Shown: in pieces, positions 1-64,000 of the stretch
How the letters are laid out: every line of letters starts with the position of its first letter
Position numbering within the stretch: the first letter of the stretch is position 1
Assembly (NCBI GenBank): GCA_965213675.1
Contig: OZ243916.1
Location: forward strand, 576,001 to 640,000
DNA length: 64,000 nt
From: an uncultured Candidatus Binatia bacterium
Lineage (GTDB): Bacteria > Desulfobacterota > Binatia > UBA9968 > JAJDTQ01
Reading direction: 5' to 3'
Translations under genes and position numbers: made by a program
Notes under the pieces: generated by a model
The model's database searches: none
The model's input: only the letters and a program-made list of their open reading frames with translations
Told to the model about the DNA's origin: nothing

Positions 1-492
1 TTGGAACGCATCCGCATCGCCACCTACGCGGTGGCCGTCCGGAACGCCGCGGGCGAGCCCGAGAAATGGGATCCCAGGACCCGCGAAACCGCTGATCACA
101 GCCTCCCGTACGTGGTTGCCGCCGCCCTGACCGACGGCGCGCTGACCCCGGCCAGCTTCGACGAGAAACGTATCGGCGATCCGCTGCTGCGGCCGCTCAT
201 GCGCAAGGTCGAGGTCGGCGAGGACCCCGAGGCCACCCGCAACTATCCCGCCCAGCAGCGGGCCCGAATGGAGATCGAGCTGCGTTCCGGACGCCGGCTG
301 ACACAAGCCGCCGACTACCCCAGGGGTCACAGCCGAAATCCGCTTTCCGACGACGAGCTCGAGCGGAAGTTCCTGGGCCTTACGACGGGCGTCCTGTCGC
401 CGTCGCGGCAGAAGTCGCTGGCGGAGCTGCTGTGGCGGTTCGACGAGCTTGAAAATCTCGATGGCTTGTTCGAAGCTGCCCGAGTCGAATAA
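1..492 (+). CDS. MmgE/PrpD family protein, C-terminal part (5' truncated by window edge)
   Basis: Motifs P-x-T-RETADHSLPYVVAAAL-DG and YPRGH-x-NPLS, typical of the PrpD C-terminal domain; ORF starts at base 1. Confidence 0.85.
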   Translation: MERIRIATYAVAVRNAAGEPEKWDPRTRETADHSLPYVVAAALTDGALTPASFDEKRIGDPLLRPLMRKVEVGEDPEATRNYPAQQRARMEIELRSGRRLTQAADYPRGHSRNPLSDDELERKFLGLTTGVLSPSRQKSLAELLWRFDELENLDGLFEAARVE

Positions 493-536
493 CGCCCTCT
501 CCCGCCGAGAGGGGCCATTCAAGAGGAGGTTTCATC

Positions 537-914
537 ATGTCCAAGCTGGCCCAGTTCCGTTCGTGGAATTTCAATGCCGAGGATCTGGACAAGACCGTGA
601 GCTTCTACCAGGATGTCCTCGGGGCCACGGTCCGCAAAAAGCACGTGGTGGCTGGCGTGGATGTGGTCCGGCTCAATCTCGGCGGCACCGTCCTGGGCGT
701 CTTCGACGCCTCCAAGGATCGCCACCCCCGCGTCCCTCACCACACCTTCGAGATCGACGGATCACCGGGCGAGCCCGAGGACTTCGTCAAGGAAATCGAG
801 GCCAGGGGCGCCAAGGTCAGCGAAATCCGCCGCCACGGCGAGGGCAAAGGGTACTCGGTCTACGTCATCGACCCGAGCGGAAACCGGCTGGAGTTGTCCA
901 CGTCGTCGGGGTAG
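537..914 (+). CDS. VOC/glyoxalase family protein
   Basis: DLDKTVSFYQDVLG, HHTF and YVIDPSGNRLEL motifs; RBS GAGGAGG upstream. Confidence 0.85.
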   Translation: MSKLAQFRSWNFNAEDLDKTVSFYQDVLGATVRKKHVVAGVDVVRLNLGGTVLGVFDASKDRHPRVPHHTFEIDGSPGEPEDFVKEIEARGAKVSEIRRHGEGKGYSVYVIDPSGNRLELSTSSG

Positions 915-945
915 GAGCTCGTGGCGAGGGTGGGAACACGCAAGC

Positions 946-974
946 TTGCACATGACCCGTTTGAGGTCTATATT
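946..974 (+). promoter_or_regulatory. Sigma70-type promoter of the Phd-ParE operon with overlapping putative operator
   Basis: TTGCAC(946-951)-N17-TATATT(969-974); GACC-N7-GGTC inverted repeat in the spacer and GGTCT direct repeats. Confidence 0.55.
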
Positions 975-994
975 TGGTCTTTGGGGAGTCCGTC

Positions 995-1267
995 GTGAAG
1001 CTGTCCAGTCAGATCAAGCCCATAAGCTACCTCAAGTCCCACGCGGCCGAGATCGTGCGAACGCTGGGCAACAGGGGGGAACCCTTGATCATCACCCAGA
1101 ACGGTGAGGCCAAGGCCGTCTTGCAGGATATCGACACCTACGAACAGATGCAGGAGACGGTTGCGCTGCTCAAGATTCTGGCGCTGGGTACCCGCCAGAT
1201 CGAAGCCGGCCAAGTTCAGCCGGCCACGGAAGTCATCGCGCGGCTCCGGGCGCGACAGACTACCTGA
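995..1267 (+). CDS. Type II TA antitoxin, Phd/YefM family
   Basis: IKPISYLKSHAAEI...PLIITQNGEAKAVL signature; GTG start after GGGGAG; 1-nt overlap with toxin. Confidence 0.9.
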   Translation: MKLSSQIKPISYLKSHAAEIVRTLGNRGEPLIITQNGEAKAVLQDIDTYEQMQETVALLKILALGTRQIEAGQVQPATEVIARLRARQTT

Positions 1268-1593
1268 TGTCGTTCGCGGTCCAGTTGACCGAAGACGCGC
1301 TACGGGACGTGGAGGAGATCGACGACTACGTCCGGCAGCACGATGGGCCGCGTCGTGCGGATCATGTCCTGGAGCGGTTCGAGTCAGCCTTCGCGAGTCT
1401 GTCCGATCGTCCTCACAGCGGACGCTATCCACGGGAGTTGCTGGACACCGGGGTTCGGGAGTACCGCGAAATCTTTTTCAAGCCCTACCGTATCGTCTAC
1501 CGGGTGATAGAGAACAGTGTCTACGTGCTGCTGATCGCCGACGGGCGGCGTGACATGCAAACTTTGTTGCAACGGCGCCTGCTCCAGGCATAG
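1267..1593 (+). CDS. Type II TA toxin, RelE/ParE family
   Basis: ALRDVEEIDDYV...GRYPRELL...YREIFFKPYRIVYRV...ADGRRDMQTLL; translationally coupled to antitoxin. Confidence 0.9.
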   Translation: MSFAVQLTEDALRDVEEIDDYVRQHDGPRRADHVLERFESAFASLSDRPHSGRYPRELLDTGVREYREIFFKPYRIVYRVIENSVYVLLIADGRRDMQTLLQRRLLQA

Positions 1594-1645
1594 GTCTTGT
1601 CGCGGTCTGGCGGCGGCTGACATGGAGTAGCTTGGGAACCTCAGC

Positions 1646-2581
1646 GTGCCGAATTCCAGGAAAGCACCGCTTGGCGCACTCTGCGTGGCACTGTTACTGT
1701 TCGCGGGACCGCAACCCGCGGCGTCCGATCCGGTTCTGATAGCCAAACGCGAGTCCGTCTACAACAACATCTACGTCTTCAAGGAAGGCCCCATCGTCAC
1801 CATGACGTTCGGTCACAACCGGGCGCTCTACACGGAGACGGTCTACGACACGCGCGACGAGTTCGCGCTCCCTTCACGATACACACGGTACATGACCGCC
1901 GTCCTCGCCTACGCGGGCGACGTGGACCGCGTCCTCGAAATCGGTTTCGGCGGGGGCCGGACCGCGTGGTACCTCCACAGGACCATGCCCGACCTTGAAG
2001 TCGTTTCGGTGGAGCTCGACCCGGAGGTGTTCGATCTGGCCAAACGTCACTTCGGAGTCCGGCTCGAACGGAATTTCAATGTCTCCATCGAGGATGGCCG
2101 CCGATACATTCAGCGTCGGAGAACACAATGGCCCGTCATCCTGATCGACGCCTATCGCAGCGCGTTCGTGCCTTTTCATCTGCTCACGACGGAGTTCTAC
2201 AAACTCGTCAAGACCCGCCTCAGCCCGGGCGGGGCCGTGGCGCAGAACGTCGAGCCCAACACCATGATGTTCGACGCCGCCCTCGTCACCATCGGCAAGG
2301 TCTTCGACCACGTGGACCTGTACGATGCGGGAGGCAACGTGGTGATGATCGCCTATGACGGGCCCAGGCGCGAACAGGCGCGGTTGGCGTCAACCGCCGC
2401 AAGGTTGGACGATGCGTTCGGGTTCAAGTACCCGTTGAGCGGAATGGTCTCCCAACGACGCAGCGTCGAGCGCCTGCCGGACACCGCCGCGCTCACGGAT
2501 GATTTCGCGCCGGTGGAATCGCTCCGCGCGATAAAGAGGCACAATCGCAAACTGGACGAGTTCCTGAAAGGGAAGTGGTGA
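1646..2581 (+). CDS. Spermidine-synthase-like SAM-dependent methyltransferase domain protein with N-terminal signal peptide
   Basis: ESVYNNIYV, EIGFGGG, VELDP, EDGR, ILIDAY, PFHLLT-EFY, LTDDFAPVE; hydrophobic N-terminal stretch. Confidence 0.8.
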   Translation: MPNSRKAPLGALCVALLLFAGPQPAASDPVLIAKRESVYNNIYVFKEGPIVTMTFGHNRALYTETVYDTRDEFALPSRYTRYMTAVLAYAGDVDRVLEIGFGGGRTAWYLHRTMPDLEVVSVELDPEVFDLAKRHFGVRLERNFNVSIEDGRRYIQRRRTQWPVILIDAYRSAFVPFHLLTTEFYKLVKTRLSPGGAVAQNVEPNTMMFDAALVTIGKVFDHVDLYDAGGNVVMIAYDGPRREQARLASTAARLDDAFGFKYPLSGMVSQRRSVERLPDTAALTDDFAPVESLRAIKRHNRKLDEFLKGKW

Positions 2582-3198
2582 TGGGACGTGCGATCGGTTC
2601 GGTGTGGCTGTTCCTGCTGATCTTTCTTTCCGGCTTCGCCCTCATGGGCTTCGAGATGTTGGGAAGCCGGTACCTCAATCCCTACTTCGGCAGCGGCATC
2701 ACGACATGGGCCTGCCTGATTTCCGTGGTGCTTTTCGCGATGATGGTCGGCTACACCATGGGAGGCATCGTCGCCGATCGTTCCCGAGAAATCTGGATCG
2801 TATCGAGCGTGCTCTCCGTCGTCGGAGTGTACCTGATCCTCGTGGCGTTCCTGGCGAACCGGGTCATGGAAGGCATCATGCTGTCCGCCGGCTACGACTT
2901 CTGGGGCATCATGCTCGCCTCCGTGTGTCTGACGTTTCTCCCCGTGGCGCTGCTTGCAGCGCTATCCCCGTTCTTCGTCCGTCTCTTGCTCAAGGAACTG
3001 GAGTACGGCGGACGTATTACCGGCGCCGTGTACGGAGTCTCCACCATGGGAAACGTGCTCGGCACCCTGGTGACCGTGTTCGTGTTCATCCCCAACGTGG
3101 GGACCAGCAAGATAACCGTGGTGTTCGGAGGCGTCCTGATCGCGTGCGGCGTGGCCTCACTTCTCCTGAGTCGCTCCGGCGCCGTGCGGGACGTCTGA
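2581..3198 (+). CDS. Membrane (MFS-like) domain of the fused MFS/spermidine synthase family, as a stand-alone gene
   Basis: FLSGFALMGFEMLGSRYLNPYFGS...W...ISV and GAVYGVSTMGNVLGT motifs; about 6 TM segments; TGATG coupling to upstream gene. Confidence 0.8.
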   Translation: MGRAIGSVWLFLLIFLSGFALMGFEMLGSRYLNPYFGSGITTWACLISVVLFAMMVGYTMGGIVADRSREIWIVSSVLSVVGVYLILVAFLANRVMEGIMLSAGYDFWGIMLASVCLTFLPVALLAALSPFFVRLLLKELEYGGRITGAVYGVSTMGNVLGTLVTVFVFIPNVGTSKITVVFGGVLIACGVASLLLSRSGAVRDV

Positions 3199-3238
3199 AA
3201 TATATTGAATGGCCCGCTATATGGACGGCCGTCTGGAT

Positions 3239-3295
3239 TAAAATGAACGATTTTAGTTGACAAATAGGTGAGTAGTTGGGAAATTTATTGCCATT
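3239..3295 (+). promoter_or_regulatory. AT-rich promoter/operator region upstream of AbiEi
   Basis: TAAAAT-N5-ATTTTA inverted repeat (3239-3255) next to a perfect TTGACA (3257-3262); no clear SD before ATG 3296. Confidence 0.4.
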
Positions 3296-4132
3296 ATGTC
3301 GCTGGAGCGTCTGACTAAAGGTTCGGCACGACTCAATGATTTCCTGGCCCGGCACGCCGTCTTCTCGGTGGACGAACTGGATGATTTTCTGTCCAACCGA
3401 GGGTCCAACAACACGAGCACTCGCGCATCGCTACTAGCCTACCACAGTAGACAGGGGCGGATCATCCACGTGCGTCGTGGCCTGTATGCCACCGTTCCGT
3501 TGGGATCGGACCCGGCCTCCGCGCCGGTCGATCCGTATCTGGTGGCGGCCAAGATGACCGAAGACGCGGTGCTGGCCTATCACACGGCCATGGAATTCCA
3601 CGGCAGGGCCTATGCCGTCCATTGGAGACTGGTCTACCTTTCAGCGATCAAGTCTCTTCCGCTCACCTTCCAATCGCATGCATATCGGGGTGCGCTGTTT
3701 CCACCGCCGCTCCTGGCGAAGAGCGCCGCAGGGTTCGGAGTCGTCCGTCACCATCGCTCCGGTGTGGAAGTTAGGGTGACGAACCACGAGAGGACCTTGG
3801 TCGATATGCTCGATCGGCCGGATCTCACTGGAAGCTGGGAAGAGATATGGCGCTCTCTGGAATCGGTGGAGTTCTTCGATTTGGATCAGGTCATCGAATA
3901 CACGCGTCTCTTGGAGAATGCCACCACCTCGGCAAAGGTCGGATTCTTCCTGGAGCAACACAGGGAACCGTTGATGGTGGAAGATGCCCACCTTGATGCT
4001 CTGCGTGGCTTGAGGCCCCGGCAGCCCCACTATATGACGCGCTACAACCGCAGAGACTGCAAGCGGGTCAAAGGCTGGAACCTGATGATCCCCGACGAGA
4101 TCCTCAATCGATCCTGGGGGGAGGTCACGTGA
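3296..4132 (+). CDS. abiEi: Type IV TA antitoxin, AbiEi family transcriptional regulator
   Basis: N-terminal wHTH (GRIIHVRRGLY), AYHTAMEFHG, RVTNHERTLVDMLDRPDL; GTGA overlap with AbiEii-like gene. Confidence 0.85.
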   Translation: MSLERLTKGSARLNDFLARHAVFSVDELDDFLSNRGSNNTSTRASLLAYHSRQGRIIHVRRGLYATVPLGSDPASAPVDPYLVAAKMTEDAVLAYHTAMEFHGRAYAVHWRLVYLSAIKSLPLTFQSHAYRGALFPPPLLAKSAAGFGVVRHHRSGVEVRVTNHERTLVDMLDRPDLTGSWEEIWRSLESVEFFDLDQVIEYTRLLENATTSAKVGFFLEQHREPLMVEDAHLDALRGLRPRQPHYMTRYNRRDCKRVKGWNLMIPDEILNRSWGEVT

Positions 4133-5094
4133 GATTCTCCTCGTCGGAAATATTGCCTTTGGCCAGGGCCAACGGCTTCAACGAACACGTTGTGGAGAAA
4201 GCCCTTCACTTGCTGCATCTCCTGAACACCCTCGACTCCCATCCATCACTCAAGGGGAAGTGGGCTTTGAAGGGCGGGACGGCCTTGAATCTGTTTGTGT
4301 TCAGCTATCCGAGGTTGTCCGTAGACATCGATCTCAACTACATCGGCGCGCTGGACCGTGAGGAAATGTTGGCGGATCGGCCCAAGGTCGAGCAGGCGGC
4401 TCAGGCCGTTTTTTCCAGAGAAGGGTTCACCGTTCGGCGGGTGCCGAGCGAACATGCGGGAGGAAAGTGGCGGCTGAGCTACCCAAGCTTCACCGGACAA
4501 TCGGTGAACCTTGACGTGGATTTGAACTTCATGTTCAGACGGCCACTCTGGGAAGTTCACCGCGCTGATTCGCATCCGCTCGGAGGCTTCCAGGCCAGAC
4601 GCGTCCCTCTTCTCGACCTGCACGAACTCTTAGCCGGAAAGCTCGCCGCACTGCTGTCCCGCAGACAGGCGAGAGATCTGTTCGATTGCCATCGGATTCC
4701 GGATATGGACGGTCTCCGGCGCGACCGGCTCCGCATCGCCTTCGTCGTCTACGGAGGAATGAACCGCAAGGACTGGAGGACTGTTTCACTCGAAGACGTG
4801 GACTACGATGGATCGGAGCTTGAAAGGCAACTCGCCCCCACGCTCCGTGCCCGCCCATCGCAAGAGCCAGCCTCACCAGCGGAATATGGCGCGCAGTTGG
4901 TACGCGGGTGCAAAAGGGCTCTGTCCGCCGTGCTGCCGTTCACCGATAACGAGCGAGCCTTCCTCGACGCGTTGCTTGACAAGGGAGAAGTCGACGCTAC
5001 GGTCTTGACCTCCGATCCGTCCCTCCAGGATCGGATTCAGGCCCAGCCGCTCCTTGAATGGAAGGCCCTCAACGTGCGGCGGCACAGGGGTTAG
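4129..5094 (+). CDS. abiEii: Type IV TA toxin, AbiEii/AbiGii nucleotidyltransferase
   Basis: VEK, LKGGTALNLF, RLSVDIDLNY, KLAALLSR-QARDLFD motifs. Confidence 0.9.
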   Translation: MRFSSSEILPLARANGFNEHVVEKALHLLHLLNTLDSHPSLKGKWALKGGTALNLFVFSYPRLSVDIDLNYIGALDREEMLADRPKVEQAAQAVFSREGFTVRRVPSEHAGGKWRLSYPSFTGQSVNLDVDLNFMFRRPLWEVHRADSHPLGGFQARRVPLLDLHELLAGKLAALLSRRQARDLFDCHRIPDMDGLRRDRLRIAFVVYGGMNRKDWRTVSLEDVDYDGSELERQLAPTLRARPSQEPASPAEYGAQLVRGCKRALSAVLPFTDNERAFLDALLDKGEVDATVLTSDPSLQDRIQAQPLLEWKALNVRRHRG

Positions 5095-5122
5095 GGTGAG
5101 TGTCAGTCGGTGAGCTTTCTTT

Positions 5123-5465
5123 GTGAGCTATGAAGCGGTTGGGTCCCATTCCGTGCAGATCGCACTGAAGGCGGCCCTTTACAACGCTTGGTGCCAAGCT
5201 GGGGTTTCGCAACACGGTCTTGCCCGCCCACCTCGACATGGCCGAGAGCGAGGTGCCGCGCATGCTGAATTCAGGACACAGAACCGAGGCTGCGACGATC
5301 GATCTTGTCCTGCGCCGGTTGGGGAAGCGCGTCCCCGTGACTGTCGGCGAGGCGGCGTTCCCGTTCGCCGCTGAACAGCACCTTGCGGCTGTCTACGAAC
5401 ACATTGCGCAGGACGCACTTCCGCACGCACAATGTGTGGCTGACCGGACCACGGCGCGAACTGCT
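5123..5465 (+). pseudogene. Decayed TA remnants: frameshifted HicB-type C-terminal HTH followed by a truncated ParE/RelE N-terminus
   Basis: SVQIALKAALYNAWCQAGVSQHGLAR in one frame continues as LDMAESEVPRMLNSGHRT..TIDLVLRRLGKRV in another; then AEQHLAAVYEHIAQDALPHAQCVADR resembles ParE helix 1. Confidence 0.6.
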
Positions 5466-6322
5466 CACCCAGCCCGTGCCGCCTGGATCGTCCTCTCCAC
5501 GTACACCTGCGCCAGATGGGAGCGGTAAACGGGAGTGGCGTTGACGTCCTCGATGGGGTCGATGCCGTCCGTGACCAGTGCCGCCGCGCTTGCGATGGTG
5601 CCGTCGTCGAGCTTCTGGCCCCGTAGCGCGGCTTCCACCTTTTCGGCGCGGAAGGCCACGTCGGTCATGCCGGTGACTGCCACGGCGATGTTCTCGCAGA
5701 CGCCGTCGGCGGACTCTTGCAGGCACACCGCGACGCCGACGATGGCGAAGCCGGCGGCTTGTCGCGACACCTTCTGGTACGAGGACTTGTAGCCCTCCCG
5801 TGCGGGCACCCGGATCTCCGTGAGGAGTTCTTCGGGCATGAGGCTGGTGGTGAGCATGGTGATGAAGAACTCGCCGGCGGGGATCCAGCGCTCGCCGTCA
5901 GGTCCGGTTGCCTTGAGTTCGGCGTCCAGGGCCAGGATGGCGGCGGGCAGGTCCTCGGCGGGATCGGCGTGGGCGAGTCCGCCGCCGACGGTGCCGCGGT
6001 TCCGCACCTGGACGTCGCCCACCACCACGGCGGTCTGGGCCAGTAGCGGGCAGCGGCTGAGGATCAACTCGGACTCCGCCACGTCGGTGTAGGTCGCCAG
6101 CGCGCCGATGGCGATGTGGTCTCCGTCCTCGCGGATGTAGTTGAGTTCGTCGAGGCCGCCGATGTCGATGATGACCTCGGGCTTGGCCAGCCGCAGCTTC
6201 ATGAGGGGCAGCAGGCTCTGGCCGCCGGCCAGGACCTTGGCGTCGTCCGCGTTGGCGGACAGCAGCGACAGGGCCTCCTCCAGGGAAGCGGGTGCGTGGT
6301 AGTCGAACGCGCCGGGAATCAT
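5465..6322 (-). CDS. Xanthine dehydrogenase/CoxM-family FAD-binding subunit
   Basis: True start MIPGAFDYHAPASLEEA; LAGGQSLLPLMKLR, QVRNRGTVGG-LAHADP motifs; the 928-aa track ORF has a spurious N-terminal extension. Confidence 0.9.
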   Translation of the reverse strand: MIPGAFDYHAPASLEEALSLLSANADDAKVLAGGQSLLPLMKLRLAKPEVIIDIGGLDELNYIREDGDHIAIGALATYTDVAESELILSRCPLLAQTAVVVGDVQVRNRGTVGGGLAHADPAEDLPAAILALDAELKATGPDGERWIPAGEFFITMLTTSLMPEELLTEIRVPAREGYKSSYQKVSRQAAGFAIVGVAVCLQESADGVCENIAVAVTGMTDVAFRAEKVEAALRGQKLDDGTIASAAALVTDGIDPIEDVNATPVYRSHLAQVYVERTIQAARAG

Positions 6323-8745
6323 GCCTGGGCCTCCTGAATCAATTGCCATACACGCTCGGGGGTGAGCGGCAGATGCCGGACCTTGACGCCGAAGGGTTCC
6401 AGGGCGTTCTCCACGGCGCTGGCGATGGCGGCGGGGGAGGGGATGGCGGCGCCTTCGCCCGCGGCCTTCTGTCCCAGCGGCGTGAACGCCGACGGAGAAG
6501 GCGCGTGTTCCACCTCGACGTGGGGGGTCTCGGCGGTGGAGCACTTGCCGTAGTCGGTGAGCGTGATGGTGAGGAGTTGGCCCTCGTCGTCGTAGACAAA
6601 GCCTTCGCCCAGGGCCACGGCGATGCCATGGGCGGCGGAGCCGTAAATCTGTCCGTCCACCACGCCGGGATTGATGATGGTGCCGTTGTCGCCCACGATG
6701 AGGTAGCGCAGCACTTCGACCTTGCCGGTGCGCGGGTCCACCTCCACGACGGCCACGTGGGCGCCGGCGCCGAAGGTGAACTGGGCGCGGACCCGGCGAT
6801 CCTGGCCCGGCACCATGTTGGGCTGGGCGTGGGGAAACGTGTAGTAGAACGTGGTCTGAAGCCCGGCGTCGATGCCTTCGGGCAGGAGCGACTGATTGTT
6901 GTAGGCCACCTTGCCGAGTTCGGCGAAGGTGAGCCTGCGCCGCGGGAATCCGGGAACGGTCACCACTCCTCCGGCGATCTCCAGGTCGGAGGGCGCGGCG
7001 TCGAGGATGTGCCCGGCCACCTTGAGGATCTTTTCCCGGAGTTGCGTGGCTGCGCCGATGATGGAGCCGATGTCGTAGAGGTGAAAATTGTTGCCGCTGT
7101 TGGCCGCGGCCACACCCCAGGGTGCGATGTCGCTGTCGAAGGGTGTGGTGGTGCTGATGACGTCCGGGCTTACGCCGAGAATCCCGGCGGCCACCTGGGC
7201 GGTGGTGGTTTCGTGGGCCTGTCCGCAGTTGGGGGAACCGAGATACAGGGCGATGGTGCCGTTCTTCTCCAGCTTGATGGTGGCGCCGTTGATGCCGCCG
7301 GAGCCGGGCGTCTCCTTCATCTCGGGGAAGATGGCCATGTCCCGGGCGGCGTTGCGGCCGCCGGGCTCCACGCCGATGACCACGCCGATGCCGAGGTAGC
7401 GGCCCGTCTCGCGCTCCCGCGCCTGCTCCTCCTTGAGCGCGGGGTAGTCCACCTTCTCCAACGCCCGCTTCAGCAGGCCGGGGTAGTCGCCGCTGTCGTA
7501 GATGTTGCCGTTGGGCGTGGTGTAGGGCATCTGCTCCGGCTGCACCAGATTCTTGAAGCGCACCTCGGAGGGGTCCATGTCCAGGTCCTGGGCCACCCGG
7601 TCGATGATGCGCTCCCAGATGTAGCACATGGCGGGCTTGCCGATGCCGCGGTTGGGAATCACCGGACAGCGGTTGGTGACCACGGAATAGCCGTCGGCGC
7701 GGATGTTCTGGACCTTGTAGGTGTTGCTCAGGTTGTTGAGCTTGTTGGTGAAGTGGATGGTGAGCGTACTGATGGAGCCGCCCACGTCGTCGATTTCCTT
7801 GAAGCGCAGCCCGTCCACCGTGCCGTCGTTCTTCACCGCGGCCTCGACGTCGAAATGCTGCTCGCACGCGTGGCCCGCGGCCATCATGTGCTCGTTGCGG
7901 TCCTCGATCCACTTGACGGGCCGGCCCGACTTGATGGCCAGCAACGCCACGATGACCACGTACTTGCGGATCAGGTGGATCTTCTGGCCGAAGCCGCCGC
8001 CGATGTCGGGGATGATGACCCGGATGTCGTCGATCTCGAGGGCGTCCCGCAGCGCGTCGTAGATGTTCTCCGGCACCTGGGTGTTGGTGCGCACCGTGAG
8101 CTTGCGGCTGAAGCGGTCGTAGGAGGCGATGCACGCCAGCGGCTCCAGCGGCGTCGAGCTGTAGCGGTGAATCTTGAGGTTCTCCCGCACCACCCGGTCG
8201 GCCTCCCGGAACGCCTTCTCGGTGTCGCCGTATTCCAGGGTGCCCTGCCACGCCAGGTTGGCGCCCAGTTCGTCGTAGATGACCGAGGCGTCTTCGCCGG
8301 CCATGGCCTTGTGAACGTCGGTGTTGGCGGGGAGGATGTCGTAGTCCACGGTAATGGACTCGAGCACGTCCTCCGCGGTGCTCCGGTCCCGGGCCGCCAC
8401 CGCGCCCACCGGCTCGCCCACGTAGCGCACCTTGTCCACCGCGCCGGCGTACTCCGCGATGGGCCGCTTGAGGCCCGCGGCGTAGCGTCCGGGGCGAAAC
8501 GGCCGGGTGTCCCGCTTGATGTCCTCGGGGGTCACCACCGCGAACACGTCCGGGCGGCTCAGGGCATCCTGGGCGTCCACGCCGGCGATGCGCGCATGCG
8601 CGTGCGGGCTCCGCAGGAACACCGCCTGCAACATGCCGGGCTCGGTGAAGTCGTCGGTGTATCGACCCCTTCCGGTGACGAGCCGCGGCCCTTCCTTGCT
8701 CCGGGCGGCAAGGCCCACGTACTGTTTCGGATCTCCGTTAGCCAT
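6319..8745 (-). CDS. Xanthine dehydrogenase/CoxL-family molybdopterin-binding large subunit (not a form I CODH)
   Basis: LRSPHAHARI, VRYVGEPV, DIGGGFGQK, GQAHETT, INPGVVDGQIYG, KAAGEG; active-site loop reads PNRGIGKP. Confidence 0.9.
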   Translation of the reverse strand: MANGDPKQYVGLAARSKEGPRLVTGRGRYTDDFTEPGMLQAVFLRSPHAHARIAGVDAQDALSRPDVFAVVTPEDIKRDTRPFRPGRYAAGLKRPIAEYAGAVDKVRYVGEPVGAVAARDRSTAEDVLESITVDYDILPANTDVHKAMAGEDASVIYDELGANLAWQGTLEYGDTEKAFREADRVVRENLKIHRYSSTPLEPLACIASYDRFSRKLTVRTNTQVPENIYDALRDALEIDDIRVIIPDIGGGFGQKIHLIRKYVVIVALLAIKSGRPVKWIEDRNEHMMAAGHACEQHFDVEAAVKNDGTVDGLRFKEIDDVGGSISTLTIHFTNKLNNLSNTYKVQNIRADGYSVVTNRCPVIPNRGIGKPAMCYIWERIIDRVAQDLDMDPSEVRFKNLVQPEQMPYTTPNGNIYDSGDYPGLLKRALEKVDYPALKEEQARERETGRYLGIGVVIGVEPGGRNAARDMAIFPEMKETPGSGGINGATIKLEKNGTIALYLGSPNCGQAHETTTAQVAAGILGVSPDVISTTTPFDSDIAPWGVAAANSGNNFHLYDIGSIIGAATQLREKILKVAGHILDAAPSDLEIAGGVVTVPGFPRRRLTFAELGKVAYNNQSLLPEGIDAGLQTTFYYTFPHAQPNMVPGQDRRVRAQFTFGAGAHVAVVEVDPRTGKVEVLRYLIVGDNGTIINPGVVDGQIYGSAAHGIAVALGEGFVYDDEGQLLTITLTDYGKCSTAETPHVEVEHAPSPSAFTPLGQKAAGEGAAIPSPAAIASAVENALEPFGVKVRHLPLTPERVWQLIQEAQA

Positions 8746-9211
8746 GGTCCACCTGTTCCGCGGCTTCCTTCACGGCCGCCACGATCTGCACATAGCCCGT
8801 ACACATGCACAGATTGCCCGCCAGACCCTCGCGGATCTCCTCCTCGCTGGGGTTCGGGTTCTTCTTCAACAGGGCGTCGGCCGCCATGATCATTCCCGGC
8901 GTGCAGTAGCCGCACTGGAAGCCGTAGTGGTTGATGAAAGCTTCCTGAACCGGGTGCAGCGTGTCGTCTTCCGCGAGCCCCTCGATGGTCGTGATCTCCT
9001 TGCCGTTGGCCTGCACCGCGAACATCAGGCAGGATTTCACCAGCGTCCCGTTGACCTGCACGCTGCACGCGCCGCACTCCCCGACGATGCAGCCGATGTG
9101 CGTACCGGTGAGACCAATGGTCTCCCGCAGAAAGTAGGAGAGGAGCTGGCGCGGCTCCACCTCTTCTTCGTACAACCGTCCGTTGACGGTTACCCGAACC
9201 GTCTGTTTCAT
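8738..9211 (-). CDS. CoxS-family 2x[2Fe-2S] subunit
   Basis: GC-x-x-GECGAC, QCGYCTPG, GNLC-x-CTGY. Confidence 0.92.
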   Translation of the reverse strand: MKQTVRVTVNGRLYEEEVEPRQLLSYFLRETIGLTGTHIGCIVGECGACSVQVNGTLVKSCLMFAVQANGKEITTIEGLAEDDTLHPVQEAFINHYGFQCGYCTPGMIMAADALLKKNPNPSEEEIREGLAGNLCMCTGYVQIVAAVKEAAEQVDHG

Positions 9212-9335
9212 GGTGTGATCGTCGCTCCCCGTGTGTTTGGATCGTGTTCCCGGCGCGTCGCGGGACGTGATCGCCGTTCATAATCGAAGGCGCGGCCGAA
9301 ACCCCGGCCGCGCCCTGAAACTGCACAAACGACGG

Positions 9336-9365
9336 TTTATAACGGGGAGTTCGCGGGAGTGTCAA
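9336..9365 (-). promoter_or_regulatory. Sigma70-type promoter of the cox-like operon
   Basis: Minus strand TTGACA-N18-TATAAA; GC hairpin at about 9289-9315 in the leader. Confidence 0.55.
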
Positions 9366-9401
9366 ATCACGGCTTCGGGACCGGTGATCGATGGCTCCAA
9401 T

Positions 9402-10061
9402 TCAAGGCGAAACGCCGGAACGGGCCGCGCGTTTCTTCGCCCACGGCGCGTTGCGCCAGACCGCGATGCGGTAGCCGAGCAGCAGCGCCAGCACGCTCGC
9501 GAAGATCAGCGGCTCCCGCAGGTCGGCCTTCACCAGCCACAGGAAATGGACCACGCCGGCGATGGCGGAGAAGTAGACGAGGCGGTGGAGTTGCTGCCAG
9601 CGGCGCCCGCCGAGCCTGCGGATCCAGCCCGCGGTGGATGTGACGGCCAACGGCAGCATCAGCAGGAAGCCCACGGAACCCGCGGTGATGTACGGCCGCT
9701 TGAGCACGTCCTGGAGGATCGCCGCGGGGTCGAAGAAGTGGTCCAGCACTACAAAGGTGGCCAGGTGTACGCAGGTGTAGAAGAAGGCGAACAGGCCCAG
9801 CATGCGCCGCAAGCGGATGACGTTGGCGTAACCCGTAAGGCGCCGGAGCGGCGTCACCGCCAGCGTCAGCATCAGGAACACCAGCGCAAAGGTGCCGGTG
9901 GCATGGGTAATGAACTCCACCGGGTTGGCGCCGAGCCCGCCGGTGAAGATCCCCACCGTGAGCCGCGCCGCCGGAATCAGCGCCACCGCAAAGACGAGGA
10001 CCTTGATCCAGGTGAAGGACCTGCCCCGGGCAGATGGTTTCATCGGTCGTGCGTCCGGCAT
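9402..10061 (-). CDS. msrQ: Methionine sulfoxide reductase heme-binding subunit MsrQ (YedZ)
   Basis: GANPVEFITHATG, LTLAVTP, RRMLGLFAFFY-x-x-H, KRPYITAG, W-x-x-LHRLVY; follows msrP. Confidence 0.92.
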   Translation of the reverse strand: MPDARPMKPSARGRSFTWIKVLVFAVALIPAARLTVGIFTGGLGANPVEFITHATGTFALVFLMLTLAVTPLRRLTGYANVIRLRRMLGLFAFFYTCVHLATFVVLDHFFDPAAILQDVLKRPYITAGSVGFLLMLPLAVTSTAGWIRRLGGRRWQQLHRLVYFSAIAGVVHFLWLVKADLREPLIFASVLALLLGYRIAVWRNAPWAKKRAARSGVSP

Positions 10062-10128
10062 GACACTTCCCGTCCCCTGAACGGCATGCCGCCCGGGCGG
10101 GTGGACGGGGCGGCCGGGGCTCGGCGAC

Positions 10129-11088
10129 TCAGTAGAGCTTCTCCAGGTCCATGTCCTTGTACAGGTGCGCCACCTGCTCTTCATAGCCGTTGAACATGAG
10201 CGTCTTGCGCCGGAAGAAGTCGCCGATGCGGCGCTCGCTCGCCTGGCTCCAGCGCGGATGGTTCACCGTGGGGTTGACGTTGGAGTAGAAGCCGTACTCT
10301 TGCGCCGCCGCGACGTTCCATGACGTGGGCGGCTCCTTCTCCACGAAGCGAATCTTCACGATGGACTTGATGCTCTTGAAGCCGTACTTCCACGGCACCA
10401 CGAGGCGAATGGGCGCGCCGTTCTGATTGGGCATCACCTCGCCGTAGAGGCCCACGCCGAGGATGGTGAGCGGATTCATGGCCTCGTCCATGCGCAGTCC
10501 CTCGATGTACGGCCAGTCGAGGATGGCGCGTTTCTGGCCGGGCATCTGCTCGGGATCGTGCAGCGTGACGAACTGGACGTATTTGGCGTTGCCGGTGGGC
10601 TCCACCGCCTTGATCAGGTGACTCAGTTCGAACCCGATCCACGGGATCACCATGGACCACGCTTCCACGCAGCGAAGCCGGTAGACCCGTTCCTCCAGCG
10701 GCATCTTCAACAGCGCTTCGATGTCGAAGGTCTTGGGCTTGTGCACCTCGCCCTCCACTGCCACGGTCCACGGGCGGGTCTTGAGGCTCCCGGAATGGCG
10801 CTTGGGGTCGCCCTTGTCGGCGCCGAACTCGTAGAAGTTGTTGTAGCTGGTGATGTCCTTGAGCGGCGTCTGGGGCTCGTCGGTGGTGAACTTGCCCTTG
10901 CCGACGTTTTCGAGCCTGGCGGCGCCCCAGGCCGTGCCCACGGAATCCAGCAGCCCAGGGGCCAGAAGGCCCGTCCCCAAGGCAGCCGCGCCGACGGACG
11001 CCGTTTGAATGAACTGACGCCGGTTGAGATACAAGTCCTTGCCGGTGATCTCGCTGCTCTTGATGTCCGCGGGCCTCTTGATCAGCAT
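10129..11088 (-). CDS. msrP: Periplasmic protein-methionine-sulfoxide reductase catalytic subunit MsrP (YedY)
   Basis: Tat signal [58 protein letters not shown]. Confidence 0.96.
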
Positions 11089-11280
11089 AAGTGCTTCCTT
11101 TCCTCGTTCAGGCACGGTGAGTGGTGTCGCACTCACTTCAGTGTGGCATGGGAACCCCTCATGTCAACTCTCGACGGGTTCAAGGGCCATCATGCCGGGA
11201 AGGCGCGGAAATGGACCGTGGGGCCATTTCGTAGTAGATTCCTCCATCCCGTTGATTCCCTGGAAATTGGAGGCGCCACG

Positions 11281-12246
11281 ATGCAGGAGAAGATCGTCTA
11301 TCTGAACGGCAGCTTCGTGCCCGAGAGCGAGGCCAGGGTCTCGGTCCTCGACATGGGCTTCCACGCTGGCGACGGCGTCTACGACGTGACCCGCACCTTT
11401 CGCCACCAGCCGTTCAAGCTCAAGGAACACAATGAGCGGCTGTTCCGCTCCCTGAAGTATACCCGCATCGACTGCGGCCTGTCGCTGGACGAAATGGAGG
11501 CGGCGGCCCTGGAGGTGCTCGAGCGCAACCGGGACCTCCTGGAGCCCGATGACGACTTTGCCATCTGGCAGGTGGTGAGCCGGGGAGAACGGTCTTCGAA
11601 GGGCGGACGGGCCAAGGGGAAGGCCACGGTGGCGATCTACTGCCACGACGTGGATTTCACCGGCTTCTGCCGCCACTACCTCGAGGGGGTCCCCATCATC
11701 GTGCCCGCCACCCGGCGCATTCCGCCCCAGTGCCTGGAATCCAAGGCCAAGATCACCAACAAGATGAACCACATCATCGCCACCTTCGAGGCCAGGCAGG
11801 CGGACCCCAAGGCCATCCCGCTGATGCTGGACCTTGACGGCAACATCGCCGAGAGCAACGCTCACAATTTCTTCGCGGTCATGGGCCACAAGGTCTACAC
11901 GCCGGGCTCCAAGAACGTACTGGGGGGCATTACCCGCGCCGTCCTCGGCGAGTTGTCCGGTCGCCTGGACCTGGAGGTGGAGGAGACCAATCTCACCCCC
12001 TACGATTGCCTGAACGCGGACGAGGCCTTCCTCACCAGCACCAGCCCCACCATCGTGCCCATCAGGAGCATCAACGGCGTCGGCTTTTCCTGCGACGCTC
12101 CCGGTCCCGTGACCGTGCGGCTGCTCAAGGGCTGGTCCGAACTCGTGGGTGTGGACATCGTCGCCCAAGCCATTGACCACATGGGGGAGGAGAAGGGCGA
12201 GTTGATGGCCGCGTGGAACGAGAAGCAGGCCGCGCTGGGAATGTAG
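11281..12246 (+). CDS. PLP-dependent aminotransferase class IV (branched-chain/D-amino acid type)
   Basis: Start MQEKIVYLNG; GDGVYD-x-x-R, H-x-x-RL, AKITN (PLP Lys), L-x-GITR, ADEAFLTST. Confidence 0.88.
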   Translation: MQEKIVYLNGSFVPESEARVSVLDMGFHAGDGVYDVTRTFRHQPFKLKEHNERLFRSLKYTRIDCGLSLDEMEAAALEVLERNRDLLEPDDDFAIWQVVSRGERSSKGGRAKGKATVAIYCHDVDFTGFCRHYLEGVPIIVPATRRIPPQCLESKAKITNKMNHIIATFEARQADPKAIPLMLDLDGNIAESNAHNFFAVMGHKVYTPGSKNVLGGITRAVLGELSGRLDLEVEETNLTPYDCLNADEAFLTSTSPTIVPIRSINGVGFSCDAPGPVTVRLLKGWSELVGVDIVAQAIDHMGEEKGELMAAWNEKQAALGM

Positions 12247-12253
12247 CGGCAGC

Positions 12254-13180
12254 GTGGCCCCCACCAACCGCCCGCCCCGCGGGCTGAAGCATTACCTCTA
12301 CGTCGCCGTCTCCGGCCTGACCATGGGCGCCGCCGACGTCGTCCCCGGCGTCTCGGGCGGCACCATGGCCTTCATCATGGGCGTCTACGAAGAACTCGTG
12401 GACGCCCTCAAGACCTTCAACTGGCGGCTGCTGCTCCTGCTTCTGCGCCTGCGCTTCCGCGAGGCGGCGGCCGCCGTTCCCTGGCGGTTCCTGGCCGTAC
12501 TCGGCGCCGGCATTGCCGCCGCCGTCCTGGTGCTGGCCGGCCCCATCGGCTGGCTGCTGGACCATCACCCGGTGCCGCTGTTCGCCTTCTTCTTCGGCTT
12601 GGTCCTGGCCAGCATCGTCACCGTGGCCGCCCGGTTGCGCGGGTCCGTGGCCGCCGTGCTGTGCCTGCTGCTGGGCACGGCGGCCGCCTGGTGGCTGGTG
12701 GGCCTGGTCCCCGCGGCAATGCCCCACGATGCCGTGACGCTCTTCCTGAGCGGGGCCGCCGCCATCACTGCCATGATACTGCCCGGCATCTCCGGCTCCT
12801 TCATCCTCCTGCTCCTGGGCCAGTACGAATTCGCCATCGACGCCGTCCGTGACCGGGACTTCCTCGCCATCCTGCCTCTTGCCAAGGGCGCCATCTGCGG
12901 CATCCTGCCGTTCGTGCGGATCCTGAGCTGGCTGCTGCGCCGGCACCACCAGCTCACCCTCGCGCTCCTCATCGGCTTCATGGCCGGGTCGCTGCGGAAG
13001 ATCTGGCCGTACAAGGCGGTGGTGCCGGGACAGGGCGAGGGGGCGGCCTTCCGGGAAATCAACGTGCTGCCGGCGGTGGATGGCGCCTTCTGGCTGGCGG
13101 CGGGTTTGTGTGTCCTTGGATTCCTGTTGGTGCTTGGCTTGAACCGGATGGCTCGGACAAGAGGGCCGGCCGGTGCATAG
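12254..13180 (+). CDS. DUF368 membrane protein (undecaprenyl-phosphate translocase family)
   Basis: MGAADVVPGVSGGTMAF and AMILPGISGSFILLLLG repeats; GSLRKIWP. Confidence 0.9.
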   Translation: MAPTNRPPRGLKHYLYVAVSGLTMGAADVVPGVSGGTMAFIMGVYEELVDALKTFNWRLLLLLLRLRFREAAAAVPWRFLAVLGAGIAAAVLVLAGPIGWLLDHHPVPLFAFFFGLVLASIVTVAARLRGSVAAVLCLLLGTAAAWWLVGLVPAAMPHDAVTLFLSGAAAITAMILPGISGSFILLLLGQYEFAIDAVRDRDFLAILPLAKGAICGILPFVRILSWLLRRHHQLTLALLIGFMAGSLRKIWPYKAVVPGQGEGAAFREINVLPAVDGAFWLAAGLCVLGFLLVLGLNRMARTRGPAGA

Positions 13181-13191
13181 GACAACGCTGC

Positions 13192-13349
13192 CTAGTGTGG
13201 TGTCTGGTTAATTCGCGAAAGCGAAAACTTGCCATCGCCGTGCCTTCGGCCGTCCGTTTGAGGAGAATATCAGGTCAAATTTGACGAGTTCGAGCGGCCG
13301 AAGGGATGGATGAGAGCGGATTCGCAGCCGTGAACTCCTACGGCGCAAG
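13192..13349. repeat. Dispersed palindromic element (MITE-like or structured RNA), copy 1 with CTAGTGTGGTGTC end
   Basis: Reverse complement of 13211-13349 matches 27441-27579 at 113/139 nt ungapped (manual count); internal GTCAAATTTGAC palindrome and CCTTCGGCCG/CGGCCGAAGG inverted repeat. Confidence 0.8.
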
Positions 13350-13352
13350 GAT

Positions 13353-14039
13353 TCACGGACCGTCCTGCAGCTTCCCGTAGGCGTCAGCATACCGCTCCCC
13401 GAAGACCCTCAGCGACCGGGCGTCGTAGTGCAGGCGGTCGCCCTTGTCGGTGAGGCCTTGGGCGTTGACGAAGGCGCTGTGGGGAACGGTTTCCGGGACC
13501 TTGCGCAGTTCCGCGTTCACGATGCGGTAGTGCGGGAAGTCGGCACGCTTGGAAAGATAGCCTCCCAGCTCTCCCACGATCACCGGCAGAAAAGGGGTGT
13601 CGAGCTGCTCTCTCAACCTGGCCGCCATGACGCTGAACCGCTGGAGGTAACTGGAGGCGTCGGCTTGGGACTTGGAGTCGTGCTCTCCCTGGTGCCACAG
13701 CACGGCCTTGATGGCGCCGTCCCCGGCAGCCTCGCGAGCGGCGGCCATGGCGCCTTCATGGAGGTCGGCGCCGGGCATCCAGCGTTCGAGAGGCGTGGAA
13801 CCCACGGCCCGGGGCACCAAGCCGATTTCCCGGTCCGGGCCGGCGGCCAGCACCGCGCGGGCGAAGCTCATGGCCAGGCCGATGCCGGCGGTGGGCCGGT
13901 CATGGTGCAACGGCTCTTCGGCGGTGGCCCAGCGGCCGTCCTGGAACACCCGGATGCGTTCGTCGCGGATGGGCGCCACGTCTTCCAGGAGCCCGCGGCC
14001 GGCCATGTTGGACTGGCCCATGAGGAGGAAGATGTCCAT
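13353..14039 (-). CDS. Sialate O-acetylesterase (SASA/CE6, SGNH-like) family protein
   Basis: LLMGQSNMAGRG, LWHQGE-D, D-x-LH motifs. Confidence 0.88.
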   Translation of the reverse strand: MDIFLLMGQSNMAGRGLLEDVAPIRDERIRVFQDGRWATAEEPLHHDRPTAGIGLAMSFARAVLAAGPDREIGLVPRAVGSTPLERWMPGADLHEGAMAAAREAAGDGAIKAVLWHQGEHDSKSQADASSYLQRFSVMAARLREQLDTPFLPVIVGELGGYLSKRADFPHYRIVNAELRKVPETVPHSAFVNAQGLTDKGDRLHYDARSLRVFGERYADAYGKLQDGP

Positions 14040-14057
14040 GGCTTGTGGAGGGATGGT

Positions 14058-15044
14058 TCAGTAGGGCAGCCGGGTTCCGGCGCCTTCCTCCAAGGCTTTC
14101 CGGTACAGCCACGCGGCCAGCGAGATGTCCTGGTTCACCAGGCCGATGGCGCGCATGAAAATCCGTTCCCGGTCGTCTTCCCGGCCGGGGACCTTGCCCG
14201 ACAGGACGTCCGGGATCTCGGCGTAGACGTCATCGGCGGTGAGGAAGCCTTCCTTGAGCATCCGGTCGATGTCGGACTTCTTCCTGCACTGGGCCCAACT
14301 GTCCACCACGAACTTTCCCATGCCCTTGTAGGCGGCGTTCTCCAGTTCCTGATGCTTGCCGATGGAGTAGACGAAGGCCCCTTCGGAGATCCATTCCTGC
14401 TTGACGAAGGGCTCGGCGGTGGTGGTGGCGGACACCACCAGGTCCGCGCCGTCCAGCGCCTGTGGAGCGGTGTCGCAGGGGACGATGTTCAGGGCCAACT
14501 CCTCGCCCACCTCCCGGGCGAAGGCCTCCCGGGTCTCGGGGCGGCGGGACAGCACCCGCACCTCCTTGAGGTCGAAGGCGCGCGCCATGACCGGCACGGT
14601 GGCGCTGGCGGTGTCGCCGACGCCGAGCATGGCCATCACCGACGCGCCCCGGCGCGAGAGGCTCTGGCAGGCCACGGTGGCGGCGGCGCCGGTCCTGACG
14701 GAGTGGCACCAGTCCTCGTCCATGATGGCGGTGACCTCGCCGCCCTGGCGGTCGCTCAGGATGAGGATGCGCCGGGGGCCCTGGGGCGGCCGTGACGGGT
14801 CGCGGCTCCCGCCCGCGGCCTTGATGGCGCGGAAGCGGAACCCGGCGGCGGCGTCCAGCGAGCAGCCGGTGACCCAATACTGCCAGCCCTGCTCGGGCTT
14901 GACGGCTAGATCCTCCGGAACGGACCAGCCCACGCGTCCGGCGCTGTGGTCCTGCAGCGCGGACTTGACGATGTCGATGGCCTCGCCCAGGTCGAGGAGG
15001 CGCTTCACGTCGTCGTTGGACAGATAAAGGATTCCGTTGGCCAT
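14058..15044 (-). CDS. Ornithine cyclodeaminase/mu-crystallin family protein (paralog 1)
   Basis: RTGAAA, LGVGDTA Rossmann loop, ADLVVSAT, G-x-x-x-QDI. Confidence 0.88.
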   Translation of the reverse strand: MANGILYLSNDDVKRLLDLGEAIDIVKSALQDHSAGRVGWSVPEDLAVKPEQGWQYWVTGCSLDAAAGFRFRAIKAAGGSRDPSRPPQGPRRILILSDRQGGEVTAIMDEDWCHSVRTGAAATVACQSLSRRGASVMAMLGVGDTASATVPVMARAFDLKEVRVLSRRPETREAFAREVGEELALNIVPCDTAPQALDGADLVVSATTTAEPFVKQEWISEGAFVYSIGKHQELENAAYKGMGKFVVDSWAQCRKKSDIDRMLKEGFLTADDVYAEIPDVLSGKVPGREDDRERIFMRAIGLVNQDISLAAWLYRKALEEGAGTRLPY

Positions 15045-15084
15045 GGCGTTCCCCGGCTATCGCGGGCCCCGCGGCCCGGCCGCT

Positions 15085-16221
15085 TCATGGTTCGATGATG
15101 TGGAGCCGTTCGGCACCGGCGGTCAGGGGCTCCGCCCCGTCCGCCGTGATGAATACGTCCTCTTCCAGGTGGATGGAGGCCCCCGGGATGCGCACCTTCG
15201 GCTCGATGGCGAGTACCATGCCCACCTCCACGTTGCGCACCTCGGCCTCGCTGATGGAGGGGGGTTCGGCCCGGGCCATTCCGATGCCGTGTCCGATGCG
15301 CTTGGGGCTGTCCACCTCGGGGTATCCGTTCCGCTTGAGCTCGACGTTGGCCACCCGCGGGATCTCGGCGATGGGCGTCCCCGGCTTCATCACCTTCTTG
15401 CATTCCTGGATCAGGTGCAGCGCCAGCCCGTGTTCCTTGATCTGGTCGGCGCTCGGCGCGCCGAAGACCGCCTGGCGGGTGATGTCGCCGTAGTACCCCT
15501 CGTAGCAGGCGCCGAAGTCGGCGATCAGGCGGTCGCCTTTCTCGTAGCGCCGCTCGTCGTACTTGGTGGAGGCGTTGAGCATGAGGAAGCCGGGATGGCG
15601 CGGATGGGCGCCTTCCTCGATCATGGCGATGTAGAGGCGCTCGGCCACCTCCCTGCGGGTCACCCCGGCCTTCAGGTCCGGCAGGATGCGGTCGAAGGCG
15701 TTTACCGAGATGTCGCACGCCTTGCGCATGTTCTCCATCTCCCGCGGGCTCTTGTAGAGCCGCTGGTCGGTCAGGGCCGCGGACCCGTCCTCGATCTTGG
15801 CCTTGGGCAAAGCCTCGGTGAGCTGGGTGAGATAGTTGACCGGGAAGCCCAGCCGCTGGTCGTCGTCGAGCTCGAACCCCAGCTTCGCCGAGCCGTAGCC
15901 CATGTCGTTCAGGATCCCGCTCAGCATCTCACGCGGAAAGGGCACGTCCACGTAGCTCCGCACCTCGCCGAACCAGGGCAACGCCTCGGCCTTGGTCTTG
16001 TTGTTGCCGTACACCAGTGCGAAGGGCTTGCCCTCCCTGGGAATGAAGCAGATCTCGGGCCGCATCAGGTGGTCGAACTGGTAGCTGACCAGGCCGGTGA
16101 AGTACCAGAAGTTGTCGCGGCTCGAGGCCACGATCAGGTCCAGCTCGTCCCGCTCCATGAGCCGCTGCAGCTCCTGGTGCCGTGATTCGTACTCTTCCTG
16201 GGGAAACGGTGCTTCGATCAT
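15085..16221 (-). CDS. M24 Xaa-Pro peptidase/creatinase family protein
   Basis: Creatinase N-domain (EYESR...YFTG); DFGA..GYYGDITR, GHGIG, IEP, LEED. Confidence 0.85.
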   Translation of the reverse strand: MIEAPFPQEEYESRHQELQRLMERDELDLIVASSRDNFWYFTGLVSYQFDHLMRPEICFIPREGKPFALVYGNNKTKAEALPWFGEVRSYVDVPFPREMLSGILNDMGYGSAKLGFELDDDQRLGFPVNYLTQLTEALPKAKIEDGSAALTDQRLYKSPREMENMRKACDISVNAFDRILPDLKAGVTRREVAERLYIAMIEEGAHPRHPGFLMLNASTKYDERRYEKGDRLIADFGACYEGYYGDITRQAVFGAPSADQIKEHGLALHLIQECKKVMKPGTPIAEIPRVANVELKRNGYPEVDSPKRIGHGIGMARAEPPSISEAEVRNVEVGMVLAIEPKVRIPGASIHLEEDVFITADGAEPLTAGAERLHIIEP

Positions 16222-16422
16222 GCGCATGCCTCCGTACGGGTGTAGTGATGGGACGGCTGGAACATATCAAGGGGTAGTGAGGGCCGCAAACCAGCCTGGC
16301 GCCGCGCCGCCCGGGGTCCCGCCTTCGTGGGAAACCGTGCCGTGTCCCGCAAGCTTCTGCGGCGCGCGCCGCGGAAATGGACGGAACGGGACAACCGGGG
16401 AGCGGGACGCCTCTGGCGGACT

Positions 16423-17811
16423 TCAGAACTCCGCGAATCCCGGGACTCGGGGGAAGGGAATGACGTCGCGGATGTTGCCCATGCCGGTCATGAACTGAAT
16501 CAGCCGCTCAAAGCCCAGCCCGAAGCCCGCGTGGGGCGCGCTGCCGTAACGCCGCAGCTCCAGGTACCACCAGTATTCTTCTTCGGGCAGGCCGCATTCC
16601 CGGATACGCTGGCGGAGCTGCGTCATACGGTGCTCGCGCTGGGAGCCGCCGATGATCTCGCCGATCTTGGGCACGAGCACGTCCATGGCGGCCACGGTGC
16701 GCTCGTCGTCGTTGAGGTACATGTAGAACGCCTTGATCTCCTTGGGATAGTCGATGACCATCACGGGCCGTCCCACGTGCTCTTCCACGATGTAGCGTTC
16801 GTGCTCGCTCTGGAGGTTGACGCCCCACGACACCGGATACTCGAAAGAGCGGCCGGAACGCTGGAGGATGTCCACGGCCTCCGTATAGGTCATGCGCTCG
16901 AAGGGCTGCTCCACGATGTGGGCAAGCGTTTCCAGCACGGTGGTGTCGATGCGCTGGTTGAAGAACGCCATGTCGTCGGCGCAGTTTTCCAGCACGTCCC
17001 GGGTGATTTCCTTGAGGAACGCTTCCGCCAGGTCCATGTCGCCCTGGATGTCGCAGAAGGCCATTTCCGGCTCCACCATCCAGAACTCCGCCAGGTGGCG
17101 GCTGGTATTGGAGTTCTCCGAGCGGAACGTCGGGCCGAACGTGTAAACGTGGCTCAAGGCCAGGGCCGCGATCTCCGCCTCGAGCTGGCCGGACACCGTG
17201 AGGCGCGCTTCCTTGCCGAAGAAGTCCTGGGAGTAGTCCACCCGGCCCGCCGGGGTGCGGGGCGCGTCGTCCGGGTCCAGCGCGGAGACCCGGAACATCT
17301 CGCCGGCGCCTTCGCAGTCGGACAGCGTGATGATGGGGGCATGCAGGTGGATGAAGCCACGCTCCTGAAAGAACCGGTGAATGGCCTGGGCGGCGGCGTT
17401 GCGCACGCGCATCACCGCGCCGAAGGTGTTGGTGCGCATGCGCAGGTGCCCCAGGGTGCGCAGAAACTCGAAGCTGTGACGCTTCTTCTGGAGCGGATAG
17501 TCGTCGTCGGCGCGGCCCACCACCTCCACCCGCGCCGCCTGGATCTCGTAGCGCTGCCCCTTGCCCGGCGATTCCACCAGCCGTCCCGCCACGCGTACGC
17601 AGCAGCCAGTGGTAAGCCTGCCCACCTCGGACTGGTAGTTGGCCAGTTCCGGCGCGGCCACCGCCTGGATGCCGGCCATGCACGATCCGTCCGAAACGTC
17701 GAGAAACGAGACATTCTTGCTGTGGCGCACGGTGCGCAGCCAGCCTTCCACCGTCACGTCCGCGCCCGCCACGCCGCGGTCGAGCACGTCCTTGATACGT
17801 TCCTTTGCCAT
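16423..17811 (-). CDS. asnS: Asparagine--tRNA ligase
   Basis: [65 protein letters not shown]. Confidence 0.97.
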
Positions 17812-17948
17812 GACTGTTCAGTGTCTCCTTTCCGAGGGATCATCGCGACCGGTCCGAAACCCGTCGTCGCTCAAGGCTCCCGAGTCCCTCCCTGCTCCCG
17901 GCCTCTGCAGCATTGCGGTGAACGTGTGAATCACGATTTGGGCGCCGC

Positions 17949-18662
17949 TCACATCCCCAGCCGCAGGATCATGCGCAGGGCCAGCAGCGTCACGACCCAC
18001 TTGAGAACCGTGCGGAACAGCGCTTCCGGAACCCGCGCGCGCAGCCGGGTGCCCACCCAGGAGCCCAGAGTCGTGCTCACCACCATGCCGGCGATCAGGT
18101 GAAGGTACGGCGCAAAGGCGAATCCAAGCAAGAAGAAAGTGGACACCTTGATGACGTGCACCGCGGTCATCTGGACGGCGTGGGTGATGACGAGGCGGTC
18201 CCGGGGAAGTCCCTCGCGGATGAGGAAGGGCATGTTGAGGGGGCCCACCACGCCGACGAACAAGGACAGGAATGCCTGCACGCCGCCCACGATGGCGAAT
18301 TTCCCCGGAATGCGCGGGACGCTTCGGATGCCGGGCGCCCAGGTGATGAGCAGGATGAAGCCGCCGATGACCACGGGCAGGTATTCGGAGTCGATGTCCA
18401 CCAGCAGCATCGAGCCCAGCGACGCCCCCAGGAGCCCGCCCAGAACGAATGGCAGGAAGAACGTCCACACCACATGGCGCAGGCCGAACAGCGCGCGCGT
18501 GAGGTTGCTGAAGATCTGCACCATGCCGTGCACCGGGATGATGGCGGGGGTGGGAATGAGCCCCGGCATGACCGACATGAGCAGGATGCCGCCGCCGAGG
18601 CCCACCACGGCGGCGGTGACCGCGGCGACGAAAGCGATGCCTATGAGGAACAGTTCGGTCAC
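17949..18662 (-). CDS. Sulfite exporter TauE/SafE family protein
   Basis: GLGGGILL, IPVHG-VQ-x-SN-x-R; multiple TM segments. Confidence 0.8.
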   Translation of the reverse strand: MTELFLIGIAFVAAVTAAVVGLGGGILLMSVMPGLIPTPAIIPVHGMVQIFSNLTRALFGLRHVVWTFFLPFVLGGLLGASLGSMLLVDIDSEYLPVVIGGFILLITWAPGIRSVPRIPGKFAIVGGVQAFLSLFVGVVGPLNMPFLIREGLPRDRLVITHAVQMTAVHVIKVSTFFLLGFAFAPYLHLIAGMVVSTTLGSWVGTRLRARVPEALFRTVLKWVVTLLALRMILRLGM

Positions 18663-18762
18663 GGAGCGGAGGGACCGTCAGGGGCCAGGGACTGGCCGGT
18701 CTGGACCGTTGCCTCCGGGACCTGTCCCACTGTCCCTGCTTCCAGCTTCTGCCACATCGGGG

Positions 18763-19566
18763 CTACGATTCCGGGTCCGGGGTCGTGTCCCGTCGCACCG
18801 GATTGCGCAGGGTGCCGATGTGGTTGATGTCGACGGCCACCACGTCGCCATCCTTCATGTCCTCGGTGGCGCCGTCGGTGCCCATCCACAGAATGTCTCC
18901 GGGCGCCAGGGTGAGGTAGCGGCTCATGGCGCTGATGTAGCGGGCCACGCTGAAGATGGCGTCCTTCACCTGGTACTCGCCCACCACCCGGTCGTTCAGG
19001 GTGACGGTGACGTGCAGGTCGTCGGGATGGAGGTCGGTGACGATCCACGGGCCCATGGGCTTGAAGGTGTCGGTGTTCTTGGCGCGCCACAGGGTGCGGT
19101 CGGACCGCTGCCAGGTGCGTTCGCTCACGTCGTTGCCGATGGTGTAGCCGAACACGTAGTCCAGCGCCTCGTTCTCGGGCACGTTGCGGCAGGTGCGTCC
19201 GAGGACGGCCACCAACTCGCCCTCATACTGCACCCGCTCGGAGGCATCCCGCGGGATGACGATGGCGTCGCCGTCAGCCGCCAGCGCATTCACGGCGCGG
19301 TAGCCCACGTCCGGCTTGGGTGGGAACACCGGCTCTTCGCCCCGCACCTGGGCGGCGAAGGTCACGTGCTCGCGGTAGTTGACCCCGGCGGCGTAGAAGG
19401 TTGGCGGCACCACCGGGGCCAGCAGCTTCACGTCCGCCAGCGCATGGGTGTCGCCGGTGACGGTATAGTTCTCGAAGGGGCTGCCGCCGATGACATGGAC
19501 GGTGTCCGCGTCGTCGATGAAGCCAAAGGCCGTCTTGCCGCTGCTGTGGAATCTGCACCACCTCAT
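18763..19566 (-). CDS. Fumarylacetoacetate hydrolase family protein
   Basis: GVNYREH, YEGELV, GYTIGNDVSER-WQ, AKNTDTF-PMGP, PGDILWMGT. Confidence 0.9.
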   Translation of the reverse strand: MRWCRFHSSGKTAFGFIDDADTVHVIGGSPFENYTVTGDTHALADVKLLAPVVPPTFYAAGVNYREHVTFAAQVRGEEPVFPPKPDVGYRAVNALAADGDAIVIPRDASERVQYEGELVAVLGRTCRNVPENEALDYVFGYTIGNDVSERTWQRSDRTLWRAKNTDTFKPMGPWIVTDLHPDDLHVTVTLNDRVVGEYQVKDAIFSVARYISAMSRYLTLAPGDILWMGTDGATEDMKDGDVVAVDINHIGTLRNPVRRDTTPDPES

Positions 19567-19588
19567 TCGAAGTTCTCCCACACACATT

Positions 19589-19716
19589 CGCCATTCCCGC
19601 GAAAGCCTGCCCTCGACCGTGATCGGGGGCGGGAAACCAGGAGCGGGGGCGTGGGACAAACCTTCGCGCGGCCCAACCGCCCAGACCCCTGGATTCCCGC
19701 ATTCGCGGGAATGACG
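19589..19716. repeat. REP-like inverted pair (CATTCCCGCGAA...TTCGCGGGAATGAC)
   Basis: CGCCATTCCCGCGAAAGC at 19589 and GGATTCCCGCATTCGCGGGAATGACG ending at 19716; intergenic between prpD and the FAH gene. Confidence 0.8.
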
Positions 19717-19734
19717 GTTACGAGTTGCCGTCGC

Positions 19735-21183
19735 CTATTCCCGCACCACCCAAAGGTCCATGAAGTCCCGCACGCGCATGGGTTCCAGGAGGTCGCGAGA
19801 GGCGCACGCCGTGAGGATTGCCGCGCACTCGCCCGCGGGGAGGCGCGCGTCCAGGTGGCGCTGAAACTTCGCCTCCAGCAGCGGCACCGCCTCGCCGCGA
19901 CGCCTGCGGTGTCCGATGGGGTAGGCCACCTCCACCCGCGCCGTGGCGCTGCCGTCCCTGAAGTGCACCTGCACGGCGTTGCCGATGGCGCGCTTGTCCG
20001 GGTCCATGTAGTCCACGGTGAATTGCGGATTCTCCCGCACTTCCATCTTGTCGCGCAGGGCATCGATGCGCGGGTCCTGCGCCGCTTCGTCCTCATAATG
20101 CCGCGCGGTGAGAGCGCCGTGGATCAACGGGACGGCCACCATGTACTGAAGGCAATGGTCCCGGTCCGCGGGGTTGTCCAGCGGGCCGGTCTTGTCGATG
20201 ATGCGTGAACCCGCCTCCTGGGTCTCGATGACCACTCGCTCCACCGCGTCGAGCCGGTCCTTGACCGCGCCGTGCAACGCCAGCGCCGCTTCCACCGCGG
20301 TCTGGGCGTGAAACTCCGCGGGAAACGAGATCTTGAACAGCACGTTCTCCATGACGTAGCCGCCGTAGGGCTGGCTGAACGAGAACGGGCGGCCCTTGAA
20401 GAGTACGTCGTACCAGCCCCAGCCCTTGGCGGAGAGCGCCGAGGGATAGCCCATCTCCCCCTGAAGCGCCATCAACGCCAGGCGCACGGCGCGACTGGCG
20501 GCGTCGCCCGCGGCCCAACTCTTGCGCGAGCCGGTGTTGGGGGCGTGGCGGTAGGCGCGCAGGGCGCCGCCGTCGATCCAGGCGTTGGAGAGGGCGTTTA
20601 CCACCTGCTCCTGCGAACCGCCCAACAGGGCCGCGGCCACCGCGGTGCTGGCCACCCGCACCAGCAGCACGTGGTCCAGGCCCACGCGGTTGAAACTGTT
20701 CTCCAGGGCCATGACGCCCTGGATCTCGTGAGCCTGGATCATGCTCGTCAGCACGTCGCCCATGGTGACGCCGCCGCCCTCGCCCGCGCGCCGGTCGAGG
20801 TAATCCGCCACCGCCAGGATCGCCCCCAGGTTGTCCGAGGGATGGCCCCATTCCGCGGCCAGAAAGGTGTCGTTGAAGTCGAGCCAGCGGATCATGGCGC
20901 CGATGTTGAAAGCGGCCTGGACCGGGTCGAGTTCCCATTCCGTGCCGGGGACGCGGGCGCCTCCGGGCATGACCGCGCCGGGCACCACCGGCCCCAGCAG
21001 CCGGGTGCACGCCGGAAACTCCAGCGCCGCCAGGGCGCAGCCCAGGCTGTCCATGAGACACAGACGCGCGGTCTCCCGCGCCTCGTTGGAGAAAGGTCCG
21101 CCCGAAAGGGCGTACGACGCCATGTCGGAGAGGACCGCATCGGGCCGGGGCCGCTGGGCGTCGCGCACGGAAAAGTGGGTCAT
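19735..21183 (-). CDS. prpD: 2-methylcitrate dehydratase
   Basis: [73 protein letters not shown]; adjacent to prpB. Confidence 0.96.
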
Positions 21184-21209
21184 GGTGAAGCCGTGGAAGC
21201 GATGGGCGG

Positions 21210-22091
21210 CTATTCCTTGCGGAACAGGGCGTCCAGTTTCTGCTCGTAGGCGTGGTAGCCAAGCACGTCGTAGAGCTGCTCGCGGGTCTGCATCCCTTCG
21301 ATCACACCGCTCTGGGTGCCGTCCTCGCGGATGACCTGGTAGACGTTCATGGCGGCTTGGCTCATGGCGCGGAACGCGGACAGGGGATAGAGCACGAGCC
21401 CGACCCCGGCCTCGCGCAACTCGTCCACGCCGAAGAGCGGCGTGCGCCCGAACTCGGTCAGGTTGGCCAGCACCGGTACGTCCACGCCGGCGCAGAAGGC
21501 GCGGTAGTCGTCCAGCGTTTGCACCGCTTCGGGAAAGATCATGTCCGCCCCGGCGTCGACGTAACGCCGCACCCGCTCCAGCGCGGCCTCCAGGCCCTCG
21601 CTGGCGAAGGCGTCGGTGCGCGCCATGATGACGAATTGGTCGTCGATGCGTCCGTCGACCGCCGCCTTGATGCGGTCCACCATCTCGCCGGTGGAGACGA
21701 TCTGCTTGTTGGGCCGGTGGCCGCAGCGTTTGGCCTGAACCTGGTCTTCCATGTGCACAGCCGCCGCCTGGGCGCGGATCATCTCGCGGATGGCGCGGGA
21801 GATATTGAAGGCCGTGCCCCAGCCGGTGTCGATGTCCACGAGCAGCGGCAGCGGGCTTGCCGCGGTGAGCCGGCGCACGTCTTCGAGCACGTCGTTCAGG
21901 GTGGTGACGCCCAGATCCGGCTGGGCAAAGGATGCGTTGGCGACTCCCGCGCCGGACAGGTAGAGCGCCCGGAAGCCCTGCCGCTCGGCCAGCAGCGCGC
22001 AGTAGGCGTTGATGGCGCCGACGACCTGAAGCGGGCGTTCTTCCCGAACCGCGCGCCGGAACGCCGCGCCCGGTGATCTCTCGTGTTCCAT
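21210..22091 (-). CDS. prpB: Methylisocitrate lyase
   Basis: [19 protein letters not shown][11 protein letters not shown], [21 protein letters not shown]; start MEHERSPG. Confidence 0.95.
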
Positions 22092-22123
22092 GTTCGTGGT
22101 GTCCCGGTGTGTCCCTGCAACGC

Positions 22124-22774
22124 TCAGAAGTAGGACAGGTCCAGTGCGCCCACCCGCTGCAGGTGGGTGACGTCGCCCCAGGTCTCCAGCCCCCAGGCGC
22201 CGTCCTGAAATCTGAACCGGTTGACGCTGGCGTTCTTGAAGGAGAAACGCCGCGGCGCGTCCAGGGAGATGTCCAGCGTGTGGCGGAACAGGGCGCTCAG
22301 GACGCCGCCGTGGGTGACCACCATGATCACGTCGCCGGCGTGACGCCGCGCCAGTTCTTCCAGGCACCGCATGTTCCGCGCGGTTTGCTGCCGGAAGCTC
22401 TCGCCCTGGGGCACCGCGTGGTCGGCGCCGCCGTTCCGGTGTTCCTGGTACTCCGTCGGATAGCGCCGGCGGATCTCGTCGCCGTCGAGCCCCTGAAAGA
22501 TGCCGAGATGGCGCTCGCGCAGGCGCGCGTCGGCAACCACTTCGTGGCCGGTCTTCTCGGCGATGGCCTTGGCGGTCTCATAGGCCCGGCCCAGGTCGCT
22601 GCTGTAGATGGCGCTGCAACTCTCCGGGGTGAAGCGCTGCGCCAGCGCTTCCGCCTGGGCGCGCCCCTTGGGCGTGAGCGTGCTGTCGAGGTGGCCCTGG
22701 CGCCGGCCCTCGGTGTTCCACTCGGTTTCGCCGTGCCGCACCACGATGACGTCGGTCGCGTCCATGCGGGACAT
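22124..22774 (-). CDS. Histidine phosphatase (phosphoglycerate mutase-like) family protein
   Basis: [32 protein letters not shown]. Confidence 0.9.
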
Positions 22775-22875
22775 CCTAGCCAATGGACCTTGAAATTTCT
22801 ATCGGAATGGAGGATAGGCCAACGGAAGCGCTGGCCGTATGCGCTCCACATCATTCGTCCCCAAGGAGGAGAACC

Positions 22876-23313
22876 ATGGAAGCCAAGACCTTTTCCGTCA
22901 AGACGCCCTGCATCACCGGCGGCCGCAGCCACATGCCCCTGGTGCGGACCGACGTGCTCATGAGCGGCCTCAACTACTACGCGCCCGGCCGCAAGAACAA
23001 ACTGCACACCCACCCGGGCGAGGACCACATGTTCGTGGTGCTGGACGGCGAAGCCACCTTCTTCGACAAGGAACAGAAGGCTACGGTGCTGGGCAAGGGA
23101 GACGGCATCCTTCTCCCGGAAGGCCACTACTACCAGTTCGAGAGCACCGGCGACACGGCGCTGGCGTTGCTGCGCTTCGCCGCCTACAAGCCGGATCGGA
23201 AAGACATCCGGCGCGTGGACGCCACCGGCGAAAACTCCCGCACGGAGGATGAGATGGATTACGTGTGCGTGGACGGCGACCCCGTCGAGGGCCAGGAGTG
23301 GACGCTGAGTTGA
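22876..23313 (+). CDS. Cupin domain protein
   Basis: LHTHPGEDHMFVVLDG...LP-G-YY-F; RBS AAGGAGG. Confidence 0.8.
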   Translation: MEAKTFSVKTPCITGGRSHMPLVRTDVLMSGLNYYAPGRKNKLHTHPGEDHMFVVLDGEATFFDKEQKATVLGKGDGILLPEGHYYQFESTGDTALALLRFAAYKPDRKDIRRVDATGENSRTEDEMDYVCVDGDPVEGQEWTLS

Positions 23314-23444
23314 TCCAGGACCGGGCGACGGCGGCGTGCCGGTTCGCCCCTCGGCGTGGTCGATGCCCGGATCGATATCCGCCCCGCGCCAGTCCGGAAG
23401 AAGCCGTACATCCCGCACGGTTGAAGCGTATCTCAGGGAGTGGT

Positions 23445-23520
23445 TGGTGAGCCGTGCCGGGATCGAACCGGCGACCCTCTGCTTAAAAGGCAGATGCTCT
23501 ACCTGCTGAGCTAACGGCTC
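23445..23520 (-). tRNA. tRNA-Lys(UUU)
   Basis: 76-nt cloverleaf GAGCCGT...ACGGCTC-ACCA, anticodon loop CTTTTAA, T-loop GGTTCGATCC. Confidence 0.97.
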
Positions 23521-23570
23521 GCGGTGGGGATGCGGCGGCGCGGTGGCCACCGCGCCGACAAGTGGATATC

Positions 23571-23600
23571 AGTCTACCAGTGCGTCGCGGCAGCGTGCAA
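23571..23600 (-). promoter_or_regulatory. Promoter of tRNA-Lys
   Basis: Minus strand TTGCAC-N18-TAGACT with extended -10 TG. Confidence 0.55.
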
Positions 23601-23699
23601 GGCAGACGCCTGCGCCATCCTCGTCATGCGGCTCGCGTTCTGGTAGAGAGCCACGAAACCCGCCAGCTTCCAAGACACCGGTCGAGAGGAGATCCGTCA

Positions 23700-24788
23700 A
23701 TGCTTTTGATTGCCGATCCTGACGTACAACAAGTCCTTCGGGTGGAGGACATCATCGACGACATGGAGCGGGCCTTTGCCGAGGAAGCGCGCGGCATCGC
23801 CGTCAACAAGCCGCGTACGCGCTACAAGGTGCCGCCGGATCCGGACTCCGACGGCTACATGGCCAACATCATTCCCGGCGCGGTGCCGAGTTCCGGGGTG
23901 GCGGCGCTCCGCTATGATTCCATGGTGGTGCGGGAGCGGATGGTGGAGGGGCTCAAACGCATGGATTACCCGTATCCGGCGCGCCGGAGCTGGGGCTTCG
24001 TGCTGCTGTTCAACCTGGAGGACGCGGAGCCCCTGGCCATCATTCACGACTTCAGCCTGTCGGCGATACGGGTGGGCGCCACCACCGGGGTGGCCACGCG
24101 CGCGCTGTCGCGGGAGGACAGCCGGGTGGTGGGGCTCTTCGGCTCGGGCAACGAGGCGGTGCAGAACCTTGCGGCCATCTGCGCGGTGCGGGACGTGCGC
24201 GAGGTGCGCGTGTACAGTGTCACCAAAGAGCACCGGGAACGGTTCGCCATGGAGATGACCGGCCGGCTCGACATCCAGGTGCGGCCGGTGGACAACGCCC
24301 GGGCCGTGGTGGAAGGCGCGGACATCGTCATGTGCGCCACCAACGCCAGCACGCCGGTGTTCGACGGCGACTGGCTGGTACCCGGCCAGATGGTCACCAC
24401 CATCGTCAACACCGACGGGGTACACCGGCGCACCGAGGCGGACGCCGCCACGTTTACGCGCGCCGATCTCATCGTGCTCAACAACAAGGAAACGTCCCTG
24501 CACAATCAGCAGCGCGAGATGCTCGACCTCATCGACGAGGGCAGGATCGGGTGGGACAGGATCTGCGAGTTGGGTCAGGTTCTCATCGGCGACAACCCGG
24601 GCCGAAAGAGCGCGGACGACATCATCTACTACAAGAGCAACACCGGGGTCGGAATCCAGTTCGCCGCCGCCGGCGCGGTGATCTACGAGGAATGCAAGAA
24701 GCGGGGGCTCGGACGCGAGTTGCCCACCGAGTGGTTCGGCGCCGACCTGGGCGAGTGGCTGGACAAGGGGTACTCGCCGTCGCCGTAG
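23700..24788 (+). CDS. Ornithine cyclodeaminase/mu-crystallin family protein (paralog 2)
   Basis: AALRYDS, IRVGATT, FGSGNEA, ADIVMCATN, GVGIQFAA. Confidence 0.88.
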   Translation: MLLIADPDVQQVLRVEDIIDDMERAFAEEARGIAVNKPRTRYKVPPDPDSDGYMANIIPGAVPSSGVAALRYDSMVVRERMVEGLKRMDYPYPARRSWGFVLLFNLEDAEPLAIIHDFSLSAIRVGATTGVATRALSREDSRVVGLFGSGNEAVQNLAAICAVRDVREVRVYSVTKEHRERFAMEMTGRLDIQVRPVDNARAVVEGADIVMCATNASTPVFDGDWLVPGQMVTTIVNTDGVHRRTEADAATFTRADLIVLNNKETSLHNQQREMLDLIDEGRIGWDRICELGQVLIGDNPGRKSADDIIYYKSNTGVGIQFAAAGAVIYEECKKRGLGRELPTEWFGADLGEWLDKGYSPSP

Positions 24789-24895
24789 GCGGACGCGCGG
24801 CTCCACGACGCGGCCGTGCAAACCCGGGACCTGGCCGGCGGCATCAGGGTCGTCGACATCGAACCCCTGCCCGTGCCCTTGCGGGAAGGGCTGGA

Positions 24896-24913
24896 TAACA
24901 GACACCACACTAG
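24896..24913 (-). repeat. Isolated terminus of the dispersed element (CTAGTGTGGTGTCTGTTA) overlapping a TAG stop
   Basis: Reverse complement matches 13192-13210 (CTAGTGTGGTGTCTGGTTA) except for a 1-nt indel; its TAG is the stop codon of paralog 3. Confidence 0.6.
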
Positions 24914-26025
24914 AACAGGTCCGGAAACAGGTCCTCCGGTATCTCCCGTCCGAGTCCCTGGCTCACCGCCGCCTCGTACACCTTGCCCGCAAGGGCGGCG
25001 AACTGCAGACCGAAGCCGACGCTGTTGTTGAAGCAGGTGATCTGCTCGGAGTCGGTGCGGCCGGGGTGGCGGTTGAGCAGCAGGTCGGGCAGGTCGGGGG
25101 CGTGGGCCCAGTCGATGTCCACGGCTTCGCCGGGCGGGTAGCCCTTGTCGATATCCAGCAGGACCCGCGGGGGCAGAGGTCCCTTGTCGTTCCGGGCTAC
25201 GAAGACCATCGGCCCGAGGTTGTCCCGGGAGTTGACGGCGAGCACGTCGAAACGGTTGAAGGTCTCCGGCGCGATCTCGCAATGGCGCACCGAGCACACG
25301 TACATGCCGGGCTCCAGCCAGGCGCTTTGGATCACCGGCGTCAGGGCGTTGGTGGCGATGATGACGATGTCGCTGCCGCGCATGGCTTTTTCGGCGCTGT
25401 CCACGGCCGCCACATCCGGACGATTCTCCCACCGCGGATCCTCGACGAAACGCTTGCGGTGGTCCGCGTTGGGGCTGAAGACCCGGATGGATCGGATCCC
25501 GCCGGTGGCGTGCAGCATGGCTTCCACGTGCGCCCCGGCCATGAAACCGGTGCCGAGCACTCCCACGCTGGCGGCGTCGGGCCTGGCAAGATATGTGGCC
25601 GCAAGACCCGCGGCGGCGCCTACCCGGAGATTGCGAATGTGCCCCTCGCTGACCAGGGCGAGCAGGTCGCCGTTCTCCAGGCTGAACAGAAACAGCAAGC
25701 CCCGCGTGACGCTGTGGGACCGGCGCGTGCCCGGGGTCCGGTCCCGGCGAAAGCTGCCGGCGCGCTCCTGCCAGAAAAGCTTGTCGGTGAGGAACCGGAT
25801 GGCCGCGTACTTCCGCGTGGCGGCGGACATGGTCTTCAGGCTGTGGGCGCCGGGCAGCGTGTTGCCGTCCACGTCCACGTAGGAATCGGGCGTCAGCAGA
25901 TCGATCCGCGGGCTTGTGACGGCGGCGCCGGCGCCGAGATCCCGGTAGGCTTCCTCAAGGGCCGCCAGACTCGTGGGCATGTCCAGAAGCCGTTCGGCGT
26001 CGTTGTGGTCAATGGCGAGTATCAT
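24910..26025 (-). CDS. Ornithine cyclodeaminase/mu-crystallin family protein (paralog 3)
   Basis: AAIRF, LRVGAAAG, LGTGFMA, SDIVIIATN, GFGLQFAA. Confidence 0.88.
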   Translation of the reverse strand: MILAIDHNDAERLLDMPTSLAALEEAYRDLGAGAAVTSPRIDLLTPDSYVDVDGNTLPGAHSLKTMSAATRKYAAIRFLTDKLFWQERAGSFRRDRTPGTRRSHSVTRGLLFLFSLENGDLLALVSEGHIRNLRVGAAAGLAATYLARPDAASVGVLGTGFMAGAHVEAMLHATGGIRSIRVFSPNADHRKRFVEDPRWENRPDVAAVDSAEKAMRGSDIVIIATNALTPVIQSAWLEPGMYVCSVRHCEIAPETFNRFDVLAVNSRDNLGPMVFVARNDKGPLPPRVLLDIDKGYPPGEAVDIDWAHAPDLPDLLLNRHPGRTDSEQITCFNNSVGFGLQFAALAGKVYEAAVSQGLGREIPEDLFPDLF

Positions 26026-26321
26026 GTGCATTCCTCTGACAATGGAACGTTGGCGATTGGATTCAGGGGCGTTCCGCCGAGGCCGGGGGAGCGCCGATGA
26101 TTCCCGAAGGCTGGCGCGTTGTCAAGACGCCGGCGCCATGCCTCGGCGTCGATTGATGGATTGCCAAAAATGCAAACCCGTATAACGTTCCAGATATTTC
26201 TCGTAGTTGTGTCGTGCAACAAACTCTATGATTCCCGAGTGTGTTTATGTATACTCCCCGCGATTGGCCGAAGGGGCAGGGCCACAGGCACGTTGCGGAG
26301 ACCCACGACAGGAGGCGTAGA

Positions 26322-26888
26322 ATGGCACTCGATCCGGCAGCCACTGCCAGCACATTCGACCGTTACATCGAGGAGCTTCGCGCGCTGTGGAAGGACAGCA
26401 ACGACGTGAATCTTCCCTTCAAGGTGAAGGCCGCCATGGAGCGGATGCTCGCATCCACGAGTCCCGACGATCCGTGGATGGCGGAGATCATCGGGGACGC
26501 CAAGCCGTCGCGGGAACTCTACCGGGATCCGGAGTACGGATTCGTCCAGATGGGTCACGTCCATCCCCAAGGGCACGGCAATCTGCCCCATGACCACGGC
26601 CCTTGCTGGGTGGTCTACGGCGCCTATCAGGGACTGACGGAGATCAGCCTGTACGAGCGTGTCGACGACGGCAGGAACGCGGACAGGGCGGACCTGCGCA
26701 CCACTGAGGTCCACAAGCTGGGAGCCGGCGTCGTCTACCCCTATCTGACCGGACAGATCCATTCGACGCACGCAGCCGAGACGCCCGCGGTGGTCTTTCG
26801 CTTCCTGAGCGCGGATCTCACCCGGATCCTGCGCCGGCGCTATGACGTCGAGACAGGCGAGGTATCGCTCATCGAGCCGCAGCCGTAA
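26322..26888 (+). CDS. Cysteine-dioxygenase-like metal-dependent cupin protein
   Basis: PHDHGPCWVVYGAYQG-T...GQIHS motif; RBS AGGAGG. Confidence 0.65.
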   Translation: MALDPAATASTFDRYIEELRALWKDSNDVNLPFKVKAAMERMLASTSPDDPWMAEIIGDAKPSRELYRDPEYGFVQMGHVHPQGHGNLPHDHGPCWVVYGAYQGLTEISLYERVDDGRNADRADLRTTEVHKLGAGVVYPYLTGQIHSTHAAETPAVVFRFLSADLTRILRRRYDVETGEVSLIEPQP

Positions 26889-27016
26889 CGGTTTGCCGCC
26901 AGAACCCGGGCATTCCCGGCCGCAGGATGCGCCCGGCGGCCGCAGCGAATGTGGCGCAGTCCGCGCGTGAATTGCAGGGCCGGTTCTCCGCCAGGCGCCG
27001 AAAGGAGTTGGAACGC

Positions 27017-27373
27017 ATGGACGTCGATATCAAGTGGGGCCGGAAGGACGGGCTCGTGATCGCCATGCTGGCCGGTCGTTTCAGCAGCGCCAACGCGCCC
27101 CTGTTCGAAAGCCTGTTGGAGAACGGAATCGACCCGTCCGACCACGCGTTGATCCTGGACTTCGAGCACGTGACCTTCCTGAGCAGCGCGGGTCTCCGAG
27201 TCGTCCTGAGCATTGGCCGGCAGTTCAACAAGCCGGGAAAGAAGTACGCCATGTGCGCCCTTCAGGAAGGGGTTCGCGGTATTGTCAAACTCAGCGGCAT
27301 AGACAGGTTGATCCCGGTATACGACACGCAGACATCGGCGGTGGCCGCGTACGAAGCAAAACCGTCTCCGTGA
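27017..27373 (+). CDS. STAS domain anti-sigma factor antagonist
   Basis: LAGRF, LILDFEHVTFLSSAGLR (phospho-acceptor Ser), LSGIDRLIPVY. Confidence 0.9.
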   Translation: MDVDIKWGRKDGLVIAMLAGRFSSANAPLFESLLENGIDPSDHALILDFEHVTFLSSAGLRVVLSIGRQFNKPGKKYAMCALQEGVRGIVKLSGIDRLIPVYDTQTSAVAAYEAKPSP

Positions 27374-27440
27374 GTTTCGCACAGGGCCCGTCTTGACGGA
27401 TGCCGTGTTCCCCGCCGCATTCCCTTTGATCTCCTGGCCG

Positions 27441-27579
27441 CTTGCGCCGCAGGAATTCACGGCTGCTTGTCCGTTCTCATCCGTCTTTTCGGCCGCTGGA
27501 TTTCGTCAAATTTGACCTGAAATTCTCCTCATTCCACTTGCCGAAGGGATGGCGATCGCGAATTTACGCTTTCGCGAAT
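27441..27579. repeat. Dispersed palindromic element, copy 2 (inverted relative to copy 1)
   Basis: 113/139 identity to reverse complement of 13211-13349; same GTCAAATTTGAC core. Confidence 0.8.
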
Positions 27580-27634
27580 GCCTGCGGCGCAGGCTCCTGG
27601 ACAACGACGTGTCCGGGAATCCCGTCGAAGGTTC

Positions 27635-28990
27635 ATGGAGTTCGAGGAAATCGTCGTGAACGAACCCTACCCCGGCGCTCCCGAGAGCCGGATGATCGAA
27701 ACCGCCGCGCCCGAAGTCATCCGGCAGCTCCAGGGTGAACGCCTCGCCGCCCTCGTGCAGCGCGCTTGGGACCGCATCCCGTTCTACCGCCACCGCTGGG
27801 AAGCCTGCGGCCTCCAACCCGGCGACATCCGCGCCGCCGGCGACATCCGCAAGCTCCCGGTCATTCGCAAGAGCGACTTCGAGGACAGCCTGCGGCTGCA
27901 CCCGCCCTTCGGCGACTACCAGGGCGACTTCGCCGCGGTACGGGTGCAGGCCAGCTCCGGCACGTCGGGCAACCCCAAGCCGTTCTTCTTCACGCGGAAC
28001 GACTGGGACATCATCGCCAGGCTGTGGAGCCGGCGCTTCCACGCCCAGGGTGTCAGGGAACGGGACATCCTCCAGATCGTGTTTGCCTACACGCTGTTCA
28101 TCGTGGGCTTCACCGCGTCAGAGGGCGCCATGCGCCTGGGCGCGCTGGTGGTGCCCACCGGCAGCGGCAGCGTCACTCCGAGCGAGCGGCAGGTGAAGAT
28201 CGCCCGGGACTGGGGCACCACGGTTCTGGCCGGAACCCCGTCCTATGTGCTCCACCTGGCCGACGTGGCCGAGGCGCAGGGTCTCGACTTGAGAAAGGAC
28301 TTCCGCCTGCGCCGCACCATCCACACGTCCGAGACCATGACCGAGGCGGCGCGCCGGGCCATCGAGAGCCGCTGGGGCGTGACCGCCTACGACAACTTCG
28401 GCAGCGTCGAGACCGGCTCTCCCACGTTCGAGTGCGAGGAACGCAACGGCTACCACGTGAACGAGGACGCCTACATCTTCGAGGTGCTGGATCCGCGTAC
28501 CCACGAGCCGGCCGCCGCGGGCGAGGAGGGCGTGCTCGTGGTCACCTGCCTGTTCAAGGAGGCGGCGCCCGTCATCCGCTACAACATCGAGGACCTGTGC
28601 GCGTTCATCGAGGGCGCGTGCGGCTGCGGGCGCACCTTCCGGCGCATCTCCCGGCTGCGCGGGCGCCTGAGCGACATGGTCAAGGTGAGCGGCATCCCGT
28701 TCTACCCGACGTCGGTGGAGAGCGCGTTGGAGCGGCTGCCGCAGCTCACCCGCGAGTATCGTGTCACGGTGGATCGGGTGGGGCAGCAGGACCGCCTGAC
28801 GGTGGAGGTGGAAATGCGCCCCGGCTGCGAATCCGGCGACGGCATCCGGCGGCAACTGGAGCGGGAACTCAAGGTGGCCACGAACCTCACCATGGAGGCG
28901 GTGCTGTTGTCGCCCGGCGCACTGGCGCGTTCCCTGGGAGTGGAGAACCGCATCAAGGTGCGGCGCATCCGGGACCGCCGGCCGTCGTGA
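27635..28990 (+). CDS. Phenylacetate--CoA ligase (PaaK)-like acyl/aryl-CoA ligase
   Basis: ASSGTSGNPK P-loop, GTPSY, DNFGSVE, EEGVLVVT, P-x-IRY, GRLSDMVKVSG. Confidence 0.88.
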   Translation: MEFEEIVVNEPYPGAPESRMIETAAPEVIRQLQGERLAALVQRAWDRIPFYRHRWEACGLQPGDIRAAGDIRKLPVIRKSDFEDSLRLHPPFGDYQGDFAAVRVQASSGTSGNPKPFFFTRNDWDIIARLWSRRFHAQGVRERDILQIVFAYTLFIVGFTASEGAMRLGALVVPTGSGSVTPSERQVKIARDWGTTVLAGTPSYVLHLADVAEAQGLDLRKDFRLRRTIHTSETMTEAARRAIESRWGVTAYDNFGSVETGSPTFECEERNGYHVNEDAYIFEVLDPRTHEPAAAGEEGVLVVTCLFKEAAPVIRYNIEDLCAFIEGACGCGRTFRRISRLRGRLSDMVKVSGIPFYPTSVESALERLPQLTREYRVTVDRVGQQDRLTVEVEMRPGCESGDGIRRQLERELKVATNLTMEAVLLSPGALARSLGVENRIKVRRIRDRRPS

Positions 28991-29046
28991 CGCCCGCCCC
29001 CGGGCGCCGGTTTGCGGTACCGGGGTTTTCCGGTACCCCTGACATC

Positions 29047-30174
29047 ATGGAAAGCATCGAAGACGCCGCCCGCGCCCTGGCCCTGGACCGCAAGTGGCTT
29101 CAGGAGTTCGACGTGGTCGATCCCTTGAACGACACGTCGCTGCGCGGCTTTCTCTCCCGGCGGCCGGATCATCGCTACGGGGCGCTGGCGCTCACCCACG
29201 TGAACGAGGCGCCGGCGCCGCAGATCGTGTTCGCCACGCCCAAGCTGCACTATCCCTTCGACCGGCAGGGCCGGTTCCATTTCCCGCCCCTTCGCGAGAT
29301 CGAGATCTTCGAGAAGTACGACGGCACCAACGTGCTCGCCTACGCCTACCACGCCGCGGGCGGGCGCCGGTTCCTGACCTACAAGCTGCGCCTGTCGCCG
29401 GTGCTGCGCAACGGCCGCTTCGGCGCGTTCCTGGACCTGTGGCGGGAGCTGCTGGGGCGCTACCCGGTCATTCCCGAGCTGGTGGACTTGAACGGCTGCG
29501 CCCTCGGGTTCGAACTTTACGGGCGCCGCAACGCCCATCTCATTCACTACGAGAATCCCCTGGACTGTGTGCTGCTCTACGGCGTCACCGGGGATGGAAA
29601 CCCGGTGTCGCCATCCGTGCTGGACGGCCGCGGGGTCCCGACGGCCACGCGTTACGGCGCCCTGGCCGCGGGCCGGGATCCGGTGGCGGAGTACGGCGCG
29701 ATTCGCGAGCGTATGGAACGGGACAACCGCCCGGCGGATGACGGCCGCATCGCGGGCGTGGAAGGCGCCGTGTGGTACGTGCACACCGGCGCCGGCGCCA
29801 CGGTGCTGTTCAAGTGCAAGCCCGAATCGGTGGAGCAGGTGCACTGGGTGGGCAGCATCCACAAGGCCGCGGTCACCGCCACCTGCTGGAACGTCTTCGA
29901 GAGCCAGGACGCGCTCACCTACGAGACCCTGTATCCGCTCCTGGCCGAAGAGTACGACGGCGACGAGATCGAACGCTTCAGGACCTGCATTGACGAATGC
30001 ATCGCCGCGGTGTGCGAGGAGATGGAGTTCAAGAACCGGGTGCTGGACGAATATCGCCGGGTGGGGGTCACCCTTGCCGAGGACAAGGGCGCGGTCATGC
30101 GCCGCCTTTCGGGCAAGTTCCGGAAGCAGGAGATGAAGAAGGTCTTTGCCCTCATCGCGCTCGATGAAGGGTAG
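29047..30174 (+). CDS. ATP-dependent polynucleotide ligase-like protein (T4 Rnl1/RnlA-type RNA ligase motifs), 375 aa
   Basis: C-terminal part of the 802-aa track ORF; TPKLHY, motif I EKYDGTN, III FELYGRRNAHLIHY, IV EGAV, V FKCK in canonical order; alternative GTG at 28987 overlaps the upstream stop. Confidence 0.72.
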   Translation: MESIEDAARALALDRKWLQEFDVVDPLNDTSLRGFLSRRPDHRYGALALTHVNEAPAPQIVFATPKLHYPFDRQGRFHFPPLREIEIFEKYDGTNVLAYAYHAAGGRRFLTYKLRLSPVLRNGRFGAFLDLWRELLGRYPVIPELVDLNGCALGFELYGRRNAHLIHYENPLDCVLLYGVTGDGNPVSPSVLDGRGVPTATRYGALAAGRDPVAEYGAIRERMERDNRPADDGRIAGVEGAVWYVHTGAGATVLFKCKPESVEQVHWVGSIHKAAVTATCWNVFESQDALTYETLYPLLAEEYDGDEIERFRTCIDECIAAVCEEMEFKNRVLDEYRRVGVTLAEDKGAVMRRLSGKFRKQEMKKVFALIALDEG

Positions 30175-30234
30175 CCCGCCCGGGGACACGGCGCGTCCTT
30201 GCAATCGCCCCATCGCCCCCTTACGTTGAACGCC

Positions 30235-31668
30235 ATGATCTTCGACGACAACCGCGGTTTTATCGATGCGTTGCGGCAGTCCGGCGACCTCGTGGAAGTG
30301 GCAAGGGAAGTGAGCTGGGACCTGGAACTCGGCGCCGTCAGCCGGCTGGCGTGCGAGAAGGACGGCCCCGCGGTGTGGTTCAAGCGTGTCACCGATTACG
30401 TGGAGGACGTGTCGGTGTTCGTCAATCCGGTGGCCACCTGGCGGCGCATCGCCATCGCCCTGGGGTTGCCGCCCACGGCCACGGTGCGGGAAATCTACGA
30501 AGCCTACGAGAAGGGGGAAGCCAACCCCGTCGAGCCGGTGGAAGTGACACGGGCGCCGTGCAAGCAGGTGATCCGACTGGGCGCCGCCGCCAACCTGTGG
30601 GACCTCCCCACGCCCATGCTCCACGAGGGCGACGGCGGCCGTTACCTGGGCACCTGGGACTTGGTCATCTCCAGGGACGCGGACAGTGGCTGGGTCAACT
30701 GGGGCATGTACCGGTTCATGGTCTACGACGCGCACCACCTCACCGGCTTCCCGCGCCCCACCAGCCACCTGGGCAAGGTATTCCTGGACCAGTACGCCGC
30801 CCGGGGGAAGCCCATGCCCCTGGCCATCGCCATCGGCGCCGACCCCTTGTCGCACTTCGCCGCGGCGGCCACCTACGCCCTGGGGGGCGACGAGGCGAGC
30901 CTGGCGGGCGGTTTGCGCGGGCGGCCCGTGGAGATGATCCGCTGCGAAACCAGCGACCTGCGGGTGCCGGCCCATTCCGAGATCGTCATCGAGGGTGAAG
31001 TGCTGCCCGATCGGGTGGGGCTGGAGGGACCCTACGGCGAGTACCCGGGCTACCGCACCGGCGAAATGGGCAACGGCATCCTGTTCCGCACCACCGCCAT
31101 CACCCACCGGGAGAAGCCCGTGCTCACGGTGGACGCCACCGGCTACAAGGACGACAGCTCCACGGTGACGGCGCTGTCCGGCGCGCTGGCCATCAAGCGC
31201 CGGCTGGAGCGCCACGGCGTGCCGGTGCGGGACGTGTACGTGCCGCCGGAGGGGGCCGTGCACCTGGCGGTGATGAGCGTGGAGTACGGCGGTCAAGAGG
31301 TGGCCCGCAAGGTGCTCCAGGTGCTGACTTCGCGCCGGGCGCTGCTCTCCAAGCTCTTCCTCGTGGACACCGATACCGACGTGTTCGACATGGGCAAGGT
31401 GCTGCACGCCTTCTCCACCAAGTGCCATCCGGCCAACGGCATCCACGTGATCCACTACGAGGGCCGGGCCAATACGCTCACGCCCTGTTACAGCCAGGCG
31501 GAGCGCGCCGCGCAGAAGGGCGCCACCGTGCTGTACGACTGCACCTGGCCGGGAGAGTGGTCGCGGGAGTGGGAGACGCCGGTGAAGGCGACGCTGGATT
31601 CGATCTTCTCGGAAGAGGTGCGGGAGAAGGTGCTGAAGAACTGGAGCGACTATGGCTTCAAGCAGTGA
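30235..31668 (+). CDS. UbiD-family (de)carboxylase, phenylphosphate carboxylase alpha/AbcA-like
   Basis: HEGDGGRYLGTW, VNWGMYR, EIVIEG, EGPYGEYPGY, HAFSTKCHPANGIH, DCTWP, KV-x-x-NWSDYGF C-terminus as recalled for PpcA. Confidence 0.88.
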   Translation: MIFDDNRGFIDALRQSGDLVEVAREVSWDLELGAVSRLACEKDGPAVWFKRVTDYVEDVSVFVNPVATWRRIAIALGLPPTATVREIYEAYEKGEANPVEPVEVTRAPCKQVIRLGAAANLWDLPTPMLHEGDGGRYLGTWDLVISRDADSGWVNWGMYRFMVYDAHHLTGFPRPTSHLGKVFLDQYAARGKPMPLAIAIGADPLSHFAAAATYALGGDEASLAGGLRGRPVEMIRCETSDLRVPAHSEIVIEGEVLPDRVGLEGPYGEYPGYRTGEMGNGILFRTTAITHREKPVLTVDATGYKDDSSTVTALSGALAIKRRLERHGVPVRDVYVPPEGAVHLAVMSVEYGGQEVARKVLQVLTSRRALLSKLFLVDTDTDVFDMGKVLHAFSTKCHPANGIHVIHYEGRANTLTPCYSQAERAAQKGATVLYDCTWPGEWSREWETPVKATLDSIFSEEVREKVLKNWSDYGFKQ

Positions 31669-31972
31669 GACGCCGGTCTGGGACACCTTCGTGCGCCGGC
31701 CGGGGGATGTGCGGTGCGGCGTGGAGACGCCGCTGGTGTTGCGGGACCTCAAGCCGGGCCGCGGCAAGTACGGCCTCCGGCACGTCGTCGGCGTGATTCA
31801 TGAGGATGGCGGTTCGGGCGAGCGCCTCGTCGTGCGCACCGTGGTGGGCGTGGCGCTGCCCGGTTCCTATTCCGTGGAAATCGTCCGGGACTTGCCGCAA
31901 GAGATCACGGGCACTCCGTACCGCGACTTCTATGCCGCGCTCCGGCAGGCCGCGGCAAAGAGCCAGGCGTGA
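31652..31972 (+). CDS. Phenylphosphate carboxylase gamma-subunit-like small protein
   Basis: W-x-x-FV-x-x-P...G-x-E-x-x-L-x-x-R-x-L-x-PG-x-x-KY pattern as recalled for the Ppc gamma family; overlaps the UbiD gene end. Confidence 0.65.
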   Translation: MASSSETPVWDTFVRRPGDVRCGVETPLVLRDLKPGRGKYGLRHVVGVIHEDGGSGERLVVRTVVGVALPGSYSVEIVRDLPQEITGTPYRDFYAALRQAAAKSQA

Positions 31973-32106
31973 TCCATGGAGTTGCGCGACGCACGGATGC
32001 GGCCTTGAGTCCAACCGTGGGTTTCCGTTCCTCGCGTGTCTGTGGCTGGCAGCGGCAACGGAGTCATGATCTTGGGCAGTTCCGGCCACACGCGAGGGGC
32101 GGTCAC

Positions 32107-34020
32107 ATGATGGCGACAGGGGCGTTCCTGTTGGGCGCGCGGTGTGGCGGCATACGGCCGTGGACCGCGTGGGCGCTCGCGGGGCTGATCATCGCGGCCT
32201 GCGGTTCCCATCCCCGGCTCGCCGCCGCCCTGCCGCTGCCCGCCAACGACAAGGGCGTCACCGGGCACTTTGACACCACCGTTTCCATGGGCGCGGCCAT
32301 GCGCGTTTCCCAACGCGAGGATCTTCTGTTCAGCCGCGCGAGCGGCGGCAAGGCTTACACCTTCAACTCGGACGACGGCAACCTCAACTTCGACCGCGGC
32401 GACCTCGTTTCCCTCAACGCCAAGATCAATCACGAGTTGCAGCTTCACCTGGAAAGACCGGGCGCGGAGTGGAGCCTGTTCGGGCGGGCGCTGTACTACT
32501 ACGACCACGTGGCCGCGGACGGCGACACCGAGCGCACGGCCTTGTCCGCCGCCGCCAAGAGTCACGCCGGACGCGACTTCCAACTGCTGGACGCCTATGT
32601 CGCGGGCGACTTCGACGCCGTCCCGCTCTCCATTCGATTGGGCAACCAGGTCCTGAACTGGGGCGAAAGCGTCTTTCTCCGCGGCGGCATCAACTCCATC
32701 AACCCGGCCGACATCGCCAGGCTCCGGGTGGCCGGCTCGGAGTTGCGGGACGTGCTCGTTCCGGTGCCCGCGGCCAACGTCAAGCTGGGCATTGGCGACA
32801 GCTTCTCCCTGGAAGGCTTCTATCAGCTCCGTTGGGACCACTCGGAGATCGAAGCCCAGGGCACGTTTTTCTCCACCACGGACGTCGCCGGTCCCGGAGC
32901 GAATACCATTCACCTGGGACTCGGCCGTGCGGGAAGAGGGGACGATGTCGCCAACACGCCCGACCCCGCCTGCCCCAGCCGAACCAATCCGGCGGGACTG
33001 TGCTCCCGCGTGCCGCGCGCGGCCGACCGCGAGGCCGGCCATCAGGGACAGTTCGGCGTGGCCCTGCGCTACTTCGCGGAGGCGCTGAACGATACGGAGA
33101 TCGGACTCTACTACGCGCGCATCCACAGCCGCCTGCCGCTGGTGTCTCTTTATGCGGGCGATCCAACCATGCGGACGGCGCCGGGGGGCTTTGTCGGCTC
33201 CATACGCTATTTCGTGGAGTATCCGGAAGACATCGACCTCATGGGCGCGAGCTTCAACGGAGAAGTGGGCGCCAGCGGCTTCGCCATACAGGGCGAGGTG
33301 GCCTGGCGCCGGAACCAGCCGCTTCAGGTGGACAATGCGGAACTGATTTACTCCGCCATGAGCCCGTTGCGGCGCCTCGCCGCCCAGGCGGCCAGGGCGC
33401 AAGGCCCGGCGCGACAACTGCTGGCGGGTCTTGCGCGCGCCGGGCAGTTGTTCAGCGGTAGCCAGACCGGCGCCGCGGAATCGGGCCATGAGGTTTCGGG
33501 CTTCCGCCGCAAGGACGTGGTGCAGGGATCGCTTGCGGTGTCCAAGGTCTGGGGCTCCCTGTTGGGCGCGAGCGAGTGGAGGGCGCTGGCCGAGGCGGGC
33601 TTCACGCACATCCGGGACATGGAGGACCCATCGGAGCTCCGTTACGATGGGCCGGGCACGTGGACCAGCGGCAATCCGGTCTTCACCGCCGCCGGCGTGC
33701 AACCGCAGACCCAGGTGAAGGGCTTTGCCGACGCGTTTTCGTGGGGCTACCGGGCGGTGGTTCGGGGTCTTTACCACAACGCCATTGGACCCGTGAACCT
33801 GGCGCCGCAGGTGGCCGTGGCCCACGATGTCGACGGCACCACGCCAGCGCCCATTGGCAACTTCGTGGAAGGACGCAAGACCGTGACATTGTCGGCGGAG
33901 GCCAGCTATCTCTTGTCGTGGCGCGCGCAACTCGCGTACACGCATTTCTTCGGGGCCGGACAACACAATCTGCTGGCTGACCGCGACTTCGTGTCATTGA
34001 CGGTGAGCTACTCGTTTTGA
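32107..34020 (+). CDS. DUF1302 family outer-membrane protein
   Basis: NSDDGNLNFD, LLDAYV, RLGNQVLNWGES, EYPEDI, ADRDFVSLTVSYSF with C-terminal Phe. Confidence 0.88.
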   Translation: MMATGAFLLGARCGGIRPWTAWALAGLIIAACGSHPRLAAALPLPANDKGVTGHFDTTVSMGAAMRVSQREDLLFSRASGGKAYTFNSDDGNLNFDRGDLVSLNAKINHELQLHLERPGAEWSLFGRALYYYDHVAADGDTERTALSAAAKSHAGRDFQLLDAYVAGDFDAVPLSIRLGNQVLNWGESVFLRGGINSINPADIARLRVAGSELRDVLVPVPAANVKLGIGDSFSLEGFYQLRWDHSEIEAQGTFFSTTDVAGPGANTIHLGLGRAGRGDDVANTPDPACPSRTNPAGLCSRVPRAADREAGHQGQFGVALRYFAEALNDTEIGLYYARIHSRLPLVSLYAGDPTMRTAPGGFVGSIRYFVEYPEDIDLMGASFNGEVGASGFAIQGEVAWRRNQPLQVDNAELIYSAMSPLRRLAAQAARAQGPARQLLAGLARAGQLFSGSQTGAAESGHEVSGFRRKDVVQGSLAVSKVWGSLLGASEWRALAEAGFTHIRDMEDPSELRYDGPGTWTSGNPVFTAAGVQPQTQVKGFADAFSWGYRAVVRGLYHNAIGPVNLAPQVAVAHDVDGTTPAPIGNFVEGRKTVTLSAEASYLLSWRAQLAYTHFFGAGQHNLLADRDFVSLTVSYSF

Positions 34021-34045
34021 CCGGCCTGGACGCGGAAGACTTGAC

Positions 34046-35407
34046 ATGAACGCGCAACGGATCATGGCAGCGGCAGTGTGCGTATGGGGCCTCTCGGCGG
34101 CGCCGTTGGAGGCGAAGGTCACGGGCGAGGAAGCCGCCCGGCTGGGAGCGGCGCTCACGCCCTTGGGGGCCGAAAAGGCGGGCAACGACACCGGCGCCAT
34201 TCCCGCATGGGAGGGCGGCATCACCGAACCGCCGCCCGGCTACCAGCCGGGAATGCGTCTCGTCGATCCCTTCCCCGATGACAAGCCGCTTTTCACCATC
34301 ACCGCGGACAATTTCAAAGAGTACGAGGCGAATCTCACGCCCGGTCAGATCGCGGTGATACAACGTTATCCCGACACCTACCGGATGCCGGTGTACCAGA
34401 CGCGGCGAACCGCGTCGCTCCCGCCGCGCATCTACGAGCGGACCATCGCCAACGCCATGACGGCCACGCTCACCGCCGGCGGCAACGGCGTGACGAACGC
34501 CGCCGAGGGGATCCCGTTTCCGATTCCACGGAACGGGCTCGAGGCCATCTGGAACCACATGCTGCGTTACCGCGGCAAGTCCGTGCGCTTCACCAGAGGG
34601 CAGGCCGCGCCCACGGCCGACGGCGCCTACGTGATGGTGCAGATGCGCGAGCAGGTTTTGTGGGGTTATCAGCAGCCTGGGGCGACCACGGAGAACATCG
34701 ACAACAAGCTCGCCTACTTCCTGCAGGAGGTGCTGTCCCCGGCGCGGTTGGCGGGCGCACTGATTCTGGTCCACGAGACCCTGAATCAGGCGGCGGAGCC
34801 GCGCAAGGCATGGGTCTACAATCCCGGCCAGCGGCGTGTGCGGCGCGCGGCCAACATCGGCTATGACAATCCCGGAACCGGCTCCGACGGCCAGCGCACC
34901 AACGATCAGGCCGACATGTACAACGGCGCGCCGGACCGCTACGACTGGACTCTGGTGGGCAAACGGGAGATCTACATTCCGTACAACAGCTACAGGCTCG
35001 CCAGCGACCGTCACGGCTTCGACGAGATCCTCAAGCCGGGCCACATGAACCCGGACCTGACCCGATACGAACTCCACCGGGTTTGGGTCGTGGAGGCGCG
35101 GTTGAAGCCGGGCGCCCGGCACATTTTCCCCCGGCGCACGTTCTATCTCGACGAGGACAGTTGGCAAGCGGCGGTGGTGGATCAGTACGATGACCGCGGT
35201 CAAATGTGGCGGGTGAGCCAAGCCTACATCGTCAACCACTACCAGGTGCCTCTGGTGTGGAGCACCGGCATGTCGATTTACGACCTCCAGAACGGGCGCT
35301 ATCTCGTTCGGGGACTGACCAACGAGTTCGAACCGGCGGAGTTCGACGTGGAGATGAGCCCAAGCCAGTTCACCCCCCGGGCATTGCGGCGCCGCGGCCG
35401 GCGTTGA
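34046..35407 (+). CDS. DUF1329 family periplasmic protein
   Basis: Signal peptide; LTPLGAEKAGN, GIPFPIP, AWVYNPGQRRVRRA, RYELHRVWVVEA, FYLDEDSW. Confidence 0.9.
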   Translation: MNAQRIMAAAVCVWGLSAAPLEAKVTGEEAARLGAALTPLGAEKAGNDTGAIPAWEGGITEPPPGYQPGMRLVDPFPDDKPLFTITADNFKEYEANLTPGQIAVIQRYPDTYRMPVYQTRRTASLPPRIYERTIANAMTATLTAGGNGVTNAAEGIPFPIPRNGLEAIWNHMLRYRGKSVRFTRGQAAPTADGAYVMVQMREQVLWGYQQPGATTENIDNKLAYFLQEVLSPARLAGALILVHETLNQAAEPRKAWVYNPGQRRVRRAANIGYDNPGTGSDGQRTNDQADMYNGAPDRYDWTLVGKREIYIPYNSYRLASDRHGFDEILKPGHMNPDLTRYELHRVWVVEARLKPGARHIFPRRTFYLDEDSWQAAVVDQYDDRGQMWRVSQAYIVNHYQVPLVWSTGMSIYDLQNGRYLVRGLTNEFEPAEFDVEMSPSQFTPRALRRRGRR

Positions 35408-35626
35408 CGAAACCGCGGGTTTCGCGCACCCATTCAACGGCAACCCGGGATTCTGTGCGGTGGATCGAATCGTGGCGAGAGGCGGAGAAGGGTCGGTTTC
35501 GGGCGGCTTCAGGAAGAAACCGGGTCGTCTTGGAATTATTTGAGGGAAATCCAGCGGGAAGCCGATTTCCCTGCCTCGCGGTAGATTCTGGATGAACCCG
35601 ACAGGCTCCTGGGCAGGAGGTTCACG

Positions 35627-36706
35627 ATGGCGGACGACGACGTACGGGTCCTGACCAACGACGACATGGAGGGTCTCCTCGACATGGAGGAGATCGTGGA
35701 CGCGGTGGAAACGGCTTACGTGGAACTGGGCCGGAAGATCGCGGAAGGGATGCCCCGGCGCCGGCTGCACATGCCGCTGGAGGGGCAGGAGCGCACCTGG
35801 TACTGGCTGAACGTGATTCCCGGCGCGGTGCCGGCGTTCGATACCGCCGCGGTGCGGCTGGATTCCTCGCAGATCCGCTTCCGCAACGTCGGCGGCGGCA
35901 GCCGCATGGAGTTCCCGGGCGACTTCTCGGGCTTCGTGCTGCTCTTCAGCATCAAGGAACGCGCCCTCAAGGGGATTGTCCACGACCACTATCTGTCGGC
36001 GCTGCGCGTGGGCGCCACCAGCGGGGTGGCGGCAAAGTACCTGGCGCGGCCCGACGCGTCCGTCCTGGGCATTTTCGGCAGCGGCACCCAGGCCCACGGC
36101 CAGGTGGACGCCCTGTGCGCGGTGCGGGACATCCGCGAGGTCAAGGTGTTCTCGCTGCGGGAGGAAAACCGCAAGCGCTTCGCCCGGGAAGTGTCCGAGC
36201 GCTATGGCGTGAAGGCGCGGGCGGTGCGGCATCCGGAGGATGTGGTGCACGACTCGGACATTGTCGTCACCGCCACCAACTCCGGCGATCCCGTGTTCGA
36301 GGGCGACCTGCTGGAGCCGGGCACCCATCTCGTGTCCATGATCGGCCCGGACTGGTTCGACAAGCGGCGGGAACTGGACGACGCCGCCATCGAGAACTGC
36401 GATCTCATCGTGGTGAACTCCAAGGAACAGGTGGAGATCGACGAACAGCCGGAGTTGATGTCGCCGATACGCAAGGGCATCATCGGCTGGGAGCAGATCC
36501 ACGAGTTGGGGGACTTGGTCATCGGAAGCATCGCCGGCCGCACCACCGCCTCGGAGATCACGCATCACAACAACAACTGCGGCATGGGCGTCCAGTTCGC
36601 CGCCATTGGCCACTTGGTGCTGGAGCAAGCCAGGAAGCGCGACCTCGGCACCCGGCTGCCGGCGGATTTGTTCATGACCCGGCGCAGTGACGTGTCCTCT
36701 CCCTGA
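35627..36706 (+). CDS. Ornithine cyclodeaminase/mu-crystallin family protein (paralog 4)
   Basis: AAVRLDS, LRVGATS, FGSGTQA, SDIVVTATN, GMGVQFAA. Confidence 0.88.
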   Translation: MADDDVRVLTNDDMEGLLDMEEIVDAVETAYVELGRKIAEGMPRRRLHMPLEGQERTWYWLNVIPGAVPAFDTAAVRLDSSQIRFRNVGGGSRMEFPGDFSGFVLLFSIKERALKGIVHDHYLSALRVGATSGVAAKYLARPDASVLGIFGSGTQAHGQVDALCAVRDIREVKVFSLREENRKRFAREVSERYGVKARAVRHPEDVVHDSDIVVTATNSGDPVFEGDLLEPGTHLVSMIGPDWFDKRRELDDAAIENCDLIVVNSKEQVEIDEQPELMSPIRKGIIGWEQIHELGDLVIGSIAGRTTASEITHHNNNCGMGVQFAAIGHLVLEQARKRDLGTRLPADLFMTRRSDVSSP

Positions 36707-36798
36707 ACGCGGCGGTGATTCGACCGGCTCGAAATAGGATCCGACGCCAGGTCCGTTCGGGACGGCGCTGGCAACGAAACCTTCCCGGAGAACTTCCC

Positions 36799-37431
36799 AT
36801 GGCAACAACTCTCAGCATCGACCCGCAACACCTCAAGGGACGGCATGTCGACCGCGCCGTGGAGGCGCTCAAGCGCGACGGCGTGATCGTGTATCCGACG
36901 GACACCATTTATGGTCTGGGCTGTGACGTCACCAGCAAGGCCGCGGTGGAGCGCATCCGCCGCATCAAGGGCCGCGACGCCGACAAGCCCATGTCTTTCG
37001 TGTGCTCCGACCTCATGCAGGTGAGCCGCTACGGCCACGTGTCCAACTTCGTCCATCGCATCCTGAAGCGCTTTCTCCCCGGGCCGTACACCTTCGTGCT
37101 GACCGCCACCAAGGAAACGCCCAGGGTGCTCCAGTCCAAGCAGAAGACCGTGGGCATCCGCATTCCCGACCACCCCGTGCCGCTGGCGCTGGTGGAGCGG
37201 CTGGGCAACCCCGTGGTCAGCACCAGCGCCAACGAGAGCAACGAGGAGGTGGTGACCAACCCCGCCGACCTCGAGAACATCTTCGGGCGCCGCGTGGATC
37301 TCATCATGGAGTGCGGCACGCTTCCGGTGCTGGCCTCCAGCGTCATCTCGCTGGTGGATGACCGCATCGCCATCCTGCGCGAAGGGCAAGGGGATCTCAC
37401 ATACTTCAAGAGCGAGATGGCCGCCGGGTGA
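36799..37431 (+). CDS. Sua5/YciO/YrdC family (L-threonylcarbamoyladenylate synthase-like)
   Basis: YPTDTIYGLGC, IKGR, PGPYTFVL, VGIRIPD, STSAN. Confidence 0.88.
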   Translation: MATTLSIDPQHLKGRHVDRAVEALKRDGVIVYPTDTIYGLGCDVTSKAAVERIRRIKGRDADKPMSFVCSDLMQVSRYGHVSNFVHRILKRFLPGPYTFVLTATKETPRVLQSKQKTVGIRIPDHPVPLALVERLGNPVVSTSANESNEEVVTNPADLENIFGRRVDLIMECGTLPVLASSVISLVDDRIAILREGQGDLTYFKSEMAAG

Positions 37432-37523
37432 AGCCTGCGTGTGGGCCCGGGCGCGTCATGCCGGGCCAGGGACTTCGCGGCCCGGCGGAGTTGGCCGTCG
37501 GGGCGTGGCCCGTTGTCGCGCAG

Positions 37524-37548
37524 GCAATCCGCGAAAGCGGAAATCCAG
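37524..37548. repeat. Degenerate REP-like half element
   Basis: TCCGCGAAAGCGGAAATCCAG resembles the arm of the 19589-19716 REP. Confidence 0.4.
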
Positions 37549-37743
37549 CGGGGCGGGGCGGCTAGTGAGGACGGGGAATCGGATTCTTCACCGGACCTGA
37601 CACGTTCTTCCGTTTCATTGACACGCAAAAGGGGCCTGTGATAGGCATGCGCCCCTGTATCCCGCGCTTCCGGCGCCAGCTTGGAACAGGCCAGCGGGCG
37701 GCGGCAGCAGACTGAGGCAATGCAATCGCCAAGGAGGTTTCTC

Positions 37744-38730
37744 ATGTTGCGTAGACTCGTCGGATGGGTCCTGCTGTGCGCGGTCTTGTGGCTGGCCGCA
37801 CCCGCAGGTGTGGCGTTGGCCGCGGACAAGTACCCGAGCAGGACCATTACCTGGCTGATCCCCTACGGTCCCGCCGGAGGATTCGATCTTCACAGCCGAG
37901 CCATGATCATCGGCATGAAGAAGTCCCTCGGGGTCAACGTCATCATCCGCAACCGGCCGGGGGCGGGCGGCACCATCGCGTGGAACCTCACCTGGGCGGC
38001 CAAGCCCGACGGTTACACCATCTCCACCGTGAACATCCCGGGAGCCATCGTGGCCGAGTTGTTCAACGATCCGAAGCCCAAGTACCGGCTGAAGGATTTC
38101 TCCTGGATCGGACAGATCTCCTCGGGTCCGTATGTGTGGGCGGTGGGCGCCGACACTCCGTTCAAGACGCTGCAGGACATGCAGAATGCCGACAAGGTTC
38201 TGCTCACGGGTACGGGGGTAGGCGGCACGGCTTGGGTCACGGCGGCCCTGACGGCGTCGGTCTTGAAGTTCAAGCATCAGTTCATCCTGGGTTATCCCAG
38301 TGCGCCGGCCGCCAACATGGGCATCGTGCGCGGCGAGGGGCATGCGCGGGGCGTGGGCCTGGATTCACCGGGACAGATGCAGTTCGTTCGCGACGGCCAC
38401 CTGCGGCCCATGTGGGTCTATCTGGATGAGCGTTCTCCGGAGTTCCCCGACGTTCCCACCATCGGAGAGTTGGGCCATCCGGAGTTGACGGTGCTGGCTT
38501 CCCACCGGGTGGTGACGGCTCCGCCGGGCGTGCCCAAGGAGCGGATGGCCATCCTTCAGAAGGCGTTCGACGCGGCGGCCAAGGACCCCGACGTGCTGGA
38601 GCGGTTTGCCAAGATGAAGGCCAAAATCGAGCCCGTGGTGGGTCAGGAGTGGACGGACATGCTCAATGGCTTCTACGGTCTCATCGAGGACAACGGCGAG
38701 GTCTTCAAGAAGTCGCTGTCCGGGAAATAG
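37744..38730 (+). CDS. Tripartite tricarboxylate transporter substrate-binding protein (Bug/TctC)
   Basis: Signal peptide; YPSRTI...PYGPAGGFD, NRPGAGG, KPDGYT, PDVPTIGELG. Confidence 0.9.
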   Translation: MLRRLVGWVLLCAVLWLAAPAGVALAADKYPSRTITWLIPYGPAGGFDLHSRAMIIGMKKSLGVNVIIRNRPGAGGTIAWNLTWAAKPDGYTISTVNIPGAIVAELFNDPKPKYRLKDFSWIGQISSGPYVWAVGADTPFKTLQDMQNADKVLLTGTGVGGTAWVTAALTASVLKFKHQFILGYPSAPAANMGIVRGEGHARGVGLDSPGQMQFVRDGHLRPMWVYLDERSPEFPDVPTIGELGHPELTVLASHRVVTAPPGVPKERMAILQKAFDAAAKDPDVLERFAKMKAKIEPVVGQEWTDMLNGFYGLIEDNGEVFKKSLSGK

Positions 38731-38761
38731 TGGCGGTGCAAGATCGGAAAGGGGAGCCTGT

Positions 38762-39112
38762 ATGCAGGCAGTGAGACTGTACACCGGGGACGACGGCGAA
38801 TCCCATTTCGAGGATATCGATCTCAAGTTCGAGCCGGATCGCAATATGGAGAGCGTTTCGTTGGGGTCCGCCAAAAGCGTCAACGTGCGCCGCGTACCGC
38901 CCGGCGTGCTGCTCGACTGGCATCCGGCGCCCCGGCGGCAGTACCTGTTCACGCTCTCGGGAGCGTGGGACATCGAGTGCGGCGGGGGTGAGGCGCGGCG
39001 TTTCCAGGCCGGGGACATCATGCTGGCGGACGACTTAACCGGCCGCGGGCATCGTAGCCGTGTCATTGGCGACGCGCCCCATGTGTTCGCAGTGGTGCCG
39101 CTGGCGGATTGA
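38762..39112 (+). CDS. Small cupin-fold protein
   Basis: RLYTGDDGESHFED, DWHPAPRRQY, GDIMLADDLTGRGH. Confidence 0.75.
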   Translation: MQAVRLYTGDDGESHFEDIDLKFEPDRNMESVSLGSAKSVNVRRVPPGVLLDWHPAPRRQYLFTLSGAWDIECGGGEARRFQAGDIMLADDLTGRGHRSRVIGDAPHVFAVVPLAD

Positions 39113-39115
39113 GCC

Positions 39116-39895
39116 TCACGCGCTGGCGGCGGACGCGCCGCCATCCACTACCAGGGTGGTGCCGGTGACGAATGACGATTCGTCCGAGGCCAGGAACAGG
39201 ATGGTGCTGGCCACCTCCCGCGGCTCGGCCCACCGCTTCATCAACGTGTGCCGGGCGCCGGTGCGGCGCAATTCCTCCTCGCTCACCCCACGCGCTTGGG
39301 CGCGCGCGATGTGGAAGGGCGTGATGGTGGGGCCGGGACACACGGTGTTCACGCGAGTGCCGTGCTCCACCTCCTCGATGGCCAAGGTCCGGCTCAGGCT
39401 CACCACTGCGGCCTTGGTCACATCGTATTGCCCCATTCCCGCCCGTCCGGTCACTCCGAAGACCGAGGAAACGTTGACGATGCTGCCGCCGCCCCGGCGG
39501 CGCAGCAGGGGCACGGCGGCCTTGCAGCAATGAACCGTGGCCATTAGATTGACGGCCAGGATCGACTCCCAACTATCGCGCCCGGCGTCGGCCAGGGCGC
39601 CGAATACGCGGATGCCGGCGACGTTGACCAGAATGTCGAGTCCACCGAAACGCGCGTCCGCGGCCGCCAGGGTCCGGCGCGCCTCGTCCTCGTCACTCAA
39701 GTCCGCCGCCAGGGGTAGCACGTCCGCTTCAGGGACCCGCTGGCGGACGGCCGCGGCCGCGCTTCCGGCGGCGTCGCCGTCGCGGTCGACGATGGCCAGC
39801 CGGCCGCCTTCCTCGGCGAACAGCATGGCGGTAGCGGCGCCGATGCCGCCCCCGCCGCCGGTGATGAACGCGACCTTGTCCTGAATGCGGCCCAT
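39116..39895 (-). CDS. SDR family NAD(P)-dependent oxidoreductase
   Basis: TGGGGGIG, NVAG, NVSS, YDVTK, VNTVCPG, VDGG; true start MGRIQDK. Confidence 0.92.
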   Translation of the reverse strand: MGRIQDKVAFITGGGGGIGAATAMLFAEEGGRLAIVDRDGDAAGSAAAAVRQRVPEADVLPLAADLSDEDEARRTLAAADARFGGLDILVNVAGIRVFGALADAGRDSWESILAVNLMATVHCCKAAVPLLRRRGGGSIVNVSSVFGVTGRAGMGQYDVTKAAVVSLSRTLAIEEVEHGTRVNTVCPGPTITPFHIARAQARGVSEEELRRTGARHTLMKRWAEPREVASTILFLASDESSFVTGTTLVVDGGASAASA

Positions 39896-39902
39896 GGGCT
39901 GC

Positions 39903-40361
39903 CTACCGTGAATGGCCGAGGGCCGAGCGCATGGCCACGTCGGCGGCCGGGACCGAGAAGCCTTCCGCCTCCAGCGCCGCCGCGGCCACTTCCTCGTCTT
40001 CGTGCGGCGCGGCGCCGCTGACGCCGATGCCGCCCACCACCGCGTCGCCCAGCCAGATGGGCAAGCCCCCTTGACCGATGGCCATGCGCCCGTCGTGGAC
40101 GATCTGGACGCCGGCATAGAACACCGGCTTGGGGTTGGCTTTCTCCTCCAGACCTCCGGTGCTCTGCCGGAAGGCCGCGGCCGCGAAGGCCTTGCCCCGG
40201 GCAATGTCCGGCGCCACGAACTTGGTCCCGTCCATGCGCCCGGCCCACATGAAGTTGCCGCTGGCATCCACCACCGTTACGGTGACCAGATAACCCTTGT
40301 CCTCCGCCGCGCGGATGCCCGCATCCACCAGGGCACGCGCCTGTTTCATTCCGAAGCTCAA
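39903..40361 (-). CDS. GlcG/HbpS family heme-binding protein
   Basis: VVDASG..RMDG, IARGKAFAA, GGLPI, GGIGVSGA...DEEVA. Confidence 0.88.
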   Translation of the reverse strand: MSFGMKQARALVDAGIRAAEDKGYLVTVTVVDASGNFMWAGRMDGTKFVAPDIARGKAFAAAAFRQSTGGLEEKANPKPVFYAGVQIVHDGRMAIGQGGLPIWLGDAVVGGIGVSGAAPHEDEEVAAAALEAEGFSVPAADVAMRSALGHSR

Positions 40362-40421
40362 GGCCAGACTCCTCTCTGCCGGCTTTCCGCCGGTTCCTGT
40401 TCCGTCACTTTTACCAAACTT

Positions 40422-40772
40422 TCATCCCTTCGCGTGCCGGCCCCACGCCGGCATGGACGGCTCTCGCGAAAGTTTGTCCTGGACCTCCATCGGGGTCGTG
40501 GAGCCGGAAAGAGCCGCCCGCCTTCCGGCGCTCTTGAGCCGCTCCAGCGGACGGCGCGGCACCGGGATGTCCCCGCCCGCGGCCAAGCGCTCCCGCACCA
40601 TGCGTTGGCGGTTGCGGTCGAGGTCGTCCAACGCCTCCTCGGGTGACAGGCCTTCGCCGAAACAACCCGGAAATTCGGGGTACTCGGCCCGGCGCCGCCA
40701 GCGGCCGTCGGCTCCCCGAACCGCGGCCACGCGCAGGACGTAGGGCACGGCCATGTACTCCTCAAACGTCAT
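40422..40772 (-). CDS. HicB-like fold protein (orphan, no HicA)
   Basis: AEYPEFPGCFGEGLSPEEAL...G-DIPVP resembles the HicB N-domain. Confidence 0.6.
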   Translation of the reverse strand: MTFEEYMAVPYVLRVAAVRGADGRWRRRAEYPEFPGCFGEGLSPEEALDDLDRNRQRMVRERLAAGGDIPVPRRPLERLKSAGRRAALSGSTTPMEVQDKLSREPSMPAWGRHAKG

Positions 40773-40964
40773 GATTCCGGGTGGTTCGTGGCGATCGGCT
40801 GGTCCCGCCGCCGTGAAAGGTTGTGGGTCCCACTCCTGTCACACGTTGCGCAGTGACTGCTGTTCTCGTCAAGGCGCTGTCAGCGCGCAGCCTTGCGGGG
40901 GCACCCGCCCGTCGCGCCTGCGGGAACGGCTTCCATGCGCTGGACCGGCGGCGCGCGCATCGCT

Positions 40965-42269
40965 TCACGACGCGATGTTCACGCGGTCCTGCACCGCTTC
41001 GACCCACATGGCTTCTCTGGGCAGCCGCACCGAGGTGGCGCGGACGCGGTGAAGCGCCGGGTCGAGTCCGGGGGGGTCCGCCTGTCCCTCCTGCAGCATC
41101 CTGGCCGAGTCGATGAGGCACTTGCGCACCTTGATGATGGCGGTGTCGCTGGTGCCCAGGCGCTCCCGGGTGCGGTCGAAGATGGGACCCTGGCTTTCGG
41201 TCATGGCGCGGTCCTGCATGCCGAAACCGGGAATGCCGCAGAACATGCGCGTGCGGTGCGCCTCCCAGTCCATGCCGTAGTCGTCGTCCGGGGTCGCCGC
41301 CGGGCGAACGTCGCCGTAGGGGCCGTTGGTGGGCGGTCCGAAGCGCGTGACGTGAGAGCTGAAGCCGTCGGCCAATGAGGCCAACTCCTCCTCCCGCAAC
41401 GGCCGCGTGGGATGCCACGTGATGGTCCAGTTGATGAGGTGTTCGTCGTCCGCCGGCACCCATGCGTGGGAGTGCAGGATGGGGTCTTCGTCCTGGGGCG
41501 GCGGCATGGTGTAGAAGGGCATCAGGAATTGGGTGATGCGCCAGTAGTAGCGGTCGTCGCCGGCATTCCTGCGCGCCCCGATCATGACGCCGTAGTCCGT
41601 ATCCACCACCTCGAAGCGGGGGCTCCGGTCCGTGGTCCCCACCGCGGTGTCCACGCCGAAGCCCGCTTTCTCAAGGCTTTCCAGGGATCTCCGGTCCGTG
41701 GCGTCCAGCGGCGCATGCAGGAACGAGATGTGGCTGGAGTCGATGCCCCCCTCCAGCGCCTGGAAGTAGTTGTTGCTCTGGTAGTACTTGGAAATGAAGC
41801 GCTGGTTGTCCGGCAGCCCGAGCCACTCGAAGTCCGGCAGCCCGGTCATGTGCGCGGCATCGCCCATGAACGCCCACACCAACCCACCGCGCTCGCGGCA
41901 GGGGTAGGCGGGGTGCCGCACCGCGTGCTTGAAGTCGGTCTCCGGGGACTCGTTGGGCATCTCCAGGCAGCGTCCGTCCAGTCCGTATTTCCAGCCGTGG
42001 TAGCAGCAGCGCAGCCCGTCCCGTTCCACGCGCCCGTAATAGAGCGATACGCGCCGGTGCGAGCACAGTTCACCCAGCAGTCCCGCCTCGCCCTGGAGCG
42101 TGCGGAACGCCACCATGCTCTCGCCCAGGATGCGCACCCGCTTGGTCCGGCCCCCGGCCTCCAACTCGCTGGACCGCACCACCGGCACCCAATAGCGGCG
42201 CATGAGCGCGCCCATGGGCGTGCCCGGGCCTACCCGTGTCAGAATTTCGTTGTCTTCCCGTGTCAGCAC
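40965..42269 (-). CDS. Rieske non-heme iron oxygenase alpha subunit (phthalate 4,5-dioxygenase/LigX-like)
   Basis: LTRVGPGTPMG, CSHR...CCYHGW, EGGIDSSHISFLH, QDRAMTESQG. Confidence 0.92.
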   Translation of the reverse strand: MLTREDNEILTRVGPGTPMGALMRRYWVPVVRSSELEAGGRTKRVRILGESMVAFRTLQGEAGLLGELCSHRRVSLYYGRVERDGLRCCYHGWKYGLDGRCLEMPNESPETDFKHAVRHPAYPCRERGGLVWAFMGDAAHMTGLPDFEWLGLPDNQRFISKYYQSNNYFQALEGGIDSSHISFLHAPLDATDRRSLESLEKAGFGVDTAVGTTDRSPRFEVVDTDYGVMIGARRNAGDDRYYWRITQFLMPFYTMPPPQDEDPILHSHAWVPADDEHLINWTITWHPTRPLREEELASLADGFSSHVTRFGPPTNGPYGDVRPAATPDDDYGMDWEAHRTRMFCGIPGFGMQDRAMTESQGPIFDRTRERLGTSDTAIIKVRKCLIDSARMLQEGQADPPGLDPALHRVRATSVRLPREAMWVEAVQDRVNIAS

Positions 42270-42456
42270 GCTGTCTCCAATCCCCTTGTGGTCGATGCTT
42301 TCGCCGTGGGTCCCCCCAGCCGAAAAACTACAATCGGGGCTGGATTTATGTCAAGCATGTAGCTGAACCGGACGGTCGGGGGGCTTGGGATGAGGGCCCT
42401 TGGAAACGCGAGGACGGCGTCGCATGCGAAAACGCGGTTTGGCAGGGAGGCTCGGA

Positions 42457-42969
42457 ATGGACGGCGGCTTTTGGTTCATGTTCGTGGCGAGCATCGCCGT
42501 CGGCGGGTTTGTTCTCTATTCCTACGGCGCGCAGCGGGCTCTTGACGGCCTGTCGAGCGGCGGCCAGCTTCTCATGGCCACGCTTCCCAAAATGGTTTTC
42601 GCCTTCACCGTGGCCGGTCTGATTCAGGTCATCCTCCCCACCGACCTGATCTCCGAGTGGATCGGCGAGGGCTCCGGCATCAAGGGGCTCCTCATCGGCA
42701 CGGTGGCGGGCACCTTCACGCCGGGCGGCCCGATGATGCACTTTCCCATCGTCGCCTCGCTGCTGCACTCCGGGGCCGGGTCCGGACCCATTATCGCCTA
42801 CTTGACCGCCTGGTCGGTGCTCGGGCTTCATCGCGTCATCATCTGGGAGATCCCCATCCTGGGATTCGAGATATCGGCGGTGCGATTCGTGGCCAGTCTG
42901 GCGCTGCCGCCGCTGGTGGGCTTCGTGGGGTCGGTTCTCTTTCACAGTCTGCCGGGCCGGGTGCCGTGA
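42457..42969 (+). CDS. Predicted permease (DUF318/ArsP-like)
   Basis: AGLIQV..P, WIGEGSG-KG, TPGGP...FP; TM segments. Confidence 0.65.
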   Translation: MDGGFWFMFVASIAVGGFVLYSYGAQRALDGLSSGGQLLMATLPKMVFAFTVAGLIQVILPTDLISEWIGEGSGIKGLLIGTVAGTFTPGGPMMHFPIVASLLHSGAGSGPIIAYLTAWSVLGLHRVIIWEIPILGFEISAVRFVASLALPPLVGFVGSVLFHSLPGRVP

Positions 42970-43047
42970 CCGTCCGGCCCGTTCGGGCGTGACCGCGCCC
43001 GCGGCCTCTGCCGCGTCGGATTGCGTACCCGGCGCAAGCTCCTCTCG

Positions 43048-44658
43048 CTACGAGCGCGTGTCCGCGTGTCCGTCCTTGACGAGATCGATCTCCCAGGACA
43101 GGTAGCGTTCCATGTCTTCGCGGGTCTTCCCCAGGGCGCCGGTCCACACGCTGTGACCGAAATCGGCTTGCGCGTCCTCGGTGGACACGCCCGTGCCTTC
43201 CAGACCGTCTTCCAGGGCGCGGCCATGGCTCTCCCACGCCCGCGTGCCGCCTTCGAGCACCTGCACGGCGGTATAGCCGAGTGTTTGCAAGGTCCCCGCG
43301 GCCAGGGTCGAACGGACGGCGTTGTCGCACACGACCACCACGGACGTGTCCTTGTCCGGCGCCGTGGCCGCGATGTCGAGTTCCAGGCGTCCGCGGGGAA
43401 GCCACCGGGTCCCGGGGATGTGGGCGAAGCCGTATTCGCCGATGCTGCGCACGTCGAGGGCGAGGCCGCCCGCGTCCAGGTGTGCCTGAAGCCCGGCCGC
43501 GCCGGTGAAACGCGCGCGCCCACGGGCTTCTTCGAGTCCGAAAACGGCGGGATCGGGCGCGCCCTGTTCCAAGGGCAGCCCCGCATCCCGCCAACCCCGC
43601 AGGCCGCGATCGAGGATCGACACCTCGCGGAAGCCGAGTTGTTGCAGGAGCGCCGCGGCCCACACCGGCCGGAGGTCGTCGTCCGAGATCAGAAACACGG
43701 GGGCCGCGCGCACGGCGAGGAAGTTCTCGTGGGCCAGGGCCATCTGTCCCAGCGGAAGCGAAATGGCGCGTGGAACGTGGCCGGCGTCAAACTCCTCGGG
43801 CAAACGCACGTCCACAAGGTAGAAGGTCGCGCCGGAGTCGTAGACGCCCTGGAAGGAGTCGAGCGGGCAGCGACGCACGTTTTCCGCCGAGGCAAGGGCG
43901 TCGGTGGCGCGCTGGATCCGCGCCACACGCGCCGGGGATGCCGCAGCGGGCACCTCCCGGCCCGCGCCTTCGGCGATGTCATGTCCGGACAGGAACCAGC
44001 CCATGACGCCGTTCTCCAGGGCGTAGACACGGTCGAAGCCGTTGTCGTGCAGCAGCTTGGCGCCGAGAATGCCCCGCGTCCGGCCCGCACAGCTTACCAC
44101 CAGGGTGCTGCGGTCCGTCAGAGGCAGGCGCGGCGCGTCCAGCAGGAGGTTGCCGCCGGGAATGTGATAGGTGCCGGGAACGTGGCCGCGCAGGTACTCC
44201 TCGCGCGAGCGCACGTCCACAACCACCACGTCCTCGCCGGCCGCGCGCCGGCGCGCCAGTTCCGGCGCGGTCATGTGCGTCACGGCGCCGCCATGGGCGA
44301 CGCGCTCGCCGTACTCCTTGCCGTGAACGCCCCATCCCGAGCGCACCGGGAGCCCCTGCCGCTGCCACGCTTCGACCCCGCCGGCGAGCACCCGAACGTC
44401 GCTGTAGCCCATCCGTCCCAGCGTGTCCGCCGCCAGCGCGCTGCGACGCCCGTCGTCGCACAGGATCACCACCGGAACCCGCGGGTCCGGCGCCATCATG
44501 GGCAACCGAAGTTCCAGCGCGCCCCGGTTCACCGGGTTGGTCCCGGCGATCTGCGCGCGGGCGAACTCGCCGCGTTCGCGTACGTCAATGCAGGCAAAGG
44601 GTTCATCCGAAGCCAGCAAGGCCTGCAATGCCGGGGGATCGATGGTGAAATGACTCAT
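43048..44658 (-). CDS. Four-domain rhodanese-related sulfurtransferase
   Basis: Four DVR-type rhodanese repeats; loops CDDGRRS, CAGRTRG, SDDDLRP, CDNAVRS; C-terminal MERYLSWEIDLV. Confidence 0.88.
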   Translation of the reverse strand: MSHFTIDPPALQALLASDEPFACIDVRERGEFARAQIAGTNPVNRGALELRLPMMAPDPRVPVVILCDDGRRSALAADTLGRMGYSDVRVLAGGVEAWQRQGLPVRSGWGVHGKEYGERVAHGGAVTHMTAPELARRRAAGEDVVVVDVRSREEYLRGHVPGTYHIPGGNLLLDAPRLPLTDRSTLVVSCAGRTRGILGAKLLHDNGFDRVYALENGVMGWFLSGHDIAEGAGREVPAAASPARVARIQRATDALASAENVRRCPLDSFQGVYDSGATFYLVDVRLPEEFDAGHVPRAISLPLGQMALAHENFLAVRAAPVFLISDDDLRPVWAAALLQQLGFREVSILDRGLRGWRDAGLPLEQGAPDPAVFGLEEARGRARFTGAAGLQAHLDAGGLALDVRSIGEYGFAHIPGTRWLPRGRLELDIAATAPDKDTSVVVVCDNAVRSTLAAGTLQTLGYTAVQVLEGGTRAWESHGRALEDGLEGTGVSTEDAQADFGHSVWTGALGKTREDMERYLSWEIDLVKDGHADTRS

Positions 44659-44845
44659 GGGTCTCCTCCCGCAGGGCGTGGGTTCGACGCGCCGTGGACG
44701 GGATGCTGGCCAAGGGTCGCGTGGTCACGTGAGACAACCGTGTCACAAACGGGAACCGGAGAGGCGAGGCCGCGGAAAGACTCGGCGATCACCCCGGGCA
44801 TCCCTGTGGCGGGGGCGCCAGCCGAGTGGAGTCGCGACCGTGGTT

Positions 44846-46027
44846 CTACGCCACGTGCGCGGGCCGCACCGCGTGCACCACCGCCCCCGCGGTGGTGGGC
44901 ACCGAGGCGGCCTTCGCGGGATCCCGGAGGATGCCCTTGGGATCCCTGCCGGCCTTGACGTCCTCGATGGCGGTCCTCAGAATCTTCCGGAACAGCAGCA
45001 CGCCTTCGTCAGAACTGACGTGGCGCTCCATGGCGTGCGCCACGATCTCGCCCTGGCCTTCCTGGGCTTCCTTGTCGTCGGGGAAGCGCTGGCTGTACTC
45101 GTAGTCCCGGGGTCCCCGGCCCGCCGGGGCCAGTTTCTCGCGGCCGGACAGCTCCCGGTCGTCGGTCCCGTCCGGCGCCCAGCGGATGCTGGCGCCAAGC
45201 TGATGGGTGTCGTCCACGGGAACGCAGAAGGACACCCGGTCCACCTTCTCCGTCGCGGGCTCGTCCGTGTAGGTCAGGTGCACGTTGAGCGGCATGATGT
45301 TTTCCCAGATGACGTCGGCCCAGCGTCCACCGTCGAGCTTGCGGGTCATGACGAAGCGGATGCCCATGTCGGTCTCTTCGTAGACCAGCCGTTCCGGCAG
45401 GGTCGCATGGGCTTGGGTGGGGAACTGGGGACCGCTGTGCACCGTGTGCAGCCACACCGCGTGGAGGGCGTCCATGAGGTTTTCCTCGCTCTGGAGCCAG
45501 TTGCAGTCCTGAGCGCCCCCCACCCGGGGTCCGAAGCGCGCCTTGAGGGTGCCCCCCTCCGCCTCCAGGACGTCATAGCGGGGCAATAGCGGCATCTTCT
45601 CCAACGGCCCCATGTAGGCGAACACCAGCCCACCGTACTCCTGCACCGGGTAGGCGGGGTGCCACAGATGGTCCTTGACCGTGCTGTCCGCGGGTTCCAG
45701 GGGCATGTCCAGAATGCGCCCTTCCACGTCGTAGAGCCAGCCGTGGTAGCAGCAGCGCAGGCCGTCCCGCTCCACGCGCCCGTACTCCAGCGATGTGCTC
45801 CGGTGACTGCAGCGGAAGAACAGGAGCCCCGGGCGTCCCTGCCCGTCCCGGAACGCCACCAGGTCCTCGCCCAGGACGCGGATGCGCCGGGGCAGGTCGG
45901 AGAGGTCGGCCGAAAGGCACACAGGCTGCCAGTAGCGCCGCATCAACTCGCCGCACGGCGTTCCCGGTCCCACGCGCGTCAGTTCCGGGTCGATCACGGG
46001 GATTCTGAGGCCGTAGGCGCTGCGCAT
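44846..46027 (-). CDS. Rieske non-heme iron oxygenase alpha subunit (second paralog)
   Basis: LTRVGPGTPCG, CSHR...CCYHGW, ENLMDALHAVWLH, DDKEAQEGQG. Confidence 0.9.
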   Translation of the reverse strand: MRSAYGLRIPVIDPELTRVGPGTPCGELMRRYWQPVCLSADLSDLPRRIRVLGEDLVAFRDGQGRPGLLFFRCSHRSTSLEYGRVERDGLRCCYHGWLYDVEGRILDMPLEPADSTVKDHLWHPAYPVQEYGGLVFAYMGPLEKMPLLPRYDVLEAEGGTLKARFGPRVGGAQDCNWLQSEENLMDALHAVWLHTVHSGPQFPTQAHATLPERLVYEETDMGIRFVMTRKLDGGRWADVIWENIMPLNVHLTYTDEPATEKVDRVSFCVPVDDTHQLGASIRWAPDGTDDRELSGREKLAPAGRGPRDYEYSQRFPDDKEAQEGQGEIVAHAMERHVSSDEGVLLFRKILRTAIEDVKAGRDPKGILRDPAKAASVPTTAGAVVHAVRPAHVA

Positions 46028-46448
46028 GACGTTCCTCCTTGTGAGACGCAACCGCTTGTCCCTGCGCCGGCGGCCTCGTCCGGGTAAAGTGCCCGTGGGC
46101 GTGGCGCTGGCGCCGGGGACGGTCAGGCGGCGGATATATCAACACCCGCGCGCCTAGTAAAGCGGGCAGGGGAGCCGGAACTCTTCGTTGGCGCGCCACG
46201 CGCGTTTCGTTCCGGGCCCCCTGAGGTTCACGACGGACTCCCGTATTTGACGATGGACTTCCGTATTGAATGGCGCACGCATCGTTGACCCGGGCGTCGT
46301 CCTCCGGTTTGACAGAGGGGCGGCGCTGGTACTACCATCGACGCGGCTTGCCCGAAGGATCGCCTTGGCGGCGTTTCCGCATCGCCGATGCGGCGCGCCA
46401 CACGGATTCATGATGCCGCGGACATTCTGATCGGACACGGGGAATTTC

Positions 46449-47315
46449 ATGGCGAAACAGGACGAACTGGCGCTCGGAACCGGAGACACGGCGACACGGG
46501 GCGCGGACACGTCCCAGGGGCCGCGGAAGAACCATTCGGTCTTCTCCGAGACCGGCTGGGACGTGTCTCTCCGCGTGGGTTCCGTCGTCGCCCTCATCTT
46601 CGCATGGTGGGCGATGGGCCTTTTCTTTCCACCGGCGCTGGTGCCGCGGCCTTGGGAAACCTTCGCGGAGGTGGGCGTCATCATCAAGACGGGCGAGTTC
46701 TATCACCACATGGGCAACACGCTTTGGCGCGTGTTCGTCGGCTTCGGCCTGGCCATGGTGGTGAGCACGCCGCTCGGGATCGTCATGGGGAGCTTCCGCA
46801 ACCAGGAGAGCTTCTTCGAGCCTCCGGTGATCCTGGGCCTCACCATGCCGGGCCTCATCTGGGCGCTGCTGATGCTCATGGTCTTCGGCATCAAGGAGAT
46901 CAGCGCCTACCTCGCGGTGGCCGTGACCATCTCGCCCATGCTCACCATCAGCATCTGGCAGGGAACCAAGTCCATCGACAAGGATCTGATCGACATGAGC
47001 ACGGCGTTCCACGCCAGCGTGTATTCCAAGCTCGTGGACGTGATCCTGCCGCAGTTGGTGTCGCACATCCTGGCCGCCATTCGTTATGGTCTGGGGCTGG
47101 CGTGGAAGGTGATCGTGCTGGTGGAAGGGTTCGGCTTCAGCAACGGGGTCGGTTATCAGGTCATGCACCAGTTCGACCTTTTCTCGGTGAAGGGGGTTCT
47201 GGCCTGGGCCATCACCTTCCTTATCGTGATGATCTTCCTCGAGTTCGGGGTGGTGGGTGTGCTGGAACGCAGCGTCACGCGCTGGCGGCCGCGCGTGGAG
47301 GCATGGAGGCGGTAG
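46449..47315 (+). CDS. ABC transporter permease, NitT/TauT family
   Basis: TLWRVFVGF, EAA-like loop VILPQLV, GLAWKVIVLVE. Confidence 0.88.
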   Translation: MAKQDELALGTGDTATRGADTSQGPRKNHSVFSETGWDVSLRVGSVVALIFAWWAMGLFFPPALVPRPWETFAEVGVIIKTGEFYHHMGNTLWRVFVGFGLAMVVSTPLGIVMGSFRNQESFFEPPVILGLTMPGLIWALLMLMVFGIKEISAYLAVAVTISPMLTISIWQGTKSIDKDLIDMSTAFHASVYSKLVDVILPQLVSHILAAIRYGLGLAWKVIVLVEGFGFSNGVGYQVMHQFDLFSVKGVLAWAITFLIVMIFLEFGVVGVLERSVTRWRPRVEAWRR

Positions 47316-48088
47316 TGGCGTACGTACGCATCGATCAGGCGATCAAGTATTTCTCGCGTGAGGACGGCTCGCCCCTGAAGGTGCTGGACGGCATCTCCTT
47401 CGACACCAAGGAGTACGGCATCACGGCATTGCTGGGGCCGTCGGGTTGCGGCAAATCCACGCTGTTGAACATCATCACGGGCCTGGAGCGCCTCGATCAC
47501 GGGCGCGTGGAGATCGTCTCCGACGGTGAAGGCGACGCCCGGACGCACCCCCAGTTGGGGTACGTGTTCCAGGATCCGAGGCTGCTCAACTGGAAGCGGG
47601 TGGAAGACAACCTGCGGTTCGCCCTCAAGGGGATGGACGTGCCGGGCGAGGAGTGGGACGAACGGCTGGACAAGTACCTGTCCCTGGTGGGTCTCACGGA
47701 TTTCCGCAAGCAGTACCCCCTCTACCTGTCGGGCGGCATGCGGCAGCGGGTGGGCTTGGCGCGGGGGCTCGTCATCGAGCCGCAGGTGCTGTTGATGGAC
47801 GAACCCTACAGCAAGCTCGACCAGCTCACGGCGCGGCAGTTGCGGGAGGACACCCTCCAGATCTGTTCGCGCCTCCACCAGACCGCCTTGCTGGTGACCC
47901 ACGACGTGGAGGAGTCCGCCTACATGGGCGACCGGATCGTGATCTTCTCCGCCCGCCCGGCGCGCATCGCCGCGATCTACGATAACCCGCTCCGCTCCTC
48001 GGAACGGGATACCGACGACATGCGTTTCATCGATTTCAAGAAGGAAGTTCTGGGAACCATACTCAACCTGGTGAAGGAGGAATCATGA
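47315..48088 (+). CDS. ABC transporter ATP-binding protein, NitT/TauT family
   Basis: GPSGCGKS, VFQ, LSGGMRQR, LLMDEP, VTHD; GTG start after GGAGG. Confidence 0.92.
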   Translation: MAYVRIDQAIKYFSREDGSPLKVLDGISFDTKEYGITALLGPSGCGKSTLLNIITGLERLDHGRVEIVSDGEGDARTHPQLGYVFQDPRLLNWKRVEDNLRFALKGMDVPGEEWDERLDKYLSLVGLTDFRKQYPLYLSGGMRQRVGLARGLVIEPQVLLMDEPYSKLDQLTARQLREDTLQICSRLHQTALLVTHDVEESAYMGDRIVIFSARPARIAAIYDNPLRSSERDTDDMRFIDFKKEVLGTILNLVKEES

Positions 48089-49089
48089 TGATCGCAGGAA
48101 TCAAGAGGTTTCGTCTGCTGGCGCTGGCCGCAGGTCTGTTCCTGGCCGTGCCGGGGCTGTCCGTGCCGGCTCTGAGCGCCGATCTTCCCGTGGTGGATTT
48201 CGGCCTGCCCTCCGGCGGCGTATTCGGCCTGGGCGGCCAGTACATGATCGACAAGAAGCTGGACCGCAAGCACGGCTTCATCGCCAAGCCGCGCTGGGGC
48301 GGCGTGGCCAACGTCGAACGCCTCATTGCCATCGGCGCCATCCCCGTGGGGCTGGCTACGGTGGAGTCCGCGCTGCGCGCCAACATCAAGGGCATCCCCC
48401 TCAAGCTGGTGCAGCCCTACATGAGGACCATGCACAACTACCTTCTGGTGCGCAAGGACTCGCCCTACAAGACCATTGCCGACCTCAAGGGCAAGTCCAT
48501 CGCCGTGCCGCGGGAAGTCACGTCGGCCTACAACCTGTTCGACTTCATGATGAGGAAGCAGGGCGTCTCCATCGAGAAGGACTTCCAACTCAAGAAACTG
48601 GGCGCCGCGGGCATCATCGCGGTGATGGAGAAGGGCGAGGTGGAAGCCGCGCTGCACTGGGAGGCTCACGTGACGCGGATGCTGGCCACGGGGAAATACC
48701 GCTCCATCGCCAAGCTGGGTGACGTGATTACCCAGGTCCTGAACAAGGACATCCACATGTTCGGCTGGGTGGGCGCGCAGGAGGCCTGGGCCAAGAAGAA
48801 CCCCGGAGTCGTCGGGAAGATTCGCGCCGCGTGGCAGGAAATGATCGCCGGCGTCCAGAACGACCCCGAGCACTTCCGCAAGTACGCCAAGAAGATCTTC
48901 GGCCTTGAGGGCAAGGATGTCGTGGACCTGGGCTACGAGCGGGTCCGGCCCTTCCTGCTGCCGGCGGACTTCAAGTGGCCCAACCCCGAGAGCCTCGCCA
49001 ACCAGAAGCAGTACCTGAAGGACGGCGTGGCCCTGGGGATCTTCCCCAAGGAGGCCGAGGCGCAGATCGACGGCCTGTTCGTGCCGTAG
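48085..49089 (+). CDS. ABC transporter substrate-binding protein (SsuA/NMT1-like)
   Basis: Signal peptide; LLVRKDSPYKTIADLKGKSIA, GEVEAAL-WE. Confidence 0.85.
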   Translation: MMIAGIKRFRLLALAAGLFLAVPGLSVPALSADLPVVDFGLPSGGVFGLGGQYMIDKKLDRKHGFIAKPRWGGVANVERLIAIGAIPVGLATVESALRANIKGIPLKLVQPYMRTMHNYLLVRKDSPYKTIADLKGKSIAVPREVTSAYNLFDFMMRKQGVSIEKDFQLKKLGAAGIIAVMEKGEVEAALHWEAHVTRMLATGKYRSIAKLGDVITQVLNKDIHMFGWVGAQEAWAKKNPGVVGKIRAAWQEMIAGVQNDPEHFRKYAKKIFGLEGKDVVDLGYERVRPFLLPADFKWPNPESLANQKQYLKDGVALGIFPKEAEAQIDGLFVP

Positions 49090-49162
49090 GCATTTGCGCG
49101 GCAAGCGGCGCTGGACCAGCACCGGGGTCCATGAGTCCCGCCGAGCGCCGACAGCGTGTTGG

Positions 49163-49194
49163 ACCGGGGAGATGCCCGCATCTCCCCGGTTTCT
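49163..49194 (+). terminator. Putative intrinsic terminator after the ABC operon
   Basis: ACCGGGGAGATGC-CC-GCATCTCCCCGGT perfect inverted repeat followed by TTCT (short U tail). Confidence 0.5.
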
Positions 49195-49266
49195 GCATCA
49201 GGCGCCGGTGAAGCGGGCGGCGAACCGGTCCGGAAGGGCGTTCCCGAGCCGCGCGTGGACGCGGCG

Positions 49267-49296
49267 TTGACATTCCCCGGAGCATGCGCCTAACTT
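49267..49296 (+). promoter_or_regulatory. Sigma70-type promoter of fbp
   Basis: TTGACA-N18-TAACTT upstream of GGGAG RBS and ATG 49329. Confidence 0.55.
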
Positions 49297-49328
49297 GACG
49301 GCACACCGCACGTCAGGGAGTCGAGACC

Positions 49329-50321
49329 ATGACCGCAGGGATCACACTGAGCCGCCATCTTGTCCAAGAGGGGGGCTGGCGCGCCGACGGAGCGCGGGAT
49401 CTGCTTGGGCTGCTGGAGCCGCTGGCTCTGGCCGGGAAGATGCTGGCGCGGGAAATCGATCAGGCGGCCCTGGCGGGCACGCTGGGTTCGGCGGGCGGGG
49501 CCAACGCCACCGGGGACATGCAGAAGAAGCTCGATGTCATCGGCAACGACATCGTCATGGACGCCTTTTCAGGATCGACGGTGGTGGCGGGCATAGCCTC
49601 CGAGGAGCTGGACGAGCCGGTGGTGACGAGCACGTCCGACGAGGCGCGCTATCTCCTGTGCACGGACCCTCTGGACGGTTCGTCCAACACCGACGTCAAC
49701 GCGCCCCTGGGAACCATCTTCGGCATTCTGCGCCGTCACCGGCAGGGGGAACTGTCCGGCGAGGAGTTCCTGCGCCCGGGCTCGGAGTTGGTGTGCGCCG
49801 GCTATGTGCTCTACGGCGCCAGCACGTTGCTGGTGTACACGGTGGGCGCGGGGGTCCACGGCTTCACCCTCGACCGCGGGGTGGGCGAGTTCGTGCTGTC
49901 TCACCCGGACATCCGCTGTCCGGCGGCGGGCAAGATATACAGCGCCAACGTCGGACGCCACAAGGAGTGGGGCGCGGGGGTGCGGAAGTACCTGGACCAC
50001 GTCACCGAGAAGGACAAGCCCAGCGGCCGGCCCCATTCACTGCGTTATACGGGAGCGTTGGTGGCGGATCTGCACCGCTGCCTGCTGGACGGCGGCATGT
50101 ATCTCTACCCCGGTGATCCGGGGAGCCCCAACGGCAAGCTCCGGCTGCTCTACGAGTGCGCGCCGCTGGCGTGCGTGGCGGAGCAGGCCGGGGGCGCGGC
50201 CACCACCGGGAGCGGGCGCGTACTGGACGTGGCGCCGGACGCGGTCCACCAGCGCACTCCCATTGCCATCGGCAGCGCGGACAACGTCGCCCTGTTTGAA
50301 CGGTTCATGGCGGAAGACTGA
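49329..50321 (+). CDS. fbp: Class 1 fructose-1,6-bisphosphatase
   Basis: QKKLDV, ASEE, DPLDGSSN, GTIF, RYTGALVAD-HR, GKLRLLYE, QRTP. Confidence 0.95.
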   Translation: MTAGITLSRHLVQEGGWRADGARDLLGLLEPLALAGKMLAREIDQAALAGTLGSAGGANATGDMQKKLDVIGNDIVMDAFSGSTVVAGIASEELDEPVVTSTSDEARYLLCTDPLDGSSNTDVNAPLGTIFGILRRHRQGELSGEEFLRPGSELVCAGYVLYGASTLLVYTVGAGVHGFTLDRGVGEFVLSHPDIRCPAAGKIYSANVGRHKEWGAGVRKYLDHVTEKDKPSGRPHSLRYTGALVADLHRCLLDGGMYLYPGDPGSPNGKLRLLYECAPLACVAEQAGGAATTGSGRVLDVAPDAVHQRTPIAIGSADNVALFERFMAED

Positions 50322-50348
50322 TTCCGCGCCAGCCTCGCGTTCCGCAAG

Positions 50349-50370
50349 TTCCCGCGGCGCGGGAATGTCG
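50349..50370. repeat. REP-like half element between fbp and fbaB
   Basis: TTCCCGCGGCGCGGGAATGTCG resembles the right arm of the REP at 19693-19716. Confidence 0.45.
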
Positions 50371-50400
50371 CCGCCGGACGCGACACCAGGAGGATGCGTG

Positions 50401-51324
50401 ATGACCGAAAGAGTGCGAGAGGTATTGGGCTGGTACGGCAGCGACAACCCCGGCACCCTGACCAACCTGGCCCGGATCCTGAACCACGGCCGTCTCGGCG
50501 GCACCGGCAAGTTCGTGATCCTGCCGGTGGACCAGGGCTTCGAGCACGGCCCGGCGCGAAGCTTCGCCCCCAATCCGGCCGGCTATGACCCGCGCTATCA
50601 CTTCAAGCTGGCCCTGGACGCGGGCTGCAACGCCTACGCCGCGCCGCTGGGCTTTCTCGAAGCCGGCGCGCGGGAGTTTGCCGGAGAGATACCGCTCATC
50701 CTCAAGGTCAACAACCACGACCTGCTGAACGATGAACCGGACCCCACCCAGGCGGTGACTTCCAGCGTGGAGGACGCCTTGCGCCTGGGTTGCGCCGCCG
50801 TGGGTTTCACCATCTATCCTGGTTCCGCGCACCGCTTCGGCATGTACGCGCAGATACGCGACATCGCCCGGGAGGCCAAGCGCAACGGGCTGGCGGTGGT
50901 GATGTGGTCCTACCCGCGGGGGTCGGGGCTCAGCAAGGCCGGCGAGGCGGCCGTCGACGTGTGCGCCTACGCCGCGCAGATCGCCGCCCAGCTCGGCGCC
51001 CACATCATCAAGATCAAGTTTCCCGGCGCGAACATCGAACAGGACGCCGCGCGCAAGGTCTACGAGAAGGAGGGCGTCGCCATCGCCGAGCCCGCGGATC
51101 GCATCCGCCACGTGGTGCAATCGGCCTTCGACGGCCGCCGCATCGTCATCTTCTCCGGCGGCCCCGCCACCACCGACGACGCGCTTCTGGCGGAGATCCG
51201 GGCCATCCACCAGGGCGGCGGCTTTGGTTCCATCATCGGCCGCAATTCCTTCCAGCGCAGCAAGCCCGACGCCATGACCCTGCTCGACAAGGTCATGCGC
51301 ATCTACGCGAGCGAGGAGGACTGA
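50401..51324 (+). CDS. fbaB: Class I (DhnA-type) fructose-bisphosphate aldolase
   Basis: ILPVDQGFEHGP, VGFTIYPGS, WSYPRG, GAHIIKIK (Schiff-base Lys), GSIIGRNSFQR. Confidence 0.93.
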   Translation: MTERVREVLGWYGSDNPGTLTNLARILNHGRLGGTGKFVILPVDQGFEHGPARSFAPNPAGYDPRYHFKLALDAGCNAYAAPLGFLEAGAREFAGEIPLILKVNNHDLLNDEPDPTQAVTSSVEDALRLGCAAVGFTIYPGSAHRFGMYAQIRDIAREAKRNGLAVVMWSYPRGSGLSKAGEAAVDVCAYAAQIAAQLGAHIIKIKFPGANIEQDAARKVYEKEGVAIAEPADRIRHVVQSAFDGRRIVIFSGGPATTDDALLAEIRAIHQGGGFGSIIGRNSFQRSKPDAMTLLDKVMRIYASEED

Positions 51325-51462
51325 GCGGGTTCGTAAACCCCTCGCGTGGGATTCCAGCCAGAACGTGGGGCGACCGCCGGTCGCCCCTGCCAGTCATGGC
51401 GCCTTGCCGACGACAAACTGCGCCCGCATGACTTGCTGTCACGCTACCTTGGGCGCGATCTG

Positions 51463-52878
51463 CTACGCCGCCGGTCTCACCCGGTCCGCCAGTTTGCCGA
51501 TCACTTGACGGACCTGGTCGAGGGCCTTGGCGAGGTCGGCGAATTCATCCGTGGAGGACACGGTGATCTTGCCGCCGATCTGACCTTGTCCCATGCGTCG
51601 CACCCGGTCGGTCAGCGCCAGCACGGGCGCGAGCACCCATTTGCCGAACAACCAGTGCAGCAACAGCGTCGCCAGCAGCAGCGAAGCGCAGACACCGACT
51701 CCGAGCGCGAAAATGCCGGACAGCCAATTCTGTGGCGCCGGCGGCTCCAACGTACCCGGCACGGCGGTCAAACCGCTCAGATTCGGAGCATCCACAACGA
51801 CCATCCAGTCGAAACCGGTAAATCCCTCAGCCACCTGAGCGTAGACGTCCGGGCTCCCCGTGCGCGCGAACGCCACCAGATGACTGGACGCCGCCGAGCC
51901 GCCCTCGTGGTCCATCCTTTCGGCAACGAACGCTCCGGAACGGTCGCCTTCGTATGCCGGTTTCAGGTGACGGAGGGGCTCGCTTGACAGCAGGTTGACT
52001 TCGGGCCGCATGATCCGGCCGCGAGCATGTCCGGAACGCGTTTCCGCAATCAGTTGTCCGCTGGTGGTTGCCACCAGCAGGTGGGTATCGACCTCCACCT
52101 GGTCCGCCGGTGCGGGCGCGCCATTGTCCGGGGCGGCCGACACCTCGGGATGCAGGAGCTGGCCGGGGGCGGAAAGCCGCCGCGCCACATGATCGGCGAA
52201 CAACTGAACGAAGCGTGTCGAGACCACGGCTTTCATCACGCCGACAGGGTCACGAGTGTCCGGGTCGTGGATGCGCACCGAAAGGTCCAGTGACCAAACG
52301 CCGGCGGACTCGTCGAACTCGATCTCGCCGACGGAAAACCCCGACGACCACGCCCGCTGCCACCACGCCTCGTCGGACTGCACGAAGTCCGACGTCGGGT
52401 TCGTCAGCGCCACGTTGTACCCTTGACGATCGGTGAAGAAGACCTCCGCGAAGTGAGGGGACGACTTGATCTGTTCGCGCATGTAGGCCTCGGCATCCGG
52501 CGCGAGTCCCAAGGTTTTGCTGATGCGGAACTGGTCTTCGACCTGCTGAATGGCCATGGTGTCCAGGCCCTGTTTCGCGTGCGCGTCGCGCGCCCGTCGT
52601 ACCGCCGCCACCACCACCGGGGACGCCGCCCAGACCTGGGCTTCACCGATCCGGTCGATCATGAACCTGTCAATGGACTCCACCAGGCCCGAAGCGGCCT
52701 CGGTGAGTTTCAGCGCGTCACCGCGCAAGGCAAGAGACGCAAGCGCGGCCGACGGCCGCTCCCGCGCGGCGGCCGCGTCCTTCCACAGGAAGTAGCCGTA
52801 TCCGAGCAAGGCCACCACTGGCATCCAGACGAATGCGAATACGGCCAATCCAAAACGAACTCCAAGGGAACGATTCAT
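51463..52878 (-). CDS. Membrane sensor with dCache-type extracytoplasmic domain and HAMP, no output domain
   Basis: TM1, EVFFTDRQGYNVA..TSDFVQSDE-WWQ, FDESAG, TM2, PVLALT...DEFADLAKALDQVR, stop about 15 aa later. Confidence 0.8.
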   Translation of the reverse strand: MNRSLGVRFGLAVFAFVWMPVVALLGYGYFLWKDAAAARERPSAALASLALRGDALKLTEAASGLVESIDRFMIDRIGEAQVWAASPVVVAAVRRARDAHAKQGLDTMAIQQVEDQFRISKTLGLAPDAEAYMREQIKSSPHFAEVFFTDRQGYNVALTNPTSDFVQSDEAWWQRAWSSGFSVGEIEFDESAGVWSLDLSVRIHDPDTRDPVGVMKAVVSTRFVQLFADHVARRLSAPGQLLHPEVSAAPDNGAPAPADQVEVDTHLLVATTSGQLIAETRSGHARGRIMRPEVNLLSSEPLRHLKPAYEGDRSGAFVAERMDHEGGSAASSHLVAFARTGSPDVYAQVAEGFTGFDWMVVVDAPNLSGLTAVPGTLEPPAPQNWLSGIFALGVGVCASLLLATLLLHWLFGKWVLAPVLALTDRVRRMGQGQIGGKITVSSTDEFADLAKALDQVRQVIGKLADRVRPAA

Positions 52879-53396
52879 GCGAAGTATACCTCCTGATGCC
52901 GGGCGACGGCCTGCCGCCCAAGCCTTTCGACGCGCGCACGTTGATGTTTCACCCAACGGTTCGGCGTACCTCAAGCTCGCGCACGAGAGGCTTCCGACCG
53001 GTGGCTCGATTCATACGACCGGCCACGGAACGCTTGCTGTTCAGCCCTGTTGTTGAGTCCGCACTTGACCCGGAGGATCCGGGTTTTCCATGCTAAAAAC
53101 AGACACGACTGCCATAGCACAGCCTGTCGCGAATTTGTAGTCCTTCACGCCGATCAGTTTGCACAAAGTTTGCACAAAAAACGATGACGATGATTCTGGG
53201 CGATGCCCCGTTGGACAGGCAGCAGTCTGCATCCAGGGAGCAGGCTCCTCGCCATGCCCGGCGCCGTAATCACCGGAGGCCAGGCGGGTTGGCCCAAAGG
53301 GGAAAAACTGAAAGCGGAAGCGCTTCAAGAAGCGCGGCGACGCCGCCGGCCCGCGCGGCTTGCGGCTGGTGAAGGCGTGTGCTAACCGTGGCCTGC

Positions 53397-53555
53397 ATGC
53401 CTCTTCAGAGAACCATGGAAATCAAGCGCCGCCGTCGACGCCGGAAGAGTCTGGCAAAGTTGCGAGCGGAACTTCAGGCTGCCCGCACCCCCCAGGCGCG
53501 GGCCAAGTTGCTGGACAAGGCCTTCAGGATTTCCCCGACGGCCGTTCTGGAGTAG
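53397..53555 (+). CDS. Small basic protein, 52 aa (DUF6800-like); below the ORF-track cutoff
   Basis: Manual translation MPLQRTMEIKRRRRRRKSLAKLRAELQAARTPQARAKLLDKAFRISPTAVLE*. Confidence 0.6.
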   Translation: MPLQRTMEIKRRRRRRKSLAKLRAELQAARTPQARAKLLDKAFRISPTAVLE

Positions 53556-53580
53556 TCTTCAGGCTTCCCGGAGTTTCCGC

Positions 53581-55026
53581 TCAGAACGGTTCCACCACCC
53601 GGTAGCTCCTGCTTTTGGGCCTCACCGGAGCGAGTATTCCCATCTTCACCAGGCCGCGGATGTCGCGGTAAGCGGTGTCGCGATCCACGTCGGCGATGCG
53701 CTGGTAGTCCGCGGTGGACAGGGCCTTGCCGTGGGACAGGGCGTACACCAGCAGCCGTTGCTGCCGCGGGCCGAGCCGCGAGCGGTCGAAACGGTCCAGC
53801 CACTTCAGCGTCTCGTCGTCATAGATGGGGGTATTGCGCAGGGTCACGGTGAAGAAGAAGCCCTCCTCGCCGAAGTCCGGCGGATGCAGCGCGTTCTGTT
53901 CCATCTGCTGGAACATGCGCGGCACCCCTTCGCCGATCTCACGCATATAGCCCAGATCGGAGAGCGCGCGCACCAGCAAGGGATTGCGCGAGAAATGCAC
54001 ACGTTCCTGCCGCTTCAGGTGATTCAGGGTGACGGGCGCGGGCAGGGAGCCCGGGCTGCGCACCTCCAGGCGGTCGTCGAACATCCATACTTCGATTCCC
54101 GCGCCGGAAAGGGAGTAGTCGCGATGAGCGACCGCGTTCACCAGCGCCTCCTGCCATGCGAACGAAGGGTATTCCAGGTGTTCCTTGAAAAACAGGTCGT
54201 GCAACACCATGCGCTCGCGAATATGCTCCTTGATGCGGCCCACCGCCTCATCGATGAGCACCCACAGCGGCTGCTCGATGCGCACCCGCCGGACCACGTT
54301 CAAGGACTCGCCGTAGCCTCGTTCCGTGCCCTCGTACTTGACGAAGTCAATGCCGCAGCGTGGATGCCATTGTGACGGCTCCTTGGCGAGCAGCAACAAG
54401 GCGGCCATGGAAATTTCCGGCCGGTCCGCCGATCCGCCCACGAGGTGGTACGGCCGCGCCAGCGTCGCGCGCGGGTGCGTGGGCGCCCCCACGCGTTCGT
54501 TGAAGGATTCCAGGGAGACCGGATCCAGATCGTCCCACGTGGCGCGGTCGATACGCTGCCGTTCGAAGGAATACGACAACCTGGCTTCTTTCAGCCGCCG
54601 GATCTGCTCGGGGGGGACCGCGGGATTCTCCGAGGCCACACGATAGAAGGTTCGGCCGCTGGCCACGCGGCGCACTTCGAGGCCCGGCGTCACTTCGAAC
54701 CGGAGCAGCAGCAGGTTGCCGAGGTCGATGCGCTCGTACAGCGGATCGAGGGGCGGGTTGAGCAGTCTCCGCGGGACTTCGCTGAGCTCGCGGATCTCGT
54801 CTTCCGAGTAGGGCAGGCCGGTGAGGCTCTTGTCGGGCTCGACGCCCACAAGCAAGACGCCGCCGTCGGCGTTGGCCATGCCGCCGAGTAGACGCGCGAT
54901 CTCGCGCGCGAGGTCACGGGGCCGCTTGGTCTGGGTGCCGCGCTTCTTTGGATCGTAGGCGCTGGCGAATTCGAGGAACTGGCCCCGTTCTTCCTTCAGC
55001 AGCGTTTCAAGTTCGCGTCCAGCCAT
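53581..55026 (-). CDS. AlbA_2 (Schlafen-like) + HATPase_c_4 + wHTH protein (often annotated RecG-like ATP-binding)
   Basis: MANADGGVLLVGV, YP...QEALVNAVAHRDYS, DDRLEVRSPG, SRNP, EIGEGVPRM, C-terminal HTH TAYRDIRGLV. Confidence 0.88.
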   Translation of the reverse strand: MAGRELETLLKEERGQFLEFASAYDPKKRGTQTKRPRDLAREIARLLGGMANADGGVLLVGVEPDKSLTGLPYSEDEIRELSEVPRRLLNPPLDPLYERIDLGNLLLLRFEVTPGLEVRRVASGRTFYRVASENPAVPPEQIRRLKEARLSYSFERQRIDRATWDDLDPVSLESFNERVGAPTHPRATLARPYHLVGGSADRPEISMAALLLLAKEPSQWHPRCGIDFVKYEGTERGYGESLNVVRRVRIEQPLWVLIDEAVGRIKEHIRERMVLHDLFFKEHLEYPSFAWQEALVNAVAHRDYSLSGAGIEVWMFDDRLEVRSPGSLPAPVTLNHLKRQERVHFSRNPLLVRALSDLGYMREIGEGVPRMFQQMEQNALHPPDFGEEGFFFTVTLRNTPIYDDETLKWLDRFDRSRLGPRQQRLLVYALSHGKALSTADYQRIADVDRDTAYRDIRGLVKMGILAPVRPKSRSYRVVEPF

Positions 55027-55137
55027 GATCGTCGATGGGGTGGGTCGGAACCATTCTCTCGCCTTGCCTGGCGTGGGGCGAAACCGTCGCCGCGGCGCGT
55101 TCCCCAGGCGCCCGCCCGCGTACCCGACGCACCCGAT

Positions 55138-56289
55138 TCACCGGGCGCCGTCGCCTTCGAGCCGCAAGACCTCGTGGATGATTCGCGCCGCGGACACGAG
55201 ATCGTTTACGTCCAGCCATTCGTGCACCGTGTGGATATCGCGCATGCCGCTGGCGAGGTTGGCGACCTGGAGACCGCGCCGGTTGAAAACGTTGGCGTCG
55301 CAGCCGCCGCCCTTGGCCACGGTGTCGACGGCGAAACCGAGGTTGCGCGCGGCCTCGTGCACGCGCCGGACGATGGGGGTGTCGTGGGGCACGTCCATGC
55401 GGTCGTATTCGCGCACGATCCGGGCCTCCACCCGAGCTTCGCGCAAGCGGCCGTCCACTTGCACCGCGGCCTCCGCCGCCGCCTGCCGCAGACACGCCTG
55501 CATCGCCTGTGTCTGCCGTTGGAGCTTGGTCTCGTCGTGGCTGCGAACTTCGCCTTCAAGCGCCACCCGATTGGGCACAATGTTCACCGCGGCGCCGCCG
55601 CTCACCAGGCCGATATTGGCGGTGGTCTCATCGTCGATGCGTCCCAGCGGCATGGCCGCGACGCCTTGGGCCGCCACCTGAATCGCGCTGATGCCGCGTT
55701 CGGGACAGATGCCGGCGTGGGCCTCGAGGCCGTGGACCACGAATTCCAGGCGGTTCACCGCGGGCGCCTTGGTGATCAGGAACCCCACCGAGTCGCTGTC
55801 GAGCACGAGACCGGTTCTTGCGCGCAGGAGCCCCAGATCGAGATGTTTGGCCCCCAGGAGCCCCACCTCTTCGCAGATGGTGAAGACCACGTCGATGTCG
55901 CCGTGGGGGACGTCCTCTTCGGCCAGCGCCTCGATCACCTCCAGGATGATGGCGATGCCGCTCTTGTCGTCGCCGCCGAGGACCGTCCGCCCGTCGCTCC
56001 GGATGACGTCGCCCTCCACCACGGGCGCCACGCCTTCGCCGGGCGCCACCGTGTCCATGTGCGCGGACAGGAGCATGGGTTCGGCCCCGCGGGCGGCGCC
56101 GTCGAAGCGCGCGACAAGGTTCCCGGTCTCGCCGTTGACCGCGGCGCCGGCGTCGTCCGTGAATACCGTGCCCCCCAGAGACAGGAGGATCTCCTTCAGG
56201 CGCGCCGCGATGGCCCCTTCGCGGCGTGACAGGCTGTCGATCCGAACCAGCTCCAGAACGCGTTCCTTGAGCCGCGTTTTGTCAATCAA
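55138..56289 (-). CDS. M20/M25/M40 metallopeptidase (PepT-like tripeptidase)
   Basis: AHMDTV, LGGDDKSG, EEVGLLG, AHAG..PERG, GGGCDAN, IHT; TTG start after GGAG. Confidence 0.9.
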   Translation of the reverse strand: MIDKTRLKERVLELVRIDSLSRREGAIAARLKEILLSLGGTVFTDDAGAAVNGETGNLVARFDGAARGAEPMLLSAHMDTVAPGEGVAPVVEGDVIRSDGRTVLGGDDKSGIAIILEVIEALAEEDVPHGDIDVVFTICEEVGLLGAKHLDLGLLRARTGLVLDSDSVGFLITKAPAVNRLEFVVHGLEAHAGICPERGISAIQVAAQGVAAMPLGRIDDETTANIGLVSGGAAVNIVPNRVALEGEVRSHDETKLQRQTQAMQACLRQAAAEAAVQVDGRLREARVEARIVREYDRMDVPHDTPIVRRVHEAARNLGFAVDTVAKGGGCDANVFNRRGLQVANLASGMRDIHTVHEWLDVNDLVSAARIIHEVLRLEGDGAR

Positions 56290-56698
56290 CGAAACATCTC
56301 CTTCGAATCCGTCTGCGCCGCGGTCGGCGCAAGCGCCTTCGGTGAACGGCCCGCCGCGCGGCCCGCGCGCGGCGCCGCAGTCTACTATAAGGAAACTCGG
56401 AACAATTGCCACAGGAACGATGGCGTCCTCCGGCTCTGCGCCCCTGAGGAAGGCGCGTCCCTGCGGCGACCGGGTCGTCTCGGGGTCGTAGTCCAATGGG
56501 CGGGGCGATGTCCACCGCCTGCGCGCCCCATCGGTTGTCATCGCTATTCAAGGGGGCGCCGGGCCGGGTTCACGCCGGTTGGAGCGACCGGAGCCCTTTG
56601 GTATCATGCGCGTTGATTTGGCGGGTCCGTGGGCCGGACCGACGAATCGCGAGCTTCCGAGTGACTAACACTCCGAGTGCCTGATGGAGGAGGTTGCC

Positions 56699-58453
56699 GT
56701 GCAGCACCAGGGACGTGGCTCTTCCGACGTTCGCTACCAGCCTGACGAAAAACCGCCATTGGCGCTGTCGGCCGGGTTGGGCCTTCAACTCGCGATCCTC
56801 TCCATTTCCGGGGTCGTTCTGACGCCGGCCGTGGTCATCCGGGCGGCGGGCGGGAGCGAAAGTTATCTTGCCTGGGCGGTGTTCGCGGCGGTGGCCGTCA
56901 GCGGACTCACCACCATCCTCCAGGCCGTGCGCGTCGGCCGCTTCGGCGCCGGCCACGTGCTGCTGATGGGCACGTCCGGCGCCTTCATCGCGGTCTGCGT
57001 CGGCGCGTTGGCACAGGGAGGCCCGGCGCTGCTGGCGACCCTGGTCCTGGTCTCGTCGTTCTTTCAATTCATCCTGTCGTCGCGGCTGTCGCTGCTCCGG
57101 CGCATCCTCACGCCGGGGGTTGCGGGGACCGTGCTCATGTTGATCCCCGTGACGGTCATGCCCATCGTTTTCGGCATGCTGGGCGACGTGCCGGAGGGCT
57201 CCCCGCCCCTGGCGGCGCCGTTGAGCGCGCTGGCCACCGTCGTGGTGGTGATCGGCATCGCGTTGAAAGCCAGCGGGCCGCTGCGCCTGTGGGCGCCGGT
57301 GATCGGCGTGGTGGCGGGCTCCGTCGCGGCCCATGGCTTCGGTCTGTACGACACCGGTCTCGTGGCCGATTCCGCCTGGGTGGGGCTTCCGGACGGCCAA
57401 TGGCCGGGACTGGATCTGAGTTTCGGCGCGGCTTTCTGGTCGCTGTTGCCCGCGTTCGTATTCGTGACCCTGGTCGGGGCCATCGAGACCATCGGCGACG
57501 GCATGGCCATTCAGCGGGTCTCCTGGCGCGACGGTCGGGCGGTGGACTTTCGCCGGGTGGAGGGCGCGGTGGCGGCCGACGGCGTGGGCAATCTGCTCTC
57601 CGGGCTCGGCGGGACGGTGCCGAACACTACCTACTCCACCAGCATCGCCGTGACGGAGTTGACCGGGGTGGCCTCACGCAACGTCGGCATCGCCATCGGC
57701 GTCATCTTCCTTGTGGTGGCCTTTTTTCCCAAGGCGCTGGCGCTTATCCTGGCGATTCCGGCGCCCGTGGCGGCCGCCTACGTCACGGTGCTCCTCGCCA
57801 TGCTGTTCGTGGTGGGCATGAAGCTGGTGCTCCAGGAAGAGATCAGCTATCGCAGCGGGCTCATCGTCGGTGTTTCCTTCTGGGCCGGGGTCGGCTTTCA
57901 GAACGGCGTGATCTACCCCGAGTACTTTGCCGGCTTCGCCGGCGGGCTGCTGCAGAACGGCATGACCGCGGGCGGGCTGGCGGCCATCCTCATGACCTTG
58001 TTCGTGGAGCTGACCGGTCCCCGCCCGAGCCGCATCGAAGTGCCCTTCGGCCTGGAAGCGTTGCCGAAGATCCGCGAGTTTCTCGCGAGTTTCGTTTCGC
58101 GCGGCGGCTGGGACAAGGCCACCGCGGACCGGCTTGACGCGGTGGCCGAGGAAACCCTGCTGACGCTTGTGGGTCAGGATGAGGCCGGCGCGGCAACGCA
58201 GCCGCGGCGCCTGCGCCTGACCGCCCGCAGGGAAAGTGGCGGGGCGCTCCTGGAGTTCGTGGCCGCGCCCGGGAGCGAGAACATCGAGGACAGCATGGCC
58301 CTGCTCGGAACCGGCCCCGTGGAGGCCCCGGACGAGCACGAGATTTCCCTGCGGCTGCTGCGGCACCTCGCCTCACGGGTGCATCACCAGCAATATCATG
58401 GCACGGACATCGTGACCGTTCACGTGGACACGGCGGCACGGGGTAAGCCGTAA
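56699..58453 (+). CDS. NCS2/xanthine-uracil permease family protein fused to a C-terminal anti-sigma-kinase (HATPase_c_2)-like domain
   Basis: Y-x-PDEKPP, TILQA-R-G, GTSGAF, IETIGD, ADGVGN, PNTTYS; C-terminal about 145 aa LPKIREFL...AEETLLTL...ISLRLLRHLASRVHH. Confidence 0.8.
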   Translation: MQHQGRGSSDVRYQPDEKPPLALSAGLGLQLAILSISGVVLTPAVVIRAAGGSESYLAWAVFAAVAVSGLTTILQAVRVGRFGAGHVLLMGTSGAFIAVCVGALAQGGPALLATLVLVSSFFQFILSSRLSLLRRILTPGVAGTVLMLIPVTVMPIVFGMLGDVPEGSPPLAAPLSALATVVVVIGIALKASGPLRLWAPVIGVVAGSVAAHGFGLYDTGLVADSAWVGLPDGQWPGLDLSFGAAFWSLLPAFVFVTLVGAIETIGDGMAIQRVSWRDGRAVDFRRVEGAVAADGVGNLLSGLGGTVPNTTYSTSIAVTELTGVASRNVGIAIGVIFLVVAFFPKALALILAIPAPVAAAYVTVLLAMLFVVGMKLVLQEEISYRSGLIVGVSFWAGVGFQNGVIYPEYFAGFAGGLLQNGMTAGGLAAILMTLFVELTGPRPSRIEVPFGLEALPKIREFLASFVSRGGWDKATADRLDAVAEETLLTLVGQDEAGAATQPRRLRLTARRESGGALLEFVAAPGSENIEDSMALLGTGPVEAPDEHEISLRLLRHLASRVHHQQYHGTDIVTVHVDTAARGKP

Positions 58454-58478
58454 GACTCGTGGAGGGTTGGGCGGAAGT

Positions 58479-58555
58479 TGGTGGCGGTGGCTGGACTTGA
58501 ACCAGCGACGCCGCGGATATGAGCCGCGTGCTCTGACCAACTGAGCTACACCGCC
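58479..58555 (-). tRNA. tRNA-Met(CAU), elongator type
   Basis: 77-nt cloverleaf GGCGGTG...CACCGCC-ACCA, loop CTCATAT; G1-C72 pair argues against initiator (Ile2 not excluded). Confidence 0.93.
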
Positions 58556-58626
58556 AACGTGTCTCCAGGAAGGATGGGTCAGGGTGGCTCGGGCGCTCAG
58601 GCCCGCGCACCCGGACAGCCACTCTC

Positions 58627-58655
58627 ATCATAAAACGCGGCCCGCCAACATGCAA
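58627..58655 (-). promoter_or_regulatory. Promoter of tRNA-Met
   Basis: Minus strand TTGCAT-N17-TATGAT. Confidence 0.6.
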
Positions 58656-58780
58656 GCCAATGCCGCGGCGGCGCGTTTGCCTGCCCCACATTTGCCGCCC
58701 CAATACCTCCAGGTGTTCTTTAGACGTTCTGAGCCCAGACATTCTCAAGCCATATTTTCGAATGGGTCGGTTTCTTTTCG

Positions 58781-58832
58781 TTGACAATCGTGTTGCGCGT
58801 GTTAGCCTGTTACAGGTGTTACGTTTTGCAAC
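58781..58832 (+). promoter_or_regulatory. Putative promoter/operator upstream of the giant surface protein
   Basis: TTGACA-N16-TAGCCT with extended TG; four TGTT(A/G) repeats; TGTTGC...GCAACA and CCTGTTACAGG dyads. Confidence 0.4.
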
Positions 58833-59082
58833 AAGGAGAGGCCGGCATGGGTTGTCCTGACCGTGAAAACTCAGACCACCAGCCACGGTCCGGCGGTCAG
58901 CGGTTCCCCCTTGTGCCGAATCTCGCTCCAGAGCAGGCCTTCGAAAGGCTGCGGGGTCGGCGCCCACAAATGAAAAGTTCAACAAACACATCACCAAACA
59001 CGGTGAGCAGGGCGTGGTCACAGCGCTTCAGAAATTCATGCGCTCCTGATGCGTTCGGGCGCATGGTTTTGGAGTCAGCATC

Positions 59083-62000
59083 ATGTGTAATGCAACATCC
59101 ATTGTCGCCGTCGTCACCCGAAGGGCTTCACGTTACCGGCATCCTGCCGGCCCCACTCCGTGGGCGCTTTTTGCCTTTGCCTTGATCCTGTGCGCGGCGC
59201 CGGGTCTTCTGGTCGCTATCCCAGGCGCCGAGGCGCAGACGCCCCCACGCTCCACCATCACGCTGACGACCGACACGGCGTCGTTGAACGAGAACAGGGT
59301 GGGAGTGCCGGTTCGAGTCACCGCCACGCTGTCGGCAACCTCGTCGAGCGACGTTGTCGTCGTGTTCGACTTCACGGGCGGCACCGCCGAGCCCGGCGAC
59401 GACGACACCCCGCTGGACTTCGTGCCCGGCGGAGCCGACCGGATGACCATTCCGGCGGGGCAACTCACGGCCACGCAGCAGATTTCGTTGCGTACGGTGG
59501 ACGACAACTTCTGGGAGAGTACGGAAACCATCGGTATCGGTGGCGCTACCGATGCGGACTTCGACGTGACCGGCGCCGTGATAACCCTCTTGGACAAGGA
59601 CACCAAGCCGCACATCACGCTCTCCAAACCTCCCGGTACCCCTTCGATTGAGGAAGGCTTCAGCGCTACATTCAAACTCACGGCGACGCTTCAAGGCGAC
59701 CCGGTCCAGGCCGACATTCCCATCAAGCTGACCGTGACGCTGCCGACAGGGACCAACGCGGAACAGGACATCCAATGGACTCCTGATCCCACGACCTGGA
59801 GCATGGTGATACCGGCCGAGGGCCGGAGCGCCGAACTCAAGGTGACGCAAACGAATCCCGATGATGATCGTGCGGAGCGCCAGGGGCAAGTCTACTATGG
59901 CGGCACGGCCACCGCTTTGGGCGAAAGTATCCCCGTCCGTAGAGTCGGACATTTTGTGAACCCCTCGGACATACTGAACTACTCCTGGGGAATTCTCGGC
60001 GACCGATCCATCCCTTCGGGCAAGCCTGCGGAGGTCAAGTTTTACGTACAGCTCTACAGCGCGGCGGTTCCAGAGGATGGCGTCACCGTGACGCTCGCGC
60101 CGCGCGTTTCGGACAAGGAACTTCGCAAAGCGTTCGCGCCGCCTTCGCAGACGTTTACGTTCGCGGCAACCAACGAGTGCAGCAAGCGAATCAATGCACA
60201 GAAGAAGGGTTTGTGCAGAAAGGAAATCGTCTGGTCGGTGACGCCACCGGCACTGGACAGCCTCACGGAGATAGGGTTCACGGCAAGCATCGATGCTCCC
60301 AACGCGGAGATTCCGCCCAAGCTCAACAAGTCCCCCTGGAACGTCCTCAGCCTTCTTCGCTCACTCGGCCCGCTGAGCGTCGACAAGGAACTCCAATTGA
60401 ACGCGACCCTTACCGGCGTCGGTGGTCGGCAGGCCTACAAGGCAAACGACAAGATCTACTTTGTGGTGGTGTTCGACCGCGGGATTTCGCCGCCTTCAGA
60501 CTTGAAGCTCCGCATCCATCTCGACAGCGGACCGCGGGATATCCCTTGCGCGGCTCCCCAGGGCAATGAACACAGGATCGAGTGCGCGTACACCGTGAAA
60601 GCGGGAGACTACGACTTCGACAAGAAGATCCGCGTGGACGCGGGCGCCCTCGGCCTCGGTGCCACGGTGACGGACCCCAACGATCCCGGCACGAACTGGC
60701 CGGCCCCCGTGGTTCCCGCGAAGCGCATCGACATCACGGTGCCTTTGGAGATCTACGGAGGCCAGCGTGTTCTTCAGGCCACCGCGACGGCCCTCGAGGG
60801 TTTTCGGGAGGGCGGCGGCAAGCAGGATGTCAAGGTCCTCATCACCGACATCACCCGGACGCCATCGCCGCGGGATCTGGTGATCCCGGTCGCGGTTTCG
60901 CACGGCACCACCAGCGCGGGCGACTGGAAGGTCACCCGTGCGGGGTCCGTCACCATTGAAGCGGGCAAGCACGAGGGCACCGGCACCATCCAGTTGGAGG
61001 CCGCACTGGATGGCGTCAAGGAAGGCCAGGAAACCGTCCTGATCGGCGGATCGGGAGTGGTGGTCCGGCCCGCGAAGCTGGTCCTGAATGACGCTCCGGA
61101 GCTGCTCCTGTCCGCCAGTCCGGCGACACTCAGCGAGGGGGACGGGCAGGTGACGCTGACCTTGCGGGTGGAAGTCGAACAGGGCGCCCTTGCGTTCGGT
61201 CACGACCTGAACGTCTTCGTCTTTCCCACGGGCAGCGCGCGGGTCGGCTACGGCCAGGGCGCATACGACGTCCTGTTCCCCCGCACCGGCGCTTCGTTCA
61301 AACTGCCGGCGGGACAACTGTTCGCCACCAAAGAGTTGGAAGTGACGGTCGTGGACGACCGGCTCGTGGAGGGGCCCGAACAGATGAGACTCGTGGGATG
61401 GGTGCCTTTCGTCAGCGTGCGGTCGGCCAACATCAATGTGGTGGACAACGATGCGGCGCCCGATGTGAAGCTTGTGGCGAGCCCCAACCGCATTCAGGAG
61501 GGCGGCGGCAAACAGAACGTGCAGGTGAGCGCGGAGCTCACGGGTTCGGTGCTTTCGGATGACGTGATGGTGACTGTGGATGTCGGCGGGGAGGCCAAGG
61601 AGGGGACGTCCTCCGTGGCTGACCGGGATTTCACGGCTTCCTGGAGCCCGTCTGCCCGGAAGATTCGGATCCCCGCCGGGCAGTCCAATGGGGTCTCCCA
61701 GGTCACCCTGAGCGTGGACCCGCTGGACGACGCCTTGGCGGAGGGGCCCGAGACCATCGCGGTGGAGGGAACGGCCGAGCAGCAGAACGGCGCGAAGACC
61801 AAGCTCTCGGTGCAAGTGGCCGACGTGGAGATGGAGGACAACGACACGCCGGGCGTTGAGGTGAAGCCCACGACCATGACTGTGGAGGCCGGGCTTTCGG
61901 TGACCTACGCGGTGCGGTTGCTCAGCCAACCCGACCTTGCGACCGGCGAGAAGGTGCGGGTCGCGCCGCGGGTGCCGGGCGGGGCGTACCTGTCCGCCCA

Positions 62001-64000
62001 ACCCGCCGCCCTGGAGTTCGACGCGAACAACTGGAGCACCGCACAGTCGCTCACGGTGGTGGTGCGCCCGGATGCCCCCACCGGCGACGTCACGATCCCG
62101 CACACCGTACGCGGCGGGGACTATCTCACGGTGACGGCCGATCCGGTCACCGTTTCCGTGGTCAAGGCGCCCGTCCTGACCTTGAGCCTGGACAACGCTT
62201 CCATCGGCGAGAATGGCGGGGTTGCCACCGTCACTGCGTCGCTGGACAAGGCATCGGCCGTGCCCGTCACCGTCACGGTGGGGGCGGCCGCCAAAGCGCC
62301 GGCGGTGGCGCGGGATTTCGTTCTGAGCGTCGCGAAGACGCTCACCATCGCGGCGGCGTCCACCAGCAGTTCCGGCACGGTCACCATCACCGCCAGGGAT
62401 AACGACTTCTACGCGCCCGAGGGCCGGGAGGTGACGGTTTCGGGGACGGTTTCCGGCCATGACGGCGTCGAAGCGCCCGCGGAACGGACCCTCGGGATCA
62501 CGGACGACGACGTCAGACCGTCGTTTTCCGTGGCTTCCGTGGCTGGCCCCGAGAACAAGAACCTCGTCTTCACGGTGACCCGGAACGGCGCGAGCGCGAA
62601 TCCGGTGTCCGTGAAGTGGGCCACCGCCCTGGACACGGCGGAAGACGCGGTGGCCGCGTCCGCCGGCGATTTCACCGAGGTTTCCACGGCGCGGGCGCTC
62701 AGCTTCGCCGCGGGAGTCACCACGAAGAAGCTGACGGTCGCGGTCACCAACGACAAGCTCGACGAGCCCGCCCGCGAGACGTTTGTGGTGGTCTTGAGCG
62801 AACCGTCCGCCATCGCCGAGATCGCCCAGGATGGAGGGAGGGCCGCCGGAGGCATCACCGATGACGACGATCCGCCGGTGTTCTCCATCACCGGAGGTTC
62901 CGCCACGGAGGGCGACGAGGTCACGTTTGCCGTCGTTCGCGCCGGCGCGGTGGACAATGTGGTGACGGTGGCGGTGCACACGGCCGAGGACGGCGCCGAA
63001 GACGCCAATCCGGCCGCCGCCACGGACTATACCGCCATCGCGCCCGCCCGGACCCTCACGTTCGGCAAGGGGGTCACGCGCCAGGAGGTGAAGGTCCCAA
63101 CCACGGAGGACGACCTCTACGAAGCCGACGACGAGACTTTTCTCGCGGTGCTGAGCGGCCCGGCGCTGGCCACGGGTGATCCTGGAACCGGGGTGAGCAT
63201 CGCGGCGGACGGCGGCAGCGCCGAGGGAACCCTCAAGGACGACGACACGCAGCCAGCCTTCTCCATCGCCAACGCCAAGGCTGGCGAGGGCGACCCGGTC
63301 ACGTTCACGGTGACGCGCGCGGGGGCCATGGACAACGTCGTTTCCGTGTATTGGAGCACCAAGGCGCATTCCGGTGACGGCGTGACCCCGGCATCCGCGG
63401 ATGACTACACCGGGACGACCACTGCCACGAAGCTCGACTTCGCCGCGAGCGTCGCCACCGTGACCTTTACGGTAGCGACCACGGAAGACGCCACCGACGA
63501 GCCCGACGAGACCTTCGTGGCGGAGCTTGCCAACCCGGGCGGCGGGGCGAGGGTCGCCAAGGCGCGGGCCGTGGGGACCATCGAAGACGACGACGATCTG
63601 CCAACGGCCACGTTGAAGCTCACGCCGGACACCATTGCGGAGGCCGGCGGAGCAACCACGGTCACCGCGACCCTCAGTCATCCATCGTCCAAGGCGCTGA
63701 CGCTTGCCGTTGGCGCGAAGCCGGTTGCGCCCGCCACCGCTAGTGCCTACGCGGTGAGCGCGCACAAAACGCTTACCATCGCCGCGGGCACCACTTCGAG
63801 CACCGGCGACGTCACCATCACCGCCAACCCCAACAACGTCGATGCCAGCGACGCCCAGGTGACCGTGACCGCCGCGGCCAATGGAGGCCGGGGCGTGCTC
63901 GCGCCCGCCGCCGTGACGCTTGCCATCACCGACGACGACGCACTGCCGGGTTTCGCGGTGGCCGATGCGGCCGCCGCCGAGGGCGATGCGGCGTCCTTTG
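59083..64000 (+). CDS. Giant secreted/surface protein with multiple Calx-beta repeats (3' end beyond window; at least 1639 aa)
   Basis: Not in the track because there is no stop in the window; frame read open from ATG 59083 at all positions spot-checked; signal peptide ..AEA/Q; repeated TIPAG, VDD-x-x-x-E-x-x-ET, I-x-DDD, A-x-EGD-x-V-x-F units. Confidence 0.88.
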   Translation, partial: MCNATSIVAVVTRRASRYRHPAGPTPWALFAFALILCAAPGLLVAIPGAEAQTPPRSTITLTTDTASLNENRVGVPVRVTATLSATSSSDVVVVFDFTGGTAEPGDDDTPLDFVPGGADRMTIPAGQLTATQQISLRTVDDNFWESTETIGIGGATDADFDVTGAVITLLDKDTKPHITLSKPPGTPSIEEGFSATFKLTATLQGDPVQADIPIKLTVTLPTGTNAEQDIQWTPDPTTWSMVIPAEGRSAELKVTQTNPDDDRAERQGQVYYGGTATALGESIPVRRVGHFVNPSDILNYSWGILGDRSIPSGKPAEVKFYVQLYSAAVPEDGVTVTLAPRVSDKELRKAFAPPSQTFTFAATNECSKRINAQKKGLCRKEIVWSVTPPALDSLTEIGFTASIDAPNAEIPPKLNKSPWNVLSLLRSLGPLSVDKELQLNATLTGVGGRQAYKANDKIYFVVVFDRGISPPSDLKLRIHLDSGPRDIPCAAPQGNEHRIECAYTVKAGDYDFDKKIRVDAGALGLGATVTDPNDPGTNWPAPVVPAKRIDITVPLEIYGGQRVLQATATALEGFREGGGKQDVKVLITDITRTPSPRDLVIPVAVSHGTTSAGDWKVTRAGSVTIEAGKHEGTGTIQLEAALDGVKEGQETVLIGGSGVVVRPAKLVLNDAPELLLSASPATLSEGDGQVTLTLRVEVEQGALAFGHDLNVFVFPTGSARVGYGQGAYDVLFPRTGASFKLPAGQLFATKELEVTVVDDRLVEGPEQMRLVGWVPFVSVRSANINVVDNDAAPDVKLVASPNRIQEGGGKQNVQVSAELTGSVLSDDVMVTVDVGGEAKEGTSSVADRDFTASWSPSARKIRIPAGQSNGVSQVTLSVDPLDDALAEGPETIAVEGTAEQQNGAKTKLSVQVADVEMEDNDTPGVEVKPTTMTVEAGLSVTYAVRLLSQPDLATGEKVRVAPRVPGGAYLSAQPAALEFDANNWSTAQSLTVVVRPDAPTGDVTIPHTVRGGDYLTVTADPVTVSVVKAPVLTLSLDNASIGENGGVATVTASLDKASAVPVTVTVGAAAKAPAVARDFVLSVAKTLTIAAASTSSSGTVTITARDNDFYAPEGREVTVSGTVSGHDGVEAPAERTLGITDDDVRPSFSVASVAGPENKNLVFTVTRNGASANPVSVKWATALDTAEDAVAASAGDFTEVSTARALSFAAGVTTKKLTVAVTNDKLDEPARETFVVVLSEPSAIAEIAQDGGRAAGGITDDDDPPVFSITGGSATEGDEVTFAVVRAGAVDNVVTVAVHTAEDGAEDANPAAATDYTAIAPARTLTFGKGVTRQEVKVPTTEDDLYEADDETFLAVLSGPALATGDPGTGVSIAADGGSAEGTLKDDDTQPAFSIANAKAGEGDPVTFTVTRAGAMDNVVSVYWSTKAHSGDGVTPASADDYTGTTTATKLDFAASVATVTFTVATTEDATDEPDETFVAELANPGGGARVAKARAVGTIEDDDDLPTATLKLTPDTIAEAGGATTVTATLSHPSSKALTLAVGAKPVAPATASAYAVSAHKTLTIAAGTTSSTGDVTITANPNNVDASDAQVTVTAAANGGRGVLAPAAVTLAITDDDALPGFAVADAAAAEGDAASF

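Follow-up and report, generated by a model that had tools for sequence, protein, structure and literature searches.

The genome of an uncultured Candidatus Binatia bacterium (a MAG; assembly GCA_965213675.1, contig OZ243916.1) carries what appears, from comparison with related loci, to be a conserved unit of three genes, not six, encoding a PaaK-type aryl-CoA ligase, a UbiD-family enzyme and a small gamma-type subunit, which probably adds CO2 to, or removes CO2 from, an aromatic compound. The unit lies within a stretch of 64,000 nt (C1:576001-640000), referred to below as the window, in which an earlier sequence-only reading had proposed a module of six genes. The observed basis of the unit comprises the families of its proteins, an active site that is intact, linkage conserved among relatives, genes fused in nature and a predicted protein interface. 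The account that we favour, with moderate confidence, is that the alpha-gamma enzyme carboxylates an aromatic substrate and that the ligase then traps the acid as a CoA thioester; the direction (carboxylation first), the use of prFMN and the class of substrate are points that we infer.

The locus and its genes

The genes discussed here are the following.
27635..28990, + strand: PaaK-type aryl-CoA ligase, putative core part; alternative upstream ATG at 27578
29047..30174, + strand: predicted RNA-ligase-fold nucleotidyltransferase, probable lineage-specific passenger; alternative GTG start at 28987
30235..31668, + strand: UbiD-family prFMN (de)carboxylase, alpha-type, putative core part; open frame from 30199
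31652..31972, + strand: probable gamma-type small subunit (106 aa), putative core part
32107..34020, + strand: DUF1302 outer-membrane-type protein, variable accessory; open frame from 31969
34046..35407, + strand: DUF1329 (LolA-like) lipoprotein-type protein, DUF1302 partner, variable accessory
26241..26888, + strand: possible cysteine-dioxygenase-like cupin, conserved upstream neighbour; syntenic context only
35627-36706, + strand: ornithine-cyclodeaminase/mu-crystallin-family gene, first of a conserved downstream pair; syntenic context only
36715-37431, + strand: YrdC/TsaC-family gene, second of that pair; syntenic context only

The six co-directional genes originally claimed across 27635-35407 are all present in the ORF listing on the + strand, and five of them have a GC3 of 0.80-0.91, the codon bias of genes in 66% G+C DNA; the long frame that contains the second gene was left without a score of its own. 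The junctions fared less evenly. The 17-nt overlap between UbiD and the small ORF stands (gamma start 31652 versus UbiD stop 31668), and a GTGA is indeed found at 28987-28990, at the junction of the PaaK gene and the second gene; with lengths of 374-384 aa among its homologues, however, the second gene is better given a start at ATG 29047 (375 aa), which leaves a 56-nt gap after the PaaK gene and no overlap. Orthologue lengths of 476-477 aa make ATG 30235 (477 aa) the most likely start of UbiD. A scan for consensus promoters and terminators returned sites no commoner than in shuffled sequence and is therefore uninformative on co-transcription. No RNA run was found to contain this DNA.

The ligase matches Pfam AMP-binding_C_2 (3.5e-15) and AMP-binding (3.4e-09) and scores 305.6 and 289.6 bits on the NCBIfam PaaK models, under their cut-offs of 700 and 646; its best solved relative is the phenylacetate-CoA ligase 4r1l (E 2.4e-79). 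Pfam assignments were also obtained for the DUF1302 gene (E 1e-159), the DUF1329 gene (DUF1329 4.5e-154, LolA_like 2.5e-10) and the downstream pair (OCD_Mu_crystall 8.9e-49 and Sua5_yciO_yrdC 3.9e-57, the YrdC-family gene also reaching 205 bits on TIGR00057, cut-off 123.2). The 26241..26888 gene has no Pfam or NCBIfam match; an atlas feature score of 0.96 to clusters auto-named 'cysteine dioxygenase family', which is a lead only, suggests that its product is possibly a cysteine-dioxygenase-like cupin. Together with a Rieske/LigXa_C gene, this possible cupin dioxygenase gives the neighbourhood oxygenase-type genes. Of 23 genus loci, 17 have the upstream gene, 17 the ornithine-cyclodeaminase gene and 14 the YrdC gene, as far as the fetched stretches extend; ornithine-cyclodeaminase-family genes also recur beside three other UbiD paralogues.

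The UbiD enzyme and its small subunit

The UbiD protein matches Pfam UbiD (6.9e-59) as well as UbiD_N and UbiD_C, and had been described as PpcA-like and distinct from housekeeping enzymes, a description that holds. Among seven UbiD models it scores best on TIGR02723 (PpcA), with 374 bits against an equivalog cut-off of 564.6, compared with 147 bits on the E. coli-type UbiD model and 184 on the menaquinone-type model. It is about 42% identical to the PpcA equivalog, and no other of the genome's 31 UbiD-family matches scores as high on TIGR02723 (runner-up 208.5). Its residues R160/E264/E269 align with the Glu-Arg-Glu (ERE) triad R173/E277/E282 of Fdc1, and N155/H178/E220 with Fdc1 N168/H191/E233 (catalytic residues from PMC8379154); all six are invariant in 31 orthologues. 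A tree from a quick LG+G4 search, computed without AbcA, PpcB, IPCD, Fdc1 or Pcd sequences, is concordant: the window clade (31 rows, SH-aLRT 100; orthologue rows were called gamma-linked via the metagenome survey, not individually) shares a clade (SH-aLRT 100) with two proteins that have gamma genes of their own, the PpcA equivalog (710 bits) and a naphthalene-carboxylase-alpha-like protein, and the genome's 28 other UbiD paralogues fall outside it. In this tree the window enzyme is sister to the PpcA/naphthalene-carboxylase-alpha-like group.

The 106-aa protein was proposed to be a gamma subunit, to be recognised by the Phenyl_P_gamma HMM. Run directly, a Pfam scan that included this model gave no match, but profile methods bear the assignment out. 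A profile built from 29 gamma orthologues retrieved 49 relatives, PF09662 is matched by 38 of 46 of them, with 29 bits (cut-off 25) for the nearest, P0180 at 56% identity, and hhalign against gammas, some of which adjoin a PpcA equivalog, gives 99.7% (E 9.6e-26). We therefore regard the protein, from its sequence relatives, as a probable remote Phenyl_P_gamma member of the PpcC/AbcD type. No second gene of this kind occurs among the genome's 24,648 ORFs.

Complex prediction pairs the two proteins with a score of 0.86 (best control 0.00), a mark that 58 of 80 solved complexes attain, as do two of 110 mismatched pairs; the runs share at least 90% of contacts, with a partner pLDDT of at least 83. 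The predicted interface is formed on the gamma side by the invariant residues G36-Y40, R62-G66 and Q83-F93 and on the UbiD side by 163-168 and 256-285, flanking R160, E264 and E269. Recall of a solved complex by the predictor seems unlikely, because searches of solved structures turned up nothing with a gamma-like fold (best Foldseek E 0.52, best VIA Z 2.5). The interface is reminiscent of VdcCD, the vanillate/4-hydroxybenzoate decarboxylase, in which the small VdcD binds UbiD near the catalytic ERE motif (PMC8379154). VdcD, however, is a zinc ribbon with two CXXC motifs, whereas the window gamma has a single, nonconserved cysteine and five predicted strands plus one helix; the resemblance is one of analogy, not homology.

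Conservation of the trio and its passengers

The gene order was predicted to be kept in relatives, and for the PaaK-UbiD-gamma core it is. Gamma adjoins UbiD in 27 of 28 genus genomes, the exception being a genome that is 76% complete. Of 23 genus loci, 21 have a PaaK orthologue immediately before UbiD or before the inserted gene, and the remaining two have it about 9 kb upstream. A metagenome survey covered loci whose UbiD identity is 57-94%. Of the 76 that extend for at least 330 nt downstream, 70 have gamma after UbiD: 51 directly, four as an in-frame fusion and 15 behind one spacer gene of roughly 1 kb. The six misses belong to the spacer-gene clade and have too little downstream DNA. One database orthologue of 580 aa likewise combines UbiD domains with PF09662.

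The proposed coupling of the carboxylase to CoA ligation is strongly backed by these loci. Of 56 metagenome loci, 19 have a PaaK-type ligase upstream, and UbiD identity is at least 69.9% in every one of them. A class-I AMP-binding ligase that begins at the gamma stop was seen in none of 15 PaaK loci and in 32 of the 34 non-PaaK loci long enough to show it; of the two that lack it, L193 carries a PaaK-like gene downstream. Elsewhere in the genome, only three of the 30 other UbiD matches have such a ligase within 4 kb. These patterns bear on a reading that we hold to be improbable, in which UbiD-gamma, like HudA or Fdc1, simply removes CO2 from a free (hetero)aromatic acid for catabolism or detoxification, and the ligase belongs to a neighbouring step that acts on another compound. 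The enzyme's closest solved relatives are indeed HudA/PA0254 (E 8.1e-70, 239 bits) and also Fdc1, and the ornithine-cyclodeaminase-family genes that recur around the trio and the three UbiD paralogues act on cyclic imino acids; but such an enzyme would leave unexplained both the two unrelated ligase families in complementary clades (32/34 versus 0/15 loci) and the presence of a gamma gene with just this one of 31 UbiD matches.

The second gene is of a different nature. Its product has no Pfam or NCBIfam match, yet it had been recognised as a ligase-fold nucleotidyltransferase, and we concur: K90, D92, G93, T94 and N95 of motif I (KxDGxN) are invariant in 49 homologues, the AF2 model has a pLDDT of 90.0, and the top Foldseek matches are archaeal Rnl3 (5d1o; E 5.3e-10, TM 0.50), T4 Rnl1 and fungal Trl1. 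With these the protein shares fold (the Trl1 ligase domain included; Foldseek E 5e-10 to 1e-8) and motif I, although identity is only 12-16% and TM about 0.5; homologues that are 57% identical pass the cut-off of 27 for PF09414 RNA_ligase with 27.6 bits. The model thus points to an RNA-ligase-fold covalent nucleotidyltransferase.

According to the sequence-only reading this protein could adenylate the substrate in place of phenylphosphate synthase (Pps), and DUF1302/DUF1329 would import the substrate. The window genes are co-directional with gaps of at most 60 nt within the first four, 16 genus genomes likewise have PaaK, the ligase-fold gene, UbiD and gamma one after another, and the adenylyl-lysine motif is kept. 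Nevertheless, the six-gene arrangement is largely refuted by gene distribution, and we consider it highly improbable. The ligase-fold gene occupies the PaaK/UbiD slot in 16 of 27 genus genomes with gamma and is missing from it in 11, seven of which lack the gene though PaaK, UbiD and gamma are kept and four of which have it elsewhere. Homologues at 45-63% identity occur in at least ten phyla, and the suggested survey for UbiD or PaaK genes beside them found none in 68 of 80 loci, those outside the genus subgroup (43 of the 68 with at least 1.5 kb on both sides), nor any conserved neighbour outside the genus; fold and C-terminal domain, moreover, match RNA ligases. Two genomes have other genes at the PaaK/UbiD junction, over about 9 kb. 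DUF1302 and DUF1329, with the same distribution, follow gamma in just eight of 23 genus loci, and in two other genomes inspected an opposite-strand Opp/Dpp-type ABC transporter replaces them, which speaks against a fixed uptake part. The ligase-fold gene thus appears to be a lineage-specific passenger outside the conserved module, and the cluster to have two permissive junctions, one taken by this insertion and the other by that of DUF1302/DUF1329.

Reaction order and known relatives

UbiD enzymes generally favour decarboxylation, which counts against carboxylation as the first step. In the favoured account, UbiD would obtain its prFMN from a UbiX encoded far away, the only one in the genome, gamma would dock beside the loop bearing the catalytic Glu-Arg-Glu, and the alpha-gamma enzyme would reversibly carboxylate an aromatic or heteroaromatic substrate. 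The ligase would then use ATP to convert the acid into its CoA thioester, and so pull along a carboxylation that is slightly unfavourable by itself, in the way suggested for AbcAD/BzlA and naphthalene carboxylase/2-naphthoate-CoA ligase; neither a kinase nor a second UbiD subunit nor a phosphatase subunit would be involved. Whole-genome family searches agree with the earlier statement that the window holds one UbiD (of 31 in the genome) and no ubiX, phosphatase subunit or pps: the sole UbiX lies at C1:1315283, about 0.7 Mb from the cluster, the sole PpcD-like match at C1:3474454 scores 158.9 bits, under the cut-off of 281.95, and the sole PPDK_N gene is at C1:2832194-2833225.

Two further observations run against carboxylation as the first step: the oxygenase-type neighbours misfit the strictly anaerobic setting of known arene carboxylases, and in the PaaK-like precedent IPCL, in the part of PMC9516798 available to us, the ligase precedes a UbiD decarboxylase. 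The trio could accordingly work in the opposite order, the ligase activating an aromatic dicarboxylate or other carboxylated aromatic and UbiD-gamma decarboxylating the CoA ester, a reading that we judge unlikely though not negligible. The isophthalate-CoA ligase/isophthaloyl-CoA decarboxylase system resembles the trio in clustering a PaaK-like ligase with a UbiD-type enzyme, and the comparative loci give coupling of ligase and UbiD, not reaction order. In the isophthalate and phthaloyl-CoA systems the ligase acts first and the CoA ester is then decarboxylated; however, the window UbiD is very distant from the solved phthaloyl-CoA decarboxylase (Pcd; 49.6 bits, E 2.6e-12, versus 239 bits for HudA) and groups with PpcA-type enzymes by models and tree, in a comparison without an IPCD sequence. 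The available portion of PMC9516798 reports no gamma subunit, whereas, in the available parts of PMC5852087, PMC6849830 and PMC12016498, gamma-type subunits accompany the proposed carboxylating enzymes Ppc, AbcAD and naphthalene carboxylase.

Carboxylation followed by CoA trapping has parallels among arene carboxylases. The putative benzene carboxylase AbcA/AbcD with BzlA, from Peptococcaceae enrichment cultures, shares a PpcA-like UbiD, a ppcC-type subunit (AbcD is scored as such) and an adjacent aryl-CoA ligase, in the same order of ligase, UbiD and small subunit (contig gene numbering ubiX, bzlA, abcA, abcD), and, like the window cluster, lacks a kinase and a phosphatase subunit, as far as the consulted part of PMC5852087 goes; the likeness is one of gene content and order. 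It differs in that the window ligase is PaaK-type (the class-I type of the sister clades follows gamma), that ubiX is not adjacent and that the trio belongs to a Binatia MAG and has oxygenase-type neighbours. The N47/NaphS2 naphthalene carboxylase pairs a PpcA-like alpha with gamma and is followed functionally by a PaaK-type aryl-CoA ligase; the 2-naphthoate and 2-phenanthroate CoA ligases are PaaK-like, and naphthalene carboxylation may be ligase-coupled (from the portions available of PMC6849830 and PMC12016498). The alpha of one such cluster (L212), in the sister clade, is about 40% identical to the window UbiD; the naphthalene enzyme, however, forms an assembly of about 750 kDa that also contains extra UbiD subunits and MRP/ParA-type proteins, of which the window cluster conserves alpha and gamma only. 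PpcABCD with phenylphosphate synthase (Thauera/Aromatoleum type) shares the best curated model, TIGR02723, and the gamma family, but in the window the UbiD score is below the equivalog cut-off, no beta subunit adjoins, and delta phosphatase equivalog and dedicated synthase are lacking, the sole PPDK_N gene being far away. The cluster is, in sum, a minimal variant of the known kind in which an arene carboxylase is joined to a CoA ligase.

The locus and its genomic setting

The source assembly comprises 4.5 Mb (completeness 97.7%, contamination 8%), and the window (C1:576001-640000, C1 being its contig) has a G+C content of 63-69%. Between positions 27578 and 35407 lie six co-directional ORFs encoding a PaaK-like adenylate-forming ligase, a 375-aa protein, a UbiD, a 106-aa protein, DUF1302 and DUF1329. 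The sequence-only reading had described this arrangement accurately: the ORFs are present, the UbiD is the single one in the window and its gene overlaps the small ORF by 17 nt, and genome-wide family searches place no ubiX, PpcD-like or PPDK_N gene within the window. The GTGA overlap that it had proposed at 28987 stands in part; the sequence is there, but the ATG at 29047, which leaves a 56-nt gap, is the likelier start of the second gene because homologues measure 374-384 aa. In a scan for consensus promoters and terminators, sites were no more numerous than in shuffled sequence.

Genes of the locus and its flanks (window positions; strand; description)
23562-24788; +; ornithine-cyclodeaminase/mu-crystallin paralogue (family match)
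24910-26031; -; ornithine-cyclodeaminase/mu-crystallin paralogue (family match)
26241-26888; conserved 215-aa protein, no Pfam family, described from protein-language-model features
27635-28990; +; PaaK-type ligase
29047-30174; +; RNA-ligase-fold protein
30235-31668; +; UbiD (alpha)
31652-31972; +; 106-aa gamma-type protein
32107-34020; +; DUF1302
34046-35407; +; DUF1329
35627-36706; +; ornithine-cyclodeaminase/mu-crystallin paralogue (family match), the third within 13 kb
36715-37431; YrdC/TsaC-family gene (TIGR00057, 205 bits against a cut-off of 123.2)
37681-38730 (+), 39116-40267 (-) and 40965-42269 (-); flank block recurring in relatives, with a Rieske/LigXa-type oxygenase, an SDR and TctC-family binding proteins

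The genome encodes a single UbiX, outside the cluster at C1:1315283-1315828 (235 bits, cut-off 108.9). Against this single UbiX, the family search returned 31 UbiD matches in the 4.5-Mb genome, for example at C1:221186-222757, 483350-485074, 986894-988432, 1105383-1106861 and 2854000-2855436; two pairs amongst the 31 score the same or nearly so and could be duplicates created by the assembly. In another two MAGs (G045 and G047) there are 36 and 44 such matches. These counts amount to a striking expansion of prFMN enzymes, and in the main texts that we searched no paper joins UbiD with Binatia or Binatota. Pairing with a ligase as a general habit of the genome's UbiDs is ruled out, as a ligase lies within 4 kb of only 3 of the other 30 matches.

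A PpcA-like UbiD, its small partner and a CoA ligase

The window UbiD carries UbiD_N, UbiD and UbiD_C, and its three domain matches exceed the Pfam cut-offs (198.9, 76.9 and 56.3 bits against 23.3, 24.3 and 24.2). Its residues N155, H178 and E220 correspond to N168, H191 and E233 of Fdc1, which we take to be metal/phosphate ligands, and are invariant across 31 orthologues. The same invariance applies to R160, E264 and E269, which align with the catalytic residues R173, E277 and E282 of Fdc1 (PMC8379154). The best curated model is TIGR02723 (PpcA) at 374 bits, short of the cut-off of 564.6, so the protein is not a PpcA equivalog; the other models score lower (BagN 279, VdcC 236, PpcB 186, menaquinone type 184 and E. 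coli-type UbiD 147 bits). It is nevertheless the most PpcA-like of the 31 UbiD matches in the genome, the next reaching 208.5 bits.

Four genomes reached through loci contain no PpcA equivalog. References were sought by running the PpcA model over 201 genomes of another class. The first reference is a PpcA equivalog of 710 bits with its own gamma gene at locus L211 (G150:C82:3000-17516), which also holds a generic UbiD and UbiX and is without a PpcB equivalog; on TIGR02724, the other UbiD next to this equivalog reaches just 114.9 bits, and no reference PpcB was found. The second reference, a protein of 464 bits, likewise has its own gamma gene and lies in a naphthalene-carboxylase-like cluster, as at locus L212 (G122:C211:3000-18756), which combines alpha, gamma, an MRP-type ATPase and three further UbiDs. 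Since no reference PpcB turned up, our quick IQ-TREE analysis of 68 UbiDs has no PpcB row, nor rows for AbcA, Fdc1, E. coli UbiD or Pcd, and the relation of the window UbiD to PpcB, Fdc1, E. coli UbiD and Pcd rests on HMM and phmmer scores. In this tree the window orthologues form a clade of 31 rows (SH-aLRT 100) that is sister to the PpcA equivalog and the 464-bit reference; the joint clade has an SH-aLRT of 100 as well, and 28 other paralogues of the genome fall outside it.

The 106-aa protein had been taken for a gamma subunit, an assignment that direct model scans leave without a hit and that profile methods uphold as remote homology. The Phenyl_P_gamma HMM run on 31652-31972 finds nothing; the protein has no Pfam match at E up to 10 and no NCBIfam match, PF09662 has none at E up to 1 in the whole genome, and phmmer against PDB chains returned nothing. 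A profile built from 29 orthologues, on the other hand, retrieved 49 relatives among 1.8 billion representatives; PF09662 (Phenyl_P_gamma) is matched by 38 of 46 profile-search relatives with a best E of 1.5e-23, and the nearest relative (P0180, 56% identity) scores 29 bits, above the cut-off of 25. An hhalign comparison with gammas, among them those encoded next to the PpcA equivalog, gave 99.7% and an E of 9.6e-26, the comparison set having been gathered partly with the query profile itself.

The gamma gene is the single copy of its kind in the genome. Prediction of the alpha-gamma complex scored 0.86 against 0.00 for the best control and supports binding of gamma to the PpcA-like UbiD; at least 90% of contacts agree between runs, and the partner pLDDT is 83 or higher. 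Of 80 solved complexes 58 attain the score mark, as do 2 of 110 mismatched pairs. The predicted contacts set invariant gamma residues against the UbiD segments flanking the ERE residues. Gamma itself is modelled with a pLDDT of 89.7, and no similar fold was found amongst solved structures (best Foldseek E 0.52; best VIA-align Z 2.5 over 48,161 chains).

The third member of the trio is PaaK-like in the broader sense (PF14535; best match to 4r1l, E 2.4e-79) and reaches neither PaaK equivalog model (TIGR02155, 289.6 bits, cut-off 646.3; NF041878, 305.6 bits, cut-off 700). Linkage was surveyed in 80 metagenome loci with UbiDs at 57-94% identity to the one in the window. Gamma lies 3' of UbiD in 70 of the 76 loci with enough downstream DNA (51 adjacent, 4 fused and 15 after a redoxin-like gene), and the six without it belong to the redoxin-spacer clade and are too short. 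A PaaK-type ligase stands upstream in 19 of 56 loci, every one at a UbiD identity of at least 69.9%, whereas a class-I AMP-binding ligase starting at the gamma stop was found in 32 of 34 non-PaaK loci with room for it and in none of 15 PaaK loci; one of the two exceptions has a PaaK-like gene downstream. Two unrelated ligase families thus fill one position next to one enzyme, which argues strongly for a joint function of ligase, alpha and gamma.

In loci L146-L170, where UbiD identity is 66-68%, UbiD is separated from gamma by a redoxin/AhpC-like gene, with a PNPOx-like gene upstream. The naphthalene carboxylase cluster of N47 is described as listing a PNPOx-family gene too (PMC6849830).

Variable junctions and the RNA-ligase-fold gene

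Comparison with relatives (loci L011, L018, L019 and L021) shows variation at two points of the cluster. Within the genus, the PaaK/UbiD junction (28990/30235) is empty, holds the RNA-ligase-fold gene or, in two genomes, about 9 kb of other DNA; the post-gamma junction (31972/35627) holds DUF1302/DUF1329, an ABC transporter or less than 1 kb. The adjacent DUF1302 and DUF1329 genes score 533.5 and 513.6 bits, both above the Pfam cut-offs, and had been read as the uptake part of the module. A fixed component of this kind is not supported: of 23 related genus loci, 8 have the pair after gamma, and in L011 and L018 their slot is occupied by an opposite-strand Opp/Dpp-type ABC transporter with a family-5 binding protein and two permeases. 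The DUF1302/DUF1329 pair is a variable accessory.

The protein encoded at 29047-30174 has no Pfam, NCBIfam or PDB match by sequence (the last by phmmer against PDB chains). The label of ligase-fold nucleotidyltransferase given to it earlier is right: K90, D92, G93, T94 and N95, which form motif I of covalent nucleotidyltransferases (KxDG), are invariant in a 49-homologue alignment, and its AlphaFold model (pLDDT 90.0) resembles archaeal Rnl3, T4 Rnl1 and fungal Trl1 (E 5e-10 to 1e-8, TM about 0.5). Foldseek returned 41 matches at E of 0.001 or below, the listed ranks 1-40 all being RNA ligases, with DNA ligases after. Homologues at 57% identity only just attain Pfam RNA_ligase (PF09414, cut-off 27). 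Three homologues lie on either side of the cut-off, P0059 at 27.6 bits, P0079 at 26.8 and P0035 at 22, and the window protein has no match.

The proposal that this protein replaces phenylphosphate synthase (Pps) as a substrate-activating part of the module is not supported by its distribution. Amongst the 28 genomes of the genus, gamma is present in 27 and the RNA-ligase-fold gene in 21, the two adjoining in 16; it lies elsewhere in 4, and 7 have UbiD and gamma without it. The occurrence of homologues beside UbiD and PaaK is confined to 12 of 80 loci drawn from a species-wide collection, all at 78% identity or more. In the other 68 neither gene is beside it (with 1.5 kb or more on each flank in 43 of them); they are 45-63% identical and span at least 10 phyla by record titles. 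Attractive as the idea of a repurposed activator is, it is without support, and in our view the gene is a passenger at a junction that tolerates insertion.

The RNA-ligase-fold protein represents a stand-alone family, most members having no Pfam match and no fixed neighbour (L047-L113). A conserved partner outside the genus is ruled out, the largest neighbour cluster covering 5 of 65 loci. The high conservation of the family suggests an important undescribed role in RNA (or DNA) end-joining or repair.

Relatives carry a fourth ornithine-cyclodeaminase-family paralogue just upstream of PaaK, and members of the family are also found next to three of the genome's other UbiDs; none of the three window paralogues reaches an NCBIfam cut-off. 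The YrdC/TsaC-family gene follows the last of them after an 8-nt gap and keeps its position across the genus. The features of the 215-aa protein at 26241-26888 resemble clusters auto-named cysteine dioxygenase family (0.96), a likeness that we regard as a lead only. The flanking oxygenase, SDR and TctC genes suggest aerobic aromatic or methoxy-aromatic metabolism nearby.

Relation to arene carboxylases

Compared to phenylphosphate carboxylase (PpcABCD), there is no second UbiD (beta) beside alpha, either in the window or in the conserved genus block. Delta, the phosphatase subunit (TIGR02726), is missing here, the best match in the genome scoring 158.9 bits at C1:3474454 against a cut-off of 281.95. 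As to the PEP-synthase-like phenylphosphate synthase, the genome's single PPDK_N gene, recognised by a model that is not synthase-specific, lies far off at C1:2.83 Mb. The proposed benzene carboxylase offers a parallel; it is described with the gene order ubiX-bzlA-abcA-abcD and a ppcC-type AbcD (PMC5852087). Here too a PpcA-like UbiD is joined by a small subunit of ppcC type and has an aryl-CoA ligase next to it, although the ligase family differs from that of BzlA. Naphthalene carboxylase likewise is reported to include an alpha-gamma pair (PMC6849830) together with a PaaK-like 2-naphthoate-CoA ligase (PMC12016498). We class the trio as a minimal variant, made up of alpha, gamma and ligase, of the known arene-carboxylase and CoA-ligase arrangement.

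The order of the reactions can be argued from the same parallels. In isophthalate degradation CoA ligation comes before decarboxylation (PMC9516798), and this reverse order appears less likely for the trio; carboxylation followed by ligation is favoured because the arrangement parallels the benzene and naphthalene systems. Alpha-gamma would probably carboxylate the substrate first and the ligase would then convert the acid to its CoA ester. Naphthalene carboxylation is described as slightly endergonic, and the ligase may pull the reaction (PMC6849830; PMC12016498).

The trio occurs in uncultured soil, groundwater and host-associated bacteria, with record names including Binatia, Methylomirabilia, Zixibacteria and Acidoferrales. 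A possible, if doubtful, reading is that it constitutes a sister family of the anaerobic arene carboxylases that is widespread and uncharacterised. In it, a minimal prFMN enzyme of two subunits would use CO2 to carboxylate an unphosphorylated aromatic or N-heteroaromatic ring with the ATP of the ligase as sole energy input, in organisms that also carry oxygenases. The recurrence of ornithine-cyclodeaminase-family genes around the trio gives a weak hint of N-heterocyclic acids as substrates, and under the same doubtful reading these neighbours would suggest a substrate derived from a pyrrole, a pyridine or an imino acid.

Few enzymes of aromatic metabolism are as poorly understood as the proposed benzene and naphthalene carboxylases. 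They come from enrichment cultures (PMC5852087; PMC12016498), the naphthalene enzyme being reported as a multi-subunit complex of about 750 kDa whose activity in N47 extracts is highly oxygen-sensitive (PMC12016498), and in the literature that we found no role is assigned to their gamma subunit. Here a large, well-conserved family pares the system down to alpha, gamma and ligase, and includes natural alpha-gamma fusions and two recruited ligase families. The trio offers a simple expressible model for the role of gamma, for carboxylation without prior phosphorylation and for the identity of the product; the acid specificity of its ligase should disclose what the carboxylase makes, as is reported for 2-phenanthroate, a carboxylation product revealed in this way (PMC12016498).
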